Part shown: positions 1 through 64,000 of the stretch, piece after piece
Layout of the letters: each line of letters opens with the position of its first letter
Numbering within the stretch: the first letter of the stretch is position 1
IMG/VR virus record: IMGVR_UViG_2684622652_000002
Length of the DNA: 64,000 bases
Direction: 5' to 3' (one strand)
DNA from: an uncultured virus (IMG/VR IMGVR_UViG_2684622652_000002)
Lineage: Duplodnaviria; Heunggongvirae; Uroviricota; Caudoviricetes
Notes under the pieces: generated by a model
What the model was told of the DNA's origin: nothing
The model's database searches: none
What the model saw: only the letters and a program-made list of their open reading frames with translations
Made by a program: the position numbers and the translations under genes

Positions 1-28
1 TTGGTTTAGGCGAAACGATAAATCTGGC
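1..28. repeat. Left crossover (cix-like) inverted repeat of the invertible tail-fibre segment, truncated by the window edge
   Basis: TTGGTTTAGGCGAAACGATAAATCTGGC is the exact reverse complement of 3129-3156; contains the AAACCAA core of hix/gix/cix sites. Confidence 0.9.
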
Positions 29-953
29 AAAAAATGCCGTCCCGGCGACACGCCGGGTTAACAGTAAACCACTGACCGGTGATATCACCCTGTGGGCGTC
101 GGATGTGGGGGCCATTTCCGCCGATGCTGTCGGAGAAATTACCGATAACGGCACGATGGCATCAGCTAATACACCTGGATGGTGGCGGGTGGCGGTGTCG
201 AATTCTGATACGGTCGCTGATTTTCCCACCTATCCGGATGGCAGCAAGCTGTACAGCTACGGATATCTGTTTGTTGAGAAAATCGGGGAAGTCTGGTTTC
301 AGCACTACTACGCGCATATTGGCGCTAACGCAAAGCGTCAGGACTGGGGAACTGTACCGAATACCAGCCGCCCGTGGATTGTTGACTACAACACAGCTAA
401 TAAACCCACTCCCGAAAATATCGGAGCGCTGTCAGTTAATGGAGGAAGGCTAAACGGCCCGTTAAGCATTGGTACTGACAATGCGCTGGGCGGCAATTCG
501 ATCGTTCTTGGTGATAATGACACTGGTTTTAAACAGAACGGCGATGGCGTGCTTGATGTTTACTCGAACTACACACATGTATTACGTATCATCGGTAATC
601 TTGTGGAAAGCATGGTTTCCCTGAAAGTAAACGGGAATGCTGTAGCTACAGGCGAAGTGCAGGCAGGAAATGGCGCGTCACGCATGGCTGGTAACGGGGA
701 TATTTTTGGTAATGTCTGGAACGGCTGGCTAAGTACACATCTGAATAATAATCTCGTCGCAGATATTCAATTAGGGGCTGGCACATCAGTGGCTACCTGG
801 AACAATGCAGGTTCCTGGCCTAACACCCCCGGATATGTAGTTACCTCCGTCTGGAAAGATAATCAAGGCGAAAATATTGATGGCATTGCTTATGCGCCTT
901 TGCAAAAAAGATTAGGTATTCAGTGGTATACCGTACAAGGTGGAACGGCATAA
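3..953 (+). CDS. Variable C-terminal part of tail fibre (Sv); 5'-partial, frame open from the window start
   Basis: Frame reads [24 protein letters not shown]; contains tail-fibre motif SIVLGDNDTGFKQNGDG; follows the crossover site. Confidence 0.88.
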   Translation, partial: GLGETINLAKNAVPATRRVNSKPLTGDITLWASDVGAISADAVGEITDNGTMASANTPGWWRVAVSNSDTVADFPTYPDGSKLYSYGYLFVEKIGEVWFQHYYAHIGANAKRQDWGTVPNTSRPWIVDYNTANKPTPENIGALSVNGGRLNGPLSIGTDNALGGNSIVLGDNDTGFKQNGDGVLDVYSNYTHVLRIIGNLVESMVSLKVNGNAVATGEVQAGNGASRMAGNGDIFGNVWNGWLSTHLNNNLVADIQLGAGTSVATWNNAGSWPNTPGYVVTSVWKDNQGENIDGIAYAPLQKRLGIQWYTVQGGTA

Positions 954-1540
954 TGAAAAAATATCAGGACATTAAAAATTTCAGACTTATTGACGCGCCC
1001 GTAAACAGGGGTAAAACTCAGTCCGAAATAAATATAGGTGCATATTTTCTGGAGTCAGAAGACGGGCAGGACTGGTATGAATGTCAGTCATTATTTTCTG
1101 ATGAAACCGCAAAAATCATGTACGACCATGAGGGGGTTATCTGGGGTGTTGTTAATAAGCCAGTCCCGCAACGTGGAAACACATATGCTGTATCAATGCT
1201 GTGGCCGGTTAATATGTCTGTTGCGGAAGTAGACGCTGCTGACTGTCCTGACGGCTGCCGTGGTGATGGCTCATGGTTGTACAGAGATGGCAAGGTTTTA
1301 CCCGTTCCGGTGGATTATCGGGCCAAGGCCGAAATCACCCGACAAAAATTACTTAGCGATGCCGACAATGCCATTAAGGACTGGCGTACAGAATTAACAC
1401 TGGGGATTATCAGTGATAAAAATAAAGTCACTCTAATCAATTGGATGGGCTACATTAACAAGTTAAAAGCTATTGATTTTTCACAAGTTAATAGCGAGGC
1501 CACTTTTGAGGAAATAAAGTGGCCTGAATCACCTAAATAA
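953..1540 (+). CDS. Tail fibre assembly chaperone (gpU/Tfa-like)
   Basis: Start MKKYQDIKNF overlaps the fibre stop; EDGQDWYE motif and C-terminal I-x-WP-x-x-P typical of Tfa proteins. Confidence 0.85.
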   Translation: MKKYQDIKNFRLIDAPVNRGKTQSEINIGAYFLESEDGQDWYECQSLFSDETAKIMYDHEGVIWGVVNKPVPQRGNTYAVSMLWPVNMSVAEVDAADCPDGCRGDGSWLYRDGKVLPVPVDYRAKAEITRQKLLSDADNAIKDWRTELTLGIISDKNKVTLINWMGYINKLKAIDFSQVNSEATFEEIKWPESPK

Positions 1541-1544
1541 TATT

Positions 1545-2129
1545 TTACTGGCTGGCTGGTTCTGCTGGCCAGTCAATGTTTAGGGCATCTTCTGGATTAA
1601 TGCGATTTAGCAATACTCGGTATTTTTTCCATTCAACCAGTAATTCTTTTTCGTTATCAGTTGCCATTTTATAATCAATTGCATCCTGTAAAGTATCGAT
1701 AATACTATTGGCTTTATTTTGTTGGTTCTTTTTGATATATGCAGCCTCACTAACTGTTGCGGAATGCTTCGCTACAGCATCATCTATCCATGCTTCCCCA
1801 TCCCATTTTTGCCAACTATTTGCTGGAGGTGTTGTCGTAGTTTCTGCCGGATAAGCGCCTAATGATGTAATAAAAATTTCATTTCCGGTTTTAATATCAT
1901 ACACGACCTCGCCTCGATGATCCTCACAAACAGTCCACTTGCCATTTTCTAAATCAAAAATAGCGACAAAACCGTCTTCTGTTTCAGGTGCTGGTTTCGT
2001 CGTACAGTTTGCAGGTAATCCGGTGTGAGGTGGGATATAGGCATCACCTGCACCAATAAATTCATGTGTGTCTGAGCGAAGATTATAAATTTTAATAGTC
2101 TGTGCTTTATCACTCATCTTAAAATCCAT
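1545..2129 (-). CDS. Alternative tail fibre assembly protein (U'/TfaE-like)
   Basis: DAYIPPHTGLPANCT, EDHRGE and WKKYRVLLNRI...IDWP motifs of the lambda Tfa family. Confidence 0.9.
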   Translation of the reverse strand: MDFKMSDKAQTIKIYNLRSDTHEFIGAGDAYIPPHTGLPANCTTKPAPETEDGFVAIFDLENGKWTVCEDHRGEVVYDIKTGNEIFITSLGAYPAETTTTPPANSWQKWDGEAWIDDAVAKHSATVSEAAYIKKNQQNKANSIIDTLQDAIDYKMATDNEKELLVEWKKYRVLLNRINPEDALNIDWPAEPASQ

Positions 2130-3156
2130 TATGCTAACCTCACAATATAATTAAAAGCAATGTTCTTCACCGTAGTTTCTGCATTACCGTCTGCGTCTAC
2201 AATCACGACGTGTCCATGTGGACCGATGTATACAGTATGATCATGCGGGCCAATCCATGTGGTATGTGCGTGATCGCCATTCCAGCTTGTTAACTGGTCA
2301 TTGCCATCACGCTGAACGCGAGCTTTTCCACCGATTGAATCACCACCGTATGTGCCGCCCGCTGAATGGTTATGACCGCCTGTTGTATTAGAGCTCTTCG
2401 TTCCGTAATCAAATGACGACGCACCTTTCGTTCCTAGATCAGTATCTTGCGCTCTGGCGCTGTGACTGTGCGATTTGTTGCCATCCAGCTCCTGAGAGAG
2501 CACAGCGCGCCCGCTCGCGGGCTTGCCTTTGATTGTCCAGCCGCGCATGTCTGGAATAGTGCCGGATGGATAAGCTATTGCTAGTAAGAGACAAACGCTC
2601 TTATCAAAGCTCTCGCCCTGCATCAGGGCGTAACCAGCAGGGATGGTGTCAGACGGCCACGGAAGGGGAACGCCGGGCGGACACGACATCAGGGGACGCC
2701 AGGTAAACCCGGAATCATTGGTTGCGTCCCAGCGCGCGCCAATCCAGGTGTTGCCAACTGAGTCTGTTATCAGAACGGCGCAGCCGTCTACGCAATCGCG
2801 CTTGGCAATCACTTCCAGAAAAACATAATCGTTTACCGGCAATATCGTTGCCGGAGCTTTATTGCTGGCAAACCGGCGAGCACCAGACGGCAGAATGCTC
2901 AAATCATCGGCGGTACTTACCCACATAACGGGCTGAGCACCAAGACCGGTCTGGGTGTCGTCTATAGCTCTTTTGGCGGTGGAAATACGGATGTCGTCAC
3001 CAGCGGCTACAGTGCCTGGCGTGGTGCCGACGTTGAGTGTAGCACTGTTGCCAAGCTGGAGGGACTGACGGGCCAGCGATTTATCTGGCACATCATTCAA
3101 GTTCTGGTCTTTTTGCATGGCGCCAGTGGCCAGATTTATCGTTTCGCCTAAACCAA
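2129..3156 (-). CDS. Silent alternative tail fibre C-terminus (Sv') with collar domain
   Basis: Begins at the crossover with the same GLGETINLA peptide; collar motif [22 protein letters not shown]; ends [12 protein letters not shown]. Confidence 0.88.
3129..3156. repeat. Right crossover (cix-like) inverted repeat
   Basis: 28-bp perfect inverted copy of 1-28, adjacent to the invertase gene. Confidence 0.9.
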
Positions 3157-3243
3157 CGTTTCTGGTCTCGCAGCGTTTATTCCCTTCTGACAAAATAGCC
3201 AACTTTTGCAGCTATTGACATTTCTATGAAAGGAGTAAATCGG

Positions 3244-3813
3244 TTGAAAATTGGCTACGTAAGGGTGTCAACAAATGACCAAAACACCGAATTACAGCGA
3301 GAAGCGTTAGAGCGTTTAAATTGTGAGCTAATTTTTGAAGATAAAATGAGCGGAACAAAGAAGCATCGGCCTGGATTAAAGAGAGCGCTGAAACACCTGA
3401 AGGAGGGGGATACTCTTATTGTCTGGAAACTGGACCGTCTGGGCAGATCAATGAAAAACCTCATATCGTTTATTGATGAAATTCGGGGTAAAGGAGCGCA
3501 TTTTCAAAGTGTGACGGATTCTATTGATACCTCGACTCATATGGGGAGATTTTTCTTCCATGTCATGGGGGCGTTAGCAGAGATGGAGCGTGAGTTGATA
3601 GTGGAAAGAACGCGCGCTGGTCTGGAGGTCGCCCGTGCTAAAGGCAGAATTGGAGGCCGCCGGCCCAAAATGACAACGGAAAAAATCGCCCAGGCAGAAC
3701 GTTTGCTGTTGAACGGGCATAGTCGCCAGCAGTTAGCACTGATTTACGACGTATCCCCAAAAACAATTTATAAGTATTTCCCGTCCTCAAAGTACCCATC
3801 TGCGATTCCATAG
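3244..3813 (+). CDS. cin: Serine DNA invertase (Cin/Hin/Gin family)
   Basis: IGYVRVSTNDQN, VWKLDRLGRS and C-terminal HTH; probable TTG start at 3244 after an AAGGAG RBS. Confidence 0.93.
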   Translation: MKIGYVRVSTNDQNTELQREALERLNCELIFEDKMSGTKKHRPGLKRALKHLKEGDTLIVWKLDRLGRSMKNLISFIDEIRGKGAHFQSVTDSIDTSTHMGRFFFHVMGALAEMERELIVERTRAGLEVARAKGRIGGRRPKMTTEKIAQAERLLLNGHSRQQLALIYDVSPKTIYKYFPSSKYPSAIP

Positions 3814-3893
3814 TTTATTGGTCACAATTTTGCTTACCCTTCAAGAAAGCACTTTCAATAACATTATTGGCAGGCAATGCGCGGGGGGAGCTT

Positions 3894-4223
3894 GTGATTC
3901 ACACACAGGAAGTGGCCCAAGTCGCTGTTGCATTCCTGCTATGTGTTATATGCGGGGTAGGCACCTTCCTGATGGATGTACGTGCCGGTCGGCAGACTGG
4001 CAATCTGTTGGGTTTGGTCACGGAGATCTTTGTTGCTGTGACAGCCGGGGTAATAGCGTATCTGTGGGGACAGCATAAAGGATGGGATCTCTTCGTTACC
4101 TATCTGGCAGTAACAATCGCCAGCAATAACGGTCACGAAGTCGTCTCAGGGATGAAACGGATAAATATTGACATGATTCTGAATGGAATAATGAATCTGA
4201 TAAAAAAGGGAGGCAGTAAATGA
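3894..4223 (+). CDS. lydA: Holin LydA
   Basis: 109-aa membrane protein resembling P1 LydA (GNLLGLVTEIFVAVTAG); first gene of the dar operon. Confidence 0.88.
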   Translation: MIHTQEVAQVAVAFLLCVICGVGTFLMDVRAGRQTGNLLGLVTEIFVAVTAGVIAYLWGQHKGWDLFVTYLAVTIASNNGHEVVSGMKRINIDMILNGIMNLIKKGGSK

Positions 4224-4663
4224 TCAGTTGGATTGTCGGCGCTATCGCACTGGCTATTGCTGACCGCTTTCTGCTGAAGCGTAGCGATATTTCAGAAATC
4301 CACTTAGGTGAGGCCGAGTTCCTGGGCGGTTTTGTCCGCGTACCTATCACCTATAAGAGTCGTTTCCCGTTTTTACGGGGGGCAACGATTCGATACTGGA
4401 TGAGTGATGCGCGTAAGCCTACAACCGTCGTAGAAGGCGATCAACGTAACTTATCTTATGCAAAGAGAGGCGAGAACTGTGAATGGCTATTCATTCCTAC
4501 CGAGTATATGGGGGGAGGGAAGCGTTTATGGCTGTTTACTGCCAACGTTACACATGGTGACTCATTTGTGAATCCGTTGTACCGAATTTTTCCAATATCG
4601 AAGCAGGTTCGGAGAAGCTACTGTTTGGATCTATCACAGGAAGTGAATGATGACCGGAAATAA
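4220..4663 (+). CDS. lydB: Antiholin LydB
   Basis: 147 aa; lydA-lydB-hdf synteny. Confidence 0.82.
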   Translation: MISWIVGAIALAIADRFLLKRSDISEIHLGEAEFLGGFVRVPITYKSRFPFLRGATIRYWMSDARKPTTVVEGDQRNLSYAKRGENCEWLFIPTEYMGGGKRLWLFTANVTHGDSFVNPLYRIFPISKQVRRSYCLDLSQEVNDDRK

Positions 4664-5252
4664 ATACGCTACGGTTGATTTTGACCAGATTAATGAAAAA
4701 GGCTTAAAAAGCCTCATAACGGCGATTAACAAAACGGGAACAACGGTACTTGAAGTAGAGTCCAGTAACCGAGCCACAACGAAAGATGGAGTTAAAGTTA
4801 AGACGGCGAAGCTGGTATTGCAGGATGGTCAGATGCTGACAATTCAGGTCAACGATACTGGTGATATTTCCTCCGTTAAACTGAATGGGCGTGTTATTCC
4901 TAACGCACAATCACCTGACATTAAGTCGTTGGGTGCGGTAATGGGGCGCGCAGCGCTTAATAATTCTCAAAAGTTTCGTAAATCATTGGCTGCAAAAGCC
5001 AAGCGTGTGGCAAATCCTGTCGATAAAAAGCCCGCAGTAAAATCCAGCTTTCAACAACTCCAGGAAGCGAAAGCCCGTAATGCACAAGTAACACAGAATT
5101 ATCGCTCTATTCAAAATCAGGTTGCGGTAAATCAGCAAAATATTACCGATCTGCGTGGCCGGATGGACAAAGAAACAGCACGGTTAAATAACGCCAGAGC
5201 AAAAAATATTGAGCTGAAAACACGATTGAAAAATCTGAAGTCGGGGAAATAA
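4650..5252 (+). CDS. hdf: Hdf, homologue of a DarA fragment
   Basis: Size and position before darA; coiled-coil C-terminus. Confidence 0.85.
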   Translation: MTGNKYATVDFDQINEKGLKSLITAINKTGTTVLEVESSNRATTKDGVKVKTAKLVLQDGQMLTIQVNDTGDISSVKLNGRVIPNAQSPDIKSLGAVMGRAALNNSQKFRKSLAAKAKRVANPVDKKPAVKSSFQQLQEAKARNAQVTQNYRSIQNQVAVNQQNITDLRGRMDKETARLNNARAKNIELKTRLKNLKSGK

Positions 5253-5253
5253 T

Positions 5254-7203
5254 ATGGATTTTAATCTTCACAAGGCAGTGACTATTAAACCGGGATTAGA
5301 TGTTCTTCCCGCGCCTATCACAGATGAAGAATACCGGGATCTTATGGCGGGGGAAAATCGCTATTTGATGACGGAAGCGAACTCGCTGGATGAGTTGGAG
5401 GCAACATTCTTCTATGATGCACCGGTTCACTGGCAGGCGGGTGAGTTGCTGGAAGCGATTACTTCTACCCGGCTGCAATTGAGCCGGACAATGCGTGCCT
5501 TTATCCGTACGCTGAACCAAAAATTAAAAGGCACAGGCATTACTGCTGGTAGTGATAAAACTGGTGATGTTGCACAAAGTGGCACGCGGGAGATTGGCGG
5601 TGCCGAGGTTGGCCGGGCGCGGAATGTAAATGGTCTACCGGTTCTACCGGCGCTGATTCCCCTTAGCGATGGGCAGACGATCAGCATTCTGTTTCACAGT
5701 CCTACCGCTGAAAAGAGAATCACGAACAGCGATACGCTGATTGCTTTTCAGTTCCTGCTGAATAAAAAAGACGTCACCCATACTGTAGCGCCGATGAGCG
5801 GACGAGATATGACGCTGGCGCAGGTGACTATGAAGCTGGCGAACCTGGCAGAAAAAAATACTGCTAAATTCCAGCGCGCGCAGAAGAAGAAAAAAGCCCT
5901 CACTGACGAGATTAATCAGCTTCAGGCAGATAGTGATCAGAAAGAAGATGCACTTAGCGACCTGGCAGACCAGGCCGCCACTGTTCAAAGTCAGAGTGCA
6001 GATCTGGAACAGCAGGTAAGCGTTATAGCCGCGCAGGCAGACCAGCTCGATGAGGAGAATGAGCGCCTTCAGGCAGAAATTGATGAACTTAACCGAACCG
6101 GCGGGCGTAGTGATGCGGCCACTGTTGCGGTTTCTGGTGGACAGGCGCGCGCGCTGACTGACCGCCTCGCCAATATTAAAAATCGTATGCACATTGATGG
6201 TCATGTGACGCTAAGTAATGGCGCAGAAATGCGACAGGGTATTGTTGATGGGGAGGGCTATATCCAGCTAACTGCCCCGGACGGTAGCCGTTACCAGATC
6301 CAGGCAGAGTCAATACAGGGTGTACACCTTGAAGCGGCCATAGGAAAACTGTTCAAGGCCTATAAAGCTGGTAAGGCTGAACAATATCTGGTTGCGGCGG
6401 AACCAGAACCCGCACCGGCACCAGACCCCGCGCCCGAACCGGTCCCTGAGCCGATACCGGAACCTGTTCCCGCTCCTGAAGCAGAACTTACCGCCGGTAA
6501 ATATCGTTATGCGCTTCAAATGCGCCCGGCTGGAGTGGGGGCTGTGCCGGCTGATAATGCCGGTATTCTGCCGCGCCCTGACTCCGATGACCCGTACTAC
6601 GATTACGCCCGTCACGGCATCATCACCTACAATGAGCCGCTGTCAGACGAGCAGATGCGCAACTTCGATCTGAAGCTGCTGCCGAGGGAAGAGTCCTTTG
6701 ACTTCCTCGCTAAGACGCTTGCCAGTGGTCCGTTTGGCAAATATGCCCGGCAATATCTTGAGATGGCTACCAGCGCGCCGAAAGACTTCCAGTCAACGCT
6801 GAAGATGAATTTCCAGAAGACCTTCCCTAACATCGCTTATCCGCTGGGTGACGGCACTGAAAAACTGGTGAAAAGCATGATTGTTGCACTTCAGCAGGAA
6901 GTCGCTGAAAGTAAGCCAGCACCAGATCCGCAGCCTGAACCGGCACCGGAACCTACACCAGAACCGGAAATTAGCGAAGCGGATAAAGCTGCCAACCAGG
7001 CAATCGACTATCTGAACAGTATTAACAGTATGCAGAGCAGCGATATGCTGGAAATTCGTAACGCACGTAGTAGCGTACGTGAGGCGATCGCCGCACTTCA
7101 GGCCGCAGGCCGCTTTGATGAAAACGAAGAGCTGGTGAACGCTGCCGCGCGTCATCTGGCCGATCTGCTGGTAGCAATCCAGAAACAGGGGGTAAACGCA
7201 TGA
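5254..7203 (+). CDS. darA: Defence-against-restriction protein DarA
   Basis: 649 aa; GQTISILFHSPT motif, coiled coil, Pro/Glu-rich linkers; synteny. Confidence 0.9.
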   Translation: MDFNLHKAVTIKPGLDVLPAPITDEEYRDLMAGENRYLMTEANSLDELEATFFYDAPVHWQAGELLEAITSTRLQLSRTMRAFIRTLNQKLKGTGITAGSDKTGDVAQSGTREIGGAEVGRARNVNGLPVLPALIPLSDGQTISILFHSPTAEKRITNSDTLIAFQFLLNKKDVTHTVAPMSGRDMTLAQVTMKLANLAEKNTAKFQRAQKKKKALTDEINQLQADSDQKEDALSDLADQAATVQSQSADLEQQVSVIAAQADQLDEENERLQAEIDELNRTGGRSDAATVAVSGGQARALTDRLANIKNRMHIDGHVTLSNGAEMRQGIVDGEGYIQLTAPDGSRYQIQAESIQGVHLEAAIGKLFKAYKAGKAEQYLVAAEPEPAPAPDPAPEPVPEPIPEPVPAPEAELTAGKYRYALQMRPAGVGAVPADNAGILPRPDSDDPYYDYARHGIITYNEPLSDEQMRNFDLKLLPREESFDFLAKTLASGPFGKYARQYLEMATSAPKDFQSTLKMNFQKTFPNIAYPLGDGTEKLVKSMIVALQQEVAESKPAPDPQPEPAPEPTPEPEISEADKAANQAIDYLNSINSMQSSDMLEIRNARSSVREAIAALQAAGRFDENEELVNAAARHLADLLVAIQKQGVNA

Positions 7204-7559
7204 AACTCTCCGCACTGGAATTGATGGACCTGAGCGATAAGCTTGATGAGTTAATGTCAAAGGCATCCGGCGCTACCGGGCTGGATCTCCTGGATATCAG
7301 CGACGAAATTGATCAGGTAATGCAACAGATGGGATACGGCGCAGGGGCTGACACTAAACCGGAAGACCCGAAGCCGTCCGACAACGTGCCGCAACTGGTT
7401 GCCGATTTTCTGGCGGATAAATTCCTGAAGCAAAGCCCGGATGCCTTTATCAGCACGCTCCAGGATCTTAGCCAGTACGTTGATGTTTATATTGACCTGG
7501 GCCAGGTAAAGGAACACACGGCGTCATGGATTGATGCCAACGTAAAAGAGGCAGCATAA
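7200..7559 (+). CDS. ddrA: DdrA
   Basis: 119-aa acidic protein directly after darA. Confidence 0.82.
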   Translation: MKLSALELMDLSDKLDELMSKASGATGLDLLDISDEIDQVMQQMGYGAGADTKPEDPKPSDNVPQLVADFLADKFLKQSPDAFISTLQDLSQYVDVYIDLGQVKEHTASWIDANVKEAA

Positions 7560-7571
7560 GGCGACACAGGG

Positions 7572-10568
7572 ATGAGTTTACGCGAACAGGTGGCAATGGC
7601 CACCAGCATGACCACGCTTATCGAGCTGCTGAAGAACTTGCCCGGTTACGGGCGGGTTTCATATGTGGTGACGGCGAAAGGGGATGAGGTGAAAACGGCG
7701 TTTGACATTGTTGACGCCGCTGCGCTCCTTGTTTCCAATACACTGGATGGGAAAATCAATCCAGAGTATCCCCAGGAGTTGCAGCCGCGCGATCGTACAC
7801 GCGCTTCGAGCCTCCTTCAGGTTAACCAGATATCCAAAGACCTACGCCCGGCGCAACTGACTGATTCCGGACTGTCGAGCCACGGGGCACCAATTATCGG
7901 TGAAGATAATGCCGTTGAATCCGGGAACGGTCGCACGATGGGTATCATCAAAGCCTATCAGGACGGTAGCGCCGACAAATACCGTGACTACCTTATCGAG
8001 CATGCGGCAGATTACGGCCTGAGCGCAGAAAAGGTCTCCTTGATGGCGGCGCCGGTACTGGTTCGCCGGCGTCTGACTAAAGTAGACCGCGTGCAATTTG
8101 CGAAAGATTCCAATATCTCCGATCTCCAGGAAATGGCAGCCAGCGAAAAGGCTTTCGTAGATGCAGACAGCATTACACCGGGCATGATGGCGCTGTTTAA
8201 CCCGTCCGAGAGCGGTGATCTCCTGAGTCGCAGTAATGATGCCTTTATCCGTGGCTTTATGACGCAAGTTGGCGCGACGCAGGCGGCAGGACTGGTGACT
8301 GAGGACGGCAGACCAACCAGGCAGTTGGTTGATCGCGTCCAGAACGCTATTTTCGCTAAAGCCTACAAAGATGCTCGCCTGGTACGCATGGTGGCAGAAG
8401 AACCGGACCCGGACATGCGTAACGTGCTGACAGCGCTGAATGCCGCCGCTAGCGATTTTGTACAAATGCAGGCTATATCCGGAGAAGCTCATAAGCAGGC
8501 AGTAAACACCCTTGTTGAGGGCATCGAGACAGTTGATTCCCTGGATAAGAAGGCACTTTCAGCGCTCAAAGATGCGGTGGATCTGGTGCGGCAGGCGAAA
8601 GAATCCGGACAACATATTAGTGACGTGATCGCGCAGGGCGATATGTTTCATGAGACGGAGCCCGAAGTAAAAGCACTGGCGCTGTTTATTGTCGCTAACA
8701 ACCGCAGCGCCAAGCGTATGGCCACCGCATTTAAGCTGATGGCGCAGCGTATCAATGACGAGCTACAACATCGGGGGCAGGCGCTGGGGGATATGTTCGG
8801 AGGCGCTGAGGTATCGCTTCAGGATATTCTACGCCAGGTTTCTGACCATCTGGAAAGCGAAGGCATGCAAGGGATAACCGGCGGTTTGTTTGAGGCGGTT
8901 GGTGCCGAAGGCCAATACCCAAACATCGGGCCGTACATCGGTATGCTACTTCGTAGTGCGGATAACGTTAACGATCTTATCAACGTGGTTAAGCTCGTAT
9001 CTAAAACCGAACCTGATGACAACAATGACATCATTTCGCTGGCGCTGTATCTCAATCTCAATGCCAGTCAGGTATTTAACTGGAGTAAGTCGCTGGGCAT
9101 AAGCAAGAACGCAATTGCTTCACTGCACCGCATGGCTGTACACAGCACCACTGCGTTTCAGGAGATCAAAGCAGCGATACAGAACCACGAATTACCGCCA
9201 GCGATGGATTGGGATAAGGCGAGGACTTACCGCGTAAAAGAGTTCCTGGACGCTACCAGCACTACGGCCCCATTGAGCATGGTTATTGATCGCCTCAACA
9301 GGTTGTTTGGTGATCACACCTCCTTCCGGGATTTAACATTGAGTGAGCTGAAAGAGGCTTCCCGCGCGTGGGCGCATGAGCGTAGCGATATCCAGCCAGG
9401 ATTCTTGCCAAAATTCGATAAAGCTCTCTCCCGCGCCGAAAGCCCACTGAAGGTCATGAAGGCCTTCCGGGCGGTCAGTAAAGCCATTGCTGAAAAAGCA
9501 CGCGATATTACTGGTGTTATGGACACGGGTAAGGCTTTTGCATCTGCGGCAGGGTTGGATAAGCCGATCACTATCAAAGATAAAGCGCAGGGTTGGTTGG
9601 CAGATTTTGAGTATGTGTTAGATCTGGATGTTGTGGACAACGACACCCGCAATCTGCTGGATTTTTATATAGATGAGATCAGCAAAGTTATTGATGACGA
9701 AGAAAAGCTGGGGAGATATCTCCATGATGCCATTCATCAAAATAACATCTCGCTCTATGCCTCATTGCGCGCTCTTCAGCGTACAGCCGAGAATAAATAT
9801 GGCGAAAACGATAACCGCGCGCTGCGCCTAATGGACATTGTGAACTCTTTCAGGAATGGCCTTTCGCCGAGCCTGGTAGATAAGATTCATGGCAATGTAC
9901 AGGCTGCATTTGAATCGGTGCTCTCGCAGTCGCCGGTCAATGACGAACTGGCTGAAGCATGGGTATCAGGAGTGCAACTTGATGAGCCGCTGATGGAAAA
10001 GTTTAGTGGGTCGCATGAGTGGCGGGCGCCCATTGATATTAAGCGCGAGTTGAAGAGCATTTATCGGCTAACCGGTGGCAAGCTCGGCACACTGAAACGC
10101 ATCGTTCACGAAGATGGTGTGCGCGCGTATGCTAACGCAAGAGGAGATATTGTGTTGGATGGTTCCAGTGACGATTTGCATGTGCTTTGGCATGAAGTCG
10201 GGCATCATCTGGAATATTCCAATCCGGCGTTGCTGGAGAAGGCCCGCTCGTTTCTGAAGTCGAAAAGCCTTTCTTCCTCCGTATCCTACGGTAATTTGGG
10301 GAGCCGCCGGAAACCAGAATACTATATCCGGACATCACTTAGCCGTAAATATGCTTCAAAAATTTACATGAGCAATAAAGTTAACCCGTCTGGCCGCATG
10401 TCTTCGGAGAAGCCAAGCCTGATGAAGTGTAAAAGCACTGAGGTGTTTTCTATGGCGCTACAGCTTTACCGTGATAAGGAAATGACCGCAAGGTCTATCA
10501 TCAACAATGATGGTCTGCTTGAGCTGGCGCTGGGGTGCGCGAAGGAGTTACACGATGGAAACCATTAA
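7572..10568 (+). CDS. ddrB: DdrB: ParB-like N-terminal domain and C-terminal HExxH zincin-like domain
   Basis: ELQPRDR and VESGNGR ParB-like motifs; HEVGHHLE; synteny. Confidence 0.85.
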   Translation: MSLREQVAMATSMTTLIELLKNLPGYGRVSYVVTAKGDEVKTAFDIVDAAALLVSNTLDGKINPEYPQELQPRDRTRASSLLQVNQISKDLRPAQLTDSGLSSHGAPIIGEDNAVESGNGRTMGIIKAYQDGSADKYRDYLIEHAADYGLSAEKVSLMAAPVLVRRRLTKVDRVQFAKDSNISDLQEMAASEKAFVDADSITPGMMALFNPSESGDLLSRSNDAFIRGFMTQVGATQAAGLVTEDGRPTRQLVDRVQNAIFAKAYKDARLVRMVAEEPDPDMRNVLTALNAAASDFVQMQAISGEAHKQAVNTLVEGIETVDSLDKKALSALKDAVDLVRQAKESGQHISDVIAQGDMFHETEPEVKALALFIVANNRSAKRMATAFKLMAQRINDELQHRGQALGDMFGGAEVSLQDILRQVSDHLESEGMQGITGGLFEAVGAEGQYPNIGPYIGMLLRSADNVNDLINVVKLVSKTEPDDNNDIISLALYLNLNASQVFNWSKSLGISKNAIASLHRMAVHSTTAFQEIKAAIQNHELPPAMDWDKARTYRVKEFLDATSTTAPLSMVIDRLNRLFGDHTSFRDLTLSELKEASRAWAHERSDIQPGFLPKFDKALSRAESPLKVMKAFRAVSKAIAEKARDITGVMDTGKAFASAAGLDKPITIKDKAQGWLADFEYVLDLDVVDNDTRNLLDFYIDEISKVIDDEEKLGRYLHDAIHQNNISLYASLRALQRTAENKYGENDNRALRLMDIVNSFRNGLSPSLVDKIHGNVQAAFESVLSQSPVNDELAEAWVSGVQLDEPLMEKFSGSHEWRAPIDIKRELKSIYRLTGGKLGTLKRIVHEDGVRAYANARGDIVLDGSSDDLHVLWHEVGHHLEYSNPALLEKARSFLKSKSLSSSVSYGNLGSRRKPEYYIRTSLSRKYASKIYMSNKVNPSGRMSSEKPSLMKCKSTEVFSMALQLYRDKEMTARSIINNDGLLELALGCAKELHDGNH

Positions 10569-10848
10569 GATCACGTCTCCCGATGGTAGGGTGGGGGTAG
10601 TAGAGTTTGATGATGGTCCGATCCTCAACGTGACCGGTGATGTATCGTTGGCGGAGATAGCCGAGGCAATCCGCGTTTTACGGCCTAATTCAGCCACTGG
10701 AACTGTAAACATGGTGGGCGCTGACGCATGTTTTGTTCTACGAAGCGCGGAGATCGCTGGCTGGTTGGTGGATTGGCCAGAAATTGAAGGAGATGATGAC
10801 GACGATTCGTATGACAGCGGCATGGATGAAGATCTGATTGTAAATTGA
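10555..10848 (+). CDS. hxr: Hxr-like acidic protein, last gene of the dar operon
   Basis: ATG at 10555 after AAGGAG; position after ddrB. Confidence 0.7.
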   Translation: METIKITSPDGRVGVVEFDDGPILNVTGDVSLAEIAEAIRVLRPNSATGTVNMVGADACFVLRSAEIAGWLVDWPEIEGDDDDDSYDSGMDEDLIVN

Positions 10849-10855
10849 CGAGAAC

Positions 10856-10879
10856 GCCCGCAGATTGCGGGCTTTTTTT
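10856..10879 (+). terminator. Intrinsic terminator
   Basis: GCCCGC-AGATT-GCGGGC followed by T7. Confidence 0.85.
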
Positions 10880-11414
10880 AAAGACAGTAGACGGTGTGGC
10901 GAGGGTAGGGCAGGCCAATCGGCGCGAACGGTATATCGTCGTCGAAGTCCATTGGTGGTTCACTGTGTTGACCAGGGCCGCCGCCGCTGAACTGCTGAGT
11001 CCCTTGCGGCTGTTGAGGTTGCCCCCAACCGGTTTGTTGTGGATCTCCTGAAGACGAACCATCCCGGCGCCCGCCAAGCATTTGCATCGTGCCTTTCTGC
11101 CCTACGACAATCTCCGTGGTATATCTGTCCTGGCCGGACTGATCTTTCCATTTACGGGTCCGTAGCTGGCCCTCGATGTAAACCTGAGAACCCTTACGCA
11201 GATATTCACCGGCCACTTCCGCCAGTTTGCCAAACAGCACAATGCGGTGCCATTCCGCTTTCTCTTTTATTTCCCCGGTTTGCTTGTCACGCCAGCTCTC
11301 GTTAGTTGCTAACTGAAGACTGGTGACAGCCTTATTATCAGGTAGATAGCGAACTTCAGGGTCATGTCCCAAAGCGCCAACCAGGATTACTTTATTTACG
11401 CCACGTTGAGCCAC
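10878..11414 (-). CDS. ssb: Single-stranded DNA-binding protein
   Basis: [14 protein letters not shown]-fold start; DFDDDIPF tip followed by 15 extra residues; probable GTG start. Confidence 0.95.
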
Positions 11415-11433
11415 ATTCACTTCCTTGAAAACA

Positions 11434-11450
11434 ATAAATATTAGAGCAAT
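11434..11450 (-). promoter_or_regulatory. C1 operator upstream of ssb
   Basis: Minus strand ATTGCTCTAATATTTAT versus P1 consensus ATTGCTCTAATAAATTT. Confidence 0.8.
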
Positions 11451-11477
11451 AAATTAACCCCTCAAGAGCGGCCTAAC

Positions 11478-11496
11478 AAGTGATTTGGAGTACGAT
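11478..11496 (+). promoter_or_regulatory. Lpa-type late promoter for lyz
   Basis: AAGTGATTT-N4-TACGAT; same architecture at 16811, 42028 and 55226. Confidence 0.65.
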
Positions 11497-11590
11497 TTTG
11501 CTTCAGCCAGGAAGAACGCGCCCGTGGGCGCGTGTACGTGCATGAGTGGTCGAGGGGTAATCGTAAAACAGATCACTTGTGAGGCTAAGG

Positions 11591-12145
11591 ATGAAGAAAA
11601 AAACAGCGGTCGGTGGCGGTGCTATTTGCGCAGTTGGAATGATGATTAGCATCGTCCTGAGTCATGGTACTGTGCGAACTAATGAGGCTGGCCTTGAGTT
11701 AATCGGGAATGCCGAGCAGTGCCGTCGTGATCCGTACAAATGTCCCGCAGATAAGTGGACCGACGGGATAGGGAACACCCATAACGTTAAGCCCGGAGTA
11801 CGAAAAACTGATCAACAAATTGCGGCGGATTGGGAAAAAAATATTCTGATAGCTGAACGTTGTATTAATCAGAATTTTCGCGGGAAGGACATGCCGGATA
11901 ACACGTTCAGTGCGATGACCAGTGCCGCGTTTAACATGGGATGTGGAAGTCTACAGACGTATTACAGCAAGGCGAAGAAACGTCGCGTAGAGACCTCTAT
12001 CCATAAATGGGCGCAGGCTGGGAATTGGGTGAACATGTGTAATCATCTTCCGGACTTTGTTAATGGGGGTGGTGTTCGTCTACGTGGTCTTGAGATCCGC
12101 CGGGAGAAAGAACGCCAGCTTTGCCTGACGGGTCTTGTTAAATGA
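11591..12145 (+). CDS. lyz: SAR endolysin (lysozyme)
   Basis: N-terminal SAR segment; GLELIGNAEQCRRDPYKCPADKWTDGIG catalytic region as in P1 Lyz. Confidence 0.93.
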   Translation: MKKKTAVGGGAICAVGMMISIVLSHGTVRTNEAGLELIGNAEQCRRDPYKCPADKWTDGIGNTHNVKPGVRKTDQQIAADWEKNILIAERCINQNFRGKDMPDNTFSAMTSAAFNMGCGSLQTYYSKAKKRRVETSIHKWAQAGNWVNMCNHLPDFVNGGGVRLRGLEIRREKERQLCLTGLVK

Positions 12146-12396
12146 ATAAGCGTCGGCAACTCTTCCGTCTTTCGACGATGAAGTTATCACTGGCAGCAAT
12201 CGTTTTTGATTCCATTTTTATGGCGGTGTCGGTGTGGAATGAAACATGGCCACTGGACCCATTAATATACGCGGGGATACGGTTGTGCCTGACATTCATG
12301 AGCATGGGCGCCCGGCTGTTACAGCAGGGGGAAACCACATCTGATTGCCCCCGCCGAGCAATGCGTAAATTCTTCAGCAGGAGGGAGTCGGCTTAA
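12142..12396 (+). CDS. lydD: Holin LydD
   Basis: 84 aa with two hydrophobic segments; follows lyz. Confidence 0.72.
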   Translation: MNKRRQLFRLSTMKLSLAAIVFDSIFMAVSVWNETWPLDPLIYAGIRLCLTFMSMGARLLQQGETTSDCPRRAMRKFFSRRESA

Positions 12397-12904
12397 CAGT
12401 ATTCACCTGACCTTTCGTTTTTCTACGGAAGGTCTTTTTCTCTTTCCAGAAGCCGTGACGCGGTGCTGTGCGCTTCCGTTCGGCCATTTTCTCCACCAGC
12501 TTCTGATAAGCATATTCACGTTCCTGGTCTGTGATAAGCGCCACCGGCTTACCGTCAAGCCCGTAACGGTGCTTCATAAACAGCACCCGGCGTTGGTAAT
12601 TTTCAGTGTTTAATGCTGAAGATAGGGCGCTTGCAATGCGCTTAGGGTTGACTTCAATACCGCGTGCGCGCAGATCATTCAGCATTGCTTCACGAATGCC
12701 AATGGCGACCGGTAGTATTCGCCCGTTGCGATACAAATCAGGCCAGTATTTTACCAGTCTACGCTGGTGCTTACGGATGTCCTTCAGAGCCAGCTTTTTA
12801 ACCTTTGGCGCTGGCTTTTTATGTGATTTTTTCTTTGGCCGTACAAGGCCGTTTTCACCAGGGACCAGAATTTTTTTGAGCGTACGTGATTTATTTTCCA
12901 TCAT
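12374..12904 (-). CDS. ProQ/FinO-domain RNA chaperone
   Basis: WPDLY...PVAIGI...Y...RYGLDGKPVALITDQEREYA matches the FinO/ProQ core; basic N- and C-terminal tails. Confidence 0.85.
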   Translation of the reverse strand: MMENKSRTLKKILVPGENGLVRPKKKSHKKPAPKVKKLALKDIRKHQRRLVKYWPDLYRNGRILPVAIGIREAMLNDLRARGIEVNPKRIASALSSALNTENYQRRVLFMKHRYGLDGKPVALITDQEREYAYQKLVEKMAERKRTAPRHGFWKEKKTFRRKTKGQVNTVKPTPSC

Positions 12905-13908
12905 TTACCTGCCTTCTTTGCCTGGGCATTATTCAGTAGAGCCCGGAGATTTGCGAGATGTTCTGAGATTTTTTGTGGTGATGACTGGCGGGCTATGCGA
13001 GCACGCTCCTCCCAGTCCTGATCTGCCTGACGATTAGCTTCCTCGTAGCGAGCGTGATTAAACGCTTCCTGCATTGTGTTGCTGGCAGTGTTGTCTGTTC
13101 TTTTTTTATACTTTTCTGTCTTGTTTTGTTCTAACGTAGATTTTTTTATATTAGTTTCTTTGCGTGACGATTTTCTTTGTGACATGGCTGTAAATAAATC
13201 ACGAATATCCTGCATGAAACGGACCTTTCCGTTTTTGTGGATTATGGCAGATTTTTCTACTGTACCTGCTGCATTTCCCTCGATTGTGTCGCCCGCAGAA
13301 TATTTATTTATTTTATTGATAACTACTTTATTGTGGTCAGTTTTGCCACCCTCCTGGGTTGTATTTTGCCACCCCTGTTTAACGGCACTTTTAGGCGGGT
13401 ATCCCTTTGAAAATAGCTTATTCTTCAAGGAGGTAAATCCTGACTTTGCACGAAACACCAGGCGCTCAAGTAGTGTATTAAAACGGGTGCGGGCGGACTT
13501 AAAATCCAGTTGGCGTCTGCTCTTTAGCTTATCGGCATAACGACGGAAGCCCTTTGCTATCCGGATGAAAAGAGGCGAATACGTATACAAACATGGTTTT
13601 TGTTTGCCTGTTTCTTTATCAATCACAAACTCCTTGCGGAGTATCCCCATTTCGGTAAGTTTTTGAAGGTGCCGGCGGGCTGTATCCCTGCTGATACCGC
13701 ACTCATCAGCGATATTCTGAAGAGATTTGAAGATGCAAAGTTTGTCGCTGGCCGTGGCATGTTCGCTGGCGATCATCAGAGTGTATTTCACTGCTGGACG
13801 GAGAAGCTTTGGAGATATCTCCTGGATGATGCTTTTCAAACCAAATTGATTTAACGAACCATCGCTGTTAAATGAAAAGCTTTTGTTTTTTATAGCGGAA
13901 TGTGTCAT
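12901..13908 (-). CDS. Winged-HTH replication initiator-like protein (RepL-like)
   Basis: IFKSLQNIADECGISRDTARRHLQKLTEMGIL...LYTYSPLF resembles the N-terminal HTH of P1 RepL and phage initiators. Confidence 0.65.
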   Translation of the reverse strand: MTHSAIKNKSFSFNSDGSLNQFGLKSIIQEISPKLLRPAVKYTLMIASEHATASDKLCIFKSLQNIADECGISRDTARRHLQKLTEMGILRKEFVIDKETGKQKPCLYTYSPLFIRIAKGFRRYADKLKSRRQLDFKSARTRFNTLLERLVFRAKSGFTSLKNKLFSKGYPPKSAVKQGWQNTTQEGGKTDHNKVVINKINKYSAGDTIEGNAAGTVEKSAIIHKNGKVRFMQDIRDLFTAMSQRKSSRKETNIKKSTLEQNKTEKYKKRTDNTASNTMQEAFNHARYEEANRQADQDWEERARIARQSSPQKISEHLANLRALLNNAQAKKAGK

Positions 13909-13946
13909 GATATCTCCGTATACAGTTATACCTTTTAGTGATGAAC

Positions 13947-13973
13947 ACCCCGGCTTGCACCGGGGTTTTTTTT
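13947..13973. terminator. GC-rich hairpin with T-tract between pro and the RepL-like gene
   Basis: ACCCCGG-CTTGCA-CCGGGGT followed by a T run. Confidence 0.6.
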
Positions 13974-14035
13974 GCCTGATGTTTTGATCTGGCGGATCGG
14001 ATTAAACAATAACGCACGGCAGATCGCAACACGTT

Positions 14036-14052
14036 ATTGTTCTAATAATTTA
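14036..14052 (+). promoter_or_regulatory. C1 operator upstream of the RepL-like/ProQ operon
   Basis: ATTGTTCTAATAATTTA. Confidence 0.7.
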
Positions 14053-15066
14053 TTTGAAGGGGTTTACAGGCTTGTCGAAAGTGATCATGCTTGTTGGCGT
14101 CTCACTTCTGGGCGACTTGCGCGCCGGTTCTTCCACCGGAGGGGTAAGAGGTAGATTGCGAGCACCAACTTTGAGCAAGGACTCAAAGAGAGAGGCAACA
14201 ACTTTTGCATCGTCAGGATCTTTTAATTTAAAGGCTTCTTTCTGACTACCAGTGACAAAAATTGGCAGGTTATCCAGTTCGTTTTGAATGGCCGCCAGCA
14301 CATCTTCACGCACACCTGCGGCGCTTTCCAGTAAGGAAATGCGCGCTTCAGCGTCGGCCAGCAGCATCTTCGCTTCAAGATTGCGCCCCTGGCTTTCCAG
14401 CAGGGCAGTTTCTAATTCAGCGTTACGTTCGGTAGCCTCCAGCATCAACTCCAGTTCCGCCAGCTTTCCGTAGTGCGTAATTACAGCCTGTACAGACTCC
14501 TCAGAGTAACCATGTTGTGCCAGTGATTCTGCTAACAGTGATTGCGCATCAGCACTTTCGAACATACCGGCGCTGGCCGGGTGATCCAGGCTGACGTAAT
14601 TCGGATTGGTAACGTAATCCACGCCGTGGAAGCTGGTGGTCACTGCAATATTACCGGCCTGGCGACCGCCGGTAGCCCAGCTCCAGCCACCGGCGCGGCT
14701 TTCGATCATTGCAGCGACGATTTTCCCTGGTTCGGTGTTCAGAATTTCCTGTGTATGGGTAACAACACCGTTATCATCCACTGAGATATCAACGGTACGG
14801 CAGGCTGGCACGTTATCGATGACCACAGGGCGGCCTTCAACCATAATCACACTGGTTTCAGGTAGCTCCAGCTTGCCGGTCATTTCCCGGCGCCCGTGGC
14901 CGTAATAACCGTACAGCTCACCGAGACGCAGGCCTTCCTGTGTCTCCTTGCTTTCCAGCATGGCTTTCACGGCACCTAACACATACTTGCGTCCGTTTTG
15001 ACGACCGGTACGCGCGTTTTTATACAGACAGAAACGGTCAGTGACCGTCTTCAGAACGTCAGTCAT
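14050..15066 (-). CDS. pro: Prohead/head-processing protease
   Basis: [12 protein letters not shown] start, [15 protein letters not shown]; follows prt as in P1. Confidence 0.88.
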
Positions 15067-16768
15067 TGTTTTGTCCCTCTTTAAAGACTGATTCAAGGAT
15101 TTGCGCCAGTTCCTCCGGCGTTGATTTGAGTATGGAATCCATCATGGAGCTGTCTTCGTCTTTGGCTTTTAATTCAGCCACCAGCTCATTAGAGATGTTT
15201 TCATCTATCTCCAGAATATTGCAGAAAAGATAACGTTTAAACGCCTCCGAATTAGCCAGCGTCGTATTGTTACTGACGGCATCCAGGATCTGCGTAATCA
15301 AAGTGGCATAGTTAGCCTGAGAGTCACGGTTATCGTTATGCTCTTGCTGCAATGCAGTGTTTACGGAGTGGAATTCTATTTTGTAAGGGCGATCGCCTTC
15401 CGGATAGACCTTGCCGTATTTGTACGCCAGGTGGATATCAATGGCGCGCTGGATAAATTCCTCCACTCCCTGTTGAATCCATGCCGCCCGCATTGCAGCC
15501 TGTATGGCCGTGCGCAGGAAGCCGCCTTCACCCAGCCCGCCGGACATCTGATCTGCCCAGCCTAACAGCGTATAATCCAGCCCCAGCGCGGCGGCCAGCT
15601 GACGCATATACGTCAGTATGTCCTCAATGCCGTTGATATCTGCCTGAATGGTTTGCGTGTCGATCGTCATCTGCCCTTTACCGTCGCCCATGATTGGCAG
15701 AAGGGTATTGGTGACGGTAGGCGTATTGTTTGCTCCTTTTGCGCGTTTTTCCATAAGGTCGGCTGCGCGCTTCAGGGTCTGAGATATTGTACGGGAATAG
15801 TCAGCAGCTTTTACCGGGTCGAGGCTGTTCATCGCCAGACCAATAATGCGATCAATTTTTGACGCATTGAAACGGCTGGCTTTCAGCGATCGGATCGCTG
15901 AGAGCAGGTTAATATACGGCTCGTAAGCATATTCAAGCAGGCTGGTGCCATAGTTTTGAGTTTCTACCGGCATCAGTGATTCAGGATCATCAAGCAGGCT
16001 GTAAGGCCGGGTGCCATGATATACCGGAATCTGGTTCCCTTTGGGACGCCAGTACGGAATTTTCATAGGGATGAGTGACCACGGATCAGCGAATACAAGT
16101 TTACCAGTGGAGTCCTTCAGGTAATCGCCGCTGAAGCCTGCCAGATTGCCGGCAAGTTCAAACTCTTTCACGAAGTAGGGCAGTGAGTAATAAGAACACT
16201 CAAATGACTTAATGCCTATACGTTCTTCCGCGTGCGGACGGATGTAGGCGACACCAAATACGGACATGATAAACGCCCAGCCTGCCACCTCTTTGTTGAT
16301 GGTCTTGCCGATATCATTCATCAACTCATCGCATAGTGCCTGTGAAGCTTTGTAATCCGCTTCATTCCCGTTGTTCACCGGTGAAATAGAGAATGTCTGC
16401 CCCGTCTTTTTGTCGTAGGAAAGCGCGTGTGTGATGTGGATGTTCAGAGCGGTTGCTATTGTGCTGTAAACAGACATTTCTTCCAGCAACGGATATCGCT
16501 GTAACCGATCTTCCGGCAATTTGACTTCGTCAAAAATAAATCGGCTTCCATCCACCATGCATGACGATTCGTCATTGTCATTGCCTGTGTTATTGCTAAG
16601 AAAGCCCGCTAATGCGGCAGGTGCTGAGGCGCGGGAAAAAAGATACCCGCTACCACCCTGAACAGCCAGTGCCGCCAACAGGACATTGTTGCTGTCGCCC
16701 TTCGCGTCCTTAAAGACGTCTGTCAACGCCTTCCTGACAGATGACAGAGTAATTTTGTTCTCAGCCAA
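15059..16768 (-). CDS. prt: Portal protein
   Basis: 569 aa, divergent from darB; P1 synteny. Confidence 0.88.
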
Positions 16769-16810
16769 GATAGTACCTTCATTAGAATAATTGCGTATGT
16801 ATTTTGCGCA

Positions 16811-16829
16811 AATGTAACACTGGTCACTT
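16811..16829 (-). promoter_or_regulatory. Lpa-type late promoter between divergent prt and darB
   Basis: Minus strand AAGTGACCA-N4-TACATT. Confidence 0.6.
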
Positions 16830-16843
16830 GTGAAGGATCACTA

Positions 16844-19800
16844 ATGGCAGACATATCTGGTGGAGTTTTCTCTTGTAAAAGTATTAGCGAGATTGTTCGA
16901 TTTATTAGAGCAATTTCAATGCGTCGGCAACCCGTATCTTTCGGGGTAAATAAGGTTGAGGGAAAGAGTTTCGACAGGCTTCGCAAAGAGGCGAATGCAA
17001 AAGCGGTTGATTTGCTTAACAGCCTGACAGATGGGGCAGAATTAACGGACGAACAGCGGCAGACACTCGCTGGTTATACCGGGGAGGGGGGAATTGGCGG
17101 TTCTGTTTCCGAATACTATACGCCGCAGCCGGTGGCAGAGGGTGTATGGGAAATAATGAAACTCTACGGTGCCGACGTGGGAAATACACTGGAACCGTCT
17201 GCTGGCACTGGCGTATTCAATGAAACGAAACCGGTCGGTACGGTAATGACAGCAACGGAGATTAGCACCGTTTCCGGCAGGATAAATAAGCTTTTGCACC
17301 CGGAAGATAGCGTCCAGATTTCTCCCTTTGAGCAGTTGGCAGTCAGTACCCCGAATGACACCTTCGATCACGTCGTTGGCAATGTACCATTCGGCGGGCG
17401 CGACAATACGCGCAACATCGATAAACCGTACGCTGAAGAAACCGACATGGGGTCGTACTTCATGTTGCGCATGCTGGACAAGATTAAACCCGGTGGCTTT
17501 ATGTGCGTAATTGTACCGCCATCTATCGTTTCCGGCACCAACATGAAGCGGCTCCGCCTGCGCCTTTCCCGAAAAGCTGAGTTTTTAGGTGCGCACCGAC
17601 TCCCGACCGGCACCTTTGATGCCAACGGCACCAGCACCGTCGTTGATGTCGTTCTGATGCGCAAACACCCGAAAGAGATGGCCGATAGAGTTGCACAGGC
17701 GGAAGAAAGCACGCTGGAAGCCGCGAATGTCCTTTGGCCAACGTTTATCACTGGCAAATGGTTTGAGCGCGACGGTCGCCGGTTCGTCCACGGTACGCAG
17801 GAAAAAGGCTTTCAGGGACGCATTGAAGTACGCGCTGATGGGCAGATCGATAATCTGGCGCTCAAGGCGAAGCTAATTCATCGTTTCGACAGCCGTATCG
17901 ACTGGTCAATGTTGGATATTGATGAACCATCACCAACTGCTGATGTGATTGATGAAGGTGAGATGCGCCTGATTAATGGCGTGTGGCATAAATTCGCGGG
18001 CGGTCGCTGGATTGAGGCCGACGCGGGTAAAGAGTTGGTAATCGACAACGAACGCTTTGGCGCGGATAGCTGGGAAGCACTTCAGCGTAACCTTTCTACT
18101 GCCGAAGGCCGCCTGGGGATGACCTTTGACCAGATGGCAAATGTACGGCAGCAGTACGCCAGCTCGCTAAGCGATGACCAGGTTCAGATGGTGGACTGGA
18201 TTGGCAGCCAGCCTGAGAAATACCGCACCCGCCTCTATCGTGGGGCTATGCTCGGTCGCATGCTGATTGAATATCAGGACATGAAGGCTGCCGGGCATAA
18301 CGAAGATGATATTGAACAGCGCCGGTTGTCACTGGCGGCCAAAGTTCAGGCTGAGATTGACCGCTTTGGTAATCCGGGGCGCGGCCCGATCGCAAAACTT
18401 TCCGGTGCTGGCGCCCGTGCCTGGTTCGCGTTCCGTGGGGCAATTAAGCTTGATGGTTCTATTTCCGATGAACTGACCGGAAAACTGGTGACACATGATG
18501 CCAGTGCAAGCTACGACTCCACCAGCTATCAGGACACATTACGTCACCTCTACAGTGATCTCACGCGCGATCCCGTTCAACTTGAGGATTTCCGCCAGGC
18601 ATTCACAGGAGATATTCCCGCCAGTGATGATGAATTGCTTGATCTGCTGGCTAACACGCCGGGCATCGCCGTTTCACCATATGGCGGCATTGTGCCGTTC
18701 GCCCGCGCCACCAGTGGCGACATAAATGAGATCATTGCACCTAAGCAGGCCTTTCTCGCCCAACTGCCGGATGGCGCGGTAAGAAATAACGTTCTCAACC
18801 AACTGGCGGCTATTGAGGAGAAACGCCTTAAAACCCCGGCGGAAAATATTCGTTTTAAACTCAACAGTCGCTGGTTTGACCGCTCGGTCATACTGGAGTT
18901 TTTGCAGGAGAATGGTTATCCGGATCTGCGCTATGTCCAGTCTGTTCAGATGGAAGGCGACGAAATGGTGTCCGAAACGTATCACGGCGGAGACGGCCTC
19001 TTTGTTGGTCATCGTTATGGTGTGGTGCAGCGCAAGGACAAAGAAACCGGCGAGATCCGCTATGAGTGGGACAAAAAATCTGGCGATAACGCAACGGGAT
19101 TCCCGGCGCAGTTGGAGAAATACCTTAACGGTGCGCGCATAGGCGGGAAAGATAGCGCGACTGCGAATGGTTATCGCGAGCAGATGGCGCTGCTGGAAGA
19201 ACAATTCAACAAGTGGATAAAAACCCATGACCGCTATGATGATCTGGTCGCCAAATACAACGACATCTTCAACAGCAATATTCCGTATGAGCATTCCGGA
19301 GATTCTTTAGGGCTAACCGGGATCAGCGGCAAGCGTCTGCCGTTTGATTACCAGAACAGCGAGGTCCGTCGTTTATCAGAAGATGGGCGTGGTATCCTGG
19401 GATTTGGGACCGGCTTAGGTAAAACCACAACTGGCCTGGCGCTGGAGGCATTCAACTTTGAGAACGGACGCTCTACGCGCACCGCGTACGTTGTGCCAAA
19501 ATCCGTGCTGGAAAACTGGTATTACGAGGCGAAGGACTTCCTGAGCGAGCAGGCCTTCAGTAATTACCTTTTTGTCGGTCTTGACGTGCTAATGGATGGT
19601 GATCAGATTCGCCAGGTCCCTGTACTCGATGAGAACGGTAAGCCGGTAATGAATGCCGACGGCACGCCAGTGATGCGCGACGGACTCAAGCTGGCAGATG
19701 AAGCGACCATAACGGCCCGCATGAACGCGATCCCGCACTCCAACTATCGTGCAGTAGTGTTTACCAAAGAACAGTACGCCCGCATCCCGCTACGCAATGA

Positions 19801-22800
19801 AACAGTGGACGAACACGCGCAGGATATGCTCATAGATTTCGTGGCCGCCGGTCGCGTGTCCAGCGCGATGGAGTCCGACTCCCACCGTAAAGAAGCGGCG
19901 CGCCGACGCGTGCTTTCCGAGTATTCAGATACCGGCACCGAGAAGGCCGAGAAATACCCGTATTTCGAAGATATGGGCTTTGACAGCGTGATCGCCGACG
20001 AGGGTCATAACTACCGCAACAGCTACAAAAATGGCCGGGAGGCCTCCCAACTGGCTTATCTTCCGACCAGTGCTGTAGCGCAGTCGGCTCGCGACATGGC
20101 GATCAAAAATGCCTATCTGATGAAGAAGAATGGCGGGCGCGGGCCGGTGATGTTGACGGCTACACCGATAGTTAACACTCCGATTGACGCCTACAACATG
20201 TTGTCTCACGTCCTGCCAAAAGAGTTTTGGCAGAAAATGGGCATCTTCGGGCCAGATGACTTTGTGAAATTCTTCGGCAAAACGCGCCTGGAGACGGTCC
20301 AGAAAATCAGCGGCGAAGTCGAAGAAAAAATGGCGCTGGTGGGCTTTGAAAACCTCGATGCGCTGCGCGGCATTTTCCACCGTTGGACGACGCTGAAGAC
20401 AGCGGAAGACGTGAAGGACACAGTAGAGATCCCTGAACTGGATGAACGCCAGCAGGATGCGCCACTTACCGATGAGCAACTGGCGGCTTATGAGGAACTG
20501 CGCAAACAAGCCGAGGCGGCAGCGAAAGCCAACAATGGAATGGCCACCATTGAGCAGGAGGACGGGACCACTACCGAGGAGAAAGCACGCCCGATCTTCT
20601 CCATCATCCGTGACATGGACCGTGTTTGTACGGATATGGATCTGTATCACCACAGAATTACGTATCGTTTCCTGCCGGAACACGCCGATGCGGTACAACA
20701 ACTGGCGGACAGCCTGCCGAAACAGGCCACCAGCGAGGATGACGACAGCGATGAGGCAGTGACACAGCAGGTGCAATATTCGCTGATCGACAAAGGCGAA
20801 TTTATCCAACTCCAGGTGCCGGAGGCGTTCGAACCCGAAGTGAATAAACGCCTGGCAAAGTTCGGTATTGACGAGCGTACCGTCACGCATCCGGTTACGC
20901 CGAAGTACGCGAAGCTAATCGCTACACTGAAGGAGTTCTTCCCGCAAGGTAAGCAGATCATCTTTACCGACGAGAAAACGCAGCACCAGAAGCTGAAGCG
21001 CATTATATGTAACGCACTGAATATCGACCCGTCACAAGTTGGTATTCTCAACGCCCAGACCGTTGCCGACGCTGGTAAATCTGGCAAGAAACTGAAGGCT
21101 GTTAAGCCACCGAAAGACCTTCCGGATGAACCTACCGAAGCGCAACTGACAAAATACAATGAACAGATGGCCCTGTATGATGCCTATATTGCGCAGCAAA
21201 ACGAGATGTCGTTAAGCGGGCTGGAGAAAATCGCCGCCGATTTCCAGGAAGGCCGTACCCCGATCATCATCTGCAACAAAAAAGCCGAGGTAGGTATTAA
21301 CCTGCATCGCGGCACAACCGACATCCATCATCTTACGTTGCCGTGGACTCCGGCGAGTATCGCGCAGCGTAACGGTCGCGGCGCCCGCGTCGGCTCCAAC
21401 CGCGCCAGCGTGCGTGTTCACTACTACTGCGGTAAAGGTTCTTTCGACGAGTACCGCCTGAAGACGCTGAAGCGCAAGGCGGGCTGGATCTCCGATATTC
21501 TCCGTTCCGATAAATCAGAAATGGAGAATGCCGACGCCAACGACATGATAGAAATGCAGATGTACACCGCCAAAGATGACGGCGAACGTTTGGCGATGAT
21601 GCAGGTACAGATGGATAAGGCTAAGGCAGCGCAACTGGCGCGCCAGAAAGAGCAGGCCGGTGTTGACCTGCAAAACTATGTCAAGGCGCAGCACGCCGCC
21701 GGCGAGGATGTGGAGGCGCTGGCCGCGCAGCTGGAAACCAGCAAAAACGAGCTGGAAGAGGTGGTAGCAGAGGTGGCCCGGTATCGTCAGTTGGTGCTGG
21801 CCAAAGCGGCAGAAAACGAAGAGTGGAAAGCGCGCTGGGGCAGTGTTTACAGCAGCGACCGTCTCCAACTCTCTCAGTATCGCAACTCGCTTAAAGCGGC
21901 GATTCGCCGTAAAGCCGACCTTACCAGCGCGATCAGCCAGCGCGAGAAACTGCTGACGCGCACCAAAAAGGCGGCGACGGATATCAAACGTCTGCGTCCG
22001 CTGGTGGAAGATGCGATGAGCAAAGGCCTGCTGAGTGTCGATCCTGATCTCATTAACCACGCCAAAGATTTTCTGGTGATTAACGACCAGTCCTGGCGCG
22101 TGGGGCAGTATTACGAGAACAACGGCGATATCGTTCGCATCAAGGCGTTGGACTTTGACAGCCAGCGTGCTGACGTCGAGGTGATTTTCTCCAGCAAAGG
22201 CACCCGTTCAAGCTCCTGGCCGGTGCGGTTGCTTCAACAGCAGGTTGACGTAACCCCGGATGAAGCGGCGGTTATGGGTAAAATCAGCGGTGGCGTGTCC
22301 ATCGCGGGGATTAACGATCTCATCAGTCGCGACGACTTCTACCGTTTCCAGCAGCGCGGTATGCTGAAAATCACCGACTCCTATGCGATGCAGAACACCG
22401 AGCATGGCTACTCGATGGAGTTTGTCAGCAGCTCCGATACTGTGCAGAACGCTGTTTATCCGGACCGTACTGATGGCGCGCTGAAGTCGGCGATCGCGAA
22501 GTGGGCGCTGGGCTACCTTGCCGCTGGTCAGGGGTACAAAATCAGCAGTGCCGAGTCGTTTTTAACCGAGCTGTTTGGCAGTAATTACCGTGACGTGATC
22601 TCTTCCTACGGTGACGCACTTTCCCCTGAAGATATTCAGGAGCGTATCGTGGCCGAGATCGCCAAACTTCCGGCGAAATCCCCGGATGGTTCAACGCGTA
22701 ACGGTGATTCTGAGGTGGAGGTGGCCAACGCCATCTTTAACAGCTATCCGTTCCGCGCGTCCGCTTATGAGCTGGGTACGTCAGAGTTTGGCGCAATCAG

Positions 22801-23608
22801 TGTCTACAGCAACAAAGCGGAGATTAAGGCCGCGATGGATGCAACTAACGCGCGCATTGCTGCCGAGCGGCAGGCGAATCTGGATCATGCCGTTGAGGCG
22901 CTGGCGCAATCGTGGGTGACGGCAATCAAGGGAGCGGTAGCAACTGGAAAAATTACCCCTACAATTGCTGATGTTGTTAATGATGGTGCTAAATTCATGG
23001 ATGCGTATCGCAATGGCTCAATGCCGATGCCAACTGCATACGGCATGACTACCAATCATCCGACGTATAATCTGGTTTCCATGTTCGCCGATCTGGTGAT
23101 TCTGGATCTGGTGGAACTGAGCGAGGTAACGCCGACGCTGTTGAGCGCCCGTAAAAACTATCTCGACGTGCTGATTCGCGTGGCAGACGGGCTGCGGGCA
23201 CGCACAGACGAGCAGAAGGCGGCGGACGCTGACCGCATCAATCTGGCGCTGGGTAATATCACGGAAGAGGAGGTCGCCGCGCGTAACGCGCAGCAGGACG
23301 AGATAGCCACGGTGCAGGGCGACGCCACCAGTACCGCCCAGGCGCTGGGGCTCAACTACCGCGTATCGACCGCCGATCTCAAAATGATGTACGCGCCGAA
23401 GTTCGCCGCTGGCGAGGTGTTTGGACTACAGGAGGCATCTGGTCAGAAAGGCGTATTGTTCCGCGCCAAAGACGAGTTGAAAGATAAGTTCAAAGCGCGC
23501 TGGCTGCCAGCGAAAGCCAAGAATAGCGACTTCCCCGGCAACTGGTGGATCATCGAAACTAAACACAACGCAGCGGACGTGCTGGCCGTTATCCAACAAT
23601 ACGCATAA
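16844..23608 (+). CDS. darB: DarB: N6-methyltransferase plus SNF2-like helicase antirestriction protein
   Basis: 2254 aa; LEPSAGTG and GNVPF MTase motifs; GTGLGKT, DEGH and QRNGRGAR helicase motifs. Confidence 0.95.
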   Translation: MADISGGVFSCKSISEIVRFIRAISMRRQPVSFGVNKVEGKSFDRLRKEANAKAVDLLNSLTDGAELTDEQRQTLAGYTGEGGIGGSVSEYYTPQPVAEGVWEIMKLYGADVGNTLEPSAGTGVFNETKPVGTVMTATEISTVSGRINKLLHPEDSVQISPFEQLAVSTPNDTFDHVVGNVPFGGRDNTRNIDKPYAEETDMGSYFMLRMLDKIKPGGFMCVIVPPSIVSGTNMKRLRLRLSRKAEFLGAHRLPTGTFDANGTSTVVDVVLMRKHPKEMADRVAQAEESTLEAANVLWPTFITGKWFERDGRRFVHGTQEKGFQGRIEVRADGQIDNLALKAKLIHRFDSRIDWSMLDIDEPSPTADVIDEGEMRLINGVWHKFAGGRWIEADAGKELVIDNERFGADSWEALQRNLSTAEGRLGMTFDQMANVRQQYASSLSDDQVQMVDWIGSQPEKYRTRLYRGAMLGRMLIEYQDMKAAGHNEDDIEQRRLSLAAKVQAEIDRFGNPGRGPIAKLSGAGARAWFAFRGAIKLDGSISDELTGKLVTHDASASYDSTSYQDTLRHLYSDLTRDPVQLEDFRQAFTGDIPASDDELLDLLANTPGIAVSPYGGIVPFARATSGDINEIIAPKQAFLAQLPDGAVRNNVLNQLAAIEEKRLKTPAENIRFKLNSRWFDRSVILEFLQENGYPDLRYVQSVQMEGDEMVSETYHGGDGLFVGHRYGVVQRKDKETGEIRYEWDKKSGDNATGFPAQLEKYLNGARIGGKDSATANGYREQMALLEEQFNKWIKTHDRYDDLVAKYNDIFNSNIPYEHSGDSLGLTGISGKRLPFDYQNSEVRRLSEDGRGILGFGTGLGKTTTGLALEAFNFENGRSTRTAYVVPKSVLENWYYEAKDFLSEQAFSNYLFVGLDVLMDGDQIRQVPVLDENGKPVMNADGTPVMRDGLKLADEATITARMNAIPHSNYRAVVFTKEQYARIPLRNETVDEHAQDMLIDFVAAGRVSSAMESDSHRKEAARRRVLSEYSDTGTEKAEKYPYFEDMGFDSVIADEGHNYRNSYKNGREASQLAYLPTSAVAQSARDMAIKNAYLMKKNGGRGPVMLTATPIVNTPIDAYNMLSHVLPKEFWQKMGIFGPDDFVKFFGKTRLETVQKISGEVEEKMALVGFENLDALRGIFHRWTTLKTAEDVKDTVEIPELDERQQDAPLTDEQLAAYEELRKQAEAAAKANNGMATIEQEDGTTTEEKARPIFSIIRDMDRVCTDMDLYHHRITYRFLPEHADAVQQLADSLPKQATSEDDDSDEAVTQQVQYSLIDKGEFIQLQVPEAFEPEVNKRLAKFGIDERTVTHPVTPKYAKLIATLKEFFPQGKQIIFTDEKTQHQKLKRIICNALNIDPSQVGILNAQTVADAGKSGKKLKAVKPPKDLPDEPTEAQLTKYNEQMALYDAYIAQQNEMSLSGLEKIAADFQEGRTPIIICNKKAEVGINLHRGTTDIHHLTLPWTPASIAQRNGRGARVGSNRASVRVHYYCGKGSFDEYRLKTLKRKAGWISDILRSDKSEMENADANDMIEMQMYTAKDDGERLAMMQVQMDKAKAAQLARQKEQAGVDLQNYVKAQHAAGEDVEALAAQLETSKNELEEVVAEVARYRQLVLAKAAENEEWKARWGSVYSSDRLQLSQYRNSLKAAIRRKADLTSAISQREKLLTRTKKAATDIKRLRPLVEDAMSKGLLSVDPDLINHAKDFLVINDQSWRVGQYYENNGDIVRIKALDFDSQRADVEVIFSSKGTRSSSWPVRLLQQQVDVTPDEAAVMGKISGGVSIAGINDLISRDDFYRFQQRGMLKITDSYAMQNTEHGYSMEFVSSSDTVQNAVYPDRTDGALKSAIAKWALGYLAAGQGYKISSAESFLTELFGSNYRDVISSYGDALSPEDIQERIVAEIAKLPAKSPDGSTRNGDSEVEVANAIFNSYPFRASAYELGTSEFGAISVYSNKAEIKAAMDATNARIAAERQANLDHAVEALAQSWVTAIKGAVATGKITPTIADVVNDGAKFMDAYRNGSMPMPTAYGMTTNHPTYNLVSMFADLVILDLVELSEVTPTLLSARKNYLDVLIRVADGLRARTDEQKAADADRINLALGNITEEEVAARNAQQDEIATVQGDATSTAQALGLNYRVSTADLKMMYAPKFAAGEVFGLQEASGQKGVLFRAKDELKDKFKARWLPAKAKNSDFPGNWWIIETKHNAADVLAVIQQYA
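16898..16914 (-). promoter_or_regulatory. C1 operator-like site inside the darB 5' end
   Basis: Minus strand ATTGCTCTAATAAATCG (15/17 consensus). Confidence 0.65.
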
Positions 23609-23641
23609 CAGGAGCGCCCGGCGCGCCGGGCGGTTAACCGA

Positions 23642-24082
23642 ATGGCAACACTATCTGATACAATCAAACCAAACAAGACTTACCTGGAGGCGCTGTTACG
23701 AACTGCGCTTTTAGGGAAAACCGAAGATGAATATGTTGATTTTTTCCTCAAAGGGTTACGCGGGCGTCTGTTAAAGAGTCCTCGTCTTTATCGCAGCTAT
23801 GGACCGTACTGGCCTGAAATTAAAAAGCTGCTACTGGAACGCGGTTATGGCAATTTTGGCCGTCTGATTGACCGTGATGTTCGTAAAATTTATCGTTTCG
23901 ACCGACCAGCCTTAACGCTGGTGGCCGCGACCTTATACAGCCAAGAAAGATTTAATAATGGGCAGATCTATTCTGCCTGGCACTTGTTACCTGTTCCACC
24001 GGACGTTGATGATGCAGACTACCCGTTTGAGTCTTACGATCTGGAGGTGGAGGTTTTAGTTCCTGGGGAGGGGAAAAATTGA
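23642..24082 (+). CDS. ulx: Ulx (DarB incorporation factor)
   Basis: 146 aa between darB and lxc. Confidence 0.85.
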   Translation: MATLSDTIKPNKTYLEALLRTALLGKTEDEYVDFFLKGLRGRLLKSPRLYRSYGPYWPEIKKLLLERGYGNFGRLIDRDVRKIYRFDRPALTLVAATLYSQERFNNGQIYSAWHLLPVPPDVDDADYPFESYDLEVEVLVPGEGKN

Positions 24083-24330
24083 AAAAGCGCTACTATCCAG
24101 TTAAGCATGGGACGCTACGAACGTTGCAGGAATATGCTGATCCGTTTTCAGTAGAAGTGCGTAGGGTGGGCGTAAACAAGGGGTTTCAGATATATAGACG
24201 TGATGGGGAATGGAGAACAGTAGTAGATTTTAGTGATAACAGCATACCACTCGCTATTCGAGATCGCACCCATGCCGAGTGGGGGCGGATTATCACTGAT
24301 AATGCATTGCTGCTACTGAGTGATAAATGA
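24079..24330 (+). CDS. lxc: C1 co-repressor Lxc (Bof)
   Basis: MKKRYYPVKHGTLRTLQEYAD resembles P1 Lxc; synteny. Confidence 0.85.
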   Translation: MKKRYYPVKHGTLRTLQEYADPFSVEVRRVGVNKGFQIYRRDGEWRTVVDFSDNSIPLAIRDRTHAEWGRIITDNALLLLSDK

Positions 24331-24331
24331 T

Positions 24332-24348
24332 TTTGCTCTAATAAATTG
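24332..24348 (+). promoter_or_regulatory. C1 operator
   Basis: TTTGCTCTAATAAATTG; a second site ATTGTTCTAATTAATAT lies at 24591-24607. Confidence 0.75.
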
Positions 24349-24429
24349 TATTTTTTAGATGGTCTGGTATATTGGTTCTGAGGCCGCACGCTTACGCGGT
24401 CAGAACCAATCAATCAAAGGAATCAGACC

Positions 24430-24582
24430 ATGAAAGATTTCGTTATTCAACGTCACCGTATGGCACGTATCAGCCATGATAAGCCAACTCTACGCCAGGT
24501 TGTCACGTTTTGCGCACAGGCGTTCTGTGTAAGCTTCACCCTGATTTACATCCTCTCCCTAATCTACCAGCACGCAAGATAA
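24430..24582 (+). CDS. Small membrane protein (50 aa)
   Basis: AAGGA RBS; hydrophobic C-terminus; below the ORF-track cutoff. Confidence 0.5.
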   Translation: MKDFVIQRHRMARISHDKPTLRQVVTFCAQAFCVSFTLIYILSLIYQHAR

Positions 24583-24669
24583 CTTTTAAAATTGTTCTAA
24601 TTAATATATAAAAACGCCAAAAACTTGGCGTTTTTTCATCCGATAATGACAACGAACGAGAGATAAAGT

Positions 24670-24831
24670 ATGCGTGTTTGGGATATCCCGGAACGGGATG
24701 TGAACTTTTCAAGAGATTATAACCGCCAGCGACGTAGCAAAAGGCTGGTGGAACCGAAGGATAACGGCAACAAATACGATCCAATGGCCAGCCTGCGGGC
24801 TGCGCGGGATCTTCGCCAGGGAGGGCGTTAA
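24670..24831 (+). CDS. Hypothetical protein (53 aa)
   Basis: Stop abuts the next ATG; follows a C1 operator. Confidence 0.45.
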   Translation: MRVWDIPERDVNFSRDYNRQRRSKRLVEPKDNGNKYDPMASLRAARDLRQGGR

Positions 24832-25077
24832 ATGACGAATTATGCGGATGAAGTTGATCTGAGCGCCAGCATGGAAGAGGCGATAAAGGAACTGGCTATT
24901 GAAGGTATTCGGCAGATGGCCCACTCAACCAGCCGCGAATATACCGGGAAATGCCATTATTGCGAGGAGCCGATCAGTACCGGCATTTATTGTGATGCTG
25001 ACTGTGCTGCATGGCATCGCGAAGAGCAAGCTGCAATGGCCAGAAAGTACGGTCGTCGCCCTTCAGAACTGGAGTAA
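24832..25077 (+). CDS. Small C4 zinc-finger protein (TraR/DksA-like; PmgL position)
   Basis: ADEVDLSA N-terminus; CHYCEE...YCDADC. Confidence 0.7.
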   Translation: MTNYADEVDLSASMEEAIKELAIEGIRQMAHSTSREYTGKCHYCEEPISTGIYCDADCAAWHREEQAAMARKYGRRPSELE

Positions 25078-25080
25078 ATT

Positions 25081-25659
25081 ATGCTCCGGTTTACCGAAGA
25101 GGAATTTAAGCAGTTTACCACTTCCCGTAATCAGAAAAGCGGGAAGCGACGTAAGAAGGAGGATGCTTTTCTCGCTTTGGCATCTGTGAAAGAGCCCTCT
25201 CCTCATGCTGTTGCCCTGGCCGCGCTGGCCAAAAATCCAGATCTCCGTAAAGGCAATGTTGAGCACTTCGAACAGGTCATTATTTTTGACTATATGGAGC
25301 GCAAACACCCGGATATCTATGAGCTTTTGCACGCGACACCCAATGGCGGCCTGCGGGCGAAAGCAACAGCCGGGAAAATGAAGGCTGAAGGGCAAAAGAA
25401 AGGGTATCCGGATTTATCGCTGGATATGCCGAGAGGCATTTATCACGGCATGAAGATGGAAATCAAAGCGCCAGACGGTAAAGGCCCAACAGCGGAGCAA
25501 ATTGAATGGATGAACAAGTTGTGGAGGGAGGGATACTACGTAGCGCTGGCCTATGGTGCAGAAGAGGCTATTACAGCCTTGTTGGAATATGCCAGCCTCA
25601 GTAAAGGAGCGTCTATTGAGCACATCATGAATGGAGAAAAATGGTTTTTAATGTCTTAA
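25081..25659 (+). CDS. VRR-NUC domain nuclease (PmgM-like)
   Basis: HATPNGG, GYPDL, MEIKAPDGK, EQIEW motifs. Confidence 0.85.
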   Translation: MLRFTEEEFKQFTTSRNQKSGKRRKKEDAFLALASVKEPSPHAVALAALAKNPDLRKGNVEHFEQVIIFDYMERKHPDIYELLHATPNGGLRAKATAGKMKAEGQKKGYPDLSLDMPRGIYHGMKMEIKAPDGKGPTAEQIEWMNKLWREGYYVALAYGAEEAITALLEYASLSKGASIEHIMNGEKWFLMS

Positions 25660-25665
25660 AATAAT

Positions 25666-25682
25666 ATATTTATTAGAATAAT
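25666..25682 (-). promoter_or_regulatory. C1 operator-like site
   Basis: Minus strand ATTATTCTAATAAATAT. Confidence 0.55.
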
Positions 25683-25742
25683 ATGGCATCATAAAACCAC
25701 ACAACCGGTACGCCGTGCCACATTGCTTATGCAGGGGAAAAT

Positions 25743-25898
25743 ATGACCATTGCCAATAAAACCTCACAGGCGCCAGTAATGCCTCGCAATCAGGCGGAGA
25801 TTGACGCCCATGTTGACGGGATTGTGACGGAAATGTACCGCCGTCTGGAGGACGAACTTGCTGAAGAACTGGCAGAACAAAACGAAAGCACCCACTAA
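25743..25898 (+). CDS. Small acidic hypothetical protein (51 aa)
   Basis: AGGGGA RBS before the ATG; overlaps the next ORF. Confidence 0.55.
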   Translation: MTIANKTSQAPVMPRNQAEIDAHVDGIVTEMYRRLEDELAEELAEQNESTH

Positions 25899-26469
25899 GA
25901 CTATTTTCTGTGTGGCCAGTGGTCCATCGCTGACAGCAGAGGACTGCGAAACTGTACAGAAAACAGGGTGCTCAATCATCGCCGTAAACAATTCCTGGCA
26001 GCTTTTCAGTGATATCTATGCCCTGTACGCCGGGGATCTGACGTGGTGGAAAAGATACCGCAAAGAGATCCCCGTCGGCCAGTTTCGCAAATTTACGGCT
26101 AACCTCGCCGCCGCTAAATCATATGCGCTGGAATACCGGCGCTACTGTGATTTAAAGGAGGGATTTAACAGCGGAGCAATGGCGATCAGCCTAGCGGCGG
26201 AATTGGGCGCTGAAGTTGTCATTCTTCTCGGATATGACTGTTCACTGGCGCACGGAGTTCACTGGCATGGTCCCCATGAAGATAAGTTGCGTAATCCGTC
26301 AGAAACTTCAGTCAGAACATGGCATCAGCAATTTAAGAAAACCCAGGAACGGCACCCAAATTTACACATTCTGAACGCTAGCAGGAGTAGTGAAATTCAA
26401 TGTTTCCCGCGAATAAATCTGGAAGCGGCGATCGCGCAATTATCGTCGGCAGCGGCCCAAGCGCAATGA
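25858..26469 (+). CDS. Maf/DUF115-like glycosyltransferase-fold protein (pmg region); start uncertain
   Basis: CVASGPSL, IIAVNN, NSGAMAISLAAELGAEVVILLGYD pattern. Confidence 0.65.
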   Translation: MLKNWQNKTKAPTKTIFCVASGPSLTAEDCETVQKTGCSIIAVNNSWQLFSDIYALYAGDLTWWKRYRKEIPVGQFRKFTANLAAAKSYALEYRRYCDLKEGFNSGAMAISLAAELGAEVVILLGYDCSLAHGVHWHGPHEDKLRNPSETSVRTWHQQFKKTQERHPNLHILNASRSSEIQCFPRINLEAAIAQLSSAAAQAQ

Positions 26470-27026
26470 ACTTTGTCGCGCCGCGAGGCGTGCCAATTAT
26501 TGCAGTAAATGGAGCTGTCGACTGGCTGAACCGCGTCTCATACTTTTTTACTCTCGACCCGTCACCTTCAAACCTTCAGCGTATGGCAAGAGGACGTCGA
26601 CGCCGTGGTGTTCGTTACTGTATCGCTCTACCAGACGTTACCGAAGTGGAGCAACGTGATGGCATCTGGTGTTTTCACCGTATAGCAGAGCGCTCAAACG
26701 AACCGGCACAAAAAAATACCCCTGAATGGTGGGCATGGCGCTGGTCGGCAAAATTTGGGCTTTGCACAAACCAGAACGAGATCGCCAGCGGCAACAGCGC
26801 CTACGGCGCACTTAATCTTGCGTATCATCTGGGATTTAAACATGTCGCGCTGGTGGGCGTGGATGCAACACAACAACCACGCATACATTCTGGCGGTGTG
26901 CCAAACAATCTGAGCCACCTGCCGCTCCTGTTCCAGTCCGCACGCGATCAGATCGACGTTGTTTCCTGCGGGCAGATGGGCGGTATTCCTAAAATGTCCC
27001 TGAAAGAGTGGTTAAAGAATTCATGA
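26400..27026 (+). CDS. Second Maf/DUF115-like glycosyltransferase-fold protein (pmg region)
   Basis: [38 protein letters not shown] pattern. Confidence 0.65.
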
Positions 27027-27682
27027 GTCCCATTTACCACCGCATAGACGGCGGACGTTTCCGTAAAATCTGGGTGGCGGGAGATCTGCACGGCTGCTAC
27101 AGCAACCTGATACATCGCCTCGATGAGGTGGGGTTCTCCGCAGAAACAGATCTACTGATATCCGTTGGCGACCTTATCGATCGCGGAACCGAAAACGTGG
27201 AGTGTCTGGAGTTGCTACAAATGCCGTGGTTTCGTGCAGTTCGCGGCAACCACGAACAGATGATGCTGGATGCACTATCACCAAACGGCAATGTTAACCA
27301 CTGGATGGTGAACGGCGGAGCCTGGTTTTTCCAACTCGACTATGACAAAGAACGGCTGGCCATTGCATTAGTGGAGTTGGTGCGCCAGCTTCCTTACATC
27401 ATAGAACTACGTACTGGCGGAAAAACGATAGTCATAGCGCACGCAGACTACCCGGCAGATGAATATCAGTTCGGCAAAGAATTATCGCTACATGATGTGA
27501 TCTGGAAGCGGGACAGGTTAGTGGACGCACAAGACAAAATCGGCGGCCCGATCGCCGGCGCTGACCATTTTATATTTGGACACACCCCGGCACGTACACA
27601 GCTCACGTTCTGGAACCAGACTTATATTGATACCGGCGCCGTATTCAGCGGCAACCTTACTCTACTTCAGCTACAGGAATAA
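27023..27682 (+). CDS. ppp: Ser/Thr protein phosphatase (lambda NinI/PphA family)
   Basis: GDLHG, GDLIDRG, RGNHE, GHTP motifs. Confidence 0.95.
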
Positions 27683-27686
27683 AACC

Positions 27687-28400
27687 TTGAAAATTGCACT
27701 CGTATTTCGTTCAGGCGGAGATTTCAGCGCATCAGATGTTCAATGGCTGGCAAACCAGCTACCGCCAGGGTATGAAATAATCTGCCTGACAGATGTTAAA
27801 AACATGCTGATACCCGGAGTAAACTGTATCCCGCTTATTCATAAATGGAATTTCTGCCGGGGCTGGTGGGCTAAAATTGAGCTATTCCGCCCTGACATCG
27901 AGGATGATCTCTTCTTTCTGGATCTTGATACCGTCATTACCGGCGATATAACCCCTATCCTGGATGCGCCACCAGCCGAATTTACGATGTTGCGCGATTT
28001 TTGTCATCCAAGACGTTTTGGCAGTGGGGTAATGTGGATACCTAATACGGTCAAAGAAAAAATATGGTCCGCTTTCTGGCGGGATTCGTCTGGCTGGATT
28101 ACCAGTTGCACCACAACAGAGTATTGGGGTGATCAGGGCTTTTTACGTAAGGTCATGGGTGACAGCATAGCAACATTTCAGGATCTCTACCCTGGCTGGT
28201 TTAAAAGCTACAAAGTTGATGTGGCTATGCCGGGAAGCAAGTATGCAAATCCACGTTACTCGCGCGGGAATGGCCGCTTGCCCGCTGATTGCCGGATCGT
28301 TTCCTTTCATGGGCGACCTCGCCCGCAGCAGGTGACTGAACCGTGGATTCCGGGGGCGCAGCCAGTGGCCGGACTGATTCATGAATGTGAATCAGATTAA
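27687..28400 (+). CDS. GT-A fold glycosyltransferase-like protein (PmgQ position)
   Basis: WWAKIELF, FLDLD (DxD), GDQG, SFHGRPRP; probable TTG start. Confidence 0.7.
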   Translation: MKIALVFRSGGDFSASDVQWLANQLPPGYEIICLTDVKNMLIPGVNCIPLIHKWNFCRGWWAKIELFRPDIEDDLFFLDLDTVITGDITPILDAPPAEFTMLRDFCHPRRFGSGVMWIPNTVKEKIWSAFWRDSSGWITSCTTTEYWGDQGFLRKVMGDSIATFQDLYPGWFKSYKVDVAMPGSKYANPRYSRGNGRLPADCRIVSFHGRPRPQQVTEPWIPGAQPVAGLIHECESD

Positions 28401-28466
28401 ATTGCTCTAATAATTTTAATTCTTTAAAACATGGTGTATCATCACCATGTTTTTTATTAGAGCAAA
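28401..28466. promoter_or_regulatory. Pair of C1 operators around an early promoter
   Basis: ATTGCTCTAATAATTTT at 28401-28417 (+) and TTTGCTCTAATAAAAAA at 28450-28466 (-). Confidence 0.8.
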
Positions 28467-28478
28467 GGCGAAAGCACC

Positions 28479-28697
28479 ATGAGACTGTTCAAGCGTAAAT
28501 ACCACTACTGGTTGATTGCATTTGCCATTCCTAACGGCGGGATCAAATACGTTATCACCCGCTACCGGAATAAACGGCTTACACCTGCCCGAATCTTACA
28601 AGCCTCGCTGGGGGAGGGGTTGGATACCGATTGTGCCGTCCTCCCGCCTGCTTACCTGGGAAAAATGACTGAAGAAGAAGCCAAAACGGAAATCTGA
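28479..28697 (+). CDS. Hypothetical protein (PmgR position)
   Basis: 72-aa ORF after the operators. Confidence 0.65.
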   Translation: MRLFKRKYHYWLIAFAIPNGGIKYVITRYRNKRLTPARILQASLGEGLDTDCAVLPPAYLGKMTEEEAKTEI

Positions 28698-28699
28698 AC

Positions 28700-29962
28700 A
28701 TGACATCTCCTGCAAAAAACCAATCAATCATGACTACTTGTGTTACCGATGTGCTGGAAGCCGGCGTCCCGGCTGTAGTGCAGAATATACGAGCGGCCCA
28801 ACGCCGCGTTACCTGTGATGACCTGACAAACCGCTTCTTTGACAATGCCATAGAGTCTGCTGAAATGCTGCTGGCGCAGGCAGTGGACGTCTACAATAAC
28901 GAAGCTGACGAGCACAATTCACTTGTTGAAACGCTCGAAGACCTTCAGGAACAGTTACACGGGAAAAATACAGAGCTTACTGAGCTTCAAATTTTGCTAA
29001 AACAGCATGAGCGGCAGAAACAGGATGAGATAGAAGAGGCTGTGCAGGATGCTATGCAGCGCGCCGACCGTGCCGAACTGCTGTGCGTGGAAATGGAAAC
29101 CAAGCTAAATGAAGTCACAGCAATGGTTGAACTACGCAACCAGCAAATCCAGACCCTGAACAGGAGTTACAAAGAGGTTATGGCCCTAGATCCATTAAAC
29201 CTTGAAAAACGCTACGCTAAAGCCAAGCGCGAGCGGCAGGATTTGCGTAAACAGGTATCGGATCTTAACCAGAAAATCGTCAAATTAACGAAAGACCTGA
29301 GCGATGCGCGCGTGGCGTACGCCAGACAAAAAACAGAAACGACCAGGCTGGTGGAAGAGACGACCAAGTACGCCACTTTGCAAAAAGAGATGTACGGCAT
29401 TACGCAACACCAGTTTACCTCGACTAAGGAGCACCCAACCCTGGGGCCGATTCATTTCTACCCACGACTGCTGGCGTACGGAATATCATCACCGAAGCAA
29501 TACAATAATGAGCGCCCATATATTGTCACAAAGCTGGATTTTGCCTACCAGTTCTGCTGTGACATGGGGTTTGCCATTGATATTCGCATCAACGAATGGT
29601 TGATGCCGAATTTCCAGCCTATCCGCATATTTGAAGAGTTTCAGCCGGAGGGATGGATTGAATTTTTCCATGAATTAATTTGTCGGGAAATGGAAAGCCG
29701 GCGCCCGGAGTTAGTACGTCGTGCAGAATGGGCGCAAGAGGTAAATCTGGCTGATGCAGGTCTTCCGCTCCCGGAGGAATTGATAGCCAAACTGGCAGAT
29801 AACGATCTCCATACATTATTTGATGTCGTAACACGCCGACATGGCCAACTTGTAGCAAACCACAACCTCACGCCGGAAGAGGCAAAATCTGTTCTGGATG
29901 TATGTTATGCACGAACTGACGTATGGGAAAAAGAAAACGGTGGGACCATCTATGTACGCTAA
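28700..29962 (+). CDS. Coiled-coil protein (PmgS-like)
   Basis: 420 aa with a long coiled coil; P1 synteny. Confidence 0.75.
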   Translation: MTSPAKNQSIMTTCVTDVLEAGVPAVVQNIRAAQRRVTCDDLTNRFFDNAIESAEMLLAQAVDVYNNEADEHNSLVETLEDLQEQLHGKNTELTELQILLKQHERQKQDEIEEAVQDAMQRADRAELLCVEMETKLNEVTAMVELRNQQIQTLNRSYKEVMALDPLNLEKRYAKAKRERQDLRKQVSDLNQKIVKLTKDLSDARVAYARQKTETTRLVEETTKYATLQKEMYGITQHQFTSTKEHPTLGPIHFYPRLLAYGISSPKQYNNERPYIVTKLDFAYQFCCDMGFAIDIRINEWLMPNFQPIRIFEEFQPEGWIEFFHELICREMESRRPELVRRAEWAQEVNLADAGLPLPEELIAKLADNDLHTLFDVVTRRHGQLVANHNLTPEEAKSVLDVCYARTDVWEKENGGTIYVR

Positions 29963-30026
29963 TGGTTACGGTGTCACAACTCACTGTAAGGTCGTTGGTT
30001 GTGTCCTTTTCTAAAAATTTATCATT

Positions 30027-30043
30027 ATTGCTCTAATAAATAT
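30027..30043 (+). promoter_or_regulatory. C1 operator
   Basis: ATTGCTCTAATAAATAT (16/17 consensus). Confidence 0.85.
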
Positions 30044-30128
30044 TGATTTTTAGGTACGAAAGAGCAAGAATGTTTTCAGGCCACATGCTTTCAGTGGCCT
30101 TCAATATCAATCAATCATCGGAGCCAAT

Positions 30129-30269
30129 ATGCACACAGTATTCAAGCTGGCGATGGCGGCATTTTATATTTGGATATTTACTATCGTCTTTACAGGTATA
30201 GCCAAAGCAACTCCTGTCAACACTTTCGAAGTGGGGATGCGCACGATTTACAGTGAGCTGGGGGAATAA
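30129..30269 (+). CDS. Small hydrophobic protein (46 aa)
   Basis: GGAG RBS; hydrophobic N-terminus. Confidence 0.45.
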   Translation: MHTVFKLAMAAFYIWIFTIVFTGIAKATPVNTFEVGMRTIYSELGE

Positions 30270-30273
30270 TTAT

Positions 30274-30591
30274 ATGACCCAGGTGCCAACTATTCGCGAT
30301 CGCATATTTAACACTTTATCCGTGAACGGTCCGCTAACTAAGGCTGAAATATCACGGCTTACCAGCCTTTCGCTTGAACAAATTAACCGTACGGTGACGA
30401 GCTGCCTTCAAAAAGGGCAGATACAAATCCAGGATGGGCGAATTGTATTGGTTGAAGATGCTGTTTTCGGCCCATGCATTGAGGCCAGCAAGCGCGGACC
30501 TGGAAATATTATTTTCCAGATATGTAAGCGGAACTGGCGCGGTTATCACGTTCATCAATTATTCAACGCCAGCCGGAGAACTTCCGTATGA
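30274..30591 (+). CDS. Winged-HTH hypothetical protein
   Basis: GPLTKAEISRLTSLSLEQINRTV HTH-like segment. Confidence 0.6.
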   Translation: MTQVPTIRDRIFNTLSVNGPLTKAEISRLTSLSLEQINRTVTSCLQKGQIQIQDGRIVLVEDAVFGPCIEASKRGPGNIIFQICKRNWRGYHVHQLFNASRRTSV

Positions 30592-31076
30592 AAATAACGG
30601 ATAAAGAAATTATTTTGGCCGTCTGGCAAGCTACAGTGCAACGGTTGCCCTATGAAGCCACGCATCATTACGTTGGGAATCTGCGTGGACTGGCCCCGGC
30701 AGATGAATACTGGCACCAGTCTGCTACTGAAATATGTTCTGTATTTCGTGAGGCGGCGCTTGATCTCCCGTTATCTAAGGGCCAATCCTTGCGTCGAATT
30801 AAAGCGCTGATTGAGCGTAATCGACTAGTGGTTTCCGGCCGCCGCCCGCGCCCTGGGGAAGGTTTCCACTTTAAGCTGCCCGATAACCTCACTCTTCCGG
30901 CATTTAACCTGACACAAAAGCTTTTGCGTGGCTACGGCATGACTGAAAAAGACTTTCTGCCCGATCATGGCTATGCCGAAATTGCTCAGAAAGTTTCCAC
31001 CGCAGTAGAGAGTCAAATCGGCCCGCTTGTCGAGCAATACGTACGCCGCTGCGCCAGACAGGAGGCCGCCAAATGA
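30588..31076 (+). CDS. Hypothetical phage protein
   Basis: ATGA-coupled ORF, 162 aa. Confidence 0.7.
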   Translation: MKITDKEIILAVWQATVQRLPYEATHHYVGNLRGLAPADEYWHQSATEICSVFREAALDLPLSKGQSLRRIKALIERNRLVVSGRRPRPGEGFHFKLPDNLTLPAFNLTQKLLRGYGMTEKDFLPDHGYAEIAQKVSTAVESQIGPLVEQYVRRCARQEAAK

Positions 31077-31720
31077 AAGAGCGCGGAATGATTTTTAATG
31101 CCGAGATGGTGAACGCGATTTTATCCGGTCGCAAGACGCAGACGCGGCGTCCTATCAAATGGAAACAGACGCGGTTCACTGAAATTGCCGAACGTGATGA
31201 TGGTTCGCTGTGGCCGTGGGCGGAGGATTGCGAACACGGCGGTGATATCTGGTTTGCGTGTCCATACGGTGAGATCGGCGATCACATTTGGGTGCGGGAA
31301 ACATGGCAAGTAATCCATGACCATATTGATGAATCCAGTCACGTCGAATACCGAACCTATGCGCCGTCGATACCAAAAGAAAAGGATCGCTACTGGCACA
31401 CCGTATACGCGGAGCATTTTGGCGATGAAAGCCGTGAAGACCGTGGTTTCCCGTGGCGACCGGCCATTCATATGCCGCGCTGGGCGTCCCGCATCACGCT
31501 GGAAATCACCGACGTGCGCGTCGAGAGACTTCGAGACCTGAGTGAGGAAGATGCAAAATCGGAAGGCATCATACCATCGGCTGGTGGCGTCCTCCCGGGC
31601 TGGGAGTATCGCATTAACTTCCGCGATCTGTGGATGGATATCTACGGTACAGATAATTGGGAAGCTAACCCGTGGGTGTGGGTGATTGAATTTAAACGCG
31701 TTGAAGGAGCCGCGCTATGA
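31073..31720 (+). CDS. ASCH/PUA-like phage protein
   Basis: AILSGRKTQTRR, GDHIWVRETW, PAIHMPRWASRI, NPWVWVIEF. Confidence 0.8.
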   Translation: MKERGMIFNAEMVNAILSGRKTQTRRPIKWKQTRFTEIAERDDGSLWPWAEDCEHGGDIWFACPYGEIGDHIWVRETWQVIHDHIDESSHVEYRTYAPSIPKEKDRYWHTVYAEHFGDESREDRGFPWRPAIHMPRWASRITLEITDVRVERLRDLSEEDAKSEGIIPSAGGVLPGWEYRINFRDLWMDIYGTDNWEANPWVWVIEFKRVEGAAL

Positions 31721-32064
31721 GCAAGTACCGCAAAGGAGCAGTTTATCTTCGTAAAATGAAAGCTGGCGATAAGTCTGATGATTTCCGCACCTACATGCGA
31801 ATGGCACTTTTCAGTGACAAAAAGGTCTGGAAACACCCTGAGAAGATTAAGCCAGTCGTGCTCGTTCAGCACGGTATGAAACGTGTCGTAAGCGTTTTTA
31901 TGAATATGGACGATGCTACCGGTTGCCTGTTTAGTGGATCGCTTGAAAAGCGCCGCCGCAACTCCCGGCACAATCCTCGCCGTGGTATGCGTTACACCAA
32001 AGGCGACCTCAAGAAAGCATTTCGTAAATGGGCGGTCAAGCACAAGCAGGAGGCGGATCAATGA
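31717..32064 (+). CDS. Basic hypothetical protein
   Basis: Translationally coupled ORF. Confidence 0.7.
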   Translation: MSKYRKGAVYLRKMKAGDKSDDFRTYMRMALFSDKKVWKHPEKIKPVVLVQHGMKRVVSVFMNMDDATGCLFSGSLEKRRRNSRHNPRRGMRYTKGDLKKAFRKWAVKHKQEADQ

Positions 32065-32897
32065 GTGCTGTTATAAAGCATCCTGCAATCCGCTATCACG
32101 GCGGTAAATTCCGGCTGGCGTCCTGGATTATCAGCCATTTCCCGGCGCACCGCTGTTACGTCGAGCCGTTTGGCGGCGGTGCTTCGGTATTGCTGAAAAA
32201 AGAACCATCAGAAGCGGAGGTCTATAACGACCTGGATGGTGACGTGGTGAACCTGTTCCGCGTGCTTCGTAACTCCGAATCCCGGCAAGCACTTATTGAT
32301 GCGTGTGCTTTAACACCTTATTCGCGCGGTGAATTTTGTTGCGCTTATGAACAAACCGACGACCCCATTGAACAGGCGCGGCGATTAGTTGTTCGGGCCA
32401 CTATGGGCTTCGGTAGCGCTGGCGCCACGAAGGGCAAGACAGGTTTTCGCCTCGACACCAAACGCAATAGCGCAACCGCCCAAAAAATATGGGCGCGGCA
32501 GCCAGACAATCTGGCCGCTGTTGGTAGCCGATTTGCAGGGGTCTTGATTGAGAACCGTGACGCCATTCAGTGTATGCGCGATCACGATACCGTTTCGACG
32601 CTGCATTTTGTTGATCCGCCGTATGTTCATGAAACCCGTGTCGAAACAGCAAAAAATAGCGCTTATCGATTCGAAATGACCAATGCGCAGCACGCAGAAC
32701 TGCTTAATGCGCTGAAAGAACTGCGTGGCGCTGTGATTGTCTGCGGATACAACTCCGACCTATACAACAACGCGCTGACCGGGTGGACGCGAGTGACTCG
32801 CACTACAACTGCAAATGGATCTGTCGGTTCTGTTCAACGCACGGAATGCTTATGGATTAACCCGGCAGCACAGCAAAAAAAGGAGAGTGCAGAGTGA
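32061..32897 (+). CDS. Orphan DNA adenine methyltransferase (D12/Dam-like class)
   Basis: YHGGK, YVEPFGGGAS, DPPY motifs. Confidence 0.92.
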   Translation: MSAVIKHPAIRYHGGKFRLASWIISHFPAHRCYVEPFGGGASVLLKKEPSEAEVYNDLDGDVVNLFRVLRNSESRQALIDACALTPYSRGEFCCAYEQTDDPIEQARRLVVRATMGFGSAGATKGKTGFRLDTKRNSATAQKIWARQPDNLAAVGSRFAGVLIENRDAIQCMRDHDTVSTLHFVDPPYVHETRVETAKNSAYRFEMTNAQHAELLNALKELRGAVIVCGYNSDLYNNALTGWTRVTRTTTANGSVGSVQRTECLWINPAAQQKKESAE

Positions 32898-33115
32898 TCG
32901 TTAAATGTCTCAAAGATTGCGAAGGCTGGTGGACTGAAGGTGAATCGTACCCGGCTAATGTCGTTGCTGGCGGCTTTATTCAGGTTGGCGATGATGACGA
33001 TCCGAATGGCGAAGGCTGGAGTGCGGCGCCGATGGAATATCGGGAGGATGGTTCGATCCTGTATCAGGTCGGTGGTCTTGATGGTGAAGTCATTTTTGAG
33101 GAGGCAGCTCAATGA
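32894..33115 (+). CDS. Acidic hypothetical protein
   Basis: GTGA overlap with an AAGGAG RBS. Confidence 0.65.
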   Translation: MIVKCLKDCEGWWTEGESYPANVVAGGFIQVGDDDDPNGEGWSAAPMEYREDGSILYQVGGLDGEVIFEEAAQ

Positions 33116-33627
33116 GCAACCGAATTCGCAATGCTCAGGTATTCGACGCTCGCACCGGTGAGTATCCGGTAGATATGTACATTCGCTGGATCATTGGTGG
33201 TGAACTTGATTTTGATGCCAATTATCAACGCGAGTATGTCTGGGGGCATGAAGAGCAGCAGGCATTCTTAAACGTAGTGATTTCTGGTTTTCCTATCGGA
33301 TCAGTGGCGTTGGCAAAAGCACCTGACTGGTGTTCGCGTGAACTTCCTTACATCGAAGTTGTTGATGGCAAACAGCGCCTCACCACTTTGAAAAAATTCA
33401 TCACCAATGAGATTCCAATCATCCTGGCTGATGGTCCGCTTTACTGGCGAGACATGACTCGTGCAGAGCAATTGGCATTTGGTCGTCGCCCACTCCCTGC
33501 AATTGTGCTGGATGAAGTGACATACAAGGACCGCTTGGCTTATTTCATGGCGGTGAACTTTACAGGTGTTCCGCAAAGCGAAGAGCACAAGCGACACGTA
33601 ATGCAACTAATGGAGACAGCCCAATGA
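33112..33627 (+). CDS. Stand-alone DUF262 (ParB/Srx-like, GmrS-type) domain protein
   Basis: YQREYVW, GFPIGS, VVDGKQRLTTL motifs. Confidence 0.85.
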   Translation: MSNRIRNAQVFDARTGEYPVDMYIRWIIGGELDFDANYQREYVWGHEEQQAFLNVVISGFPIGSVALAKAPDWCSRELPYIEVVDGKQRLTTLKKFITNEIPIILADGPLYWRDMTRAEQLAFGRRPLPAIVLDEVTYKDRLAYFMAVNFTGVPQSEEHKRHVMQLMETAQ

Positions 33628-33668
33628 GCTACATCGACAAACAGGCGCTGCGTATTGAGAGGGGGTGA
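33624..33668 (+). pseudogene. Remnant of an Ea22/Ead-like gene start
   Basis: Encodes MSYIDKQALR (typical Ea22-family N-terminus) then stops after 14 codons. Confidence 0.45.
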
Positions 33669-33669
33669 G

Positions 33670-33846
33670 ATGTGTAACTTCCACGAACGCAAAGTTCGTC
33701 GAACTGAATATTACCAACGTTTCGTTTTTGGCTGGAAGCTGCGTCCCTGCACGGCGTGTAACGGCAGTGGTTATTACGACCACAACGGTAGTCCGAAATG
33801 CTCGTCCTGCAATGGCACAGGCAAAGAGCGGTACAAACCAAATTAG
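33670..33846 (+). CDS. Small DnaJ-type zinc-finger protein
   Basis: CTACNGSG and CSSCNGTG repeats. Confidence 0.65.
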   Translation: MCNFHERKVRRTEYYQRFVFGWKLRPCTACNGSGYYDHNGSPKCSSCNGTGKERYKPN

Positions 33847-33898
33847 TAGAATTACGGCAGAAATTAAACGCCGCTGGCATCGGCAAGGGGGAGTGACT

Positions 33899-34192
33899 AT
33901 GTGGCGAGGATTAAATCGCGGCAGCAGTCAGATGATTCTGACTTCCTACGAATACGATCCGGAAACCGAAAAATCTCAGTCTGTTTACCTTCTACGGCAT
34001 CACAGCAAGGTTAAGAAGACCACGCTTGAACAGAAGCTGACAGTTAAGAACGACGCCTTCGGACGGTTTAAGCCTTTCGTTGAACTTGAAGATTTTCCGG
34101 AAGGGCTTAGCGAACGCGAAGCAATGCTGAAATTAGCTGACTGGCTGCACCGACTTAGTGTGGCTATCGAAGATAACTGGAGTACACCATGA
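33899..34192 (+). CDS. Hypothetical phage protein
   Basis: GGGAG RBS; 97 aa; coupled to the next gene. Confidence 0.7.
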   Translation: MWRGLNRGSSQMILTSYEYDPETEKSQSVYLLRHHSKVKKTTLEQKLTVKNDAFGRFKPFVELEDFPEGLSEREAMLKLADWLHRLSVAIEDNWSTP

Positions 34193-35415
34193 CTATTACC
34201 AAAGAACGCCTGCTCAAAATTCAGCATTGGCGCGAAACATATGGAGCTGATAGCAACGTTATGCTGCCGGCAGAAGAGGCGGCAGAGCTGGCGCGTATCG
34301 CGCTGGCATCACTGGAAGTGGCGCCAGTTGGTGAAGTTTCAGAGAAGCGGTGCGGTCTTGTTATGGATGGAACTGTAGATCTTGGTGGAAAATCAACTTA
34401 CCGCATCATTAAGGGAGAAAAAGCGATGAAGCGGTTGCCGCTGGGAACGAAGTTTTATATCGCACCGCCAGCGCCGGTAGTTGATGCCGATCCTGTTGTG
34501 TTCACCGACGAACGAAATCTTCGTCACATTGCCATGGGGCGAGAAACCTCTTTGATTTGGGGTAAACAAAACCAGGAGGTGGGAGATATCCCGCTCTATC
34601 GTCACGCCCAGCCAGTTCCGGTAGTGCCGGATGAGTGCCCGGCAAAAATTCGCGAACTGATGGCGTCCCATTCTGACGCTCTCTTCAACGATGGCGATGC
34701 ACAGGAGATATGGAACGCCTGCCGCGATGCCATTCTCAACGCCGAGCCACTGCATGCCACACCCAAAGGAAATAGACTCCGTATCGCGGAAGGTAAATTG
34801 GCTGAATATTCACTGAGCAAAAGAGAGCCTCAGCCAACGCCTGAAAGTGCAGATCGCAAGATGCTAAAACGCCTGGCCGTGATTATGTCAGGTAGTGATT
34901 CTGGCGGTGAAATATCAGCATTGACGGTAACAGCACAATCGCTGGTGGATCGCTGTAAAGCGCTAGCGCTGGATAAAGAGAAGTTGGCAGCCACTGAATC
35001 ATTGGTGTTTGAAGTCAAATGTCCTTTCCCCTATGGCTGGGGAGAGCTTAAACGTCGAACTAACCAAGATGCCCTGTTTTTTTCCGCGTATATGGTAGAG
35101 GGCGAGGAAATAACAGAGTTGCATCGAGATATTGTATCCAGAACGGTTGATCGCTTGCTTAAAGTGATTGCCGTCTGCCAGACAGATGCTTCATTTAATG
35201 GACCGACGACTTGGAACCCGGCTTCATTGGAAGAGGTTAACAAGCGAATCGTACGCGAATCTACAGGTATTCCATCCCGCGAAGCCATCATTGCTGGTGG
35301 CGTTTTGGTCCAATGCCCTCGATGCTATAACGATTCTTACCGTTTGAATGTTAATGGTCTGACTCATTATTGGTGCGACAAGTGTGCAAACTCCATTACT
35401 TCGGAGAGCAAATGA
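34189..35415 (+). CDS. Mosaic Eaa/Ead-like accessory protein
   Basis: MTITKERL start, LARIALASL, WNACR motif, C-terminal CxxC pair. Confidence 0.7.
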   Translation: MTITKERLLKIQHWRETYGADSNVMLPAEEAAELARIALASLEVAPVGEVSEKRCGLVMDGTVDLGGKSTYRIIKGEKAMKRLPLGTKFYIAPPAPVVDADPVVFTDERNLRHIAMGRETSLIWGKQNQEVGDIPLYRHAQPVPVVPDECPAKIRELMASHSDALFNDGDAQEIWNACRDAILNAEPLHATPKGNRLRIAEGKLAEYSLSKREPQPTPESADRKMLKRLAVIMSGSDSGGEISALTVTAQSLVDRCKALALDKEKLAATESLVFEVKCPFPYGWGELKRRTNQDALFFSAYMVEGEEITELHRDIVSRTVDRLLKVIAVCQTDASFNGPTTWNPASLEEVNKRIVRESTGIPSREAIIAGGVLVQCPRCYNDSYRLNVNGLTHYWCDKCANSITSESK

Positions 35416-36119
35416 CACTCATCATCCAATCCGAGGCTTATATCATTGGTATTGAGAAGGCACTAGACGATTCAGAGCGCACCGTTGGGAGCATCATCGA
35501 ACCGCAGAAAGACGGATCTACACGTGTTGTGGCTACGTTCAATGAGGCAGTAGCTTCCGTCATAGAGCAACTGGACAACAAGGTACGCGCCGCCGAACAG
35601 CGCGTAAAAGAGATGGAAGCGAAACAGCAGCATATCAGCCTGAAACCGCAGCCGCTAACACTGGCGAACGAGACGATGGACGTTGAGCGCCTGCGTGAAA
35701 TCGCTGAAGAGGACAATGGTAGCGACGTTAAGTTTGAATGCTCAGTGATGGCGCGCATGCTGCTTTCTGTGGCCCTAAACAGCGATCCAGTGGCCTATAC
35801 CGACGCGGAGGAGTTGGAGAGCCTGGAAGGAGTTGATGGGCACTCTTACGCGCACCTGTGGCCAAACTCCTACGGTTTCGGCAAAGACATTGCGCTCTAT
35901 ACCGTTCCGCAGATGATGCCGCTGCCGGTGAACATCCTGGACGATGAAACCAATCGGGACGTCTTTGAAGCCTGGGTGGCGGACTATACCGGCCATACCA
36001 AAGGCTTTGTGCGCCAGTTCCGAGTAGACGACAAATACCGTAGCGACTCGATGTGGAATAAATACTGGAACACCTGGAATGCCTGCCGCACCGCCATGCT
36101 CAACGGAGGTAAATCGTGA
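35412..36119 (+). CDS. Mosaic Ead/Eaa-like accessory protein
   Basis: PVAYTDAEEL and WNACRTAML modules. Confidence 0.65.
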   Translation: MTLIIQSEAYIIGIEKALDDSERTVGSIIEPQKDGSTRVVATFNEAVASVIEQLDNKVRAAEQRVKEMEAKQQHISLKPQPLTLANETMDVERLREIAEEDNGSDVKFECSVMARMLLSVALNSDPVAYTDAEELESLEGVDGHSYAHLWPNSYGFGKDIALYTVPQMMPLPVNILDDETNRDVFEAWVADYTGHTKGFVRQFRVDDKYRSDSMWNKYWNTWNACRTAMLNGGKS

Positions 36120-36976
36120 AAGAGAATCAAATCCGAGAACTGGTAAACGAGCTGCGTGATATTGCTATTGAGTATCACGGCACACAACAGTTACGTGAAC
36201 AAATTGCGCGTACAGTTCGTGCAGCGATAATTCAGGCCGGCAACTCTCCGGTGATCGGCATTGACATGGCATCTGAACCTGATCGCTCGGTGGATGTTCG
36301 CTACCTTGCTCCTCCTGGCTACGTGATGGTTCCTAAGGTGGTGACGCCGGAAATAGGTAACGCAATAAACGAAGTTGGTCAACGCTGCACATGTGGTAAT
36401 TGCTCGCAGCGATTATGGGATTTATTGCTTGCGTCAGCGCCGGTACAGGTAGATATTGAAATGCTGGCGTCTACGCTCAAAAATGCTCCGTTAGCACCGT
36501 CGGATAATCAGGGAAGGCCGAGAGCGCCAGTGGTGCCGCCCGCCATTGAGCCAGATTACAAGGTCATTAAAAGTATTCTGCCCACGGCCAACCCTGATGA
36601 ATATGCGTGCTGCATTGCTGCTGACATGTGGAACGCCTGCCGCGCCGCCATGCTTCAGGGTGCCGAACCTGTAAGTAATCGTGATGAGTTGCAGGTAATC
36701 GGCTGGTTGCGTAGTGATTACAACAGCGACGACAAACGCGACCCTAACGCTCCGTTGTTTATGCTGGGTAGCAATGACCCGTCAGAGACCTGGGGAGTTA
36801 AGTACATCCCGCTTTCTGGCAACTCTCCGGTAATTCCGAGTGGTTGGGTTATGGTGCCAAAAGAGCCAACTCAGGCCATGATTAAAGCGTGGCTATCAGA
36901 GGTTGCTAACTTTCGCGGTCATGCAGCCGGTTACAAGGCTGCGCTGGCAGCAGCACCACAGCGGGAGGTGAAGTGA
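36116..36976 (+). CDS. Mosaic Eaa-like accessory protein
   Basis: GNSPVI twice, WNACRAAML, GWVMVPKEPT modules. Confidence 0.7.
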   Translation: MKENQIRELVNELRDIAIEYHGTQQLREQIARTVRAAIIQAGNSPVIGIDMASEPDRSVDVRYLAPPGYVMVPKVVTPEIGNAINEVGQRCTCGNCSQRLWDLLLASAPVQVDIEMLASTLKNAPLAPSDNQGRPRAPVVPPAIEPDYKVIKSILPTANPDEYACCIAADMWNACRAAMLQGAEPVSNRDELQVIGWLRSDYNSDDKRDPNAPLFMLGSNDPSETWGVKYIPLSGNSPVIPSGWVMVPKEPTQAMIKAWLSEVANFRGHAAGYKAALAAAPQREVK

Positions 36977-37017
36977 TATTTCACCCTTCAAAATTGACCA
37001 ACATTTGCTTTAATTTA

Positions 37018-37037
37018 TACTGTATGAAAATACAGTA
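37018..37037 (+). promoter_or_regulatory. LexA (SOS) box overlapping a sigma70 promoter
   Basis: TACTGTATGAAAATACAGTA (CTG-N10-CAG); -35 TTGACC at 36994. Confidence 0.88.
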
Positions 37038-37052
37038 TTCATGGTGGCTAAA

Positions 37053-37319
37053 ATGGGTGGCAAAGTACCTAACTACCAAATCGTTTATAGAGACGAGACA
37101 CTCAATTATTTCAAGCCTGGAGGATATGTTTTCTTTCAAAGGCTTAAAGAATATGGCGGTGGTTATTGGTTAGGCAAAATTTACGAGGATGGATTCGAGT
37201 TTGTGCTTGAAAGGCCAACCTCATTAAGTGAGGGAATTAAGCATTTACTTGTTTTAAAATACGTTGAAGATGGGTATCTGGAATTTGTAGATGATATCGA
37301 CAACTTCAAGCTCCAATGA
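37053..37319 (+). CDS. Putative SOS-inducible hypothetical protein (88 aa)
   Basis: ORF immediately downstream of the LexA box; AT-rich. Confidence 0.7.
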   Translation: MGGKVPNYQIVYRDETLNYFKPGGYVFFQRLKEYGGGYWLGKIYEDGFEFVLERPTSLSEGIKHLLVLKYVEDGYLEFVDDIDNFKLQ

Positions 37320-37416
37320 TGCGATAGCTTTTAACATATCTCATGTGAAGATTATACGTTTGAATGTCATTCTGCACGTAGCTATCTGCCCATTACCAAC
37401 ACCTGAAGGATGACAT

Positions 37417-37692
37417 ATGTCAATTCAAACAACCCAGATAAAACTACTGGCGTCAGCGCTGGGTCTTAACAGAGCTGATATCGCAGAAATTATTGCGCTT
37501 GGCGGCGTCACTGTATCTAAAAGTCGCGTTGATAGCTGGTTGCGCAGCAGTTCTGCGACAAAAAATGCAACCGGGAATTCCGACCTACAGGGGCAACGAA
37601 TTAACCGGGCCGGCACGATAAAACCGGAAGAATTTCACGCTTTTTGTGTTGGACTGAAGCCGTGGCTTGACAGAGTGTCGCCAACGGAATAA
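37417..37692 (+). CDS. Small HTH-like protein (DUF1456/YehS-like) directly upstream of the CRISPR mini-array
   Basis: AAGGA RBS; LGLNRADIAEIIALGGVTVSKSRVDSWLR...FHAFCVGL pattern. Confidence 0.65.
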   Translation: MSIQTTQIKLLASALGLNRADIAEIIALGGVTVSKSRVDSWLRSSSATKNATGNSDLQGQRINRAGTIKPEEFHAFCVGLKPWLDRVSPTE

Positions 37693-37699
37693 TGTGTCC

Positions 37700-37840
37700 T
37701 TGTTCCCCACATAACGTGGGGATAACCCAGTAGTTATAGAAAATTGTTTTCTTACTGTGGTTTTGTTCCCCGCTTATGCGGGGATAAACCGGCTATATGG
37801 CCGCCTCATACGAAGTTCCCCATTTTATGGGGTAAGGTAA
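37700..37840 (+). CRISPR. Cas-less type I-E-like CRISPR mini-array (three degenerate repeats, two spacers)
   Basis: R1 TTGTTCCCCACATAACGTGGGGATAACCCA (37700-37729); R2 TTGTTCCCCGCTTATGCGGGGATAAACCG (37763-37791, 24/29 to the enterobacterial I-E repeat GTGTTCCCCGCGCCAGCGGGGATAAACCG); R3 AAGTTCCCCATTTTATGGGG (from 37813); spacers 33 and 21 nt. Confidence 0.85.
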
Positions 37841-37867
37841 AACAAGCGCTCTTCGGGGCGCTTGTTT
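37840..37867. terminator. Hairpin terminator closing the mini-array, likely bidirectional
   Basis: AAACAAGCGCTC-TTCG-GGGCGCTTGTTT. Confidence 0.8.
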
Positions 37868-37924
37868 GCTTATGGAGAGGTACAACATCATTCATTTTCC
37901 TCGGTTTTAAAACCGTATTCCCCT

Positions 37925-38497
37925 TTATCCGTTCTGCACTTCGCGGATGCGTTTAATCACGAATTCCCGAAGTTCGCTTAATGCGTTTGCTTCGTTCCCC
38001 AGCTTCGAGATAGACATCTCAAGCGCATTGCTATACCAGGCCAGTTGAGGCAGGTTCATGTGATTATGATTGAGGGTAGGTACAACCTCTACAGCCTCGT
38101 TTTTTTCCTGCGTCAACGAGAACATATTCATTTCTTCCATAGTGGCGAACTCACCCACAATAACCGGCTGGTGGTCTGGTCGCTGTGGCTGTCTAATGAG
38201 GACAAACGGCGGTTCTGTCGAGTACAGGAATGTCGGTTCAGCGCGTTTTTTTACCCATTCAGCTTGTTTCTTTTCTGCCAGTTCACAGGCTTCATCATAC
38301 GTATCAGCTACCCCCAAGAAAGAAGAGCGATCCCATGATCCGCCATTAAGACAACGCACCATAATTTTTCCGTCCGGTTGAGTAAGCCCATACGGATGGT
38401 CCCACCAGGCGTCGAGCTGGCTCTTAGAACGTTTGTCGTTTGGTGTAATGTCAAAATTTGCCGGCAGTTTAGGGTCCAATGGAATGCAGTTAGGCAT
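37925..38497 (-). CDS. Hypothetical protein (190 aa)
   Basis: Long ORF with RBS-like AAGGGA; converges on the terminator. Confidence 0.75.
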   Translation of the reverse strand: MPNCIPLDPKLPANFDITPNDKRSKSQLDAWWDHPYGLTQPDGKIMVRCLNGGSWDRSSFLGVADTYDEACELAEKKQAEWVKKRAEPTFLYSTEPPFVLIRQPQRPDHQPVIVGEFATMEEMNMFSLTQEKNEAVEVVPTLNHNHMNLPQLAWYSNALEMSISKLGNEANALSELREFVIKRIREVQNG

Positions 38498-38685
38498 AAA
38501 TATCCCTTTCCGAGAGTGTTATCCTCACAGAATACCCTGAAAAGGCTTTCTGATAACGTGAGATTCCAAACATAATTAAATAATTTGTTTGTGTTGACAA
38601 ACAAAAATGCAAGCCATTATATCGGCTACATGGCGCTAAAACAGCACCATCGCCCCGGCGCTCCGGGCACAAAAGGAAATCCATC

Positions 38686-38967
38686 ATGAAACCGATGCTC
38701 AAAGCTACCTTCTTTCCCCTCGAAAATGCCCCCTCCGTTGCAGCCAACACAGACATTACTATGCCGCTGCAAATTATCTCTGATTACATGCTGCGATTCA
38801 TGCACAACAACAAAGACGCCAAGCTTTTTGAAGCTAAAGAGCGGCTCGAAAAGAAGATTACCCTGTTTATTGCTGATGGGTACGACGAGCAGCGCCTACG
38901 CGGGGCGCTATCCGCTGCCACCAGCAGCCATACTCGCGAAGCCTTCCTCGCCGCTATTCAGTTCTGA
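38686..38967 (+). CDS. Hypothetical protein
   Basis: AAGGA RBS; alternative start at 38761. Confidence 0.6.
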   Translation: MKPMLKATFFPLENAPSVAANTDITMPLQIISDYMLRFMHNNKDAKLFEAKERLEKKITLFIADGYDEQRLRGALSAATSSHTREAFLAAIQF

Positions 38968-38969
38968 GA

Positions 38970-40058
38970 GTGAAAATGAAGAGCTTAATTATCATGGCCT
39001 GCTCTGCGACAAAGGGCAGGCAAGCAGCACCGGCAATGGACCTTTATCAAGGGGTTATGTATTCGACATTCCGTGCGAACGTTACTGCAACACGACCTGC
39101 CATTGTCATTCTGTCGGCAAAGCACGGCTTCATAGAGGCGGATCGCGTTATCGAACCCTATGAACAGCGCATGACTGAGGCGCGTGCCAATGAAATGATC
39201 GCCGAGCTGCCTGGTTTCGACTCAATAGAATGGCCCGCTGGTGTGCGCTCAATCCTGCTTGCTGGTGGGAAAACTTACCGGAAAGTGATGCTTGCTGCGG
39301 TCGAACGCCGTAAAGCACTTGGTTTGCTTGATAGCAACATCGTTATCGAACAAACGAGCGGCGGTATCGGTTATCAGCGTGCGCAGCTTGGAGCTTACCT
39401 GCGAAATCTTACACAGCGTTCTAACCGCACCAAACAGAAGCTAAAGCTCACGGAGGCGCAGGTCTTCACCCTCCGCCGGATGATGACCGGAACCAAATAT
39501 CAATTGCGGGGTGACGGTAAGAAAGCTCACGAAAACCGACCTTCGATAGAGGTTAAGCGCGGCCAATGGTTTCGTACGATTGACCCGATCAACGCACCCA
39601 GCGTGCCGGTGCTTTATCGCCTGGGGCTGGTGGACTTCGCCAATAATCGTGGTCAAGAACCCACGAAGTATTACAATGTGCGTTTGACTGACAAAGGCCT
39701 GAATGCCTTAGCGCCGGAGAACGACATGACCAAAGCCCCTGAGCAACACGACCCACGCAGCCTTAACCCTATGAAAGAAGCCGTACCCGCATCGTCGGCA
39801 ATCCATATGCGAGTCACCCCAGACCGCAAAAAGCGTTACGTTAACCAGGCAAGGGCTGAGGGACTGAAGCTAACCGACTGGATTCAGAAGCACATGGATA
39901 ACGTTTGTAATGATGCGGGGCAGCCTGACACCACAATGCACAAAGAGGTGGTGATCATCCACGGTTTGGGGCAGAAGCCCGGTAACGGTAAATGCGTGCC
40001 GTTTGAGGCGACAGAGGACAGTGGGCTGGCAAAAATGAAGGGCAAGGGTGATGAGTGA
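38970..40058 (+). CDS. Multidomain protein: DUF6884-like N-terminus and C-terminal ribbon-helix-helix-like segment
   Basis: IMACSATK...DLYQG...ILSAKHG...IEPYEQRM; IHMRVTPDRKKRYVNQARAEGLKLTDWI. Confidence 0.65.
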   Translation: MKMKSLIIMACSATKGRQAAPAMDLYQGVMYSTFRANVTATRPAIVILSAKHGFIEADRVIEPYEQRMTEARANEMIAELPGFDSIEWPAGVRSILLAGGKTYRKVMLAAVERRKALGLLDSNIVIEQTSGGIGYQRAQLGAYLRNLTQRSNRTKQKLKLTEAQVFTLRRMMTGTKYQLRGDGKKAHENRPSIEVKRGQWFRTIDPINAPSVPVLYRLGLVDFANNRGQEPTKYYNVRLTDKGLNALAPENDMTKAPEQHDPRSLNPMKEAVPASSAIHMRVTPDRKKRYVNQARAEGLKLTDWIQKHMDNVCNDAGQPDTTMHKEVVIIHGLGQKPGNGKCVPFEATEDSGLAKMKGKGDE

Positions 40059-40380
40059 TTTAACGATGGGGAATAAAAAGATATTCCTGATGGATGTGGA
40101 CCCGTTCGCACACCGCACCCCTGATGCAACAGTAGACGAGTTTATCTACGAGCATGAGCTGGTGGAGGAAACAGAGGACAACTATCTGCTGATGGGCGTG
40201 GGCTACCCTGGCGATGTTGTTAGGTTTCCCCGCGAGCTGTATACGAGGCATGACACCCGCGAAGAGGCGCTTATCCATCTTGATCGCATTGTCCTGGACA
40301 TGATTCAGGAGCTGGAAGAGCGTACAAGCAAGCTGCAACACCTCATTAATGCCATTGATGTGGAATTTCGGAAACCGTAA
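40051..40380 (+). CDS. Acidic hypothetical protein
   Basis: Coupled ORF before pdcB. Confidence 0.65.
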
Positions 40381-40391
40381 GTAGGACAAGA

Positions 40392-41426
40392 ATGAAAGCT
40401 GTCATCACACCCTTTGTCCAGAAAGAGTTAGGTCTGGCCACATTCAAAGTAGATGATGATGTTGCCCGCCTGGTTAGTTCTGGCCGTAAATTCATTATGG
40501 AACCTGTTGCGCGTGAGCTGGTGGATCACATGGAAGACGGGGTAATTCACACCGAGCAGTCTATGGCCGCCAACGAATCGTTACGCCCTTTCTTCATGAG
40601 CGAAGAACTTTTCCGGCGAATAGGCGGCATTGAGTCGTTGAAGGATTACCTCCGTAACAATGTGGCCTGCTGCCAGTCTCCCGATCGCGATTGGTGCGAC
40701 AACAAGCTGGCTTACACCGAACGCAATAACAGCGCCGTTGTACTGTGCTGGCACCACGACAACCATTACATGATGCGCGGCTTTGCTGAACTTGAAGAAA
40801 CGCTGTATCGAAACCGTGTGAACTGGATACTGGATAAGGCCCGGAGTGAGATGGGGCTACCCGACAGCCGGGACTTGAGCATTCAGGAACTTTGCTGGTG
40901 GGCCTTTATGCGTAACATGATAGAGGTGATGCCAGAAGAGGTATGTCGGATAGCGATCAACAAGCAAAAAGCCGCTGAAGAGCAGCCTGGACCAATGAAA
41001 GAGGCTGACATTAAGCCTTACGATGACAGGGCAATCGCCTACATCCGCATGATGGAAGAGAAGGCGGCGCCGATGCGTGAAAAAATCTGCCCTGTGGACA
41101 CAGATCCAGATCCGGGCATGGCTTACTACAAGAGACCAAAGCTCCAGTCGCTGAAATTACCTGATTACCTGGCGTTCGTATCATCTCGCCCATGCTGTGG
41201 CTGCGGGGCATCTGGCAATAATGCCCGGATAAGCCCGTTTCTGGTACAAAGTCGCCGCCTGTGCGCCCATGATATCTACGCGGTCCCGTTGTGCCACCAA
41301 TGCCAGACTGAAATAGCGCGCGACCGTACAGAATGGGAAAATAAACATGGGAAGCTGGTGGTTCATCAGCGTTTATTCTTTGACTACGCGCTGGGAATCG
41401 GCGCTATCACAAGTCATTCGTCGTAA
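40392..41426 (+). CDS. pdcB: PdcB / DUF968-family protein
   Basis: LCWHHDN, ELCWWA, PCCGCG, PLCHQC; precedes lpa. Confidence 0.78.
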
Positions 41427-41436
41427 GTTAATCATT

Positions 41437-41453
41437 ATTGTTCTAATATATTG
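41437..41453 (+). promoter_or_regulatory. C1 operator upstream of lpa
   Basis: ATTGTTCTAATATATTG. Confidence 0.7.
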
Positions 41454-41522
41454 CTATTTCTATAAACCAGGTTATCATGTGTTCATTAGCTGAGGGGAAT
41501 ACTCGACTAATAAAGTGACAGG

Positions 41523-41972
41523 ATGTTACTTAACTGGCAGGGACGCCAACACATGAGCCGAAATCGAAACACACGTATTACATCGTATGAGATTGCGGAA
41601 TACATGATCCGCACTAAAGCATTGCTTTCCGCCAAAGAACTGGCAGCCATACTGGCAAAAGAATATCCCCATCTTGATATTAATACCCGTGACGTATACC
41701 TGCGCCTGAAATCAATATCAGTATCCCGACACTCCTCAGTATGGGTGGATGAGAGCAGCCGCCCGCGCAAATTCCGTATCCACTCGCTGAATCCTGAATT
41801 TTTCCGCCGCAGCCGGGCACCGCGCCGCTATGGTGATGACATAAAAAATGTGCTGCATATGACGAATGACGAAAAGGAGCGCCGGGAGCATAAGTTGTGG
41901 GTTATGGCCCGCCAGCTATTTAACACTATCGCCCGCCAGCACCGACAACATAATCACTCCCTTTCCCATTGA
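41523..41972 (+). CDS. lpa: Late promoter activator
   Basis: MLLNWQGR...RITSYEIAEYMIRTK as in P1 Lpa; precedes pacA. Confidence 0.9.
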   Translation: MLLNWQGRQHMSRNRNTRITSYEIAEYMIRTKALLSAKELAAILAKEYPHLDINTRDVYLRLKSISVSRHSSVWVDESSRPRKFRIHSLNPEFFRRSRAPRRYGDDIKNVLHMTNDEKERREHKLWVMARQLFNTIARQHRQHNHSLSH

Positions 41973-42027
41973 TTGACCATGCTACTCTCCATGTACGGCC
42001 CAGAACTTCAGTTCCGGGCCTTTTAAC

Positions 42028-42046
42028 GTGTGACTTGCGCTACCCT
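42028..42046 (+). promoter_or_regulatory. Lpa-type late promoter for pacAB
   Basis: GTGTGACTT-N4-TACCCT after a terminator-like hairpin. Confidence 0.65.
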
Positions 42047-42081
42047 CGCCAGAAAGAGTTTTACACGCAAGGAATGCATGA

Positions 42082-43269
42082 GTGACCTGGGACGAGCACA
42101 AAGCGAATTTTGCCAGGCTGGCGCGCGATGGTGGCTATACCATCGCTCAGTACGCCGCCGAGTTTAATCTGAACCCCAATACAGCCCGCCGGTATCTACG
42201 CGCATTTAAGGATAGCGGCACAGGCCCGGACGGCATTAAGCCAAATAAGCCGGTGCGGGCGCCTGCCAACAAGTCAAGGAATGATCAAAAAAGCGATCAA
42301 AATAAATGTGATCACTCTTTTGATAAAAGACATTCAAAACAGAAAGATAGCAGCGTGATCAGGGGCGCGCTGGCGCAAGCCCGCGCCCAAAAGCAGAAAC
42401 TTGATGATCGATTGAGTGATCATGAGGTGATCACCCGCGCCAAGAGATCACTCAAGGACAAGCTGGAACGTGATCGGCTTACTGATGACGGAGAACGCTT
42501 TGAGTTTGAACCTGCTGACTACCAGATAGACAACCATGAAGCCCGCCGGGAAGCGAGAGCTATGTTGCGACGTTCCGGCGCCGATGCGCTTGAAGCGGCC
42601 TTGCTGGAGAAAACGCTGTCACATCTCCTTATGCTGGAGAACGCTCGCGACGTTTGTATCCAGTTGGTACATCAGATCCAGGCCGATAAGAAAGACGATG
42701 ACACCCCTGTAGAGTACCGCATTGCCAGCATGTTGAATAACTGCACCGCGCAAATCAGCAGCCTGGTGAACACTATATTCACTATCCGTAATAACTACCG
42801 GAAAGAGAACCGCGAAGCCGAGAAACATGCACAAACAATGGGGCAGACTGGCATTGTGCAGCTGGCGTACCAGCGACGCCGGGAACTTGGCTGGAATGCA
42901 CAGGAAACTGCCGAATTTATCGAATCACAGGGAGGTAAAGTACCCCCGTTGTTGATGGAGAAGATCCGCGCCGAGTTGCGTAACCCCAAACCAGAAACGC
43001 CAGACCCAGCCGAACAAACCGCTACCGGCACCCCATCTCTTGCAGATCTCGACAGAGAGGCCCGCGAGCGGGCCGCCAGCCGCCGCATTGATTCTTCATT
43101 ATGGATTGAGCAACGAAGGGAAGAAATCGCCGATATCGTTGATACAGGCGGCTATGGTGATGTTGATGCTGATGGCATATCAAATGACCCGTGGATGGAA
43201 CAGGATTTAGACGAAGACGAGGAGGAGGACGAGGAAGTAACCCGTAAACTGTACGGAGATGATGACTGA
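42082..43269 (+). CDS. pacA: Terminase small subunit
   Basis: [28 protein letters not shown]; acidic tail. Confidence 0.92.
42282..42476. other. pac site: cluster of Dam-methylatable TGATCA/G-type hexamers inside pacA
   Basis: GATC hexamers at 42282, 42294, 42309, 42356, 42405, 42417, 42428, 42445 and 42471. Confidence 0.82.
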
Positions 43270-44753
43270 TGGCCCGCAGTTGTATAACGGACCCTCGCTG
43301 GCGAGAGCTGGTGGCGCAATATCGTTATGACTGGATAGCCGCCGCCGATGTTATGTTCGGGAAAACCCCCACCTGGCAGCAGGACCAGATCATTGAGTCT
43401 GCGCAGGAGCCTGGCAGCAAAACGTCTGTATCGTCTGGTCACGGTACGGGTAAGTCGGATATGACCTCTATCATGATCATACTCTTCATCATCATGTTCC
43501 CCGGCGCCCGTGCAATCATCGTTGCGAACAAGATACAGCAGGTTATGACCGGGATCTTTAAGTACCTGAAGATTAACTGGTCCACAGCCACCAGCAGATT
43601 CCCCTGGTTGGCCGAGTATTTTGTACTAACCGATACCTCGTTCTATGAAATTACCAGTAAAGGCGTCTGGACTGTTGTACCGAAAGGTTTTCGCCTGGGC
43701 AATGAGGAAGCGCTGGCTGGTGAACACGCCGACCATCTCCTCTACATTATCGATGAAGCATCCGGTGTGAGTGATAAGGCGTTCGGGATTATGACGGGCG
43801 CTCTTACCGGCAAAGATAACCGCATTCTTTTGCTTTCTCAGCCAACACGTCCCAGCGGATATTTCTACGATACGCACCATAAACTGGCCAAGCGGCCTGG
43901 GAACCCTAACGGCATCTATACGGCCATTACGCTAAATAGCGAAGAATCGCCGCTTGTAACGCCAGAGTTCATTAAGATGAAACTGGCGGAATACGGCGGC
44001 CGCGATAGCCCGATGTATCTGATCAAGGTTCGTGGTCTGTTCCCGAAAACTCAGGATGGCTTCCTGCTGGGCAGTGATGAGGTTGAGCGCGCCTCGCGTC
44101 GTAAGGTGAAGATAGCTAAAGGCTGGGGCTGGATCGCGTGTGTGGACGTCGCTGGTGGCACAGGGCGCGATAAATCAGTTATCAACATAATGATGGTATC
44201 TGGCGAGCGTAATAAGCGTCGTATCATTGGTTATCGCATCATTGAGTATTCTGATGTTACAGAGACACAACTGGCCGCCAAAATTAACGCGGAATGCAGT
44301 CCTGATCGTTATCCAAACATTACGATAGTGATTGACGGCGATGGACTGGGGAAATCTACCGCAGATTTGTTGTACGACAATTATGGAATCACTGCGCAGC
44401 GCATTCGTTGGGGCAAAAAAATGCACAGTCGGGAGGACCGCAGCCTTTACTTTGATCAGCGCGCCTATGCAAACGTACAGGCCGCAGAAGCGGTCAAATC
44501 AGGACGTATGCGACTGGATAAGGGCGATGCAACTATTGAGGAGGCCTCTAAGATCCCGGTAGGGATTAATTCAGCCGGCCAATGGAAAGTAATGAGTAAA
44601 GAGGATATGAAAAAGAAACTCAACCTGCGTTCCCCTGACCATTGGGATACCTATTGTTTCGGAATGCTGGCAAACTATGTACCCCAAAACGAAGTGCTCA
44701 GTGTTGAGGATGAGGCGCAGGTTGATGAGGCGCTGGCATGGCTTAATGAATAA
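43269..44753 (+). CDS. pacB: Terminase large subunit
   Basis: Walker A SGHGTGKS, Walker B IIDEA, nuclease DVAGG; 494 aa. Confidence 0.95.
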
Positions 44754-44779
44754 CGTTATTTACCCCACCAGCTATGAAT

Positions 44780-45631
44780 TTATTTAGAACTTTCGGGATT
44801 ATCATTCACTGGTGATCCCTTTTTAGTATTACGGGTACGGGTTGTTGATGCCGCAGACAGAGCTTTTTTATCCTCCCGGATGCGAGCAAGATTACCTTTA
44901 ACATCTTCTATGTCTTTTAATCTGTAAATCTTGGCCTGTGGCCAGCGGTCACAAATAATAGGCTCAATTGAATCATATAAGCTGAATTTTTCTTTCTCAA
45001 ATTCTGGGCCAATGGACAAGCCATCCCTCAATGTCTCATCACAGATAAACACCCCGCATAACGGGACATGGTAAGGGACGGACTTACCGCCGTTGTAGTT
45101 GGGGCTGGTGGAAATGTAATGCACACGCAACATCGTTTCGTTGAAGCCGTGAATACGCATTCTGAATTTTTCTTCGTCAGGGAATTTTTCCATCAACCTT
45201 TTTGTGCGCTCCAGATTACCTATATAGCGCCTACTCCACTCGGTTATATCGCCGGCCTTCTGAATACGTATATCTTTATCCAGCAAATGAATAATTCGTT
45301 TTGCTGTCATATTCACGCTATTTATGGCTTCAGTCTGGTAAGTGGTGGCTTTCCTTACCCCACGTAAAATATTAGGGACGGGATAAAGGATTGTTCTGGG
45401 AACGTTTAAATCCGGGTATTGTTCCAGCTCTTTGGCCATAGCCGTCCATTTGTCTATATCCGCCTGAATACGGTCCGTTTCTTTGAACGGTAATACCACT
45501 ACAGGACGAACAAAACGCCCGTCGCTGGCTTTGTCGACGTGTTGAGCGCGGGCAACGGCATTGGCAAGAAAGAGATCCCTAAATTTGACGAACTCCCTGT
45601 ACAATTGCTCGCCATAAACATAATTGACCAT
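44780..45631 (-). CDS. c1: Primary repressor C1
   Basis: MVNYVYGEQLYREFV start; 283 aa like P1 C1. Confidence 0.95.
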   Translation of the reverse strand: MVNYVYGEQLYREFVKFRDLFLANAVARAQHVDKASDGRFVRPVVVLPFKETDRIQADIDKWTAMAKELEQYPDLNVPRTILYPVPNILRGVRKATTYQTEAINSVNMTAKRIIHLLDKDIRIQKAGDITEWSRRYIGNLERTKRLMEKFPDEEKFRMRIHGFNETMLRVHYISTSPNYNGGKSVPYHVPLCGVFICDETLRDGLSIGPEFEKEKFSLYDSIEPIICDRWPQAKIYRLKDIEDVKGNLARIREDKKALSAASTTRTRNTKKGSPVNDNPESSK

Positions 45632-45723
45632 AGAGGCTCCTCCGAAATGTATACGAGTCACACCCCCGGCTCACGTTTGCTGGGGGTGCATACACCATTA
45701 TAAGAGGATTGTTTAAAAAAAAT

Positions 45724-45740
45724 AGATTTATTAGAGCACT
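45724..45740 (-). promoter_or_regulatory. C1 operator upstream of c1
   Basis: Minus strand AGTGCTCTAATAAATCT. Confidence 0.78.
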
Positions 45741-45949
45741 TAGGAGGATTCTGTGAGGATCAGATAGATTAAATAATCTACAGAGTCAATGAGATCAAGC
45801 ACTTCATCAACAGTGACCCTATGCTCTTGATTGGAGAGCTTTAGATGGTGTTCGGTAACGGCGCGCGCAGCGTCTGGAGAGGTAAGATCGAGAGACAATT
45901 CGTTAGAATAATTCTTAACGTCGTCTACGGTGGGAGCGATAAAAGCCAT
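45740..45949 (-). CDS. coi: C1 inactivator Coi
   Basis: 69-aa acidic protein; MAFIAPTVDDV...DAARAVTEH like P1 Coi. Confidence 0.88.
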   Translation of the reverse strand: MAFIAPTVDDVKNYSNELSLDLTSPDAARAVTEHHLKLSNQEHRVTVDEVLDLIDSVDYLIYLILTESS

Positions 45950-46200
45950 CTGTTTTTCCCTACTAAAGTCGCACTACACAGAGCACCAAAATGGTACGCC
46001 ATGATTTTCCAAGGGGTTTACTCAGCCTTCCCGTACAACCAGTACCGTGGACTACGCGGCGCGCGCTACCTCGTTTGCCCTTCTGACCCCATTAACAAAA
46101 AGGCGCGTGTGACGGCGGCAAAGTTAACGGAAGACTTCTTCTAACTGCTATTGCTGTCAGTGTCATGGCGACCGCCTTCCGAACTGAAACAGCAACAGAT

Positions 46201-46326
46201 ATTGTGGCGCCGGGATTTGAACCCGGATAACGTCTAACCAGCCGCATGAGATAATCAGGTAACGATCCCTGAATTCCCCACCTCCCCAGACAAGGGGCGC
46301 TCTCCCCAATTGAGCTACACCACAAC
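46201..46326 (-). ncRNA. tRNA-like RNA with an expanded variable region; no canonical anticodon arm, no CCA
   Basis: Acceptor TGTGGTG/CGCCACA; D arm GCTC-AATTGGGGA-GAGC; T arm CCGGG-TTCAAAT-CCCGG; about 57 nt inserted. Confidence 0.7.
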
Positions 46327-46412
46327 GGTGAGAGCACTGATACGGAGGACTGCGTGCCTCCGGATCGACTTGCGGCTTGTGTGCATGCCCGCTCATCGCC
46401 AATGCTCTTACC
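46327..46412 (-). ncRNA. Stem-loop module with conserved GGTAAGAGCATTG / CAGTGCTCT arms
   Basis: Same arms as the modules at 62448-62530 and 62901-62972. Confidence 0.6.
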
Positions 46413-46473
46413 GTTATAGCCAGTATCAAGCGCCACACCATTACTGGTGTTGAGCGAGTCCATTTTCGGACGA

Positions 46474-46502
46474 AAGCTATAATTTATTAGAACAATTGTC
46501 AA
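46474..46502 (-). promoter_or_regulatory. C1-controlled promoter for the ncRNA cassette and coi
   Basis: Minus strand TTGACA-17-TAGCTT with operator ATTGTTCTAATAAATTA (46480-46496) in the spacer. Confidence 0.75.
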
Positions 46503-46563
46503 ATAATGACAACATTTGGCAGGCCTCTTTCTGACCCAAAGCACATAAACATCACTTTTCAAT

Positions 46564-46580
46564 ATTGCTCTAATAATTTT
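46564..46580 (+). promoter_or_regulatory. C1 operator
   Basis: ATTGCTCTAATAATTTT. Confidence 0.8.
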
Positions 46581-46623
46581 AATTGATTTAAACAAGCTTC
46601 AGAGATTACACTAAAAGCATCAG

Positions 46624-46657
46624 ATAACTTCGTATAACACACATTATACGAAGTTAT
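46624..46657. other. lox recombination site with variant spacer
   Basis: ATAACTTCGTATA-ACACACAT-TATACGAAGTTAT; arms identical to loxP. Confidence 0.97.
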
Positions 46658-46685
46658 TGATAACCTCCTTGAACATGATCAATAA

Positions 46686-46705
46686 TACTGTAAATCCATA
46701 CAGGG
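46686..46705 (+). promoter_or_regulatory. LexA (SOS) box downstream of lox
   Basis: TACTGTAAATCCATACAGGG (CTG-N10-CAG), with three TGATCA sites nearby. Confidence 0.72.
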
Positions 46706-46844
46706 TAAAGACTTGGGAGGACAAAATGTGATCACTTAGAACGTTGATCACTGGTGCGCTACGTAAAATCTGCCGGGGAAACCATCGCGAGATGCCCCAG
46801 AATTCACGTAGCGCAAGGGAAAAACCAATCAATCAGGCAACCAC

Positions 46845-47051
46845 ATGATGGACAAGCAAAAACGTAAAGAGATTCTTCAAATAGCCGTTGATTCACTCCG
46901 CGCTGCGGAATACGTACTCGGCCAGCTCGCTGACTCATACACCGAAGAACGCGACGGTAAATTCAGCGCCTGTCACCCCAAAAGCTCTTTTGAATCGTCT
47001 TTAGGACAAGTAACCCGTCTGCGTAAATCACTGGTGAAAGCCAAAGTCTAA
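46845..47051 (+). CDS. Hypothetical protein (68 aa)
   Basis: ORF after a hairpin and CCAATCAATC leader. Confidence 0.6.
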   Translation: MMDKQKRKEILQIAVDSLRAAEYVLGQLADSYTEERDGKFSACHPKSSFESSLGQVTRLRKSLVKAKV

Positions 47052-47094
47052 AATCTCCGCCAACCAATCAATCAATCAAAATCAGAGGCATAAA

Positions 47095-48165
47095 ATGGCT
47101 CAAATCAAAAGAAGTGGTGAGATCCGTCTGGGGGATGCCCGGATGTGCATTCAGGAAAACCCAGGGCATGTAGACGATGCCTATGAGCGCGGCTTCAAGC
47201 GTGAAGTTTTCCGTCGCATCATCCAGACGCTCAATCGTCTTGGATGGCTTGTTGTGATCCCACAGGACAAAATCGAGCAATATAGCGCGAGCTTCGCACG
47301 GCAATTCCGTTACTGCACAAAAGGCGACCTGAAAGCAGATCTGAAGCTATGCGGTCGCTGTATTGAACTGGGGTTTTTCCAGAACGTCAACGCACCGGAC
47401 CGCCCGGATAACGAGGGCCGATACCAGTACGATAAAGAAAAGCACATGCCTTATTTGCTGCGAATGGAAATGCTGCGTACCCGTAACAGAATAGTGACCT
47501 ACCTGTCCAACGTTTTCGACGGTTATCAAGTGGCCGAACAAAGTCCGGGCTGGAGAGACATTGGCCCCGGCAAGATGACAAATATGGACGTAATCAAAGC
47601 TAACTATTCCACATCCTGGCATTTTGATGGTAACTGGCAAGCTTATCTGGAAAAAAATCCTTATATGCATACCAGCAACTACCGCGAATCAGCAGAAAAA
47701 GTTCTGCTTGAACCAGGTATGCGCGTCTGGTGGTTCGACCACAAAGGACGCATCATGACCGGCACAGCCTGGTATCACATCAACAATATGTGGTATGTAA
47801 CGTGGGGTCACTATGGCATAGATAACATTGCCAGCTTTGATCTGCATACCAGCCTTCCTGAAAGACCTCGCATGAAACGCAACGACCGCCGGCGCCGCCA
47901 AAAACTTGAAGAATTGCTGGGAGATGCTGTAACCAGAATGGACTACCTGCGCGCCCACCAGTTAAAGCAAATACTCTATCCGGACAATGAACCACTTTAC
48001 CGACTGTTCCATACTGGCCACCAGCTCTATCACCGCCCAGAGTTTAATGGCTACACGAAAGATCCAAACTACGCCGGTAAGTTCCGCCGTAGTGAAGTAG
48101 AGAGTTTCAATCCTCACGAAAACCGTATGGAGCTGGTGGGCGACGAACAGGAGGTTGCCGTATGA
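47095..48165 (+). CDS. Hypothetical protein (356 aa) between lox and cra-cre
   Basis: GAGG RBS; long ORF coupled to the next gene. Confidence 0.8.
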   Translation: MAQIKRSGEIRLGDARMCIQENPGHVDDAYERGFKREVFRRIIQTLNRLGWLVVIPQDKIEQYSASFARQFRYCTKGDLKADLKLCGRCIELGFFQNVNAPDRPDNEGRYQYDKEKHMPYLLRMEMLRTRNRIVTYLSNVFDGYQVAEQSPGWRDIGPGKMTNMDVIKANYSTSWHFDGNWQAYLEKNPYMHTSNYRESAEKVLLEPGMRVWWFDHKGRIMTGTAWYHINNMWYVTWGHYGIDNIASFDLHTSLPERPRMKRNDRRRRQKLEELLGDAVTRMDYLRAHQLKQILYPDNEPLYRLFHTGHQLYHRPEFNGYTKDPNYAGKFRRSEVESFNPHENRMELVGDEQEVAV

Positions 48166-48377
48166 AGCCAAACATAGTTGCGACTAATCTTGAACTGGAG
48201 AAAAATCGTGGTTACTGGCGCGCTAAAGGATTCGAGCGTAAAGCCTGTGAACCCTGTCTGACGCGTGGTGATGAGACAATTAAGCGTGACCGTGGCTGTT
48301 GGTGCTTGTACGACATCACCAGGGGGCGAGTAAAAGCCGAACCAATCCTGTACACTTTGCTGAAAACTATAATCTGA
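48162..48377 (+). CDS. cra: Cre-associated protein
   Basis: 71 aa immediately upstream of cre. Confidence 0.6.
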   Translation: MKPNIVATNLELEKNRGYWRAKGFERKACEPCLTRGDETIKRDRGCWCLYDITRGRVKAEPILYTLLKTII

Positions 48378-48384
48378 GCAGACA

Positions 48385-49413
48385 ATGACCAATTCGTTAA
48401 CCGTTCATCAAAATTTACCGGCGTTACCTGTTGAGTCTGTCAACGAAGAGGTTCGTCGAAACCTGAATGCGATGTTCCGTGATAAAGAGGCGTTTTCCGA
48501 ACACACCTGGAAAATGCTGATGTCAGTTTGCCGTTCATGGGCTGAATGGTGTTCGGTTAACGGCTATACCTGGTTCCCGGCACACCCGGAAAATGTGCGT
48601 GACTATTTACTCGGATTGCAGGCGCGCGGACTGGCGGTTAAGTCGATAGAGCAACATATTGCTCAACTGAACATGCTGCATAAACGATCTGGCTTGCCAC
48701 GCCCAAGCGACAGTATGGCCGTCTCCCTTGTTATGCGCCGGATACGAAAGGAAAACGTGGATGCCGGCGAGCGGGCTAAACAGGCGCTAGCATTTGAGCG
48801 CCGGGATTTTCAAACGGTCCGCTCTCTCCTCATAGAAAGTGAGCGTATCATTGATATTCGCAACCTGGCATTCCTGGGGCTGGCATATAACACCCTGTTA
48901 CGCATAGCCGAAATTACCCGCATCCGCGTTAAAGATATTTCGCGTACCGAAGGTGGGCGAATGCTGATCCGCATTGGACGGACAAAAACGCTTGTCAGCA
49001 CCGCCGGTATAGAGAAAGCGCTAAGCCTTGATGTAACGTATCTGGTAGACCGATGGATCACGGCCTCCGGCGTAGGAGAAGACCCGGATAATTACCTGTT
49101 CTGCCGCGTACGTAAAAATGGCGTAGCAGTCCCATCATCCACCAGCAAACTGACAACGCGATCGCTGGAACATATCTTCGAGGCAGCACACTACAAAGTT
49201 TATGGTGCAAAAGATGCATCCGGCGAACGCTATCTGGCGTGGTCAGGGCACAGTGCCCGTGTAGGCGCTGCGCGTGACATGGCCCGCGCCGGTGTTGGCG
49301 TGCCGGAAATTATGCAAGCTGGTGGCTGGACTAACGTCGAAATAGTTATGAGCTATATCCGTAATCTGGACAGTGAAACAGGCGCTATGGTCCGCCTGCT
49401 GGAGGAAACCTAA
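48385..49413 (+). CDS. cre: Cre tyrosine recombinase
   Basis: MTNSLTVHQNLPALPV, YNTLLRIAEI, WSGHSARVGAARDM, MSYIRNLDSETGAM. Confidence 0.98.
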   Translation: MTNSLTVHQNLPALPVESVNEEVRRNLNAMFRDKEAFSEHTWKMLMSVCRSWAEWCSVNGYTWFPAHPENVRDYLLGLQARGLAVKSIEQHIAQLNMLHKRSGLPRPSDSMAVSLVMRRIRKENVDAGERAKQALAFERRDFQTVRSLLIESERIIDIRNLAFLGLAYNTLLRIAEITRIRVKDISRTEGGRMLIRIGRTKTLVSTAGIEKALSLDVTYLVDRWITASGVGEDPDNYLFCRVRKNGVAVPSSTSKLTTRSLEHIFEAAHYKVYGAKDASGERYLAWSGHSARVGAARDMARAGVGVPEIMQAGGWTNVEIVMSYIRNLDSETGAMVRLLEET

Positions 49414-49456
49414 AGAAAGCAAATTATTAATGACAGGTGCCAAAATCATGATTATG

Positions 49457-49473
49457 ATTGCTCTAATAATTTT
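49457..49473 (+). promoter_or_regulatory. C1 operator
   Basis: ATTGCTCTAATAATTTT. Confidence 0.8.
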
Positions 49474-49492
49474 ATTATTTTGACCGGCAAAG

Positions 49493-49810
49493 ATGATAAA
49501 GCGGACCTTCAACATAGATGGGGAAACGGTATACCTGGTGGCAAGCCAGGCAAACGGAAACCCCGTTGTCATTGTCGGTCTGCGGTTATCTGACAACATG
49601 CCAGATCTCGCCAGTATAACAGTGGAATTCCCCATGAAGAGCCTGTGCAGCGCGGAAGCCTTCGTGAGCAATGCTACTGATGAAACTGCCCGCCGGGGGC
49701 TTGATAAGCTGAAAGCGGAATATGGGGAACTAATCAGCATGGTTAACGACTGCCTGAGCCGTAGTACGACACAATCGCGGCTGATGTCCACGCGAGGGAA
49801 AATACGATGA
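49493..49810 (+). CDS. Hypothetical protein
   Basis: 105-aa ORF after the operator. Confidence 0.65.
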   Translation: MIKRTFNIDGETVYLVASQANGNPVVIVGLRLSDNMPDLASITVEFPMKSLCSAEAFVSNATDETARRGLDKLKAEYGELISMVNDCLSRSTTQSRLMSTRGKIR

Positions 49811-49965
49811 GAAGGATTGCTGTAGCGCTGGTAGGTCTGGTGATCGGCTGGCACATCTGGAACGTTTTTCAGGACTACAATGCGGATAAAGCAGGCGTTT
49901 TTGTTCTAATCATTTTGGCTTTATCTGCGCTGGTGGCGCTTTATCGCACTGGAGATAAAGACTAA
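49807..49965 (+). CDS. Small membrane protein (52 aa)
   Basis: ATGA overlap, GAGG RBS, two hydrophobic segments. Confidence 0.55.
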   Translation: MRRIAVALVGLVIGWHIWNVFQDYNADKAGVFVLIILALSALVALYRTGDKD

Positions 49966-50079
49966 AAGAAAAAGCCCAGCTTTCGCCGGGCTGCACTATG
50001 GATGCAAGGATCTCTCCATGCAAACCAATCAATCGCGAATGAGTATATCACATCATTCGCCCGTAACAGGAAAATCAAA

Positions 50080-50832
50080 ATGGAAAACACCACAAAAACT
50101 GAAGTGACGCATAACGTGCTATCTGATTACGCCAGCGTGCTAGGGGTTCCACAGGAGCAGTTTTACGAAGAGCTAAAGCGGGTTAAAGCCCTGGCTGATG
50201 AGATGGACCGCTTTACGAAGCTCATGGAACATGCAGGCCACCAGCTCAAAGAAGAAGAACCTCTTAACCTGGAATGCTTCTTTGCTAACAACACCATTTC
50301 AAGCATGGCCGCAGTTATGTTTGCCGCTGAAATGATTCGCGGCGGAGGCAAGAACTTTTTTACCTTTGACTATGACATTTCTGAATTTGGGCGGATAAAC
50401 GTCACTATACAGAAGCCAGACCATAAAACTCCTGCGCACCTCATCAAAGAACTTGATGATGAAATACTGGCACTAAAAGATGAGTGTATCGCCCTTCTGA
50501 CTCTTGCTGCCAATGACATCAATACCTCATGGTTATTTTGTAAGGCCTGTTTAAGCATGCAGGCCGCTCTTGTTTGCATCGAACAGGGCGATATTTACGA
50601 GGCCAAGAACTGGCTTGCATATATCACCGATAACGCAGTCGCTGAAATGCCGGATGATATGACGATTGCAGGTCTGGAGAAATGGTTCGACTCCAATATG
50701 GTGTCAAACAACGGTTCACACGGATTCCTGACCCATCGCGAAGCGGTCAATGCGTTACGGAAATCCTTCCCGGCCACCAGCAAAGCTATCGACGAAGCCA
50801 CCAATGATCCCCTTAAAGGAAATGTTAAATGA
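50080..50832 (+). CDS. Hypothetical protein
   Basis: AGGA RBS before ATG 50080. Confidence 0.7.
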   Translation: MENTTKTEVTHNVLSDYASVLGVPQEQFYEELKRVKALADEMDRFTKLMEHAGHQLKEEEPLNLECFFANNTISSMAAVMFAAEMIRGGGKNFFTFDYDISEFGRINVTIQKPDHKTPAHLIKELDDEILALKDECIALLTLAANDINTSWLFCKACLSMQAALVCIEQGDIYEAKNWLAYITDNAVAEMPDDMTIAGLEKWFDSNMVSNNGSHGFLTHREAVNALRKSFPATSKAIDEATNDPLKGNVK

Positions 50833-51443
50833 AAGAAATCGTAATGTATGACTCCCCGGAGGCGGCCAGCATTCAGACGTTAACTGGTTGGGTAGATCGA
50901 CATGGCAGATTTTGGGGCGATGATGAACATATGGCGCGCTGGTGTGGGTCTACACACCAAAAATGTGAGCGGAATCCAGAACACCCCATTCGTGAGAATC
51001 GCGGCTACTGTGAAGCCTGCCGCGATGAACGCCAGCAAGCACTTTACATGGCTATGGAGCGGCAGCCGTGGGACGGCGATACAATACTGCACTTGCATAA
51101 TACTGACGTCTATTTTCAAGATATGGAGAGCATTCGCGACCACTGCTTAGAACGGCACGTATTACCAGAGGAGCTACAGCTGGTGGTATGTAACCCCGTG
51201 TATCCGGAAGAGATAGACGGTAGTGACCACTTTTGCGATGACCTGCCTGAAGATGGTGAATTACCCAGCGAACTGCAAGAAGCATTTGACCGGCTGAATG
51301 AAGTAATCCGCAAATCCCCGCCGCTATCATGGTTCCCAGGCGAAATTGCCGCCATTCTTCCAGACGGCATCCTGACTGCTGAAGAGCGTCACGATATTGA
51401 AATAGCACGACCGGAGGCTGCTGGTGTTGATGACAAAAGTTGA
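50829..51443 (+). CDS. Conserved hypothetical phage protein with Cys/His cluster
   Basis: MYDSPEAASIQTLTGWV...ARWCGSTH...YCEAC. Confidence 0.75.
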   Translation: MKEIVMYDSPEAASIQTLTGWVDRHGRFWGDDEHMARWCGSTHQKCERNPEHPIRENRGYCEACRDERQQALYMAMERQPWDGDTILHLHNTDVYFQDMESIRDHCLERHVLPEELQLVVCNPVYPEEIDGSDHFCDDLPEDGELPSELQEAFDRLNEVIRKSPPLSWFPGEIAAILPDGILTAEERHDIEIARPEAAGVDDKS

Positions 51444-51873
51444 CGCCTCGCAATTGACCGGCGCCGCCCTTGATTGGGCGGTGGCTAAAGCGCTGGGGTA
51501 CACGATCTTTATGGCGAATCACGATTGTGGCCCTTACTGCTGGCCTGGTAACGGCCACTTAGCGGCGCTGACATCACAGCATACCGTGATCATTGTAGGC
51601 GTAACAGGCCATATCAGCATTGAGGGACCAGATAATGTGGAAACCTGGCAACCTACTACAAAGTGGTGCCAGTGCGGTCCGCTGATCACCCGGTATTTGA
51701 TTGAGCTGTCGCATGAGCTGGTGGGTAATGATAAGAGCGTATGGTATGGACACAGCGACATGCTGGATGAATGGTACAGTGCCAGCAGCCCTACAGAGGC
51801 CGTATGTATCGCCGCTGTAATTACCATGTTGGGCAAAAACGTGGAAGTTCCAACGGAATTATTAAAGGAGTAA
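51430..51873 (+). CDS. DUF2591/NinX-like protein
   Basis: LTGAALDWAVAKA, WQPTTKWCQCGPLI. Confidence 0.75.
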   Translation: MTKVDASQLTGAALDWAVAKALGYTIFMANHDCGPYCWPGNGHLAALTSQHTVIIVGVTGHISIEGPDNVETWQPTTKWCQCGPLITRYLIELSHELVGNDKSVWYGHSDMLDEWYSASSPTEAVCIAAVITMLGKNVEVPTELLKE

Positions 51874-51875
51874 TA

Positions 51876-52199
51876 ATGCTGAACCGTTTTTTCCTCTTCA
51901 TGTTGCCGCTTAATATGCTTGTATCAGTGGTTAACGACCAGTCATTATCAATTTGGTGGCTGATGTTTCTTTCCTGTGGGTTTATCGTCGTGTTTGCGCT
52001 TGAAAAACGCCGGTATTCTGCTGAAATGCTTGCTCACGACAACTTCATATTAGAAGTTCAGCATGAACTTCTTAGAGGCATTTATCGTAAACGCTTTAAG
52101 AGAATCCTTCAGCGCAACAAGTGGGCGATACCAGGATATGAGGGAGCGGCAGCTATCGCGATGACACAAGAATTTATGAAGGAATGGTTACATCAATAA
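51876..52199 (+). CDS. Membrane-anchored hypothetical protein
   Basis: AAGGAG RBS; two hydrophobic segments. Confidence 0.65.
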   Translation: MLNRFFLFMLPLNMLVSVVNDQSLSIWWLMFLSCGFIVVFALEKRRYSAEMLAHDNFILEVQHELLRGIYRKRFKRILQRNKWAIPGYEGAAAIAMTQEFMKEWLHQ

Positions 52200-52207
52200 T
52201 AGCTTTT

Positions 52208-52224
52208 ATTGCTCTAATAATTAT
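52208..52224 (+). promoter_or_regulatory. C1 operator/promoter for ref
   Basis: ATTGCTCTAATAATTAT followed by TATAAT. Confidence 0.8.
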
Positions 52225-52282
52225 GTATAATTGAGTCGCAAGAAGCGAACTGTCAACAATAAAATTACCATGAATCCTCCCT

Positions 52283-52308
52283 GACGGTCTTCGGACCGTC
52301 TTTTTTTT
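52283..52308 (+). terminator. Terminator/attenuator in the ref leader
   Basis: GACGGTC-TTCG-GACCGTC followed by T8. Confidence 0.8.
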
Positions 52309-52318
52309 GGGATAAACA

Positions 52319-52870
52319 GTGATACTGACGGAACAACAAATTGAACGGCGCCGGCAGCGCGCAATTGAGGCAAAGAACAGAGCGATTGCCAAACAGCGAG
52401 CTAAAATGTCAGACCCGGCATGGCGTGCGGAACAATATCAAAAACGTCGTGATGCTGAAAACCGGCGCCGGGAGCGTATGCGTTCTTCTCCCCCACCAGC
52501 TAAACCCCGCAAACCAATCAAGTCTCGCGGGTTAAAAGGCCGAACACCAACAGCAGAAGAAAAACGCATAGCCAATGCGCTTGGCTCCCTTCCCTGCATC
52601 GCCTGCTACATACATGGTGTAATAAACCATGTGGTGTCGCTGCATCATATTGATGGCCGCACCGCGCCGGATTGCCACAAAAAGCAGTTACCACTATGCA
52701 ACTGGCATCATCAATACGCAGCGCCACCGGAAATACGAAAAATTTATCCGTGGCTGGTGCCTGTACACGCAGATGGCAATGTCGGGGGGAAATCTGAATT
52801 TTCCCGCCTTAACAAGCCAGAAGGCGATCTACTGGTTGATGCGTATCTTCTTGCTGGTTTATTAGTCTAA
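52319..52870 (+). CDS. ref: RecA-dependent HNH nuclease Ref
   Basis: Basic N-terminus; GRTPTAEE, LPCIAC, SLHHIDGRT, LPLCNWHHQ. Confidence 0.93.
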   Translation: MILTEQQIERRRQRAIEAKNRAIAKQRAKMSDPAWRAEQYQKRRDAENRRRERMRSSPPPAKPRKPIKSRGLKGRTPTAEEKRIANALGSLPCIACYIHGVINHVVSLHHIDGRTAPDCHKKQLPLCNWHHQYAAPPEIRKIYPWLVPVHADGNVGGKSEFSRLNKPEGDLLVDAYLLAGLLV

Positions 52871-52897
52871 TATTTATATTATTTTAAGAGGTAATCA

Positions 52898-53149
52898 ATG
52901 GATCTGACGAAACAACAAGCACAGGTACTAAGTCGCCTGGCGAACGGTGAACAGGTGTTTAAAGGGGAAGACGATGTATATCGCTGGAGCGGAGACGCTG
53001 GTGGACAAGTCTGCACTGCGCCAGTGAAAGCACTGTTGAAACTGAACCTGGTACGCATTGCGAAGGTAAAAGGTGGATCTGTTCTACGTTGCGCCGTTAC
53101 CGCTGCGGGCCGGGATTACCTGAAGAATTCATGGAATAACCAAAAATGA
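52898..53149 (+). CDS. Small winged-helix-like hypothetical protein
   Basis: GAGGT RBS; LTKQQAQVL...VTAAGRDYL. Confidence 0.65.
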   Translation: MDLTKQQAQVLSRLANGEQVFKGEDDVYRWSGDAGGQVCTAPVKALLKLNLVRIAKVKGGSVLRCAVTAAGRDYLKNSWNNQK

Positions 53150-53664
53150 GCTTTGATATTAAAGAATTAACTGAAATAGATCTGGAATCAGCCGATTTTT
53201 CTGATGCGCTTATGTGGCTGAAGGAAGGTAAGCGTGTTGCGCGTAAAGGCTGGAATGGCAAGGGGCAGTTTTGCTGGATGGTGCCAGAAGGTCAGTATCC
53301 GGCGCGAACGGAAGCTATCAAAGGACATTTCCCCGGCGATATGGTGCCGTATAGCGCTTACTTTGCCCTGAAGAATGCTCAGGACGCTGTGGTGCCGTGG
53401 CAGCCGTCTGTGGGCGACCTACTGGCAACGGATTGGAAGGTATATGATGTGCCGGTGTCAGACATTCCCCCCTACCAACTGCGCGTACGGGAAGAACTGG
53501 CGCAGGTGAGCGATCGTCTGAATAAACTCAATGCGTTTATCGACGGTGGCAGCGAGACATTTGCCAGCCTGCCTTGTATTGAGCAGTCCCGTCTGCGCGA
53601 GCAAGCCACGTATATGGCTGATTATCAGGACGTGCTGATCAGGCGTGTGATTGCATTTTCATGA
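53146..53664 (+). CDS. DUF2829/Tad2-like domain fused to a helical C-terminal domain
   Basis: DFSDALMWLKEGKRVARKGWNGKGQF...VPWQPSVGDLLATDW. Confidence 0.82.
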   Translation: MSFDIKELTEIDLESADFSDALMWLKEGKRVARKGWNGKGQFCWMVPEGQYPARTEAIKGHFPGDMVPYSAYFALKNAQDAVVPWQPSVGDLLATDWKVYDVPVSDIPPYQLRVREELAQVSDRLNKLNAFIDGGSETFASLPCIEQSRLREQATYMADYQDVLIRRVIAFS

Positions 53665-53684
53665 GAACCGAAGGCGGCAATTGC

Positions 53685-54350
53685 ATGACCCATTCTGAAC
53701 TTAACGAAATTGCCCGCCGTTGGCTCCTCCGCGCTGAATCAGCGCGGGGGCCAGGGTGCAAGATAGCGTTGAATGAGGTTGGCGCTGTGGGCGATACAGA
53801 ACGTGCCGATGCATGGGGGTATCGATGGGGATGGAGAGGCGGCAGCGTGCTGGTGGAGGTGAAAGTATCTCGCTCCGACTTTCTGCGAGACAAACATAAA
53901 CCGCACCGTCAGCACGGCGGGCTGGGGGATTATCGCTATTACATGTGCCCTGAAGGGATCATTAACATCAGTGACCTCCCTGATCGCTGGGGGCTTCTGT
54001 GGGTAAATAAGCGCGGACACGTCAAGCTGATGGCCGGGCATATCTGCTGCCTGGTGGGTAATAGCTGGGGTGGCAACCGTGATCTTGCTTACTTCTGGCA
54101 GCACGAAACAGATATGGAGGTAGAGCGTGGACTGCTGGCCTACATGCTTCACCGCGTAGGCGATCCAGACGCCCTCTTACAGGAGCAGCGCGCCTATCTG
54201 CGAATGAACACTCAACAGGCTACAAAGATTAACGAGCTGGAGAAAAGACGGCGTGAAGACTCTATGACGATATACCGGCTACGTCGATTACTGGAGAAGA
54301 ATGGTATTGCTCTTCCCCACCATATTGAAAGCAGACTGGATGTATTATGA
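53685..54350 (+). CDS. PD-(D/E)XK nuclease-like protein (MmcB-like)
   Basis: RADAWG...LVEVKVSRSDFLRD...YRYYMCPEG. Confidence 0.72.
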   Translation: MTHSELNEIARRWLLRAESARGPGCKIALNEVGAVGDTERADAWGYRWGWRGGSVLVEVKVSRSDFLRDKHKPHRQHGGLGDYRYYMCPEGIINISDLPDRWGLLWVNKRGHVKLMAGHICCLVGNSWGGNRDLAYFWQHETDMEVERGLLAYMLHRVGDPDALLQEQRAYLRMNTQQATKINELEKRRREDSMTIYRLRRLLEKNGIALPHHIESRLDVL

Positions 54351-54572
54351 GTATCCGCCACCAGCCAGCATAACTGCGGTTTTTTGTTCCATTAAAAAAA
54401 TCGTTGACTCCCAACAAATGACTTCAGGCATGATGCCTACATACCCGGCGCTGATGGAGCTCTTTTCAAATTTTCCACGGACGGCACAAGCCAGCGCGCC
54501 GGGTATTAATCCTTTTCCAGAAGAAACCAGGCCGCCGTCATTATGGCGGCTTTTTCATTCCCAGGAGTGTCG

Positions 54573-55214
54573 ATGGATAAGAAGATTTGTGTCGTGTGTC
54601 TTAGCGTAGGAAAACCGGCAATGCTTACAGCCGCCTGGGTTAACGACGAACTGATTATGGCCGAGCGTAAGAACTATCCGGACCGCCGGCGCGCAATGGA
54701 GCTTGAGCTGCTAAAAGATCTCCGTGAGAAAGAAGAAAAAGGCTTTATCGTGCTGGTGGATGAAGAAAACAGTTTCATCACCGGGCGCGTTGGACAGCGC
54801 ATCCGGCTACGTGACGACCACACAAGCGGATGCCCTGTGCTGGTTGAAGCAATGCGTATTTATAAAGAACTGGACCGGCAAAAGGCTATCAAGCGCCCAC
54901 GGCAGGAGTCAGGGAAGTACATTCTGCATCAAAGCATTTTCGATTCTGACCGGGATAAAAAAGGCGAGGAGTTTTACAATATTAACTGGCAGGAGCTGGA
55001 AACAGAACACGTCCTGACACTCCTGTGCTGTTATGCGACGGAATACAACAACACCGCCAGCGCAGACTTCATAAAATCAATGACAGGTGAAATGTATCGC
55101 CATCACGAAACATCACTGATTGACCCTATGCTGAATATCATACGCGGAGTGCAACGAATTAGCGAAAAGCGCGTACCGCAAGGGAAACTCACAGGGAAAG
55201 GGAATATTCTCTGA
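54573..55214 (+). CDS. mat: Particle maturation protein Mat
   Basis: MDKKICVV...EENSFITGRVGQRIRLRD; AGGAG RBS; follows the ref region. Confidence 0.8.
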   Translation: MDKKICVVCLSVGKPAMLTAAWVNDELIMAERKNYPDRRRAMELELLKDLREKEEKGFIVLVDEENSFITGRVGQRIRLRDDHTSGCPVLVEAMRIYKELDRQKAIKRPRQESGKYILHQSIFDSDRDKKGEEFYNINWQELETEHVLTLLCCYATEYNNTASADFIKSMTGEMYRHHETSLIDPMLNIIRGVQRISEKRVPQGKLTGKGNIL

Positions 55215-55225
55215 CGTCTTTTCAC

Positions 55226-55244
55226 AAGTGACTTTGATTAAACT
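55226..55244 (+). promoter_or_regulatory. Lpa-type late promoter for the tail gene operon
   Basis: AAGTGACTT-N4-TAAACT. Confidence 0.72.
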
Positions 55245-55376
55245 TTCCAGAACTGAGTTACTGGAAGGTTTATCTAATGATTAATCGCCTGCATGTATCT
55301 GCCTACATTGCCTTAATGTTTTTTGGCTCACTTGTTAAAGCATTTTGTGCCATATTTGGCCGCAAATAAATTCACT

Positions 55377-55754
55377 ATGGCCACATCAACCACCAGCACC
55401 AACAGCATTGAGCAGTTCCCACTTTCGCGGTACGACGATCGAAACATCGCCGACCCTATTTTGCGCGCTGAACTGCGTAAAGAGGTTATGGCGATGTGCG
55501 AATCTAACGACCAGAACCTGACAATCTACTATGTGCTACCTGATGAGCAATACCGTGCGGATTTGATCGCGTATCGGGTGTGGGGTATTGAGGAACTACG
55601 TTGGGTAGTTACTCTGGCCGCCGGTCTGGAGGATGAATCTCAAGGGATGATGGTCGGACAGAAACTAAAACTGCCGCCGGCGACCTGGGTACGTGAAATG
55701 ATCCGTCATTTCCAGTTTGACGGCCAGGTAATTGGCACTTTGTCGATTGCGTAA
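55377..55754 (+). CDS. Baseplate protein (P1 gp26-like)
   Basis: EQYRADLIAYRVWGIEELRWVV LysM/gp53-like motif; synteny. Confidence 0.78.
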   Translation: MATSTTSTNSIEQFPLSRYDDRNIADPILRAELRKEVMAMCESNDQNLTIYYVLPDEQYRADLIAYRVWGIEELRWVVTLAAGLEDESQGMMVGQKLKLPPATWVREMIRHFQFDGQVIGTLSIA

Positions 55755-55766
55755 AGGAGCTGCACG

Positions 55767-56984
55767 ATGCCGGTTGAATACGCGCGCAACGAACAGGGAC
55801 GCTACCAGACCGATGGGTTAAGCGCTAAAGACTTCCATCGGGTATTTGAACTGATTCAAAAGCAGCAGCGTAAAAATCGCCGAAAAGCCCGTCGGACGCT
55901 TACACCTCGCACAATGGGTAAGCGTAATCGCGAACTGGACGCCTTTCTTAACCTCGGAAAGAAAAAGGATGGCACCTACTTCACCCCGGAAGACATACGC
56001 AATTTTGATGCAGCCAGGAAGACGCACAAAAGTAAGTTCCGAAATACGGTTCCGGGCATCACGTATGCGCAGCTGGTGGCACAATCCACCAGCATAGATA
56101 TTAAACGGGCTAATAACCGCGTTTCCGACGGCACAGGCATCAAAGCGGCGACCTTCCTCGGCATTAAGCACAACCTGGCCGTAGTCTCCGTCAAAGCATC
56201 TGAAGAGTCAGTCCACCAGCATCACCGCGTGCGTATTCGTTTCGAAGAATGGGATCAGGCAGTAGAGGATATGGGCGAAGACGGCGCAAATAAAGCGCGG
56301 ATCGCCGCTGACCTTTGCAAAGGGCGCGTATCGTTCGACTGTGATTGTGGCCGCCATCAATACTGGTATCGCTACATGGCTACCGCCGGTAACTATGCCG
56401 TCGCGCCACCAAAAGAATATGCCTTCCCCAAAATACGTAACCCGGATCTTACTGGCGTTGCCTGTAAACACGTCCTGCATACGATGACCCGCTTTCAGTC
56501 ATCCACCTGGCACCGGGCAATCATTAACTCACTGGAGAAGGCGGCTAAACAGGTAGCGTTTGGTGATGACAAGCGGAAAACGACCACGTTCTTTAAGGGC
56601 GAGATAGCCAAAGCATTAGCACGCAACAGAACCACAACGACAGATCAGGCCAAAGCTGCCAGGGAGTTTGAACGTTATCAGAAAGCCCAGGATGCGCTGG
56701 ATAAAAAACTTAAATCACCCAGCCAGGCAACGGATAAAGTCCGCCGGTTGCTGAAAAAAGCCAGGACGAAGGCCAATAAAAAAGAGGCTGAATTGCAGGC
56801 CGCAAAAGCGCGAGAGGAACAGGCCCGCAAAGAAGCTGCCGCACTGAAAAAAACGCTTCAGGCACAAGCTGATAACCTCATTAAATTTTTCATGAGTCAG
56901 GGCATGGATAAAGCGGCTGCTACAGCTCAGGCAAAGGCTATTCTGCAAACGCAGATTAACGAAGCACGGAAGCGAAAAGGATAA
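55767..56984 (+). CDS. Tail stability protein (P1 gp25-like) with SWIM-like zinc motif
   Basis: FDCDC...ACKHV; synteny. Confidence 0.78.
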   Translation: MPVEYARNEQGRYQTDGLSAKDFHRVFELIQKQQRKNRRKARRTLTPRTMGKRNRELDAFLNLGKKKDGTYFTPEDIRNFDAARKTHKSKFRNTVPGITYAQLVAQSTSIDIKRANNRVSDGTGIKAATFLGIKHNLAVVSVKASEESVHQHHRVRIRFEEWDQAVEDMGEDGANKARIAADLCKGRVSFDCDCGRHQYWYRYMATAGNYAVAPPKEYAFPKIRNPDLTGVACKHVLHTMTRFQSSTWHRAIINSLEKAAKQVAFGDDKRKTTTFFKGEIAKALARNRTTTTDQAKAAREFERYQKAQDALDKKLKSPSQATDKVRRLLKKARTKANKKEAELQAAKAREEQARKEAAALKKTLQAQADNLIKFFMSQGMDKAAATAQAKAILQTQINEARKRKG

Positions 56985-56987
56985 CCA

Positions 56988-57728
56988 ATGGCTGGTTTTT
57001 TCGACGATATGTTTGAAGACGGCGATGAATCGCCACATGTGACCGGTGATATTTTCCCGGAAGCACCTAACGAAGACGCCAGCGAGCTGGTGGACTTCAA
57101 TAAGGAAGATTTTACTCAGGAGGAAGAGGAAAAAGATGCTGGAAACGAAAGCGATGGTGTGGACATTGGGAATTTTATTGATCCTGTGGAGAACACTAAC
57201 CTTCCCTGTCTGGATCACGGCCTGCTTAGTGACTCTGGCGTGCGCAGCCGTTATGAAGGTCATGCAGTTTTTAATGATCTTGTGCGGATGGACTGGCTCA
57301 AAGCCATCAAATTAGACCCTGATTCATTCGATGCGGTGTTATATCGTTCCGTCCCGCATCAAAGGACAGACATTCCGGATACTGCGTCGGAGGTTATCGA
57401 ACCTAATCAGCAAATTTATGATTATCAGGAACCTGAACTAATTACCGTTCTGGACTGCCCGGATGAAATGGATTCCTTCCGTTCACTCTACGACGGCAGC
57501 GACAATACCGGCATAAGCGAAATGGCTCTCATTTTACGCCTGTCTGCGACTAACGTGCCGGTGGGCTCTATGCTGGAATGGCTGGAGCAACAATCTGATG
57601 GCTCCAGTGTGCGCCGGTTCTGGTACATACATCGTATTTTTAACTATGGAACCGCGAAGGTAGGCAGCCTGTTTTATTGCGTACCGTCACGGGCATTTGA
57701 GGGAAATTTTTATGGCAACGCTGATTAA
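56988..57728 (+). CDS. Tail protein (P1 gp7-like)
   Basis: [11 protein letters not shown] start; synteny. Confidence 0.75.
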
Positions 57729-58503
57729 TCAGGAATGGTTACTGGCGATATTCCGCAAAAAGCAGTTAAAGCCAACCGGCAAACAGGAATTCGTCCCTGT
57801 TGAATGTATCGATACCGCTTTCGCTGCCGCCCTTAATGATGCGTTTGAACCTCTTGTTATCTCGGCAACCAACCGGATGAATAAGTCGTTCTCCGCGTTT
57901 CTTAAACGTTCTCCACGCGATCGCATTACGGTCGGTTCGTTCAATGACATAAAAGAGTGGTTTGCGGCAGTTGAGGCTTCACGCGCCGGCCGCAAAGACT
58001 CCACTCGCCAGCCGGTAAACAAACTTGCCATGCCGCTGGTTAACCTATCCCGATCGCCAGCCTTCTCCATTTATGAAGGGGAATTAAGCCGGGATGTGTT
58101 TAATGATGGTGAAATTACTGATGAGAATGGTGTTACTTCCGCGCTGGTGTCCACTATCCCATTTTCACTGAATTATTCACTGTGGATCGCCAGCGATGAA
58201 AAAGAATCTTTAGGAATGGTAGCGAGCGCGTTTGCTTTCTGGCTTCGTTTATACGCCAGTCATGGGCAAGCCAGCTTTACGGCCACCAGCGTAATCAGCG
58301 ACGTCGAAATGCCGATAAATTGCGTCATCGAGGGGCAAAAATCTATCGCATTCCAACCCTTCACTTCCGGCACAGAAGAGGACCGAATATTTGCTGTTGG
58401 GCTCGACATGACAGTCGTTGCTGATTTGCCGTTGCTTACATATGTCGAACAGGTAGACGCCAAAATCACGGTTAAAGCGAAAGTCCAGGACGGACCGCAA
58501 TAA
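57712..58503 (+). CDS. Baseplate/tail protein (P1 gp24-like)
   Basis: Synteny and size. Confidence 0.75.
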
Positions 58504-58531
58504 GGGACCAGGTCACTACAGGAAGTTGTTT

Positions 58532-59548
58532 ATGGCTACTAAAACCACATCGGCCCCCGATGCCGGTTCAAAACGAACGCAGCTATTTTTACAGACCGTC
58601 AAGATTGGGGAAAATGAGATCCCGCGTGAAATGATTGTGGGATGCGTTTATGTCGAACCAGGCAAACTGACTGGCCCACAACTCATGTTAACGGTGCGTG
58701 ATAGTACAGCCTATATCGTGAATAAGATGGGAGTTAAATTTGGCACCATTTTAACCGCTTCTTTTGGCGATCCCGAAGGCATCGGCGGCCAACTATTTTC
58801 TGAAGAATTTTTCGTCCTCAAAGCTCCCAGGAAAGACGATACCGTGATGGTTTATGCGTTCAGTAATCAGGTTCGCCTGATGAAAGAACCGGCCACCAGC
58901 CCGCAGTATTTCGTAGACAAGCAGCCATCCGCTGTAGTTGGAGCGCTGGCGCCATCGTTGAAGGTTGTTGCAGACTCATTCAAGAAAACGTCTACTTATC
59001 ATCTCAACGTCGGAGAGAAGCCTACACAGGTGCTTCAGGATATGGGCCGGGATACCGGTTCTATGTGTTGGGTATCTCGCAGCGCAATCAATTTCCGCAG
59101 CCTGGATAAACTGGCTAATGCAGATGCAACTCTCACGTATGAATCCGGGAACCCGAATACCAAAGGATTGACGATCAGTCAGTTCAACATTCTGAATGCC
59201 GATTATGAATACCAACGCCAGCATAATTACCGCATGGCCAGCTATGACATGACTAAAGGCGTAGTGTATTCAGGGAGCAAAGATGCGCCAATTAAATTTA
59301 CCAGTAACCCGGACCCGATGGCGCTGGCCAACTACAACAAATTCCTGATGCCTCGTTTCGATATGCTGGTGGAAGGCAATTCTCTTTTAACGCCGGGGGC
59401 AGTTCTTAAAGTTCTGGTACACAGCATGAATCAGGATGGCGGACTGGATGAATCGGTGCCTGATAAAATGGTAGTGCTATCGGCAACACACTTTGAAGAT
59501 CGCTTCCGGTACATCACGCGGGCGCAGTTAGGAGTGGTCAATGGGTAA
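58532..59548 (+). CDS. Baseplate hub/tail protein (P1 gp6-like)
   Basis: Synteny and size. Confidence 0.75.
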
Positions 59549-60149
59549 TTTCAATGGGAAATATCGCGCCGTCGTTGTCAGTGTCGAAGATCCTCAAGGC
59601 CTAATGCGTACCCAGATTCGCGTTAACGGACTGATGGACGGCTTACCGGATGCCTCCCTGCCTTGGGCAGAAACTATTCTTCAGAACGCAAATACCTTTT
59701 CGCCGTTCCTGGCGGGTGACAAGGTTTGGGTGGAGTTCCCATACGATGGCGACTCTCGCTGGCCGCTTATCATCGGTTTCGCTCAGGATGCTTCAGGCGG
59801 TGCGCCGAACGTCCCCCCAGAAGCATCCGGGCAAGGTACTGGTTACACGCCGCCTGATGTCGATGGTGCGCCGTCTATGCCATCCACCAGCGCGACCAAA
59901 GACTTCATTTACTCCCGTAATGGCTTAATGGAGATAAGAAATGCCGGTGGGGCATGGTCTGTAACTCATTTGGGTCGCGGTACAACAATTGGCTTTAACG
60001 AGGCCGGGGAATTGTTCGCAATATCACAGGGAGGCGCATTCATTTCGGCTGCCGGTGATATGAATATTAAAGCTGGTGGCAATATGGGGATTGAGGCTGG
60101 TGGAGTGCTGGGTATAAAGGCAGCAGAAGTTAAAGTGGATAAAGGATAG
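59541..60149 (+). CDS. Baseplate spike (gpV/gp5 OB-fold; P1 gp5-like)
   Basis: [33 protein letters not shown]; beta-repeat C-terminus. Confidence 0.85.
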
Positions 60150-60204
60150 TGTGGCATTCTGTTTTTCAGTGGCGGCTGATGTGACGCCGCCAACTAAGTT
60201 ATTT

Positions 60205-60417
60205 TTATAAGCCCGCAAAACGAATTATCGCTCGTTCTGCATCAACTCTGGTCATATATGGTGTCGCCAATGCGACGCCAGCCCCACCAAATCTGTACGC
60301 GGGGAGTCCCGAAACCGTGAGATCAATCCATTGCTTACGGAAAATACCCACTAGCCCCTGAACCATGTAAACAGGCTGACCACATGAGTCAGATCTTTCA
60401 TCAATTCGATATTTCAT
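60205..60417 (-). CDS. Hypothetical protein
   Basis: 70-aa ORF downstream of ban. Confidence 0.55.
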   Translation of the reverse strand: MKYRIDERSDSCGQPVYMVQGLVGIFRKQWIDLTVSGLPAYRFGGAGVALATPYMTRVDAERAIIRFAGL

Positions 60418-60461
60418 TCACAGTTCCAAAATATCGAACATATCATTGCATATTGGCATAA

Positions 60462-60758
60462 TCAGGCCTCTATAAAGGTTTTCTCGCCATTAGCCCAACC
60501 ATCATCATAATCCACTTCGCCAGCGCGAATCATAGTTGCATGAGGTAGTACATCGCTCCAGTTCATGTTGTTCTCGGCCCAATCTTCGATCTCGTAAGGG
60601 TCGCTCTGAAAAAGAGGAAGCGTGTATTTCTCCAGGCTTTCTTCAAGCGTAATTCCATGTTCTTTGGCATAATATGCTGCGCAGTTATTGGCTATTACAT
60701 CAGTAGGAACCTGCCATACGCTATTGTCCGGCATTGTGACGTTCATAAACTTTTTCAT
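60462..60758 (-). CDS. Acidic hypothetical protein coupled to ban
   Basis: Start overlaps the ban stop. Confidence 0.7.
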   Translation of the reverse strand: MKKFMNVTMPDNSVWQVPTDVIANNCAAYYAKEHGITLEESLEKYTLPLFQSDPYEIEDWAENNMNWSDVLPHATMIRAGEVDYDDGWANGEKTFIEA

Positions 60759-62116
60759 TAATCATCCTCGTTCCAGTTCTGGCCAGCGTAGTTATCAAAT
60801 CGTGAATACTGGCCGTTGAAAGTAAGTCGCACGGTCCCGATTGGCCCGTTACGTTGCTTACCGATAATCACTTCTGCAATACCTCTAAGATCCGAGTTTT
60901 CGTGGTAAACCTCATCGCGGTACAGGAACATGATGAGGTCAGCATCCTGTTCGATAGCGCCGGATTCACGTAGGTCGGAATTCACCGGGCGCTTATCTGC
61001 GCGTTGTTCCAGTGAACGGTTAAGTTGTGACAGTGCCACTACCGGCACCTGAAGCTCCTTCGCCAGCGCTTTCAGCGAGCGGGAAATTTCAGCGATTTCC
61101 AGTGTGCGGTTTTCCTTTAATTCCGGAACTCGCATCAATTGAAGGTAATCGACCATAATCATGCTAAGTCCGCCGTTCTCCCGGTAGACACGGCGCGCGC
61201 GGGAACGTAGTTCGGTAGGCGTCAGCCCACTGGAGTCATCAATAAAAATATTTCGGTTATCCAGCAAAATGCTCATGGCGCCGGAAATTTTCGCCCAGTC
61301 TTCATCGCCAAGCTGGCCGGTACGAATACGGGTCTGGTCCACGCGGGATAGTGATGCCAGCGATCTCATCATTAACTGATCGCTGGGCATTTCCAGGCTA
61401 AACACCAGCGCTGGTTTATCGCTATTTATGGCGGCATTCTCCACCAGGTTCATAGCAAACGTGGTTTTCCCCATAGAGGGGCGTGCGGCCACAATGATTA
61501 GATCTGATGGCTGAAGGCCTGCCGTCTTTTTATTGAGGTCTGTAAACCCCGTGTCCAGACCGGTTACGCCATCGTGTGGACGCTGAAACAGCTCTTCTAT
61601 GCGCGCAACTGTGGAATCCAGAATGCTGGTAATATCCTTCGGCCCTGCATCGGCTTTCTGGCGCTTTTCTGCGATGCCGAACACCAGCCGCTCGGCCATA
61701 TCCAAAAGTTCTTCGCTACTTCTTCCATTTGGCGAATAGCCCGCATCAGCGATCTGGTTTGATATGCTGATCAGCTCACGAACAACAGCTCGCTCACGAA
61801 CAATGTCCGCATACGCACAGATGTTTGCAGCGCTGGGTGTGTTTTTAGAAAGCTCCGCGAGGTAAGCAAATCCCCCAACGCGATCCAGTGCCCCCTGTCT
61901 TTCGAGTGATTCAGACAGTGTAATCAGATCAATAGGGCTACCGTTTTCCTGCAATCGCCCCATTTCTATAAAAATCTGTCGATGTGGACGAGGATAGAAG
62001 TCATCAGCAACAACGCGTTCGGCAACATCGTCCCAGCGACCGTTATCCAACATAAGACCGCCCAGAACTGCCTGTTCCGCCTCAATAGAATGCGGTGGCG
62101 ATTTAATTTCACCCAT
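60758..62116 (-). CDS. ban: Replicative DNA helicase (DnaB analogue)
   Basis: PPHSIEAEQAVLGGL, AARPSMGKT, VDYLQLM, DLRESGAIEQDAD. Confidence 0.97.
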   Translation of the reverse strand: MGEIKSPPHSIEAEQAVLGGLMLDNGRWDDVAERVVADDFYPRPHRQIFIEMGRLQENGSPIDLITLSESLERQGALDRVGGFAYLAELSKNTPSAANICAYADIVRERAVVRELISISNQIADAGYSPNGRSSEELLDMAERLVFGIAEKRQKADAGPKDITSILDSTVARIEELFQRPHDGVTGLDTGFTDLNKKTAGLQPSDLIIVAARPSMGKTTFAMNLVENAAINSDKPALVFSLEMPSDQLMMRSLASLSRVDQTRIRTGQLGDEDWAKISGAMSILLDNRNIFIDDSSGLTPTELRSRARRVYRENGGLSMIMVDYLQLMRVPELKENRTLEIAEISRSLKALAKELQVPVVALSQLNRSLEQRADKRPVNSDLRESGAIEQDADLIMFLYRDEVYHENSDLRGIAEVIIGKQRNGPIGTVRLTFNGQYSRFDNYAGQNWNEDD

Positions 62117-62138
62117 GACTTCACTCTTTTATTAATAA

Positions 62139-62155
62139 ATAAAAATTAGAGCAAT
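62139..62155 (-). promoter_or_regulatory. C1 operator upstream of ban
   Basis: Minus strand ATTGCTCTAATTTTTAT. Confidence 0.75.
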
Positions 62156-62160
62156 TATTA

Positions 62161-62289
62161 TCAATTTTTCTTGACATTAGACTTGGGGCGCTTGCTTGCT
62201 TTGATTAGCCCTTCTATGCCGGAAAAGACAACCAACAAGAGCACAATGGTAAAGACTGGATGGTCAAATATGAGTTGTAGAATTTGCAT
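62161..62289 (-). CDS. Small single-pass membrane protein (42 aa)
   Basis: MQILQLIFDHPVFTIVLLLVVFSG plus basic tail; downstream of the ncRNA array. Confidence 0.5.
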   Translation of the reverse strand: MQILQLIFDHPVFTIVLLLVVFSGIEGLIKASKRPKSNVKKN

Positions 62290-62321
62290 GGTAATCCCAG
62301 GTGCATCCGAGTGTGGAAAAT

Positions 62322-62447
62322 GTTGTGGTGCCGGGTGCCTCCCGGTGTCCTTTGGCTGGTTAGCCACCGTGGACGGGGAAAAAATTTTTAAAGGAGAACA
62401 AACTACTAACCATTTCCCCGCGTGCGCTTAGCCGCATTCACCACAAC
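62322..62447 (-). ncRNA. C4-antisense-like cloverleaf RNA (unit A)
   Basis: Terminal stem GTTGTGGTG/CACCACAAC; arms TGCGGCTAAGCGCA and CCGGG-AGGCA-CCCGG. Confidence 0.75.
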
Positions 62448-62770
62448 GGAAAGAGCACTGTATCGTTTGTATTCCCTCCCTGTTGACAATCACCAATGGG
62501 TCCGACGTCAACGTATCAATGCTCTTACCTGTTGTGTGCCGGTTACGTATCCGGCGAGGGCTTCCACCTCCGTATGCTTTTCGGCACTTCGTGCCCTGGC
62601 TACATAACGGCAAGGGCATTGCCCCATCGTTCAGACCGACATGTCCCCCTCTCGGCTGCAACAAGTCAACGCCCTTGCAGTTATGTGCCGGTTACGGTTC
62701 CGGCCAGGCCTCTTCCTCAACGGGGTATTCTCCATTCGGACTACCGTTTGTTGGTCGTTCCTGCGGTTAA
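62448..62770 (-). ncRNA. Alternating stem-loop and mini-cloverleaf RNA modules (units B-E)
   Basis: B and D have long variable loops between GGTAAGAGCATTG/CAGTGCTCTTTCC-type arms; C and E share GCCGGAnnCGTAACCGGCACAYAAC 3' ends. Confidence 0.65.
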
Positions 62771-62900
62771 GTTGTAGTGGCCGGTGCTGATATCCGGCCT
62801 TGGTGGTATTTGCCGCCATACTTTCAGGCGCGTCCCAAGTCTCCAATTTCCACCCATCCGGCTATTACGGGTGCGCATCAGCCTGCGCATTCACTACAAC
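62771..62900 (-). ncRNA. C4-antisense-like cloverleaf RNA (unit F)
   Basis: Terminal stem GTTGTAGTG/CACTACAAC; arms TGCGCAGGCTGATGCGCA and GGCCGGATATCAGCACCGGCC. Confidence 0.75.
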
Positions 62901-63152
62901 GGAAAGAGCATTCCTGCCATGTGCACTCATTCAAGTGGAATGCATAAGGTGGTGTCTGAAATGCTCTTACCTGTTATGTCCTCGTCTCTTCCGAGGTGTC
63001 ACACCTGATCGCCAAGATGGTGAGTCCATGGAACGCCGCTATGCACGGGGCTTGCACATTCCGGCTACCTGGTTTGTTTGCCTGAGCAGAGGGAAAAGAA
63101 ACCCTCTATAACGTCACCAGACCGCTATCGACGCATGTGCCAGACGCCGTGT
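62901..63152 (-). ncRNA. Stem-loop module G and structured leader H
   Basis: G has the same arms as B; H has several hairpins (CCTCGGAAGAGACGAGG, AGAGGG..CCCTCT) and no credible ORF. Confidence 0.55.
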
Positions 63153-63179
63153 TAAAAAATAGTCTCGCTTTACAAAATA

Positions 63180-63223
63180 AAATTTATTAGAGCAATTATA
63201 CTTAAAAAATCAATTAGAACAAT
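63180..63223 (-). promoter_or_regulatory. C1-controlled promoter driving the ncRNA array
   Basis: Perfect operator ATTGCTCTAATAAATTT (63180-63196); second operator 63207-63223; TTGTTC-16-TATAAT. Confidence 0.85.
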
Positions 63224-63228
63224 AGCGA

Positions 63229-63927
63229 TTATGGGATGATTTTGAACTCACGCAGTTTTGCCACAGCCTTGTCAAACTCGGCCATACCATCAACCATCGC
63301 CTCAACAGCTTTCGTTACTTTAGTATGCGCAAGAAGCACTTCGCGACGAACAGGTTCAAGCTGCTTCTGAAACACATCCTTCGCCGTTATGGTTCGTTCT
63401 GTTTCTTCAGCCTGGCGCAGAAGTTCTTCTGCTTTTTTGCGTAGCTCAAGTGGAGAGAGATTTTGTTTCGTTACAATCACTTCTTTATCCTTGTCTTTAA
63501 TATCTGACGATAATTGAACGGGGGCTGTCTTAATCTGCGCTGGCAGGCGCTCGGTACATTCTTTACATCTGAAGGACTTGTTCTTGTGTCCATAGAATTC
63601 GCCCGCGGGCTTTTCTTTCAGACATTCAGCGCATGTATAGAGCGGTTCGGTTGTGTCATCACCGTTTCTTTCTTCAATGTGCTCAGTTAAATAACGTTTA
63701 TGACGTAACCAAATGTTCTCCCGACCGGGCTTACCCGTACGGATGACCACCAGTTGGTTATAATGCTCGATCACCTCAAGCAACTGCTTACGCGACTTCT
63801 TGTTGAGAAACGTATACGCTTCAACCTTCAGCAGATCATTAACATCAACGCCATTCGGATGTTTGCTAACAAACGCTTTTACGCGATCCAGAGCTAAAGC
63901 CAGGTGAGGAGGTGTAGTTCTGGCCAT
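63229..63927 (-). CDS. Hypothetical protein with CxxC zinc ribbon and C-terminal coiled coil
   Basis: AGGAG RBS; CAEC...CKEC. Confidence 0.8.
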   Translation of the reverse strand: MARTTPPHLALALDRVKAFVSKHPNGVDVNDLLKVEAYTFLNKKSRKQLLEVIEHYNQLVVIRTGKPGRENIWLRHKRYLTEHIEERNGDDTTEPLYTCAECLKEKPAGEFYGHKNKSFRCKECTERLPAQIKTAPVQLSSDIKDKDKEVIVTKQNLSPLELRKKAEELLRQAEETERTITAKDVFQKQLEPVRREVLLAHTKVTKAVEAMVDGMAEFDKAVAKLREFKIIP

Positions 63928-64000
63928 TAAGCTAATACTCCTATGATGTCAGTAACAGTTTCTCGCGTTTCCCCGGTACAGGATATAGAGCGGCGCGCCC

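Follow-up and report, generated by a model that had tools for sequence, protein, structure and literature searches.

The locus studied here raises the question of whether a small protein gene and the short repeat array directly behind it are parts of one functional unit, and what such a unit might do for its carrier. The window, i.e., the whole stretch of 64,000 nucleotides that was analysed, belongs to a P1-like phage-plasmid, with genes for Cin, tail fibres, DarB-like, Hdf, Ulx, PmgS, Lpa, terminase, Ref and DnaB-like proteins. On its plus strand, the ORF list and the sequence place an open reading frame of 91 codons at positions 37417-37692, with an ATG start and a TAA stop codon at 37690-37692; direct reading shows a Shine-Dalgarno motif, GAAGGA (37405-37410, plus strand), 6 nt ahead of the ATG. 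The first repeat unit starts at 37700, leaving a gap of 7 nt (37693-37699), which confirms the distance given in the first-pass annotation of this DNA. That annotation had also seen no terminator or leader between gene and array, and the scan of this interval agreed with it, as neither promoter-like nor terminator-like sites were detected between the stop codon and repeat 1.

The array consists of three I-E-like repeat units at 37700-37840, all on the plus strand. Pseudo-repeat 1 (37700-37729) is composed of a 5-nt flank, the hairpin CCCCAC-ATAAC-GTGGGG (37705-37721) and an 8-nt handle (ATAACCCA), and Cas6e would be expected to cut it after 37721. It is followed by pseudo-spacer 1 (37730-37762, 33 nt), by pseudo-repeat 2 (37763-37791), which is the most canonical unit, with the hairpin CCCCGC-TTAT-GCGGGG and the handle ATAAACCG, and by pseudo-spacer 2 (37792-37812, 21 nt). 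Pseudo-repeat 3 (37813-37840) is degenerate, as its hairpin CCCCAT-TTT-ATGGGG is one base shorter and its handle is not conserved. Directly behind it, on the same strand, the RNA fold gives a terminator-like hairpin (37841-37873) with an 11-bp stem, a UUCG loop and a T-rich tail. The fold of 37685-37875, which includes this hairpin, reached a z of -5.78; the centroid fold contains the hairpin of pseudo-repeat 2 and also an internal hairpin within pseudo-spacer 1, which is odd for a guide. The hairpin at 37841-37873 was missed by the simple terminator scan.

The hairpins of the repeat units are maintained through compensatory changes. At 21 of 25 compared bases, unit 2 agrees with I-E repeats from the chromosomes of two related hosts, with all four differences in the loop, and its exact pattern occurs once in the window against 0.12 expected. 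The stem of unit 1 differs from that of unit 2 by a compensatory change from G-C to A-U. Across 29 distinct units, 94.8% of the cells are paired, two of the six pairs changed on both sides, and none of 500 shuffles reached the covariation score. Moreover, in comparison with the related locus L004, the array is more conserved than the reading frame (4 differences in 178 positions vs 33 in 276). A canonical type I-E array was taken to have 29-nt repeats, acquired spacers of about 32 nt, a leader and adjacent cas genes; here, the pseudo-spacers have 33 and 21 nt, the gap to the reading frame contains no leader, and no cas genes were found among the 51 ORFs scanned in the window. No Rfam family was detected in 36000-39500, and no inverted repeats were reported in 36500-39000.

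An array of this kind could be a genuine mini-CRISPR array directed against competing mobile elements, or part of a CreTA-like addiction module in which array-guided Cascade represses a neighbouring gene. The sense orientation of the I-E-like repeats and the near-canonical length of pseudo-spacer 1 would fit, but the 21 nt of the second pseudo-spacer and the lack of cas genes would not, and in locus L007 neighbouring pseudo-spacers resemble each other. Likewise, the protospacer search with pseudo-spacer 1 in 50,697 phage and 72,556 plasmid records led back to the same cassettes and to nothing else, and we regard both versions as highly improbable. In a CreTA-like module, a pseudo-spacer would match the promoter of the adjacent (toxin) gene; such a self-target was looked for elsewhere in the window and rejected, as the best seed runs of the pseudo-spacers (8 and 9) lie within the range expected from shuffled sequences (9-11). 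Neither pseudo-spacer yielded a target: the pattern search for pseudo-spacer 2 in 401 Enterobacteriaceae genomes, with no Salmonella chromosome among them, stayed at chance level, with seven three-mismatch matches vs about 25 for the reversed-pattern control, and the search of E. coli for pseudo-spacer 2 gave nothing.

The anatomy corresponds better to Cracr RNAs, a class described in a recent preprint (bioRxiv 10.1101/2024.10.29.618823): these RNAs of viruses resemble crRNAs, load host Cascade and act as repressors of cas promoters. According to the same source, an I-E Cracr array of a Salmonella prophage showed Cas-dependent processing, casA repression and T7 rescue (Liu et al., bioRxiv 10.1101/2024.10.29.618823); it was tested, and was active, alone as a synthesized array, its 21-nt second pseudo-spacer matches a Salmonella CreR, and a one-base deletion in its third repeat results in a smaller loop and poor processing. 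Like this array from a prophage of Salmonella enterica strain Se29, the array in the window has three I-E pseudo-repeats, a terminator directly after them, a location on a Salmonella mobile element, a second pseudo-spacer of 21 nt and a third repeat with a one-base-shorter loop. The Salmonella-type prophage contig L011 (24 + 21 nt) fits the description of the Se29 array, and we infer that it is this array; it has pseudo-spacer 2 (with one mismatch), repeat 3 and the terminator in common with the window. Unlike in the Se29 array, pseudo-spacer 1 in the window is 33 nt long, unrelated and self-folding, and the carrier is a P1-like phage-plasmid.

CreR, the host RNA that regulates Cas in type I-E loci, those of Salmonella included, is a degenerate mini-array with two pseudo-repeats around a short pseudo-spacer (bioRxiv 10.1101/2023.03.10.532045). 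The array in the window is similarly built; however, CreR lies in the cas locus and serves the host, whereas this array is located on a phage-plasmid behind a protein gene. Cracr arrays are marked by repeat-like units of a CRISPR subtype that lie on a mobile element and outside a cas locus, as the three I-E-like units of the window do. A further criterion was a pseudo-spacer resembling host CreR or CreA and agreeing with a cas or creT promoter at 9 or more PAM-proximal positions. Of the four hosts with cas8e, two have a CreR-like pseudo-spacer between cas3 and cas8e that is nearly identical to one in their resident array (seed runs of 17 and 19, reached in 0 of 100 shuffles), while in the other two (G002 and G400) the resident array had no match to the host's own cas upstream region. 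CreR-like elements between cas3 and cas8e are present in G003, G197 and G400, and the hosts of L006 and L007 both carry cas8e and canonical I-E arrays with a 61-nt spacing. The first-pass annotation had proposed an anti-CRISPR RNA locus, which is well supported by the I-E Cracr array anatomy and by the relatives whose pseudo-spacers are copied from host CreR, and we assign the array to the Cracr-type anti-CRISPR RNAs with good confidence. Racr, i.e., RNA anti-CRISPRs made of solitary repeat units and often found beside acr genes (Camara-Wilpert et al. 2023, PMC10651486), are also comparable, as they rely on repeat mimicry by a mobile element, and the distant homologue L057 has a single repeat unit; unlike them, the window has three units and pseudo-spacers, one of the CreR-mimicking class, while the Racr model needs no match of a pseudo-spacer.

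The reading frame, the array and the terminator form one cassette of about 37406-37883 that moves between replicons. Its left limit, at about 37406, is marked by two other plasmids (H22 and H23) that align only from there (query positions 107-584 and 107-580), and the right limit, at about 37870-37883, follows from the DNA comparison with other replicons. The region is absent from the nearest genome record (G001) and had no megablast match in the E. coli genomes; the phage collection contained DNA matches to the flanks of the region only, and tblastn with the 91-aa protein was empty there. On its anatomy, a single transcript for the reading frame and the array is plausible. In RNA libraries, one contig spans 37701-37854, a weak hint only, and three small RNA-library contig sets, all of one study, cover 37701-38360 piecewise and leave the reading frame uncovered. 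As such contigs show neither starts, ends, strand nor level, we draw no conclusion about co-transcription or processing from them.

The 91-aa protein is real and under purifying selection, since the substitutions relative to L004 are mostly synonymous: the differences at codon positions 1, 2 and 3 number 5, 2 and 26, giving 23 synonymous and 7 non-synonymous codons. The DUF1456/YehS-like pattern suggested earlier is partly borne out. The match of residues 13-47 to positions 10-44 of the 68 of the Pfam profile DUF1456 (PF07308) is real, with an E-value of 1.6e-5, but the score of 25.5 bits is below the curated gathering cut-off of 27 bits; judged by its sequence, the protein is a sub-threshold DUF1456 (YehS-like) relative that is not filed as a member of the family. 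Several close homologues carry a precomputed PF07308 match, and the neighbours of the protein in the Atlas are DUF1456 clusters. Searches of PHROGs, NCBIfam and PADLOC gave nothing. TAL-effector repeat proteins, found with the PDB sequence profile (summed E of about 1e-21), were rejected as an effect of repeat summing, as no single stretch passes.

The HTH-like pattern noticed in the first reading is supported by the predicted model, which has a pLDDT of 86.4 and a probable Cro/C1-type HTH fold, and by the structural comparison (VIA-align), where Cro/C1-type HTH domains make up the majority of the top 50 entries. Aca10 (7xi5_A; Z 6.7, rmsd 2.4 over 56 residues) ranks first, and the entries also include Aca1 and controller proteins; all HTH matches have Z values below 8, which may reflect an arrangement common among small helical folds. 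The arrangement of helices 1-3 and the C-terminal helix is like that of Aca10 and Aca1, Cro/C1-type regulators and DUF1456. Unlike in these, helix 3 is separated from the last helix by about 25 inserted residues that are conserved (about residues 44-68, motif ATKNATGNS), the Pfam score remains under the cut-off and no operator was found. Foldseek searches with the model against PDB and BFVD returned nothing at E ≤ 0.001.

The fold raises the possibility that the protein is an Aca-like autoregulator, i.e., an HTH repressor that binds an operator and tunes the transcription of the cassette with no anti-CRISPR activity itself. Besides the resemblance to Aca10, this would agree with the extra N-terminal XRE HTH in some relatives (P0039 and P0068) and with the protein of 164-168 aa that is encoded ahead of the gene in L011, L007 and L074 and has Aca2/YdaS-type HTH matches, although weak and sub-threshold ones. 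However, an Aca would have its operator, an inverted repeat, in the promoter of its own acr operon, and the operator region at 37320-37416, where such a regulator was earlier supposed to bind, is not conserved, because in other replicons the cassette starts 11 nt before the ATG and because the distance to a preceding ORF is only -8 to +44 nt in 9 of 15 loci. Structural Z values of this size are often seen among small helical folds, Pfam showed no Aca family match for the protein, and on many plasmids the gene persists without any array. The Aca-like role foreseen in the first-pass annotation thus retained its fitting fold and lost its operator, and we consider it rather unlikely.

For locus searches, the four-sequence alignment A4 took the place of the wide alignments A2 and A3, whose diversity was too great. 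At 20 of the 21 homologue loci, the stop codon is immediately followed by one to five I-E-like hairpins in the orientation of the gene, and the 21st is at a contig edge; repeats directly after the gene are also present in all three further genomes and in L074. Altogether, 13 distinct enterobacterial architectures have repeats right behind the stop codon, with protein identities of 55-97% and different unit numbers and pseudo-spacers. The first strictly detected unit lies 7-23 nt past the stop codon in 11 of the 15 parsed loci, and in the remaining four it is degenerate or split and was seen by eye. The pairing had been staked on most homologues being followed by repeats, and the outcome depends on how they are counted: by record, about 1,048 of 1,055 plasmid records are without repeats, whereas by lineage 13 of the 14 enterobacterial architectures keep them. 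The records without repeats belong to one derived clade on Klebsiella IncF plasmids, where the gene sits in the leading region and arrays are present in none of the four Klebsiella-type loci; the tree shows a single loss of repeats. Among the distant homologues, one element (4 loci, about 40% identity) contains one I-E-like hairpin within the 3' end of the gene itself, and three loci have no array.

These distributions bear on a further explanation, namely that the protein is unrelated to CRISPR and has an early or leading-region function, the arrays merely filling the interval from the last gene of an early operon to its terminator and being inherited together with the gene. Of 25 viral loci with short-spaced I-E-like repeats, 23 indeed lack the gene, the Klebsiella-type and distant loci have the gene but no array, the published array is active alone, as mentioned above, and sequence and fold searches found no significant similarity to any known Acr. 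Against this, the linkage is kept in 13 architectures and always on the same strand despite the turnover of unit number and pseudo-spacers, the units start within a short distance of the stop codon, and only I-E-type repeats were ever found after the gene, including in hosts of other families (Erwinia, Pectobacterium). The hairpin inside the coding end of the 40%-identical relative and the single loss in the tree argue in the same direction, and we judge mere co-inheritance to be improbable. That about 1,048 Klebsiella plasmid records retain the gene although they lack the array speaks for an independent activity of the protein.

On balance, we favour the reading that the gene and the array make up a two-part counter-defence cassette against type I-E CRISPR-Cas, analogous to acrIF24-cracrIF. 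The linkage of acrIF24 and cracr is described in the same preprint (bioRxiv 10.1101/2024.10.29.618823, section 9). In both cases, the gene of a small HTH protein is set tightly against Cracr genes or arrays in several genera, and the protein is usable as bait to find arrays. The subtype differs (I-E, not I-F), and the protein is not significantly similar in sequence or fold to AcrIF24 (7t3j_J), which appeared only as a non-significant Foldseek row (E 4.1, probability 0.07). The cassette would be cargo that occupies the last position in an early-type operon of the P1-like phage-plasmid, and the reading frame and array would be co-transcribed from an upstream promoter, with transcription stopping at the hairpin 37841-37873. 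Host Cas6e would then cut the pseudo-repeats, as reported for the sister array, into Cracr RNAs with an 8-nt handle and a 33-nt or 21-nt pseudo-spacer. As in the relatives, these RNAs would take Cascade in place of real crRNAs and, since they imitate the host CreR guide, would direct it onto the cas8e (casA) promoter, keeping cas expression off.

Translated from the same mRNA, the 91-aa HTH protein would be a functional partner with its own activity, most likely anti-CRISPR or anti-defence and possibly DNA-binding too, as is AcrIF24 for the type I-F Cracr genes. That this putative role lies in counter-defence seems to us somewhat better founded than not; within it, the protein may tentatively be a direct Cas inhibitor, with a smaller chance an Aca-like regulator, and other activities may account for the rest. 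A bolder reading, which we put forward with reserve as possible, takes the DUF1456-like HTH protein for a new type of counter-defence against type I-E systems that is widespread and has evolved jointly with Cracr RNAs. In one version, it would inhibit crRNA-loaded Cascade or Cas6e and spare Cracr-loaded complexes; in the other, it would bind the palindromic repeat as DNA or RNA, block the expression of host arrays and mark its own RNA.

The first-pass annotation knew of no description of this pairing. Arrays of this kind are now in print (bioRxiv 10.1101/2024.10.29.618823), while the pairing with this protein was not found in the accessible part of that text, and its description of the Se29 array does not mention an upstream gene. 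RNA anti-CRISPRs that reprogram Cascade are recent, and those of type I-F travel with a dedicated protein, AcrIF24 (bioRxiv 10.1101/2024.10.29.618823); the RNA trick itself is thus recently described, and a protein partner of I-E arrays is apparently new. If the partnership is true, the conserved protein could serve as bait for further I-E Cracr arrays, and it would be a candidate new I-E anti-CRISPR or regulator in elements of the Salmonella, Pectobacterium, Erwinia and Cronobacter type. If the protein is a passenger, the finding merely adds another member to an array class that is already known. Should a co-evolved counter-defence protein be confirmed, the descendant that lacks the array, found on about 1,000 Klebsiella IncF plasmids, would be an unrecognised leading-region anti-CRISPR, and the protein, with this relative on so many conjugative plasmids, may help to explain how plasmids and phage-plasmids enter I-E-bearing Enterobacterales. 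Judged by primer starts, the 91-aa protein is none of the three Cas-binding yeast two-hybrid hits reported for Klebsiella plasmids, and the hits Orf26620 and Orf26750 are not of its family, which does not favour a role in counter-defence.

The 91-aa ORF occupies 37417-37692 on the plus strand in the ORF listing, with a ribosome-binding site (GAAGGA) read from the sequence at 37405-37410. Compared with the homologous locus L004, the first, second and third codon positions differ at 5, 2 and 26 nucleotides, with 23 codons changed synonymously and 7 non-synonymously; compared with L006, the counts are 21, 15 and 53. The ORF is a real gene. Three repeat units lie downstream, at 37700-37729, 37763-37791 and 37813-37840, separated by pseudo-spacers of 33 nt (37730-37762) and 21 nt (37792-37812), and the array is followed at 37841-37873 by a stable UUCG-loop hairpin that has a T-rich tail. 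As described in the first-pass annotation, the gene ends 7 bp before repeat 1 (the stop codon ends at 37692 and unit 1 starts at 37700) with no terminator in between; a consensus scan found neither promoter-like nor terminator-like sites in this 7-nt gap. Across 36900-38600 the scan marked four promoter-like sites, which is not above the number in shuffled sequences (mean 3.0).

When unit 2 was compared with the type I-E repeats on the chromosomes of two related hosts, 21 of 25 bases were the same and the four mismatches were all loop positions; a search for its exact pattern found a single occurrence in the window, where 0.12 would be expected. The fold of 37685-37875 has a z of -5.78, and none of 200 shuffles was as good. 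In the centroid fold, unit 2 and the terminator form their hairpins and pseudo-spacer 1 folds into an internal one; in the minimum-energy fold, unit 1 is paired with unit 3. The hairpin predicted for pseudo-spacer 1 (37724-37762; CAGTA...TACTG and AGAAAA...TTTTCT) is unusual for a guide. The long pseudo-spacers of the L015 and L020 types likewise include a short palindrome, ACTGTACAGT.

Homologues were collected from 43 clusters, plasmid records, two species genomes and 15 viral contigs. The pairing with downstream I-E-like repeats proposed earlier was recovered at 20 of 21 homologue loci, where one to five I-E-like hairpins lie on the same strand directly after the stop codon (the exception, L009, reaches its contig edge there), and it did not extend to the array-less Klebsiella-type loci (four of four). 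A search of 401 genomes added three with the gene, all with hairpins. After duplicates were merged (L004 = L008 = L032; L007 = L010 = L040; L006 = L064; L012 = L065; L013 near L014; L015-L019 and L022 alike), 13 distinct architectures remained: the window type, L005, L006, L007, L011, L012, L013, L015, L020, L021, L066, L067 and L074. Their proteins share 55-97% identity, their hosts include Salmonella, Intestinirhabdus, Pectobacterium and Erwinia, and their arrays consist of 2-5 units with pseudo-spacers of 20-52 nt. The last unit is often closed by ATTTTC, so it would double as a terminator. By eye, the first unit is degenerate in L006, L011 and L013 and split in L067 (1715-1905), with CCCCATG and CATGGGG about 100 nt apart, which resembles an insertion in the loop. 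The L067 gene is a form fused to an N-terminal XRE HTH (152 aa), and its host, G179, shows no cas8e.

The unit hairpin is maintained through compensatory change. Among 29 distinct units, 94.8% of cells are paired, counting as unpaired three unit-3 rows that are off by one base in the alignment; two of the six pairs changed on both sides (G-C to A-U in seven units, C-G to U-A in three), and the covariation score was reached by none of 500 shuffles.

The evidence speaks against an obligate coupling of gene and array. Among the viral loci in which two I-E-like repeats are short-spaced, only 2 of 25 carry the gene upstream, both being elements already found by the protein search, and many of the gene-less arrays differ in repeat flavour and come with a promoter-like region of their own. 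Conversely, tblastn detected the gene in 1,055 plasmid records, 998 of them from Klebsiella, and about 1,048 of the 1,055 belong to one allele class at 58-59% identity. In all four loci of this class that were read (L073, L075, L076, L077), the gene is 105 aa long, is located after hok and two small ORFs on an IncF plasmid, and has no I-E-like hairpin in the 630-840 nt 3' of it. This stretch (about 2290-3130) has no annotated genes, is GC-rich and contains many inverted repeats; one of the four plasmids comes from E. coli. The K. michiganensis plasmid L074 retains two units. In the tree of 23 rows, built without the L002 protein (the same as that of the window), the listed duplicates, the truncated L009 and L059-L061, the Klebsiella clade (100/100) falls inside a larger supported group (95/93) that also holds L011, L012, L013 and L074, all with arrays, which indicates one loss of the array. 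A distant relative of about 40% identity, one element seen four times (L057, L059, L060, L061), carries a single I-E-like hairpin at 1775-1803, within the final part of the ORF, where one stretch of bases serves both as repeat and as code for the protein tail; a strong terminator lies about 45 nt further on. Three other distant homologue loci have no I-E-like hairpin, and in two of them another gene comes next, that of L062 reading by eye like an XRE-type HTH.

Arrays of the Cracr type, which give viral crRNA-like anti-CRISPR RNAs, are already published. According to the portion of Liu et al. (bioRxiv 10.1101/2024.10.29.618823) available to us, Cracr RNAs redirect the effector to the promoters of cas or toxin genes, and 20 type I-E arrays are listed. 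The Salmonella prophage array tested there combines pseudo-spacers of 24 and 21 nt with a poorly processed third repeat that lacks one base in its loop; on its own, it lowered casA transcription and restored T7 plating. This description fits L011, from which we infer that L011 is the published array. Pseudo-spacer 2 (with one mismatch), unit 3 and the terminator are common to L011 and the window.

Both cas8e and canonical arrays are present in the hosts of L006 and L007; among three more hosts, cas8e is present in G197 and G400 and absent from G179. Between cas3 and cas8e, both G003 (Pectobacterium polonicum) and G197 carry a degenerate element of two units whose pseudo-spacer is nearly identical to one in the resident prophage array (seed runs of 17 and 19; 0 of 100 shuffles); in both genomes, an AAG-flanked partial match was seen by eye closer to cas8e. 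The comparison of the resident array with the host's own region gave no match in G002 and G400 (p 0.14-0.71). Two-unit elements resembling CreR, the host Cas-regulating RNA, are visible between cas3 and cas8e in G003, G400 and G197 and not in G002; they are listed at about 977-1050 of L023 (minus strand) and in the regions upstream of cas8e in L068 and L069.

In the 401 genomes, which include no Salmonella chromosome, pseudo-spacer 2 had only seven matches, each with three mismatches, against about 25 for the reversed control; E. coli yielded none. For pseudo-spacer 1, the phage and plasmid collections yielded protospacers only in the same cassettes, and neither pseudo-spacer has a target elsewhere in the window. 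The last 23 nt of pseudo-spacer 1 are 91% identical (E = 8) to an iap-side CRISPR spacer (L070 1189-1223) found in 74 of 5,426 E. coli genomes; with respect to the repeats, the two run in opposite directions, and a gapped alignment made by eye spans the whole spacer. This likeness may be a coincidence or a remnant of a common source.

The PHROG scan (51 ORFs) identified the replicon as a P1-like phage-plasmid with a Cin-type invertase, tail fibres, PmgS, Lpa, terminase, Ref and a DnaB-like helicase. It also carries Hdf-like (4647-5252), DarB-like (16844-23608; 2,254 aa) and Ulx-like (23642-24082) anti-restriction genes, so the cassette would be one among several counter-defence loci. The ORF and array sit in a variable stretch next to P22 'ea'-region genes, flanked by phrog_2100 (37041-37319) and phrog_6164 (37925-38497, minus strand). 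Both flanks match in 19 P22-like Salmonella phages in which the gene and array are missing. Two other plasmids share only 37406-37883 or 37406-37879 with the window, and one further contig matches 37422-37870 with different DNA on either side. The ribosome-binding site, ORF, array and terminator therefore form one mobile cassette. Just downstream, a 362-aa ORF (38970-40058) adjoins an HNH endonuclease-type gene (40392-41426); the ORF has a DUF6884 domain in its N-terminal part (E 3.2e-15) and matches NikA-like proteins weakly.

The gene is usually an operon member: in 9 of 15 loci, the nearest ORF upstream on the same strand stops somewhere from 8 nt within the gene to 44 nt short of its start. 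L011 runs from ea-type genes through three small genes to the gene, array and terminator, with excisionase and integrase after them. Expression from an early promoter would suit a counter-defence role. No sequence upstream of the gene is conserved across contexts, which argues against an operator at 37320-37416. An RNA-library contig spans 37701-37854, although such contigs cannot show ends or strand. A block 5' of the gene is conserved between L011 (1869-2990, Salmonella-type prophage) and L074 (1368-2490, Klebsiella IncF plasmid), with L007 2465-2971 also listed; it comprises a Gp111-like gene of 124-125 aa, a 78-aa gene and a 164-168-aa protein with weak, sub-threshold HTH matches (Aca2/YdiL, YdaS, Cro-type).

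The findings are best read as a bipartite anti-I-E cassette, in which a Cracr array would act with a protein partner; for the window, the functional steps are drawn from relatives and the literature. The gene persists without an array in a part of plasmids that is expressed on entry, which suggests a putative activity of the protein's own; because the linked repeats are strictly I-E, this activity would be tied to I-E systems. The protein may be an inhibitor of a Cas component, a binder of repeat or promoter nucleic acid, or a cassette regulator. The closest precedent is acrIF24, an I-F anti-CRISPR gene linked to I-F Cracr genes. The array-protein pairing was not found in the literature on RNA anti-CRISPRs and solitary repeats or on Salmonella I-E Acrs. 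The available text of Liu et al. mentions no HTH, DUF or Aca partner, and its supplementary tables may list neighbouring genes; DUF1456 papers show no CRISPR link in their titles or the start of their abstracts. Related works are Camara-Wilpert et al. (PMC10651486), the CreR preprint (10.1101/2023.03.10.532045), Shu et al. (10.1101/2024.01.05.574328) and Jiang et al. (PMC11317147).

A profile search of 1.84 billion representatives retrieved only 83 proteins at E <= 0.001, some with an added N-terminal XRE HTH. The (nearly) invariant residues include G29, G30, S34, D39, W41, R43, K49, G53-N54-S55, R64 and F73-A-F-C-x-G-L. The DUF1456-like pattern noted in the first-pass annotation stands in part: the Atlas neighbours are DUF1456 clusters, and the Pfam DUF1456 score is under the cut-off. 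The AlphaFold model (pLDDT 86.4, 66-row alignment) predicts helices at 3-15, 19-28, 35-42 and 70-87 with a less confident hairpin loop in between. Foldseek gave no significant match with this model. The exhaustive VIA-align search matched it mostly to Cro/C1-type HTH domains, consistent with the HTH-like character read from the sequence earlier. Aca10 (Z 6.7, rmsd 2.4, 56 residues) ranked highest together with a putative DNA-binding protein, followed by controller proteins, P22 c2 and the 434 repressor; 29 chains reached Z >= 5 and none Z >= 8, and such Z values can mean a common arrangement. We read the protein as a lambda-repressor-like HTH with a conserved insertion of about 25 residues. 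Positions 9-37 of the profile from alignment A2 gave a summed E of about 1e-21 on PDB TAL-effector repeat proteins, with no single repeat passing, and 23 stretches of the 5,830-aa protein P0044 match the same profile, which suggests that the helix-GG-helix part weakly resembles 34-residue repeat units.

Follow-up and report, generated by a model that had tools for sequence, protein, structure and literature searches.

A cas-less type I-E CRISPR-like array on a P1-like phage-plasmid as a probable viral mimic of host cas-locus regulators

What purpose could a short run of CRISPR-like repeats serve on a phage genome? The question is raised by a locus in a 64,000-nt stretch of DNA from an uncultured virus of the Caudoviricetes (IMG/VR record IMGVR_UViG_2684622652_000002; the whole stretch is called the window here), in which three type I-E repeat-like hairpins follow one another at 37700-37840, all on the + strand, and are succeeded by a further strong hairpin. 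The locus comprises the following features, in order of position:

37417-37692, + strand: DUF1456-like gene of 91 aa, with a predicted Cro/C1-type helix-turn-helix (HTH) fold, directly upstream of the array
37667-37695, + strand: candidate promoter, with a -35 element TTGACA at 37667-37672, a 17-nt spacer and a -10 element TAATGT at 37690-37695
37700-37729, + strand: R1 (psiR1), TTGTT CCCCAC ATAAC GTGGGG ATAACCCA, with the stem CCCCAC/GTGGGG and a variant 5′ handle
37730-37762, + strand: S1 (psiS1), a 33-nt spacer-like segment, which from its nucleotide 2 reads TAGTTATAG
37763-37791, + strand: R2 (psiR2), a near-canonical I-E repeat, TTGTT CCCCGC TTAT GCGGGG ATAAACCG, with stem and handle intact
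37792-37812, + strand: S2 (psiS2), a 21-nt spacer-like segment, homologue of a chromosomal CreR-like spacer
37813-37840, + strand: R3 (psiR3), a degenerate terminal repeat, AAGTT CCCCAT TTT ATGGGG TAAGGTAA, whose handle is lost
37840-37875, unstranded: G+C-rich hairpin terminator of 10 bp (arms 37840-37849 and 37858-37867) with a short T-rich tail

The three I-E repeat hairpins, noticed in a first-pass annotation made from the sequence alone, were confirmed by reading: the pattern GTTCCCCN{7,9}GGGG has three matches in the 64 kb, all within the array and on the + strand, whereas 100 shuffles give an expectation of 0.00. In each unit, a C/G-rich stem of 6 bp closed by a short loop stands between a 5′ flank and a 3′ part of 8 nt. 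The loop measures 5 nt in R1, which brings that unit to 30 nt, 4 nt in R2 and 3 nt in R3; the 5′ handle is intact in R2, differs at two of eight positions in R1 and is lost in R3. At a tolerance of up to three mismatches, R2 is the sole match in the window to the full repeat pattern (0 expected). The claim that its sole departures from a known repeat are base 1 and the 4-nt loop holds for the GTGTT...GCCA... repeat seen in Enterobacteriaceae arrays, among them that of S. enterica subsp. arizonae; against the GAGTT form of an E. coli array, there is one further 5′ difference. The predicted RNA fold consists of the three repeat hairpins and the terminator (-78.2 kcal/mol, z = -5.6), and an Rfam scan of 36500-39000 gave chance matches only (E > 3). 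The array starts 8 nt past the stop codon of the 91-aa gene.

A canonical adaptive I-E array was considered as a description of the locus and rejected. Its units are unlike one another in stem and handle, with loops that are 5, 4 and 3 nt long, its spacers measure 33 and 21 nt rather than uniformly ~32 nt (the sequence of the 33-nt S1 being exactly as first quoted), and no cas operon or leader adjoins it, the place directly 5′ being occupied by the DUF1456-like gene.

The setting of the array is that of a phage-plasmid. The window carries a P1-like gene set, with 75% identity to P1 over darB-ulx-lxc and 83% to Cronobacter phage JK004 over part of the region, and Pfam matches in it include a Cin-type resolvase, LydB, DarA, DdrB, Lpa, a Cre-like integrase and Ref, in addition to a 2254-aa DarB-like protein, a Tad2-like protein and a DnaB-like helicase. 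Anti-defence genes (DarA, DarB, DdrB and Tad2-like) are abundant. The statement that no cas genes occur in the window was borne out: Cas families were absent from the 85 of 86 ORFs of at least 60 aa that were scanned, the one left out being a spurious ORF (37744-37956) that overlies the array. The nearest virus record is a 39%-complete fragment that does not include the array region.

The array is also found, with both spacers, in the Salmonella plasmids pSTM_Phi, pSAN1-1735 and pCFSAN030538, the first two being phage-like plasmids and the third a conjugative IncF plasmid. A comparison across carriers had been suggested as a check for conserved repeats with variable spacers; the same two spacers recur in all three plasmids. 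When the window and these plasmids are aligned, every substitution lies outside the stems, in a loop, flank, handle or spacer, and each spacer shows single substitutions at most across the four carriers. A fifth carrier with another backbone, present in run X4, has an S2 with three substitutions. Viral cas-less RNAs of this kind have been named Cracrs in a preprint consulted in part (bioRxiv 10.1101/2024.10.29.618823), and the location of the present array, on a virus and on plasmids and outside any CRISPR-Cas locus, is the one expected of them.

Is such an array maintained, or is it in decay? The compensatory changes in its stems had been taken as a sign of selection on RNA structure, and the relatives agree with this. 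In a set of five arrays with 16 repeat units, pairing holds in 98.9% of stem cells, both-sided changes occur in four of the six stem pairs, and none of 500 shuffles reaches the observed values, a result that, because the units come from related arrays, is to be read as evidence for hairpin selection and not as a probability. Sliding the partner columns abolishes the covariation signal. The hairpins expected of a Cracr are therefore present as predicted Cas6e-type hairpins that are kept by covariation.

Additional evidence of maintenance comes from the gene upstream. Its 91-aa product scores 25.5 bits against Pfam DUF1456, just below the cut-off of 27, and the plasmid records annotate the homologue as 'DUF1456 family protein'. 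An AlphaFold model of the protein (pLDDT 84.5) has no match at E <= 0.001 in a Foldseek search against the PDB; in VIA-align, Aca10 (7xi5) ranks first with a Z of 7.0 and an rmsd of 2.4 over 56 residues, and XRE-type (Cro/C1-type) HTH proteins with Z of 5-7 make up most of the top 50 rows. The modelled likeness to Aca10 is suggestive, its Z being middling and within the range of common arrangements.

The protein family comprises 43 clusters, from Enterobacterales only. Twelve of the 14 viral loci with a relative have two to five I-E-like repeat hairpins, 10-30 nt past the stop codon; one of the others ends 6 nt past the stop codon, and the last, which is the most distant (45% identity), has no hairpins. 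The gene-plus-array module is kept at 55-92% protein identity, and the spacers of the relatives' arrays, 20-47 nt in length, vary between lineages. One of these viral spacers (L203_S3) is identical at 18 of 20 positions, in register, to a mini-array of a Pectobacterium cas locus. In several related arrays, the last repeat hairpin runs directly into a U-tract, so that a repeat can double as a terminator. The linkage of gene and array is not universal. In a tblastn search, a homologue turned up in 1,051 plasmid records, of which Klebsiella accounts for 994, and the one Klebsiella homologue inspected has no repeat hairpins in the 840 nt past the gene; a Pectobacterium plasmid has broken repeat units only. 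The same search of the phage collection gave no DUF1456-like homologue. DUF1456 is not mentioned in the main text of 10.1101/2024.10.29.618823, and a full-text literature search for 'DUF1456' returned unrelated papers only; the linkage of the gene to I-E mini-arrays in 12 of 14 viral loci is possibly new.

The signals that could drive and end transcription were considered next to the RNA data. The candidate promoter lies inside the 3′ end of the DUF1456-like gene, its -10 element overlapping the stop codon, and would place the transcription start near 37701-37703. A consensus promoter scan did not call TTGACA-N17-TAATGT, because the -10 element fits at only three of six positions. The layout TTGAnn-N17-TAnnnT recurs in the viral loci L198, L207 and L209, a recurrence that conserved codons (W-L-D ... 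stop) could also cause. RNA-seq library X1 yielded a 156-nt contig covering 37701-37854, that is, from R1 to the terminator loop; such contigs give neither strand nor true ends and may stem from DNA carry-over, and the agreement of the contig start with the candidate promoter is a hint of array expression. Two libraries of the same study (X2 and X3) have coverage only from 37803 and 37828 onward, over the terminator and the downstream gene. No contig of the three libraries lies over 37300-37700, where, as always in contig data, missing cover proves nothing.

The first-pass annotation credited the array with its own terminator, a claim that stands in part. The 10-bp G+C-rich hairpin is there, both as an inverted repeat and in the predicted fold, but its T-tract is weak on the + strand, a consensus terminator scan did not call the hairpin at 37840-37867, and the element also occurs as a portable module, with copies of 100% identity that follow unrelated genes in Salmonella IncF/IncI plasmids and copies of 88-90% identity in P22-like phages. 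On its other side lies a convergent ORF (37925-38497, minus strand), and the hairpin is probably bidirectional, common to that ORF and the array. A piece comprising the 3′ part of S2, R3 and the terminator, as well as the terminator alone, was found elsewhere as separate modules.

The mobility of these parts bears on the explanation that the locus is an inert relic, either a decaying host array or creR fragment acquired by recombination, or a set of hairpins that act as operon terminators or stabilisers. A degenerate R3, the separate occurrence elsewhere of the S2(3′)-R3-terminator piece and of the terminator, and the capacity of a last repeat that runs into a U-tract to terminate are all in its favour. 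It does not account well for stems that are kept by compensatory change while loops drift, for a gene-plus-array module in 12 of 14 viral loci, or for an array region that appears in an RNA library, and we consider it very improbable.

If the array is maintained, its spacers should indicate for what, and the clearer indication comes from S2. In a scan of 1.86 Mb of loci, S2 proved identical at 18 of 21 positions to a 21-nt spacer in an Enterobacteriaceae genome (G380, loci L057/L173), equal in length and in register with the repeats; in a BLAST search of 401 Enterobacteriaceae genomes, this site is the best match (E = 4e-10). The G380 mini-array sits between divergent cas3 and casA and has the 21-nt spacer enclosed by a degenerate repeat and a second repeat. 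At 70-100 nt upstream of the mini-array are two AAG-flanked sites, which match the first nine bases of its spacer except at position 6, one of them matching 15 of 21 bases overall. This layout is the build of the cas-autoregulator CreR as far as the consulted part of the literature describes it for S. enterica.

S2 and the G380 spacer agree at seven of their first nine bases, with mismatches at positions 5 and 6; the rule given for Cracrs, in the part of the preprint consulted, is at least nine PAM-proximal matches to a host CreR/CreA spacer (10.1101/2024.10.29.618823). S2 carries the bases of the G380 regulator, not those of its operator, at positions 10-12 and 20-21, which argues that it was copied from a regulator gene and is not an acquired protospacer. 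By manual count, S2 matches the G380 operator at 15 of 21 positions with a seed mismatch at position 5, so the G380 locus is not its target. A degenerate S2/operator pattern searched in the 401 Enterobacteriaceae genomes has its only match in a cas context in G380; the other four matches came from genomes 0.5-0.6 Mb in size, and one match was obtained with the reversed control. A search for exact S2 in the genome and viral contig collections was negative.

The closest viral counterpart is L198, a 41-kb P22-like IMG/VR contig in which an array stands behind a homologous DUF1456-like gene. Its psiS1 is 24 nt long and starts with TAG, its 21-nt psiS2 is identical to S2 at 20 of 21 positions, its psiR3 also has a 3-nt loop, and its terminator is the same as that of the window. 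Since the two arrays share their second half and differ in the first repeat and spacer, the window array is a recombinant sister of L198. L198 in turn fits, point by point, the CracrIE array of a prophage in S. enterica Se29, a comparison made by text description only with the part of 10.1101/2024.10.29.618823 consulted. There, the Se29 array is described with a psiS1 of 24 nt, a psiS2 of 21 nt and a psiR3 that lacks one nucleotide, so that its loop is smaller, and is poorly processed. Its maturation is reported to depend on Cas proteins, and it almost fully restored T7 infectivity, silenced the Salmonella I-E system and lowered casA mRNA by ~30%. When psiS1 was mutated, the anti-CRISPR effect disappeared and casA transcription rose, and part of the effect was ascribed to competition for Cas proteins (10.1101/2024.10.29.618823).

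From what was observed directly, namely how the array is built, that it is conserved, that its stems covary, that S2 is homologous to a cas-locus regulator and that the array is present in an RNA library, we conclude with good confidence that the locus is a viral type I-E Cracr array, which would encode crRNA-like mimics of CreR that have the cas promoter repressed by the host's own Cascade and compete with crRNAs. The earlier proposal that its RNAs are fed to host Cascade is supported to this extent by the hairpins, the conservation across backbones, the regulator homology and the Se29-like sister array. Of the three purposes suggested with it, promoter repression and action as a decoy fit the data, while the targeting of competing elements has no support.

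A decoy in the strict sense would be something else, namely an RNA of the Racr kind whose hairpins sequester Cas6e and Cascade subunits, the spacers having no role. In its favour, R1 and R2 form good hairpins of the Cas6e type, the part of PMC10651486 consulted shows that Racrs can work against I-E systems, a cognate target was found for neither spacer, and the Cracr preprint, in its consulted part, itself credits competition for Cas proteins with some of the effect. Spacers without a role, however, would hardly keep 18/21 identity to a chromosomal regulator spacer together with its exact length, as S2 does, nor would S2 be conserved among P1-like, IncF and P22-like elements; and in the Se29 array, which L198 fits by description, mutation of psiS1 was enough to abolish the effect and raise casA transcription, as reported in the portion of the preprint consulted. 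A pure decoy is therefore unlikely in our judgement.

S1 can be placed by resemblance only. It shares seven of its first nine nucleotides with psiS1 of L198, and from base 2 its 7-nt seed, TAGTTAT, equals that of an AAG-flanked operator in the cas3-casA spacer region of the host locus L032. L032 has a CreR-like spacer of about 31-33 nt that starts with TAG, and the operator differs from that spacer at positions 6, 12 and 18 as well as at 10 and 20. Positions 6, 12 and 18 of a spacer are not paired by I-E Cascade. In another host locus, L031, the cas-locus mini-array has the CCCCAC/GTGGGG stem of R1 and, again as in R1, 9 nt between stem and TAG. The CreR spacer of S. enterica ATCC 51960 also begins with TAG, as does psiS1 of L198, according to the part of bioRxiv 10.1101/2023.03.10.532045 consulted. 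These likenesses suggest that S1 may belong to a 'TAG' class of CreR spacers or cas-operator guides, with a guide register that is uncertain because R1 has 9 rather than 8 nt between stem and TAG, and with a full length of 33 nt where Cracr spacers are typically short.

Among 126 host loci, no CreR homologue of S1 was found at 70% identity or more. Cse1 is present in three of five Salmonella species representatives, in which cas3 abuts cse1, with neither CreR nor an S1/S2 operator; the 1.7 kb upstream of cas3 in these three likewise held no creR and no convincing S1/S2 site. A seed scan over all collected loci was set aside, chance matches dominating it.

The full guide length of S1 and its position between two processable repeats invite a different explanation, under which the array is offensive and uses host Cas proteins to cleave or exclude rival phages and plasmids, or silences a host promoter other than that of cas. 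Spacer searches against plasmids, phages and E. coli genomes, which such targeting would lead one to consult, gave no protospacer. For the 33-nt S1, BLAST against 72,556 plasmids retrieved the array's own copies only, 50,697 phages gave weak chance matches, and 5,426 E. coli genomes gave nothing meaningful. A set of 74 S1 matches in E. coli CRISPR1 arrays was rejected as artefactual: a 16-nt identity is extended there by the repeat end AACC, because the 3′ end of S1 resembles the reverse of the repeat end. In the window, no PAM-flanked self-target of the spacers was found. A 21-nt spacer such as S2 is too short for canonical interference, the exact S2 was not recovered from the genome and viral collections, and the spacers are near-fixed in the four carriers of the lineage. 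The suggestion that the array targets competing elements has no support in these results, and we consider an offensive role of either kind very improbable.

The Cracr interpretation then leads to a mechanism in which processing, Cascade loading, promoter repression and the anti-CRISPR effect are modelled on the Se29 experiments, as described in the part of the preprint consulted. The array would be transcribed together with the DUF1456-like gene or from the promoter in the 3′ end of that gene, and host Cas6e would cleave at the base of the R1 and R2 hairpins. Two guides would be released and loaded into host Cascade: guide 1, in which the 33-nt spacer stands between the handle AUAACCCA and the R2 hairpin, and guide 2, in which the handle AUAAACCG precedes the 21-nt spacer and a poorly processed tail of R3 and terminator follows it. 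Through a partial match to operators at cas promoters, Cascade might then bind without cleavage by Cas3 and repress cas transcription. Additionally, the guides could compete with genuine crRNAs for Cas proteins, which would weaken immunity against the phage-plasmid.

A bolder version of this scheme includes the upstream protein. The gene and the array may form an undescribed two-part anti-CRISPR operon, in which the HTH protein is a new I-E Acr and/or Aca-like and S1 is a full-length guide of unusual register; we regard this as a speculative proposal with a modest chance of being right. If it were true, the protein would play the part that AcrIF24 has for I-F Cracrs, controlling transcription of the array or sparing Cascade loaded with viral guides, and S1 would direct Cascade to an operator class, or to another host defence promoter, outside the published CreR catalogue.

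The Cracr interpretation would extend RNA-based, promoter-silencing anti-CRISPRs to Salmonella P1-like phage-plasmids and IncF plasmids. These elements move genes among enteric bacteria, and blunting of I-E immunity therefore bears on plasmid and phage host range. The spacer-repeat-terminator cassette held in common with a P22-like prophage, next to a different first unit, suggests that arrays may be re-assorted to match cas-locus variants. Furthermore, the linkage to the HTH gene offers a genomic marker for further I-E Cracr arrays and a candidate protein partner.

Compared with known systems, of which the published accounts were consulted in part, the coupling of a small HTH gene to an anti-CRISPR determinant resembles acr-aca operons and the linkage of AcrIF24 to CracrIF; unlike acr-aca operons, the locus has the HTH gene first and then the RNA, and its protein has no sequence similarity to any Aca or Acr. 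Racrs, which have been shown to work against I-E systems (Camara-Wilpert et al., Nature 2023, PMC10651486), are likewise phage- or plasmid-borne repeat mimics that exploit host Cas proteins; as described there, a Racr has a single repeat and no meaningful spacer, whereas the array in the window has three units, and both of its spacers are conserved, S2 being the homologue of a regulator spacer. With CreR, as presented in the consulted part of 10.1101/2023.03.10.532045, the array shares the psiR-psiS-psiR build and the conserved 5′ handle, CreR being partly complementary to an AAG-flanked operator near the cas promoter. CreR resides inside the cas locus and serves host autoregulation, whereas the window array is carried by a cas-less phage-plasmid and stacks two spacers.

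The nearest system is CracrIE of Se29. The mechanism and a two-spacer I-E array of Salmonella are already described in the consulted part of that preprint (2024/2026; 10.1101/2024.10.29.618823), and the variant in the window is possibly catalogued as well. On that partial description, the window array differs from CracrIE in its S1 (33 versus 24 nt), its CCCCAC/GTGGGG stem, its 5-nt loop and its handle ATAACCCA, and in being carried by a P1-like phage-plasmid rather than an integrated prophage. On the same description, the two have in common a cas-less mobile element of Salmonella as carrier, three I-E units, a third unit whose loop is one nucleotide shorter, a second spacer of 21 nt and, probably, the mimicry of CreR.

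In viral genomes, an I-E-like mini-array lies directly 3′ of a small DUF1456-like HTH gene in 12 of 14 loci. The loci that carry this gene together with an array are as follows.

Window 37417-37692 (+): DUF1456-like gene, with the array downstream
L198 (P22-like contig with the sister array), L203/L207, L204 and L209-L216: comparison loci with DUF1456-like gene and array

The main text of the preprint (bioRxiv 10.1101/2024.10.29.618823) does not mention the DUF1456-like HTH gene, which we consider a candidate marker or partner of I-E Cracr arrays, the viral crRNA-like RNAs that mimic the host regulatory RNA CreR. Homologues of its product (~58% identity) were also found in 994 Klebsiella plasmid records of the plasmid collection, conjugative for the most part; no repeat hairpins occur 3′ of the homologue in L224, the one record of these 994 that was looked at. 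A longer DUF1456 protein is encoded upstream of a broken repeat in Pectobacterium atrosepticum.

L225 (plasmid pLPa1526) 1030-1200: broken repeat, 3′ of the longer DUF1456 gene

The stem halves of this repeat, GTTCCCCATG and CATGGGGATAAGTCG, lie ~90 nt apart and are followed by a CCCCGT-TTT-ACGGGG unit, and an ArdK-family regulator gene adjoins the region.

The terminator hairpin behind the array is a portable module (window 37833-37878; L005 1501-1546; also L006, L199 and L200): copies that follow unrelated genes in Salmonella IncF/IncI plasmids match it at 100% identity, and those of P22-like phages lacking the array at 88-90%. In locus L004, all that is left is the final 20 nt of S2 together with R3 and the terminator, adjoining an IS200/IS605 transposase. 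In L204 (1535-1575) and L209-L216 (~1042-1075), the terminal repeat hairpin runs directly into ATTTTCTTTT or ATTTTCATTT; the last repeat of these arrays appears to serve also as an intrinsic terminator. The R2 loop reads TTAT in the window (37774-37777) versus ATAA in pSTM_Phi (alignment columns 100-103), and these loops are exact reverse complements. The difference looks like the outcome of a hairpin-loop inversion via template switching, not of two separate base substitutions. The window also carries many anti-defence or defence-related genes (53146-53664, 4647-10568, 16844-23608, 33112-33627), and encodes a protein in which a Tad2-like domain is joined to a crAss001_48 domain, along with DarA, DdrB, a DarB-like methylase-helicase and one protein with the GmrSD N-terminal domain only.

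A CreR-like mini-array lies antisense to cas3/casA in E. coli and is also present in L054 and L016.

L190 (E. coli M160133, cas3-casA spacer region) 4695-4730, strand opposite cas3/casA: antisense mini-array

Its degenerate first repeat (stem CCCTAC/GTAGGG) keeps handle ATAAACCG intact and is followed by a ~33-nt spacer and a second degenerate hairpin overlapping the cas3 stop. The genome of S. enterica subsp. arizonae (G002), which yielded no Cse1 match and in which the I-E repeats are reduced to one or two remnants at two sites (L135 1500-1530; L084 10001-10090), looks like a case of a decayed CRISPR-Cas locus.

A further array was found in another viral record.

L195 (IMGVR_UViG_2772190835_000001) 300-560: I-E-like array of four units and three spacers

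It is preceded by a promoter-like stretch containing TTGACA. One unit shares the CCCCAT-TTT-ATGGGG hairpin of window R3, from which it differs in that its handle (ATGCACCG) is still usable.

Follow-up and report, generated by a model that had tools for sequence, protein, structure and literature searches.

Phages and plasmids have been reported to encode viral Cracrs, crRNA-like RNAs that copy the guides of host CreR or CreA (Liu et al., bioRxiv 10.1101/2024.10.29.618823). According to that preprint, Cracrs occupy host Cas proteins in competition with crRNAs and hold down the promoters of cas or toxin genes; they are recognised by at least nine PAM-proximal bases in common with a host CreR/CreA spacer together with partial pairing with the cas or creT promoter. 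Its type I-E case, the CracrIE array of the Salmonella enterica Se29 prophage, has a 24-nt first spacer (psiS1) and a 21-nt second spacer (psiS2) behind a typical 8-nt handle. A one-base deletion shrinks the loop of the third repeat (psiR3), so that the psiS2 RNA keeps a 40-nt 3' tail; because Cas6 processes psiR3 poorly, validation of the psiS2 unit was not possible. In E. coli equipped with a Salmonella Cascade, T7 regained infectivity when the array was present, but not once psiS1 had been mutated; part of the effect was ascribed to competition for Cas proteins. For the first unit, the preprint reports maturation that depends on Cas and activity as an anti-CRISPR, and the psiS1 unit lowered casA mRNA. 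For type I-F, the same preprint describes viral crRNA-like RNAs with shorter spacers than those of the host, which let the complex escape a co-encoded Acr protein.

Two further bodies of work bear on such elements. Host CreR is a degenerate mini-CRISPR in the type I-E loci of Salmonella and E. coli (bioRxiv 10.1101/2023.03.10.532045; PMC10120712). In E. coli, a spacer shortened by 12 nt to 20 nt was processed by Cas6e and gave a Cascade with fewer Cas7 subunits, with no interference against phage or transformation and weak plasmid loss (Kuznedelov et al. 2016, PMC5159557); according to the abstract of that paper, spacers longer than 20 nt still permit some interference.

The window analysed here is the whole 64,000-nt stretch of the uncultured virus record IMGVR_UViG_2684622652_000002. 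Its + strand carries a three-repeat, two-spacer type I-E-like mini-array at positions 37700-37840, without cas genes (Table 1).

Table 1. Positions of the mini-array components and of the neighbouring elements in the window.
Feature	Position	Strand	Description
DUF1456-like gene	37417..37692	+	91 aa; predicted HTH fold; directly upstream of the array
Promoter-like site	37667..37695	+	TTGACA (37667-37672), 17-nt spacer, TAATGT (37690-37695); read by eye
psiR1 (R1)	37700..37729	+	degenerate I-E repeat; stem CCCCAC/GTGGGG; 5-nt loop; handle ATAACCCA (6/8)
psiS1 (S1)	37730..37762	+	spacer-like, AT-rich, 33 nt
psiR2 (R2)	37763..37791	+	near-canonical I-E repeat; stem CCCCGC/GCGGGG; loop TTAT; perfect handle ATAAACCG
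psiS2 (S2)	37792..37812	+	spacer-like, 21 nt, sequence GCTATATGGCCGCCTCATACG
psiR3 (R3)	37813..37840	+	terminal repeat; stem CCCCAT/ATGGGG; 3-nt loop TTT; TAAGGTAA where the handle is expected
Intrinsic-terminator-like hairpin	37841..37872	+	arms AAACAAGCGC / GCGCTTGTTT, U-rich tail; directly 3' of R3

A preliminary description of this DNA had singled out S2 as a 21-nt spacer between the best repeat and a repeat that retains the hairpin and lacks the handle, about 12 nt shorter than the first spacer. Both statements were borne out. With its 5-nt loop, R1 is 30 nt long and S1 accordingly 33 nt, so that the difference is exactly 12 nt. Allowing up to three mismatches, S2 occurs only once in the window (one match; none in 100 shuffles). 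A 50-nt query of R2 and S2 had matches in 4036 of 5426 complete E. coli genomes; among the matches listed, 27 of 30 fell under annotated CRISPR features and the other three under none. These matches identify R2 as a true homologue of type I-E repeats. The locus is nevertheless not a canonical type I-E array, as its three repeats differ in stem, loop (5, 4 and 3 nt) and handle, its spacers measure 33 and 21 nt, and a scan of the window found no cas genes. An imperfect 14-nt palindrome, CGGCTATATGGCCG, extends over window positions 37790-37803, which comprise the last two handle bases and the first 12 bases of S2. It forms a small hairpin in the centroid structure, and natural variants disrupt the pairing; it could be an operator or mere chance.

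A Pfam scan of the 61 window ORFs found P1-type LydB, the N- and C-terminal DarA domains, a DdrB-like ParB domain and a 2254-aa methylase-helicase. Further P1-type markers were the late promoter activator (Lpa), a Cin-like resolvase, a Ref-like nuclease and a DnaB-like helicase (Ban). The closest records were Salmonella plasmids, with pSTM_Phi showing 97% identity over 99% of a 701-nt query. Together with the P1-type markers, this identifies the carrier as a P1-like phage-plasmid, most likely of Salmonella. An SSU5-like element was also considered and rejected, since the Pfam markers are P1-like. P1-like phage-plasmids pass between Salmonella and other enterobacteria, often with accessory genes. 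The array lies in an accessory region without cas genes: the Pfam scan found no Cas family among the 61 ORFs, and no Cse1 was found on four related plasmids. The scan did find a Tad2-like anti-defence domain. Window positions 4647-23608 and 53146-53664 hold a P1-typical anti-defence set (DarA-like proteins, a DdrB-like protein and the 2254-aa methylase-helicase) plus this Tad2-like protein, which would make the array one of several counter-defence functions of the element. Elsewhere in the window, an Rfam tRNA match on the - strand (46202-46324, 41 bits) is 123 nt long where the model has 71 positions; the excess points to an insertion or an intron-like segment.

Compared with the published CracrIE array, the locus shows several likenesses. 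Both are sets of type I-E repeat-like units without cas genes in Salmonella mobile elements, and in both a 21-nt second spacer follows a typical handle and the third repeat has a loop that is one base smaller. The two differ in the first spacer (33 nt and AT-rich here, 24 nt in CracrIE), in the loops of R1 and R2, and in the carrier, which is a P1-like phage-plasmid here and an integrated prophage there. As in viral Cracrs generally, the window array is carried by a virus or plasmid and is not part of a CRISPR-Cas locus, and its repeat units, with hairpin and 5' handle, are homologous to host CRISPR repeats. Like host CreR, whose guide binds a promoter without cleavage, its first repeat keeps the handle and its last repeat the hairpin. 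CreR, however, lies inside the cas locus, between cas3 and casA, and serves the host, whereas the window array is on a phage-plasmid without cas genes, between the DUF1456-like gene and the terminator-like hairpin. In E. coli K-12, the spacer region between cas3 and casA contains a degenerate repeat with a perfect ATAAACCG handle, antisense and just after cas3 (L024:2490-2520). The first unit of another array (L027) has 18 bases in common with this repeat, a stretch that runs from the end of the stem through the handle to the fifth base of the spacer; no spacer similarity to K-12 CreR was seen when the spacers of the array family were compared with it.

By description, then, the window array is a sister of the published CracrIE array, and pSTM_Phi and other relatives may already stand in Table S2 of the preprint. 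It belongs to a Cracr-type kind that has already been described (2024-2026); the first unit, the carrier type and the linked gene are new. We think it probable that the array encodes viral crRNA-like anti-CRISPR RNA, a Cracr array whose RNA occupies host Cascade and holds down the cas promoter. The class proposed for S2 at the outset, a non-cleaving regulatory guide or an anti-CRISPR RNA, is the best-supported reading and fits viral Cracr arrays, but no target for it was found in E. coli cas regions (see below).

The complete series of R1, S1, R2, S2, R3 and terminator recurs in plasmids pSTM_Phi, pSAN1-1735 and pCFSAN030538, with an S2 of 21 nt in each. S2 carries single changes at position 13 in pSAN1-1735 and at position 9 in pCFSAN030538, and S1 is kept in all four plasmid copies, with one change in pSAN1-1735. 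Repeat changes among these copies affect loop bases of R1 and R2, one R1 5'-flank base, one R1 handle base and bases just past the R3 stem. No stem changes occur among the four P1-like plasmid copies, and their R2 differences are confined to the loop. Scanning IMG/VR with the R3 hairpin returned five loci: the pSAN1-1735 copy, the array L027, a 41-kb provirus (L037, identical to L030 and L032), and two that we read as chance matches inside coding sequence. The provirus holds psiR1, a 24-nt spacer, psiR2, a 21-nt spacer, R3 and the terminator. Its S2 differs from that of the window by one base, its R3 hairpin is identical and its terminator is the same. L037 thus matches every stated feature of CracrIE (24-nt psiS1, 21-nt psiS2 and 3-nt-loop psiR3), a comparison made by verbal description.

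A recent deletion would have left relatives with a full-length spacer in place of S2. None was found: S2 is 21 nt long in six of six aligned copies, which include pSTM_Phi, pSAN1-1735, pCFSAN030538, the IMG/VR prophage L037 and a fragment in CP054717. Positions 14-21 are invariant in this alignment, and variation is found at positions 1, 5, 9 and 13. A DNA contig of a public run held a further S2 variant with changes at positions 5, 6 and 11. The variable sites therefore include seed positions 5 and 9, while the PAM-distal positions 14-21 are fixed, which is not the pattern expected of a purely seed-driven mimic. In the IncF colicin plasmid CP054717 only S2, R3 and the terminator are present (L004:1501-1579) and R2 is absent; an IS200/IS605 transposase gene follows some 150 bp further on. 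In the R3 stem of the fragment an A has become G, with pairing retained as G-U.

Neither array type was present in 50,697 phage records, where only flanks or terminator were common, and the nearest virus record is without the array region. In P22-like Salmonella phages and plasmid p21-SA00706-0, the same flanks, with the upstream phrog_2100 ORF and the terminator, enclose neither the DUF1456-like ORF nor the array. The gene and array are therefore a module inserted between a gene and its terminator. When window segments 37372-37416 and 37820-37875 were compared with two such empty sites (L005 and L007), part of the 3' half of R3 resembled the empty site, so the right-hand insertion junction may lie inside R3.

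A query of IMG/VR with the aligned sequences of the small protein encoded upstream yielded 14 loci. Type I-E-like hairpins start roughly 10-30 nt past the gene stop in all 13 testable viral loci; the fourteenth (L035) was left out as its contig edge comes right after the gene stop. Elsewhere in these loci of about 2.6 kb no such hairpin was found, except for one unlike, opposite-strand hairpin in L045. In the Erwinia amylovora plasmid pEU30, an N-terminally longer homologue is followed by two such hairpins. In L027 the order is reversed, and a different, four-repeat array lies upstream of the homologous DUF1456-like ORF.

Across 32 distinct repeat units, the stem positions pair in 99.5% of 187 cells, against 36-65% of cells in slid controls. 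Four of the six stem pairs have changes on both sides (17 cells), and none of 500 shuffles reached the covariation score. The repeat hairpins are thus more than chance. Handle conservation depends on position: of the eight positions of ATAAACCG, internal repeats keep 6.7 on average (n = 23) and terminal repeats 2.8 (n = 11), as expected if only the 5' handles of the guides are needed. The preliminary description had taken R3 for a repeat that lost its handle. The handle is indeed absent, but that description had missed that the 3-nt-loop hairpin of R3 appears to be a conserved variant rather than a product of decay. The same hairpin recurs as an internal repeat in the unrelated array L027. In three other loci (L040:1542-1575, L045:1606-1640 and L046:1589-1625) the last repeat hairpin, CCCCGC-TTCG-GCGGGG, runs into a T-run, and there the terminal repeat seems to serve as transcription terminator too.

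The 17 spacers of eight array types measure 20, 21 (five times), 24, 27, 30 (three times), 32, 33 (twice), 42, 47 and 52 nt, which makes 20-21 nt the commonest length in the family (6/17). In contrast to the synthetic truncation of the engineered short-spacer Cascade (PMC5159557), the short length in the window array is natural and conserved. The weak interference of 20-nt spacers in that system favours binding without efficient destruction for a guide of 21 nt. As the same paper's abstract grants some interference to spacers above 20 nt, shortness alone does not make a guide non-cleaving; the background on short guides in the preliminary description is otherwise roughly right. Another array with short spacers, L036 (1473-1700), has five repeats and spacers of 21, 21, 20 and 21 nt, of which the first two are variants of each other. 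From their sequences, they look like guides to allelic targets, and they fit the statement in the Cracr preprint that Cracrs in arrays are directed at different alleles of a single system.

As to expression, the promoter-like site overlaps the last codons of the 91-aa ORF, and its TAATGT contains the TAA stop. Diverged relatives have a comparable layout: TTGAAT-17-TAAGTT in L037, TTGACA-17-TAGCGT in L036 and TTGATA-17-TAGCGT in L040. A consensus promoter scan did not call the site, whose -10 agrees at only three of six positions, and the conservation of the -35 may derive from the protein, since it overlaps conserved W-L-D codons. The hairpin behind R3 is stable in both the MFE and centroid folds, is invariant among the aligned array copies and is common to P22-like Salmonella phages without the array; it was not listed by a terminator scan, and calling it a terminator is our reading of the sequence. 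The 175-nt array stretch as a whole folds with z = -5.5, and none of 200 shuffles folded as well.

One RNA-seq study contained a 156-nt assembled contig that spans positions 37701-37854; it begins in the first bases of R1, reaches the terminator loop and covers the array alone. It starts 6 nt past the -10-like hexamer and is consistent with a separate small transcript, although a single contig in one study cannot fix the ends, strand or origin of the RNA, nor exclude DNA carry-over. Other contigs of the same study cover the gene region downstream of the array. In RNA runs X1-X3 no contig lay over the DUF1456-like gene, and such a contig gap is not proof of absence. Coverage by the array contig ends 42 nt after S2, close to the 40-nt psiS2 tail reported in the preprint, a coincidence worth noting and not proof.

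These observations also bear on whether the locus could be what is left of a captured CRISPR array, now functionless and in decay. Degenerate repeats, an R3 without handle and the truncated CP054717 copy beside a transposase gene are what such a remnant might look like. Against it, stem changes are compensatory, handles are retained by position, and the array is conserved in four plasmids and a prophage. It also always follows a conserved gene at a fixed place (13 of 13 loci) and has promoter-like and terminator elements and an RNA-library contig. We therefore consider decay very improbable.

What the spacers might recognise was addressed by a series of searches. Among 50,697 phage and 72,556 plasmid records no protospacer of S1 was found, the arrays themselves being the only good matches, and the exact S2 20-mer had no match in IMG/VR. 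With every sixth base left free (18 fixed bases), S2 had five matches in species-representative genomes, all non-enteric and below the roughly 17 expected by chance; ten metagenome matches were counted only. No partial match to S1 or S2 was found within the window itself. On four related plasmids, the S2 seed pattern was not clearly above a reversed control, with more matches in two (W01 and W02; 5 vs 4 and 10 vs 3) and fewer in the other two (W03 and W04). In the 5,426 E. coli genomes, queries of handle+S2+R3, R2+S2 and R1+S1 matched CRISPR repeats only, and a query with the L032 array was swamped by CRISPR arrays. The preliminary description had proposed a search for PAM-adjacent partial matches. 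Run with all spacers of the family on the cas regions of E. coli K-12 and O157, which are not those of the carrier's likely host Salmonella, it gave no AAG-flanked seed above shuffles, that is, chance level only. A tblastn search of plasmids with K-12 CasA found Vibrio and Photobacterium only, two class-level samples of about 400 genomes had no enteric I-E arrays, a third search yielded no dnaN of the E. coli kind, and a literature search with the S2 and psiS1 strings returned unrelated papers only.

That no full protospacer was found is easier to reconcile with regulation or a decoy than with interference, and it does not tell regulation and decoy apart. Interference would be expected of a hijacking mini-array, whose guides direct host Cascade-Cas3 against competing phages or plasmids. 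Virus-borne mini-arrays with such a role have been described (PMC10120712), and the 33-nt S1 is near-canonical in length. We nonetheless regard this explanation as improbable for the window array: besides the absence of an S1 protospacer from the phage and plasmid records and of S2 matches beyond chance from IMG/VR and the species-representative genomes, a 20-nt spacer barely interferes in E. coli (PMC5159557), and the repeats are unlike each other and the spacer lengths irregular, in contrast to arrays filled by Cas1-Cas2.

Under the Cracr reading that we favour, a transcript of about 170 nt would start near 37701 and end at the terminator at 37841-37872. Host Cas6e would cut at the base of the R1 and R2 hairpins, releasing two guide-like RNAs. 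The first would consist of the handle ATAACCCA and the 33-nt S1, and the second of the handle ATAAACCG, the 21-nt S2 and a tail formed by the poorly cleaved R3 hairpin. Both would load host Cascade in competition with host crRNAs, the short S2 guide giving a smaller Cascade with fewer Cas7 subunits. Partial PAM-proximal pairing would then park Cascade on the promoter of the cas operon, a site normally taken by host CreR. Parked in this way, Cascade would not lead to cutting by Cas3, and Cas production would fall. We infer the targets of S1 and S2, the processing in this element and the repression.

The same RNAs could act without any target. Racrs are repeat mimics of phages and plasmids without cas genes (PMC10651486), and in a decoy of this type the hairpins and handles would soak up Cas6e, Cas5 and Cas7 into useless subcomplexes, with the short S2 and the uncleavable R3 aiding the formation of aberrant complexes. 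This accords with the absence of S1 and S2 targets from the collections and E. coli cas regions searched, and with the variation at S2 seed positions. The 3-nt loop of R3 is conserved, and the Cracr preprint describes the small-loop psiR3 as poorly cut and ascribes part of the effect to competition for Cas proteins. A decoy does not readily account for the pattern of conservation: between the two array types, the upstream gene (59% identity), R1, S1 and R2 have diverged, while S2 (one change), R3 and the terminator are nearly unchanged. Neighbouring spacers of L036 are variants of one another, as expected of guides to allelic targets, and mutation of psiS1 abolished the effect of the published sister array (bioRxiv 10.1101/2024.10.29.618823). 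Racrs are described as solitary repeat units; the three units of the window array, with conserved spacer-like segments and handles, may speak against such a type. On balance, a decoy seems rather unlikely to us, yet a more serious candidate than hijacking.

If the Cracr reading is true, an RNA that turns host Cascade on its own cas promoter would help phage-plasmids to establish themselves in hosts with CRISPR. What lacks validation in the preprint is precisely the psiS2 unit of the published array, and the conservation of this unit across diverged carriers argues that it works.

The preliminary description had also overlooked the gene linked to the array. This gene, which precedes the array, belongs to a small protein family, with 63 representatives at E ≤ 0.001 among 1.84 billion sequences, most of them of 80-100 aa. 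Its 91-aa product matched Pfam DUF1456 with an E-value of 1.6e-5 and 25.5 bits, under the 27-bit cut-off; RefSeq names relatives 'DUF1456 family protein', and the L032 homologue had no Pfam match. The proteins upstream of the window-type and L037-type arrays are 59% identical. In an AlphaFold (AF2) model from eight sequences (pLDDT 80), the N-terminal part consists of three helices and the C-terminal part of one long helix; the model also contains a hairpin of low confidence. Foldseek found no match for this model in the PDB at E ≤ 0.001, a profile search against PDB sequences gave only hits of E ≥ 0.3, and PHROGs has no family for the protein. The best rows from VIA-align were XRE-type HTH proteins, namely NE0471 (Z 6.7) and Aca10 (Z 6.7, rmsd 2.5 over 56 residues), followed by controller proteins and Aca1 (Z 5.2). 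Structural matches at Z < 8 to a predicted model would indicate a common HTH arrangement and no more.

On the basis of this model, the protein may reasonably be proposed to regulate the array in an Aca-like way. A wider and more tentative proposal, which we hold as possible and not as likely, is a two-part counter-defence module. Here the array would have a dedicated partner in the DUF1456-like HTH protein of about 92 aa, which would either control the array promoter in the manner of an Aca or work alongside the RNA as a novel protein inhibitor, and the 3-nt-loop terminal hairpin would be a deliberate, cleavage-resistant trap for Cas6e and not a defect. Our literature search found no paper linking DUF1456 and anti-CRISPR, and 'DUF' is absent from the main text of the Cracr preprint, its supplements lying outside this search. 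We found no mention of the link between gene and array in print, and it is new here. The gene offers a handle for finding further arrays and is a possible first protein partner of type I-E RNA anti-CRISPRs. In one provirus (L047:1183-1308), a stop after 42 codons cuts the DUF1456-like gene, and the array behind it is intact.

Follow-up and report, generated by a model that had tools for sequence, protein, structure and literature searches.

The switch between lysis and lysogeny in P1-type phages is considered well mapped, with C1, Coi, Lxc and C4/Ant as its components. The C4 RNAs of P1 and P7, the CI RNA of P4 and the CA RNA of N15 are cut from the leaders of antirepressor operons. Stable RNAs that do not decode are known from phage tRNA clusters, namely the species 1 and 2 RNAs of T4 and the tRNA-like RNAs of T5, and murine gammaherpesvirus 68 carries tRNA-like-plus-hairpin cassettes; all of these share a transcript with hairpin RNAs and genuine tRNAs, from which tRNA-processing enzymes free them. 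The N15 CA RNA was reportedly described by Ravin and co-workers in 1999 (cited in PMC4488713). STnc100/PasD (RF02076) comprises prophage leader RNAs with a GUUGUG/CACAAC stem and a T-arm-like hairpin (bioRxiv 10.64898/2026.05.13.724894).

By analogy, the closest functional counterparts of the tRNA-shaped RNA that we found upstream of coi in a P1-family phage-plasmid would be C4, CI and CA, which are processed from leaders, and the non-decoding tRNA-like RNAs of phage clusters. With C4, CI and CA it shares the leader of an antirepressor gene in a temperate phage or phage-plasmid and an acceptor-like stem beside a T-arm-like hairpin, an arrangement for which processing by RNase P is expected. 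It differs from them in having a complete D arm and T loop, in the absence of a match to the Rfam C4 model and in that no conserved complementarity to targets was found; moreover, its promoter is repressed in the lysogen, whereas the C4, CI and CA immunity RNAs act in the lysogen. The T4, T5 and gammaherpesvirus RNAs belong to other sequence families, and the RNA described here lies in a repressor-controlled leader of temperate enterobacterial phages. The likeness to STnc100 consists of a place in a prophage leader and a GUUGUG/CACAAC closing stem with a T-arm-like hairpin, and of an array grammar common to sister elements in the ban leader of the same genome (see below), but the coi-leader element has no STnc100 match at E ≤ 1 and possesses true D and T arms. 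With class II tRNAs it has in common a 7-bp acceptor stem, U8, a D arm with GG, a T arm with UUC.A, A73 and, in its helix H3, the equivalent of a long variable arm; in contrast to them, it has one helix too many, a loop of 3–6 nt at the anticodon position, no CCA and no ARAGORN call. In the tests made here, the element did not qualify as C4, STnc100, tmRNA or a functional tRNA.

The window, a stretch of 64,000 nt from an uncultured virus (IMG/VR IMGVR_UViG_2684622652_000002), represents a P1-family phage-plasmid of the D6 type. On the minus strand, the coi promoter is followed by a Y-shaped RNA, the tRNA-shaped RNA, a hairpin, coi and c1 (Table 1). The first-pass annotation had proposed a C1-operated promoter at this place, and this is borne out by a P1coi -35 hexamer and a match to Oc1d with one base changed; the coi promoter was not among the calls of a sigma-70 promoter scan. 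The additional hairpin that had been noticed at 46150–46196 is recovered at 46195–46151 in the minimum-energy fold, and its 3' half, CAGCAATAGCAGT, is common to Cronobacter phage JK004. The 421-nt stretch under study was found again in five Salmonella plasmids (86–94 kb) with 93–99.8% identity. Two c4-like regions and tRNA genes for Asn, Thr, Ser and Met, four in all, have been listed for a D6-like plasmid (PMC6799933).

Table 1. Features of the coi leader and surrounding landmarks in the window.
Feature	Position	Strand	Remarks
pacA and pacB	42082-44753	+	
c1 repressor gene	44780-45631	-	79% identity to P1 C1 over 283 aa; downstream of coi, same strand
coi (C1 inactivator)	45740-45949	-	56% identity to P1 Coi, E 1e-21
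Remaining coi leader	45950-46150	-	Partly conserved with JK004 (+136..+175, +257..+343)
Hairpin directly 3' of tRNA-shaped RNA, UUGCUGUUUCAGU...ACUGACAGCAA	46151-46195	-	In minimum-energy fold of leader
tRNA-shaped RNA	46202-46326	-	Rfam tRNA 41 bits; own covariance model 126.8 bits
A73	46202	-	
Acceptor stem UGUGGUG/CGCCACA	5' strand 46324-46318, 3' strand 46209-46203	-	7 bp; U8 and A9 next
T arm CCGGG-UUCAAAU-CCCGG	46226-46210	-	
H3 hairpin	46245-46230	-	At the place of the class II variable arm
H2 long arm	46280-46247	-	Arm of about 10 bp with two internal loops
H1 stub CCCC-UUGUCU-GGGG	46297-46284	-	At anticodon-arm position
D arm GCUC-AAUUGGGGA-GAGC	46315-46299	-	Followed by G26
Positions -2/-1 (G, U)	46326-46325	-	Can pair with 74 and 73
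Y-shaped RNA	46327-46412	-	13-bp basal stem with two inner hairpins
Small 5' leader hairpin CACCAGTAATGGTG	46436-46449	-	In minimum-energy fold of leader
coi promoter with C1 operator	46473-46502	-	Near-identical to annotated P1coi promoter and Oc1d of phage P1
coi promoter -35 TTGACA; -10 region	46502-46497; 46478-46473	-	
C1 operator ATTGTTCTAATAAATTA	46496-46480	-	One base differs from P1 Oc1d ATTGCTCTAATAAATTA
Second C1 operator-like site ATTGCTCTAATAATTTT	46564-46580	+	Position and orientation as P1 Oc1e
lox site	near 46621-46654		
cre	48385-49413		
ban, DnaB-type	60758-62116	-	

The cloverleaf GTTGTGGTG...CGCCACAAT (46324..46202, minus strand) scored 41 bits with the Rfam tRNA model (RF00005, gathering threshold 29) and was the sole Rfam match at gathering score within the window, in agreement with the canonical D and T arms claimed for it. 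Acceptor stem, D arm and T arm are all in place, the D and T stems are paired in 100% of the alignment cells, and the nucleotides that make tertiary contacts in tRNAs are present (U8, A14, G18–G19, U54–U55–C56, A58). The CCCC-TTGTCT-GGGG stub, the 57-nt insert and the lack of an encoded CCA were likewise found as described. Position 26 is not directly followed by a 5-bp anticodon stem with a 7-nt loop (U33), and neither a variable region of 4–5 nt nor one arm of at most about 21 nt is seen; the 57 nt between H1 and the T stem, where 4–5 nt are usual, form the two helices H2 and H3. An atypical or pseudo-tRNA call had been anticipated from ARAGORN, but the program called no tRNA or tmRNA anywhere in the window; tmRNA and YrlA-type tRNA-like RNAs were found neither by ARAGORN (tmRNA) nor by the Rfam models. 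The minimum-energy fold of the entire leader (526 nt) retains the D arm, H1, H2 and the T arm but lacks the acceptor stem, whose 5' strand is paired with upstream sequence as an extension of the Y stem.

Homologues were collected by exact-pattern scans of public collections and from public plasmid and phage records, which yielded 20 distinct sequences. Their carriers were 16 viral contigs, eight metagenome contigs and the record of JK004, the only isolated phage found with the tRNA-shaped RNA. When the 39-pair structure was laid over the model-fitted alignment of the 20 sequences, 97.5% of the cells were paired, compared with 38.0–51.2% after the partners had been slid by 1–3 columns; a model-fitted alignment leans toward the structure, and a MAFFT alignment of 15 sequences gave the same picture (97.4% of the cells with standard pairs versus 37.8–51.6% for slid partners). 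Five pairs were changed on both sides (26 cells in the 20-sequence alignment), and none of 500 shuffles matched the observed pairing or covariation score. Double changes affected two pairs in H2, where CG, AU, GC and UA types occur; further double changes led from UA to CG in H1, from CG to UA in the D stem and from UG to GC in the acceptor stem. Columns were on average 89% identical across different phage types, the core formed by the H2 base and H3 was almost invariant among the copies, and U at -1 and G at -2 were present in 20 of 20 copies and A73 in 18 of 20. The acceptor stem carries a bulged base in types B, C, E and F. This conservation with covariation among 20 distinct homologues is a much stronger argument against a chance structure than the fold z-scores, which were -2.0 for the tRNA-shaped element and -2.7 for the 526-nt leader.

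A covariance model built on the family (R1) gave 122–157 bits for its members and 16–27 bits for real tRNAs; it found exactly one copy in the window and no match in the P1 locus, the Klebsiella phage locus or the ban-leader array. The Rfam tRNA model, run on six homologous copies, passed three of them (45.9, 44.5 and 29.5 bits), while L001, L063 and L064 failed. On these alignments and models, the tRNA-shaped RNA is best described as an uncatalogued, putatively tRNA-derived RNA family with six helices that resides in repressor-controlled phage leaders. A literature search covering work other than the D6 and P1 genome papers found no description of the element. A protein-coding reading of the locus, suggested by 167- and 92-aa ORFs that overlap the RNAs, was rejected because a 93%-identical relative carries 1-nt indels within these ORFs and the copies vary in length between 129 and 133 nt.

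Could the element decode, or is it the remnant of a tRNA that once did? Its score above the Rfam tRNA threshold and the similarity of the H1 loop of the window copy, UUGUCU, to the CUUGUAA loop of a P1-like tRNA-Thr would favor a working decoding tRNA of odd shape or a decaying tRNA pseudogene, but both are highly improbable in view of the remaining evidence. The H1 stem has 4–5 bp and its loop 3–6 nt in all 20 distinct copies: 6 nt in the window type, 4 nt (UGAA, AGAU, AAAU) in types B–E and 3 nt in L070. A normal anticodon loop is missing from the standard position in every copy, so the element is not a decoding tRNA. The tip of H2 does form an anticodon-like loop of 7 nt (Y/A-U-NNN-A/U-A) in 17 of 20 copies, reading (A/C/U)UCAU(A/U)A (CAU) in 16 of them and UUCGCAA (CGC) in one, but this loop sits on an arm about twice the length of a normal anticodon arm, and in the window lineage (3 of 20) the loop has 8 nt, GAUCGUUA. 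ARAGORN remained silent on every copy scanned (the window and nine loci), although it does call real tRNAs in L065, L060 and L063, and the 57 nt at a place where 4–5 are usual also stand against a decoder. A spliced tRNA, which the first-pass annotation had considered, fails as an explanation because H1 lacks an anticodon loop, and removal of the 57-nt insert thus cannot restore a tRNA. A decaying, unconserved pseudogene is ruled out by the 97.5% pairing, the compensatory changes and the 89% identity across phage types. What remains of the earlier proposal is its core, a tRNA-derived scaffold that is not a working tRNA, with which the canonical core, the short stub loop in 20 of 20 copies and the covarying extra arms are in accord.

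Directly upstream of the tRNA-shaped RNA, a "hairpin" had been proposed. Pairing is indeed present in this element, which is bounded by GGTAAGAGCATTG and CAGTGCTCTCACC (46412–46327), but it is not a plain hairpin: the consensus fold of the window and three homologues is a three-way Y with 27 pairs, four of them compensatory. In its basal stem, GGTAAGAGCATTG (46412–46400) pairs with CAGTGCTCT..ACC (46339–46327), and the stem can be extended by pairing of AUAAC (46417–46413) with GUUGU (46326–46322). In a P1-like IncY plasmid, tRNA-Asn and tRNA-Thr are immediately followed by a homologue of the Y-shaped RNA with 86% identity. Klebsiella phages have homologues with 78% identity, one of which is flanked by a CI repressor gene and a partition gene. 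The annotation of the IncY plasmid places a "hypothetical protein" ORF over the Y homologue.

Y-shaped and tRNA-shaped RNAs follow a grammar common to all arrays, in which closed elements start with GUUGUG and end with CACAAC, and the hairpins between closed elements start after CACAAC and end before GUUGUG. The basal-stem sequences are kept across arrays with unrelated interiors. In line with the earlier remark that the same grammar is used in an array at 62–63 kb, we found it again in the ban leader (62.3–63.0 kb), where two further GGTAAGAGCATT... hairpins are each followed by an element closed by GTTGTRGTG...CACYACAAC. One of these elements (62445–62324) resembles STnc100 (39 bits, E 1e-6, below the Rfam threshold of 47). 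In L060 and L063, tRNA-Arg(UCU) comes after the next hairpin past the tRNA-shaped RNA, which indicates that real tRNAs and tRNA-shaped RNAs stand side by side in such arrays.

The tRNA-shaped RNA occurs in more than one genetic setting. Types A and B are found in P1-like coi leaders that are preceded by lox and C1 operators, while in types C and D (four longer contexts) a CI-like repressor gene on the same strand immediately precedes the array, and the array is the first part of an operon whose last gene encodes an integrase; this corresponds to the early-left position of lambdoid prophages. In L070, inspection by eye suggested that a promoter of the TTGACA type is followed by one hairpin, the tRNA-shaped RNA and finally a GC-rich hairpin that has a T run; with an apparent promoter and terminator of its own, this copy looks like an independent small-RNA gene. 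The genes that follow the tRNA-shaped RNA differ in every lineage, and as the same RNA heads quite different operons elsewhere, it is no device specific to coi. With positions given relative to the CGGCTGG motif (the element spans about -83..+46), similarity to the window copy extended over -95..+41 in JK004, -94..+55 in L070, -95..+42 in L003 and -94..+42 in L006. In four of four comparisons between lineages, homology thus sets in 11–12 nt upstream of the element and stops at its 3' end or just beyond it; in JK004, the promoter and portions of the distal leader are similar as well. Confinement of homology to the RNA points to a movable module, and the limits of homology suggest that the acceptor stem is the last part of this module, which also takes in roughly 12 nt of the stem strand before the element.

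These sharp edges, and the conservation of basal stems around unrelated array interiors, would also be consistent with a role at the DNA level, in which the module and its flanking stems (CACAAC / GGTAAGAGCAYTG ... CAGTGCTCT / GTTGTG) serve as recombination joints for leader cassettes and the RNA fold is secondary. We regard this as improbable, however: the tRNA tertiary-contact nucleotides are kept, and the compensatory changes inside the arms indicate selection on RNA pairing.

The tRNA-shaped RNA is rare. A 17-base pattern run against one genome per species gave 40 matches, none of which had an adjoining T arm, and the covariance model found no copy at E ≤ 1e-9 in 151 sampled genomes of the order to which a Rouxiella genome belongs, a negative that is weak because only 22 candidates per genome were scored. 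At the sensitivity of megablast, none of the E. coli complete genomes covers the element. Phage P1 has the same promoter and operator as the window; in P1, about 230 nt separate the annotated -10 hexamer from the coi start downstream, and the small ORFs imcA and imcB lie in between. Neither ARAGORN nor R1 found a tRNA-like element in the P1 leader, and no convincing alignment of the P1 and window leaders was obtained beyond the promoter and the coi start. The comparison is therefore limited to the statement that P1 is without the cassette and that the D6 and JK004 lineages have it.

Its place in the leader of an antirepressor gene, like that of C4, CI and CA, raises the question of whether the element is an immunity RNA of that type, a loop of which would pair with a target in its own leader or in a different transcript of the phage and reduce the expression of coi, either by termination or by blocking translation. 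A 10-mer in H3, GGCTGGTTAG (46243–46234), which spans stem and loop of H3, is exactly complementary to the STnc100-like loop in the ban leader (62363–62354) and would fit this idea. We nevertheless consider it clearly unlikely. In the loci of the relatives, where the H3 loop is GGCC or GGCU, no partner for H3 was found, and no sequence homologous to the ban-leader array is present in the JK004 genome. Within 45500–47000, Rfam searches at E ≤ 1 returned no C4, STnc100 or other sRNA family, and C4 had no gathering-score match anywhere in the window. No intrinsic terminator was detected in the coi leader (scan of 45600–46900), and in other phages this RNA is followed by unrelated genes.

The search for complementarity was equally negative in the rest of the window. 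A scan for complements with k = 10–12 retrieved, at k = 12, one 12-mer in cre, which is about chance level; the other complements at this length were the opposite strand of the locus itself and the ban-leader hairpins, where the shared Y-stem motif stands in antisense orientation. An antisense target within the window was rejected, as all non-trivial 12-mer complements were at chance level or due to the shared motif. Duplexes predicted by RNAduplex between the leader elements and the coi start of the window and of JK004 were long and ridden with loops and had no site in common. The suggestion that the RNA is an antisense carrier was thus not upheld: sense transcripts of the window contain no complement of at least 12 nt beyond the one chance-level match, and no covarying partner was found in the relatives. 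The only RNA libraries in which the locus is represented, X1 and X2, both size-fractionated, contained contigs over 45875–46080 and 46096–46267 at a depth of 2–4; they match no predicted RNA end and may be DNA carry-over, and they show neither transcription nor RNA ends. An effect of the tRNA-shaped RNA on coi may be supposed from its position.

To the observed structure, conservation, modular spread and non-decoding nature of the RNA we add, with a probability of roughly 0.45, the reading that it is a tRNA-derived RNA module which is transcribed on derepression and released as a stable RNA by tRNA-processing enzymes. The canonical core, the real tRNAs next to hairpin modules in sister arrays, the seemingly independent unit in L070 and the precedent of C4, CI and CA speak for this reading; the missing acceptor stem in the minimum-energy fold of the whole leader, the lack of an encoded CCA and the RNA contigs that match no predicted end speak against it. 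Transcription would take place only once C1 repression of the coi promoter is lifted. The tRNA core would then be recognized by host RNase P at its 5' side and the 3' side would be trimmed, with or without addition of CCA, so that cutting of the leader would free the Y-shaped and the tRNA-shaped RNA as stable small RNAs. The cut would define the 3' end of the Y-shaped RNA, and the coi-c1 mRNA would receive a new 5' end at the 46195–46151 hairpin. RNase P recognizes the tRNA elbow together with a 7-bp acceptor and a 5-bp T stem, and U at -1 favors cleavage. An RNase P site in the element is plausible from its 7-bp acceptor stem, the intact D/T elbow and the U at -1 in 20 of 20 copies, but the possible pairing of positions -1/-2 with 73/74 and the bulge in the acceptor stem of types B, C, E and F could weaken cleavage. 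The conservation of H1–H3 argues that cutting alone is not the whole function. As the extra arms are conserved far past the needs of cutting, the released RNA probably binds something, and it would itself be the likely functional product, engaging a partner that reads the tRNA shape.

One form that such a function could take is that of a decoy or mimic, for which processing would be the production route only: early after derepression, the released RNA would titrate or mislead a host factor that recognizes the tRNA shape, such as an anticodon nuclease or another tRNA-directed defense, a modification enzyme or a synthetase. The control by repressors of early promoters in both P1-like and lambdoid settings, the strict conservation of the elbow and core, the selection on the extra arms and the 7-nt anticodon-like loop at the H2 tip of 17 of 20 copies are in line with such a role. 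We still consider it unlikely, as the 8-nt H2 loop of the window lineage (3 of 20) indicates that an anticodon-like loop is not essential, and as no defense or counter-defense gene is consistently adjacent, the downstream genes varying by lineage.

A wider proposal is put forward tentatively, and we consider it unlikely to hold as a whole. The RNA would be the first member of a separate family of tRNA-derived RNAs with six helices, which temperate enterobacterial phages of unrelated types would make only at derepression, from the earliest stretch of their early transcripts, as a trans-acting tRNA look-alike. Through its elbow, its H2/H3 core and its Met-like loop, it would engage a host factor that recognizes tRNAs (a defense nuclease, modification enzyme, synthetase or the ribosome) and thereby tilt the lysis-lysogeny switch toward the phage.

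In a circuit as well mapped as that of P1, a relative of this phage places two conserved structured RNAs before coi, where the P1 leader contains imcA and imcB only. The presence of the tRNA-shaped RNA in coi leaders as well as in lambdoid early-left operons suggests a portable RNA function that is shared by these phages at derepression and has been missed by annotation. Should the RNA prove to be a processed mimic of tRNA, it would widen the known use of the tRNA shape by phages and would offer a compact and testable case, with a length of about 125 nt and in phages that are amenable to genetics.

The layout of the coi leader, with its tRNA-shaped RNA and neighbouring Y-shaped RNA, recurs in an array upstream of the DnaB-type gene ban (see table). 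Near 63150–63215, upstream of this ban-leader array, lies a promoter with a C1 operator-like site, another of its kind in the window, and the array itself contains at least two hairpins of the GGTAAGAGCATT... type and several elements with the closing stem GUUGUR.../...CAYYACAAC. One element (62445–62324) matched the Rfam prophage small-RNA family STnc100 with 39 bits, not reaching the threshold of 47. The hairpin GGCUAACCAGCC in this STnc100-like element (62354–62363, minus strand) has a perfect complement in the 10-mer GGCTGGTTAG (46234–46243, minus strand), which belongs to H3, one of the hairpins of the tRNA-shaped RNA. Within the window, the 10-mer has a single occurrence, as does its complement, and no covarying partner for the 10-mer was found in relatives.

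Positions of the RNA modules and neighbouring features
Feature	Location	Strand	Remarks
ban-leader array	window 62290-63130	-	~0.85 kb, few ORFs
First element of ban-leader array	window 62985-63100	-	...CCGGAATGTGCAAGC...GGTGTGACACCTCGGAAGAGACGAGGACATAAC
Hydrophobic ORF	window 62161-62289		42 aa; upstream of ban
lox site	window 46621-46654		13-bp arms of P1 type, 8-bp spacer ACACACAT
tRNA-Asn, tRNA-Thr, then directly Y-shaped RNA homologue, small element	L065 2343-2760		E. coli IncY P1-like plasmid NZ_CP123268.1
Genuine tRNA-Arg(UCU)	L060 5076-5154; L063 5103-5179		within early-left leader array
Hairpin upstream of tRNA-shaped RNA, with internal tRNA T-arm-like minihelices	L008 500-612; L016 500-612		some lambdoid arrays

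The lox site lies about 1.7 kb from cre, separated from it by three ORFs. Its spacer reads ACACACAT, against ATGTATGC in the Cronobacter phage JK004, and the P1 half-site fits GCATACAT; the spacer in the window may therefore be heterospecific.

The first ban-leader element was similar by eye to the element upstream of the Y hairpin in lambdoid type C leaders (L003 280–560), and also to the element before the Y hairpin in a Klebsiella phage (L002); going by this visual resemblance, it would be another module shared between arrays.

Related modules were also found beside tRNAs. In the IncY plasmid, the small element is closed by GUUGUGA...UCACAAC, and the record annotates a 'hypothetical protein' (2515–2727) on top of these RNAs. 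In L060 and L063, the tRNA-shaped RNA is followed by one hairpin, tRNA-Arg(UCU) and a terminator. The minihelices within the lambdoid hairpins, for example GGCAGGTTCAATTCCTGCCACCA, look like tRNA 3' halves set in the hairpin module.
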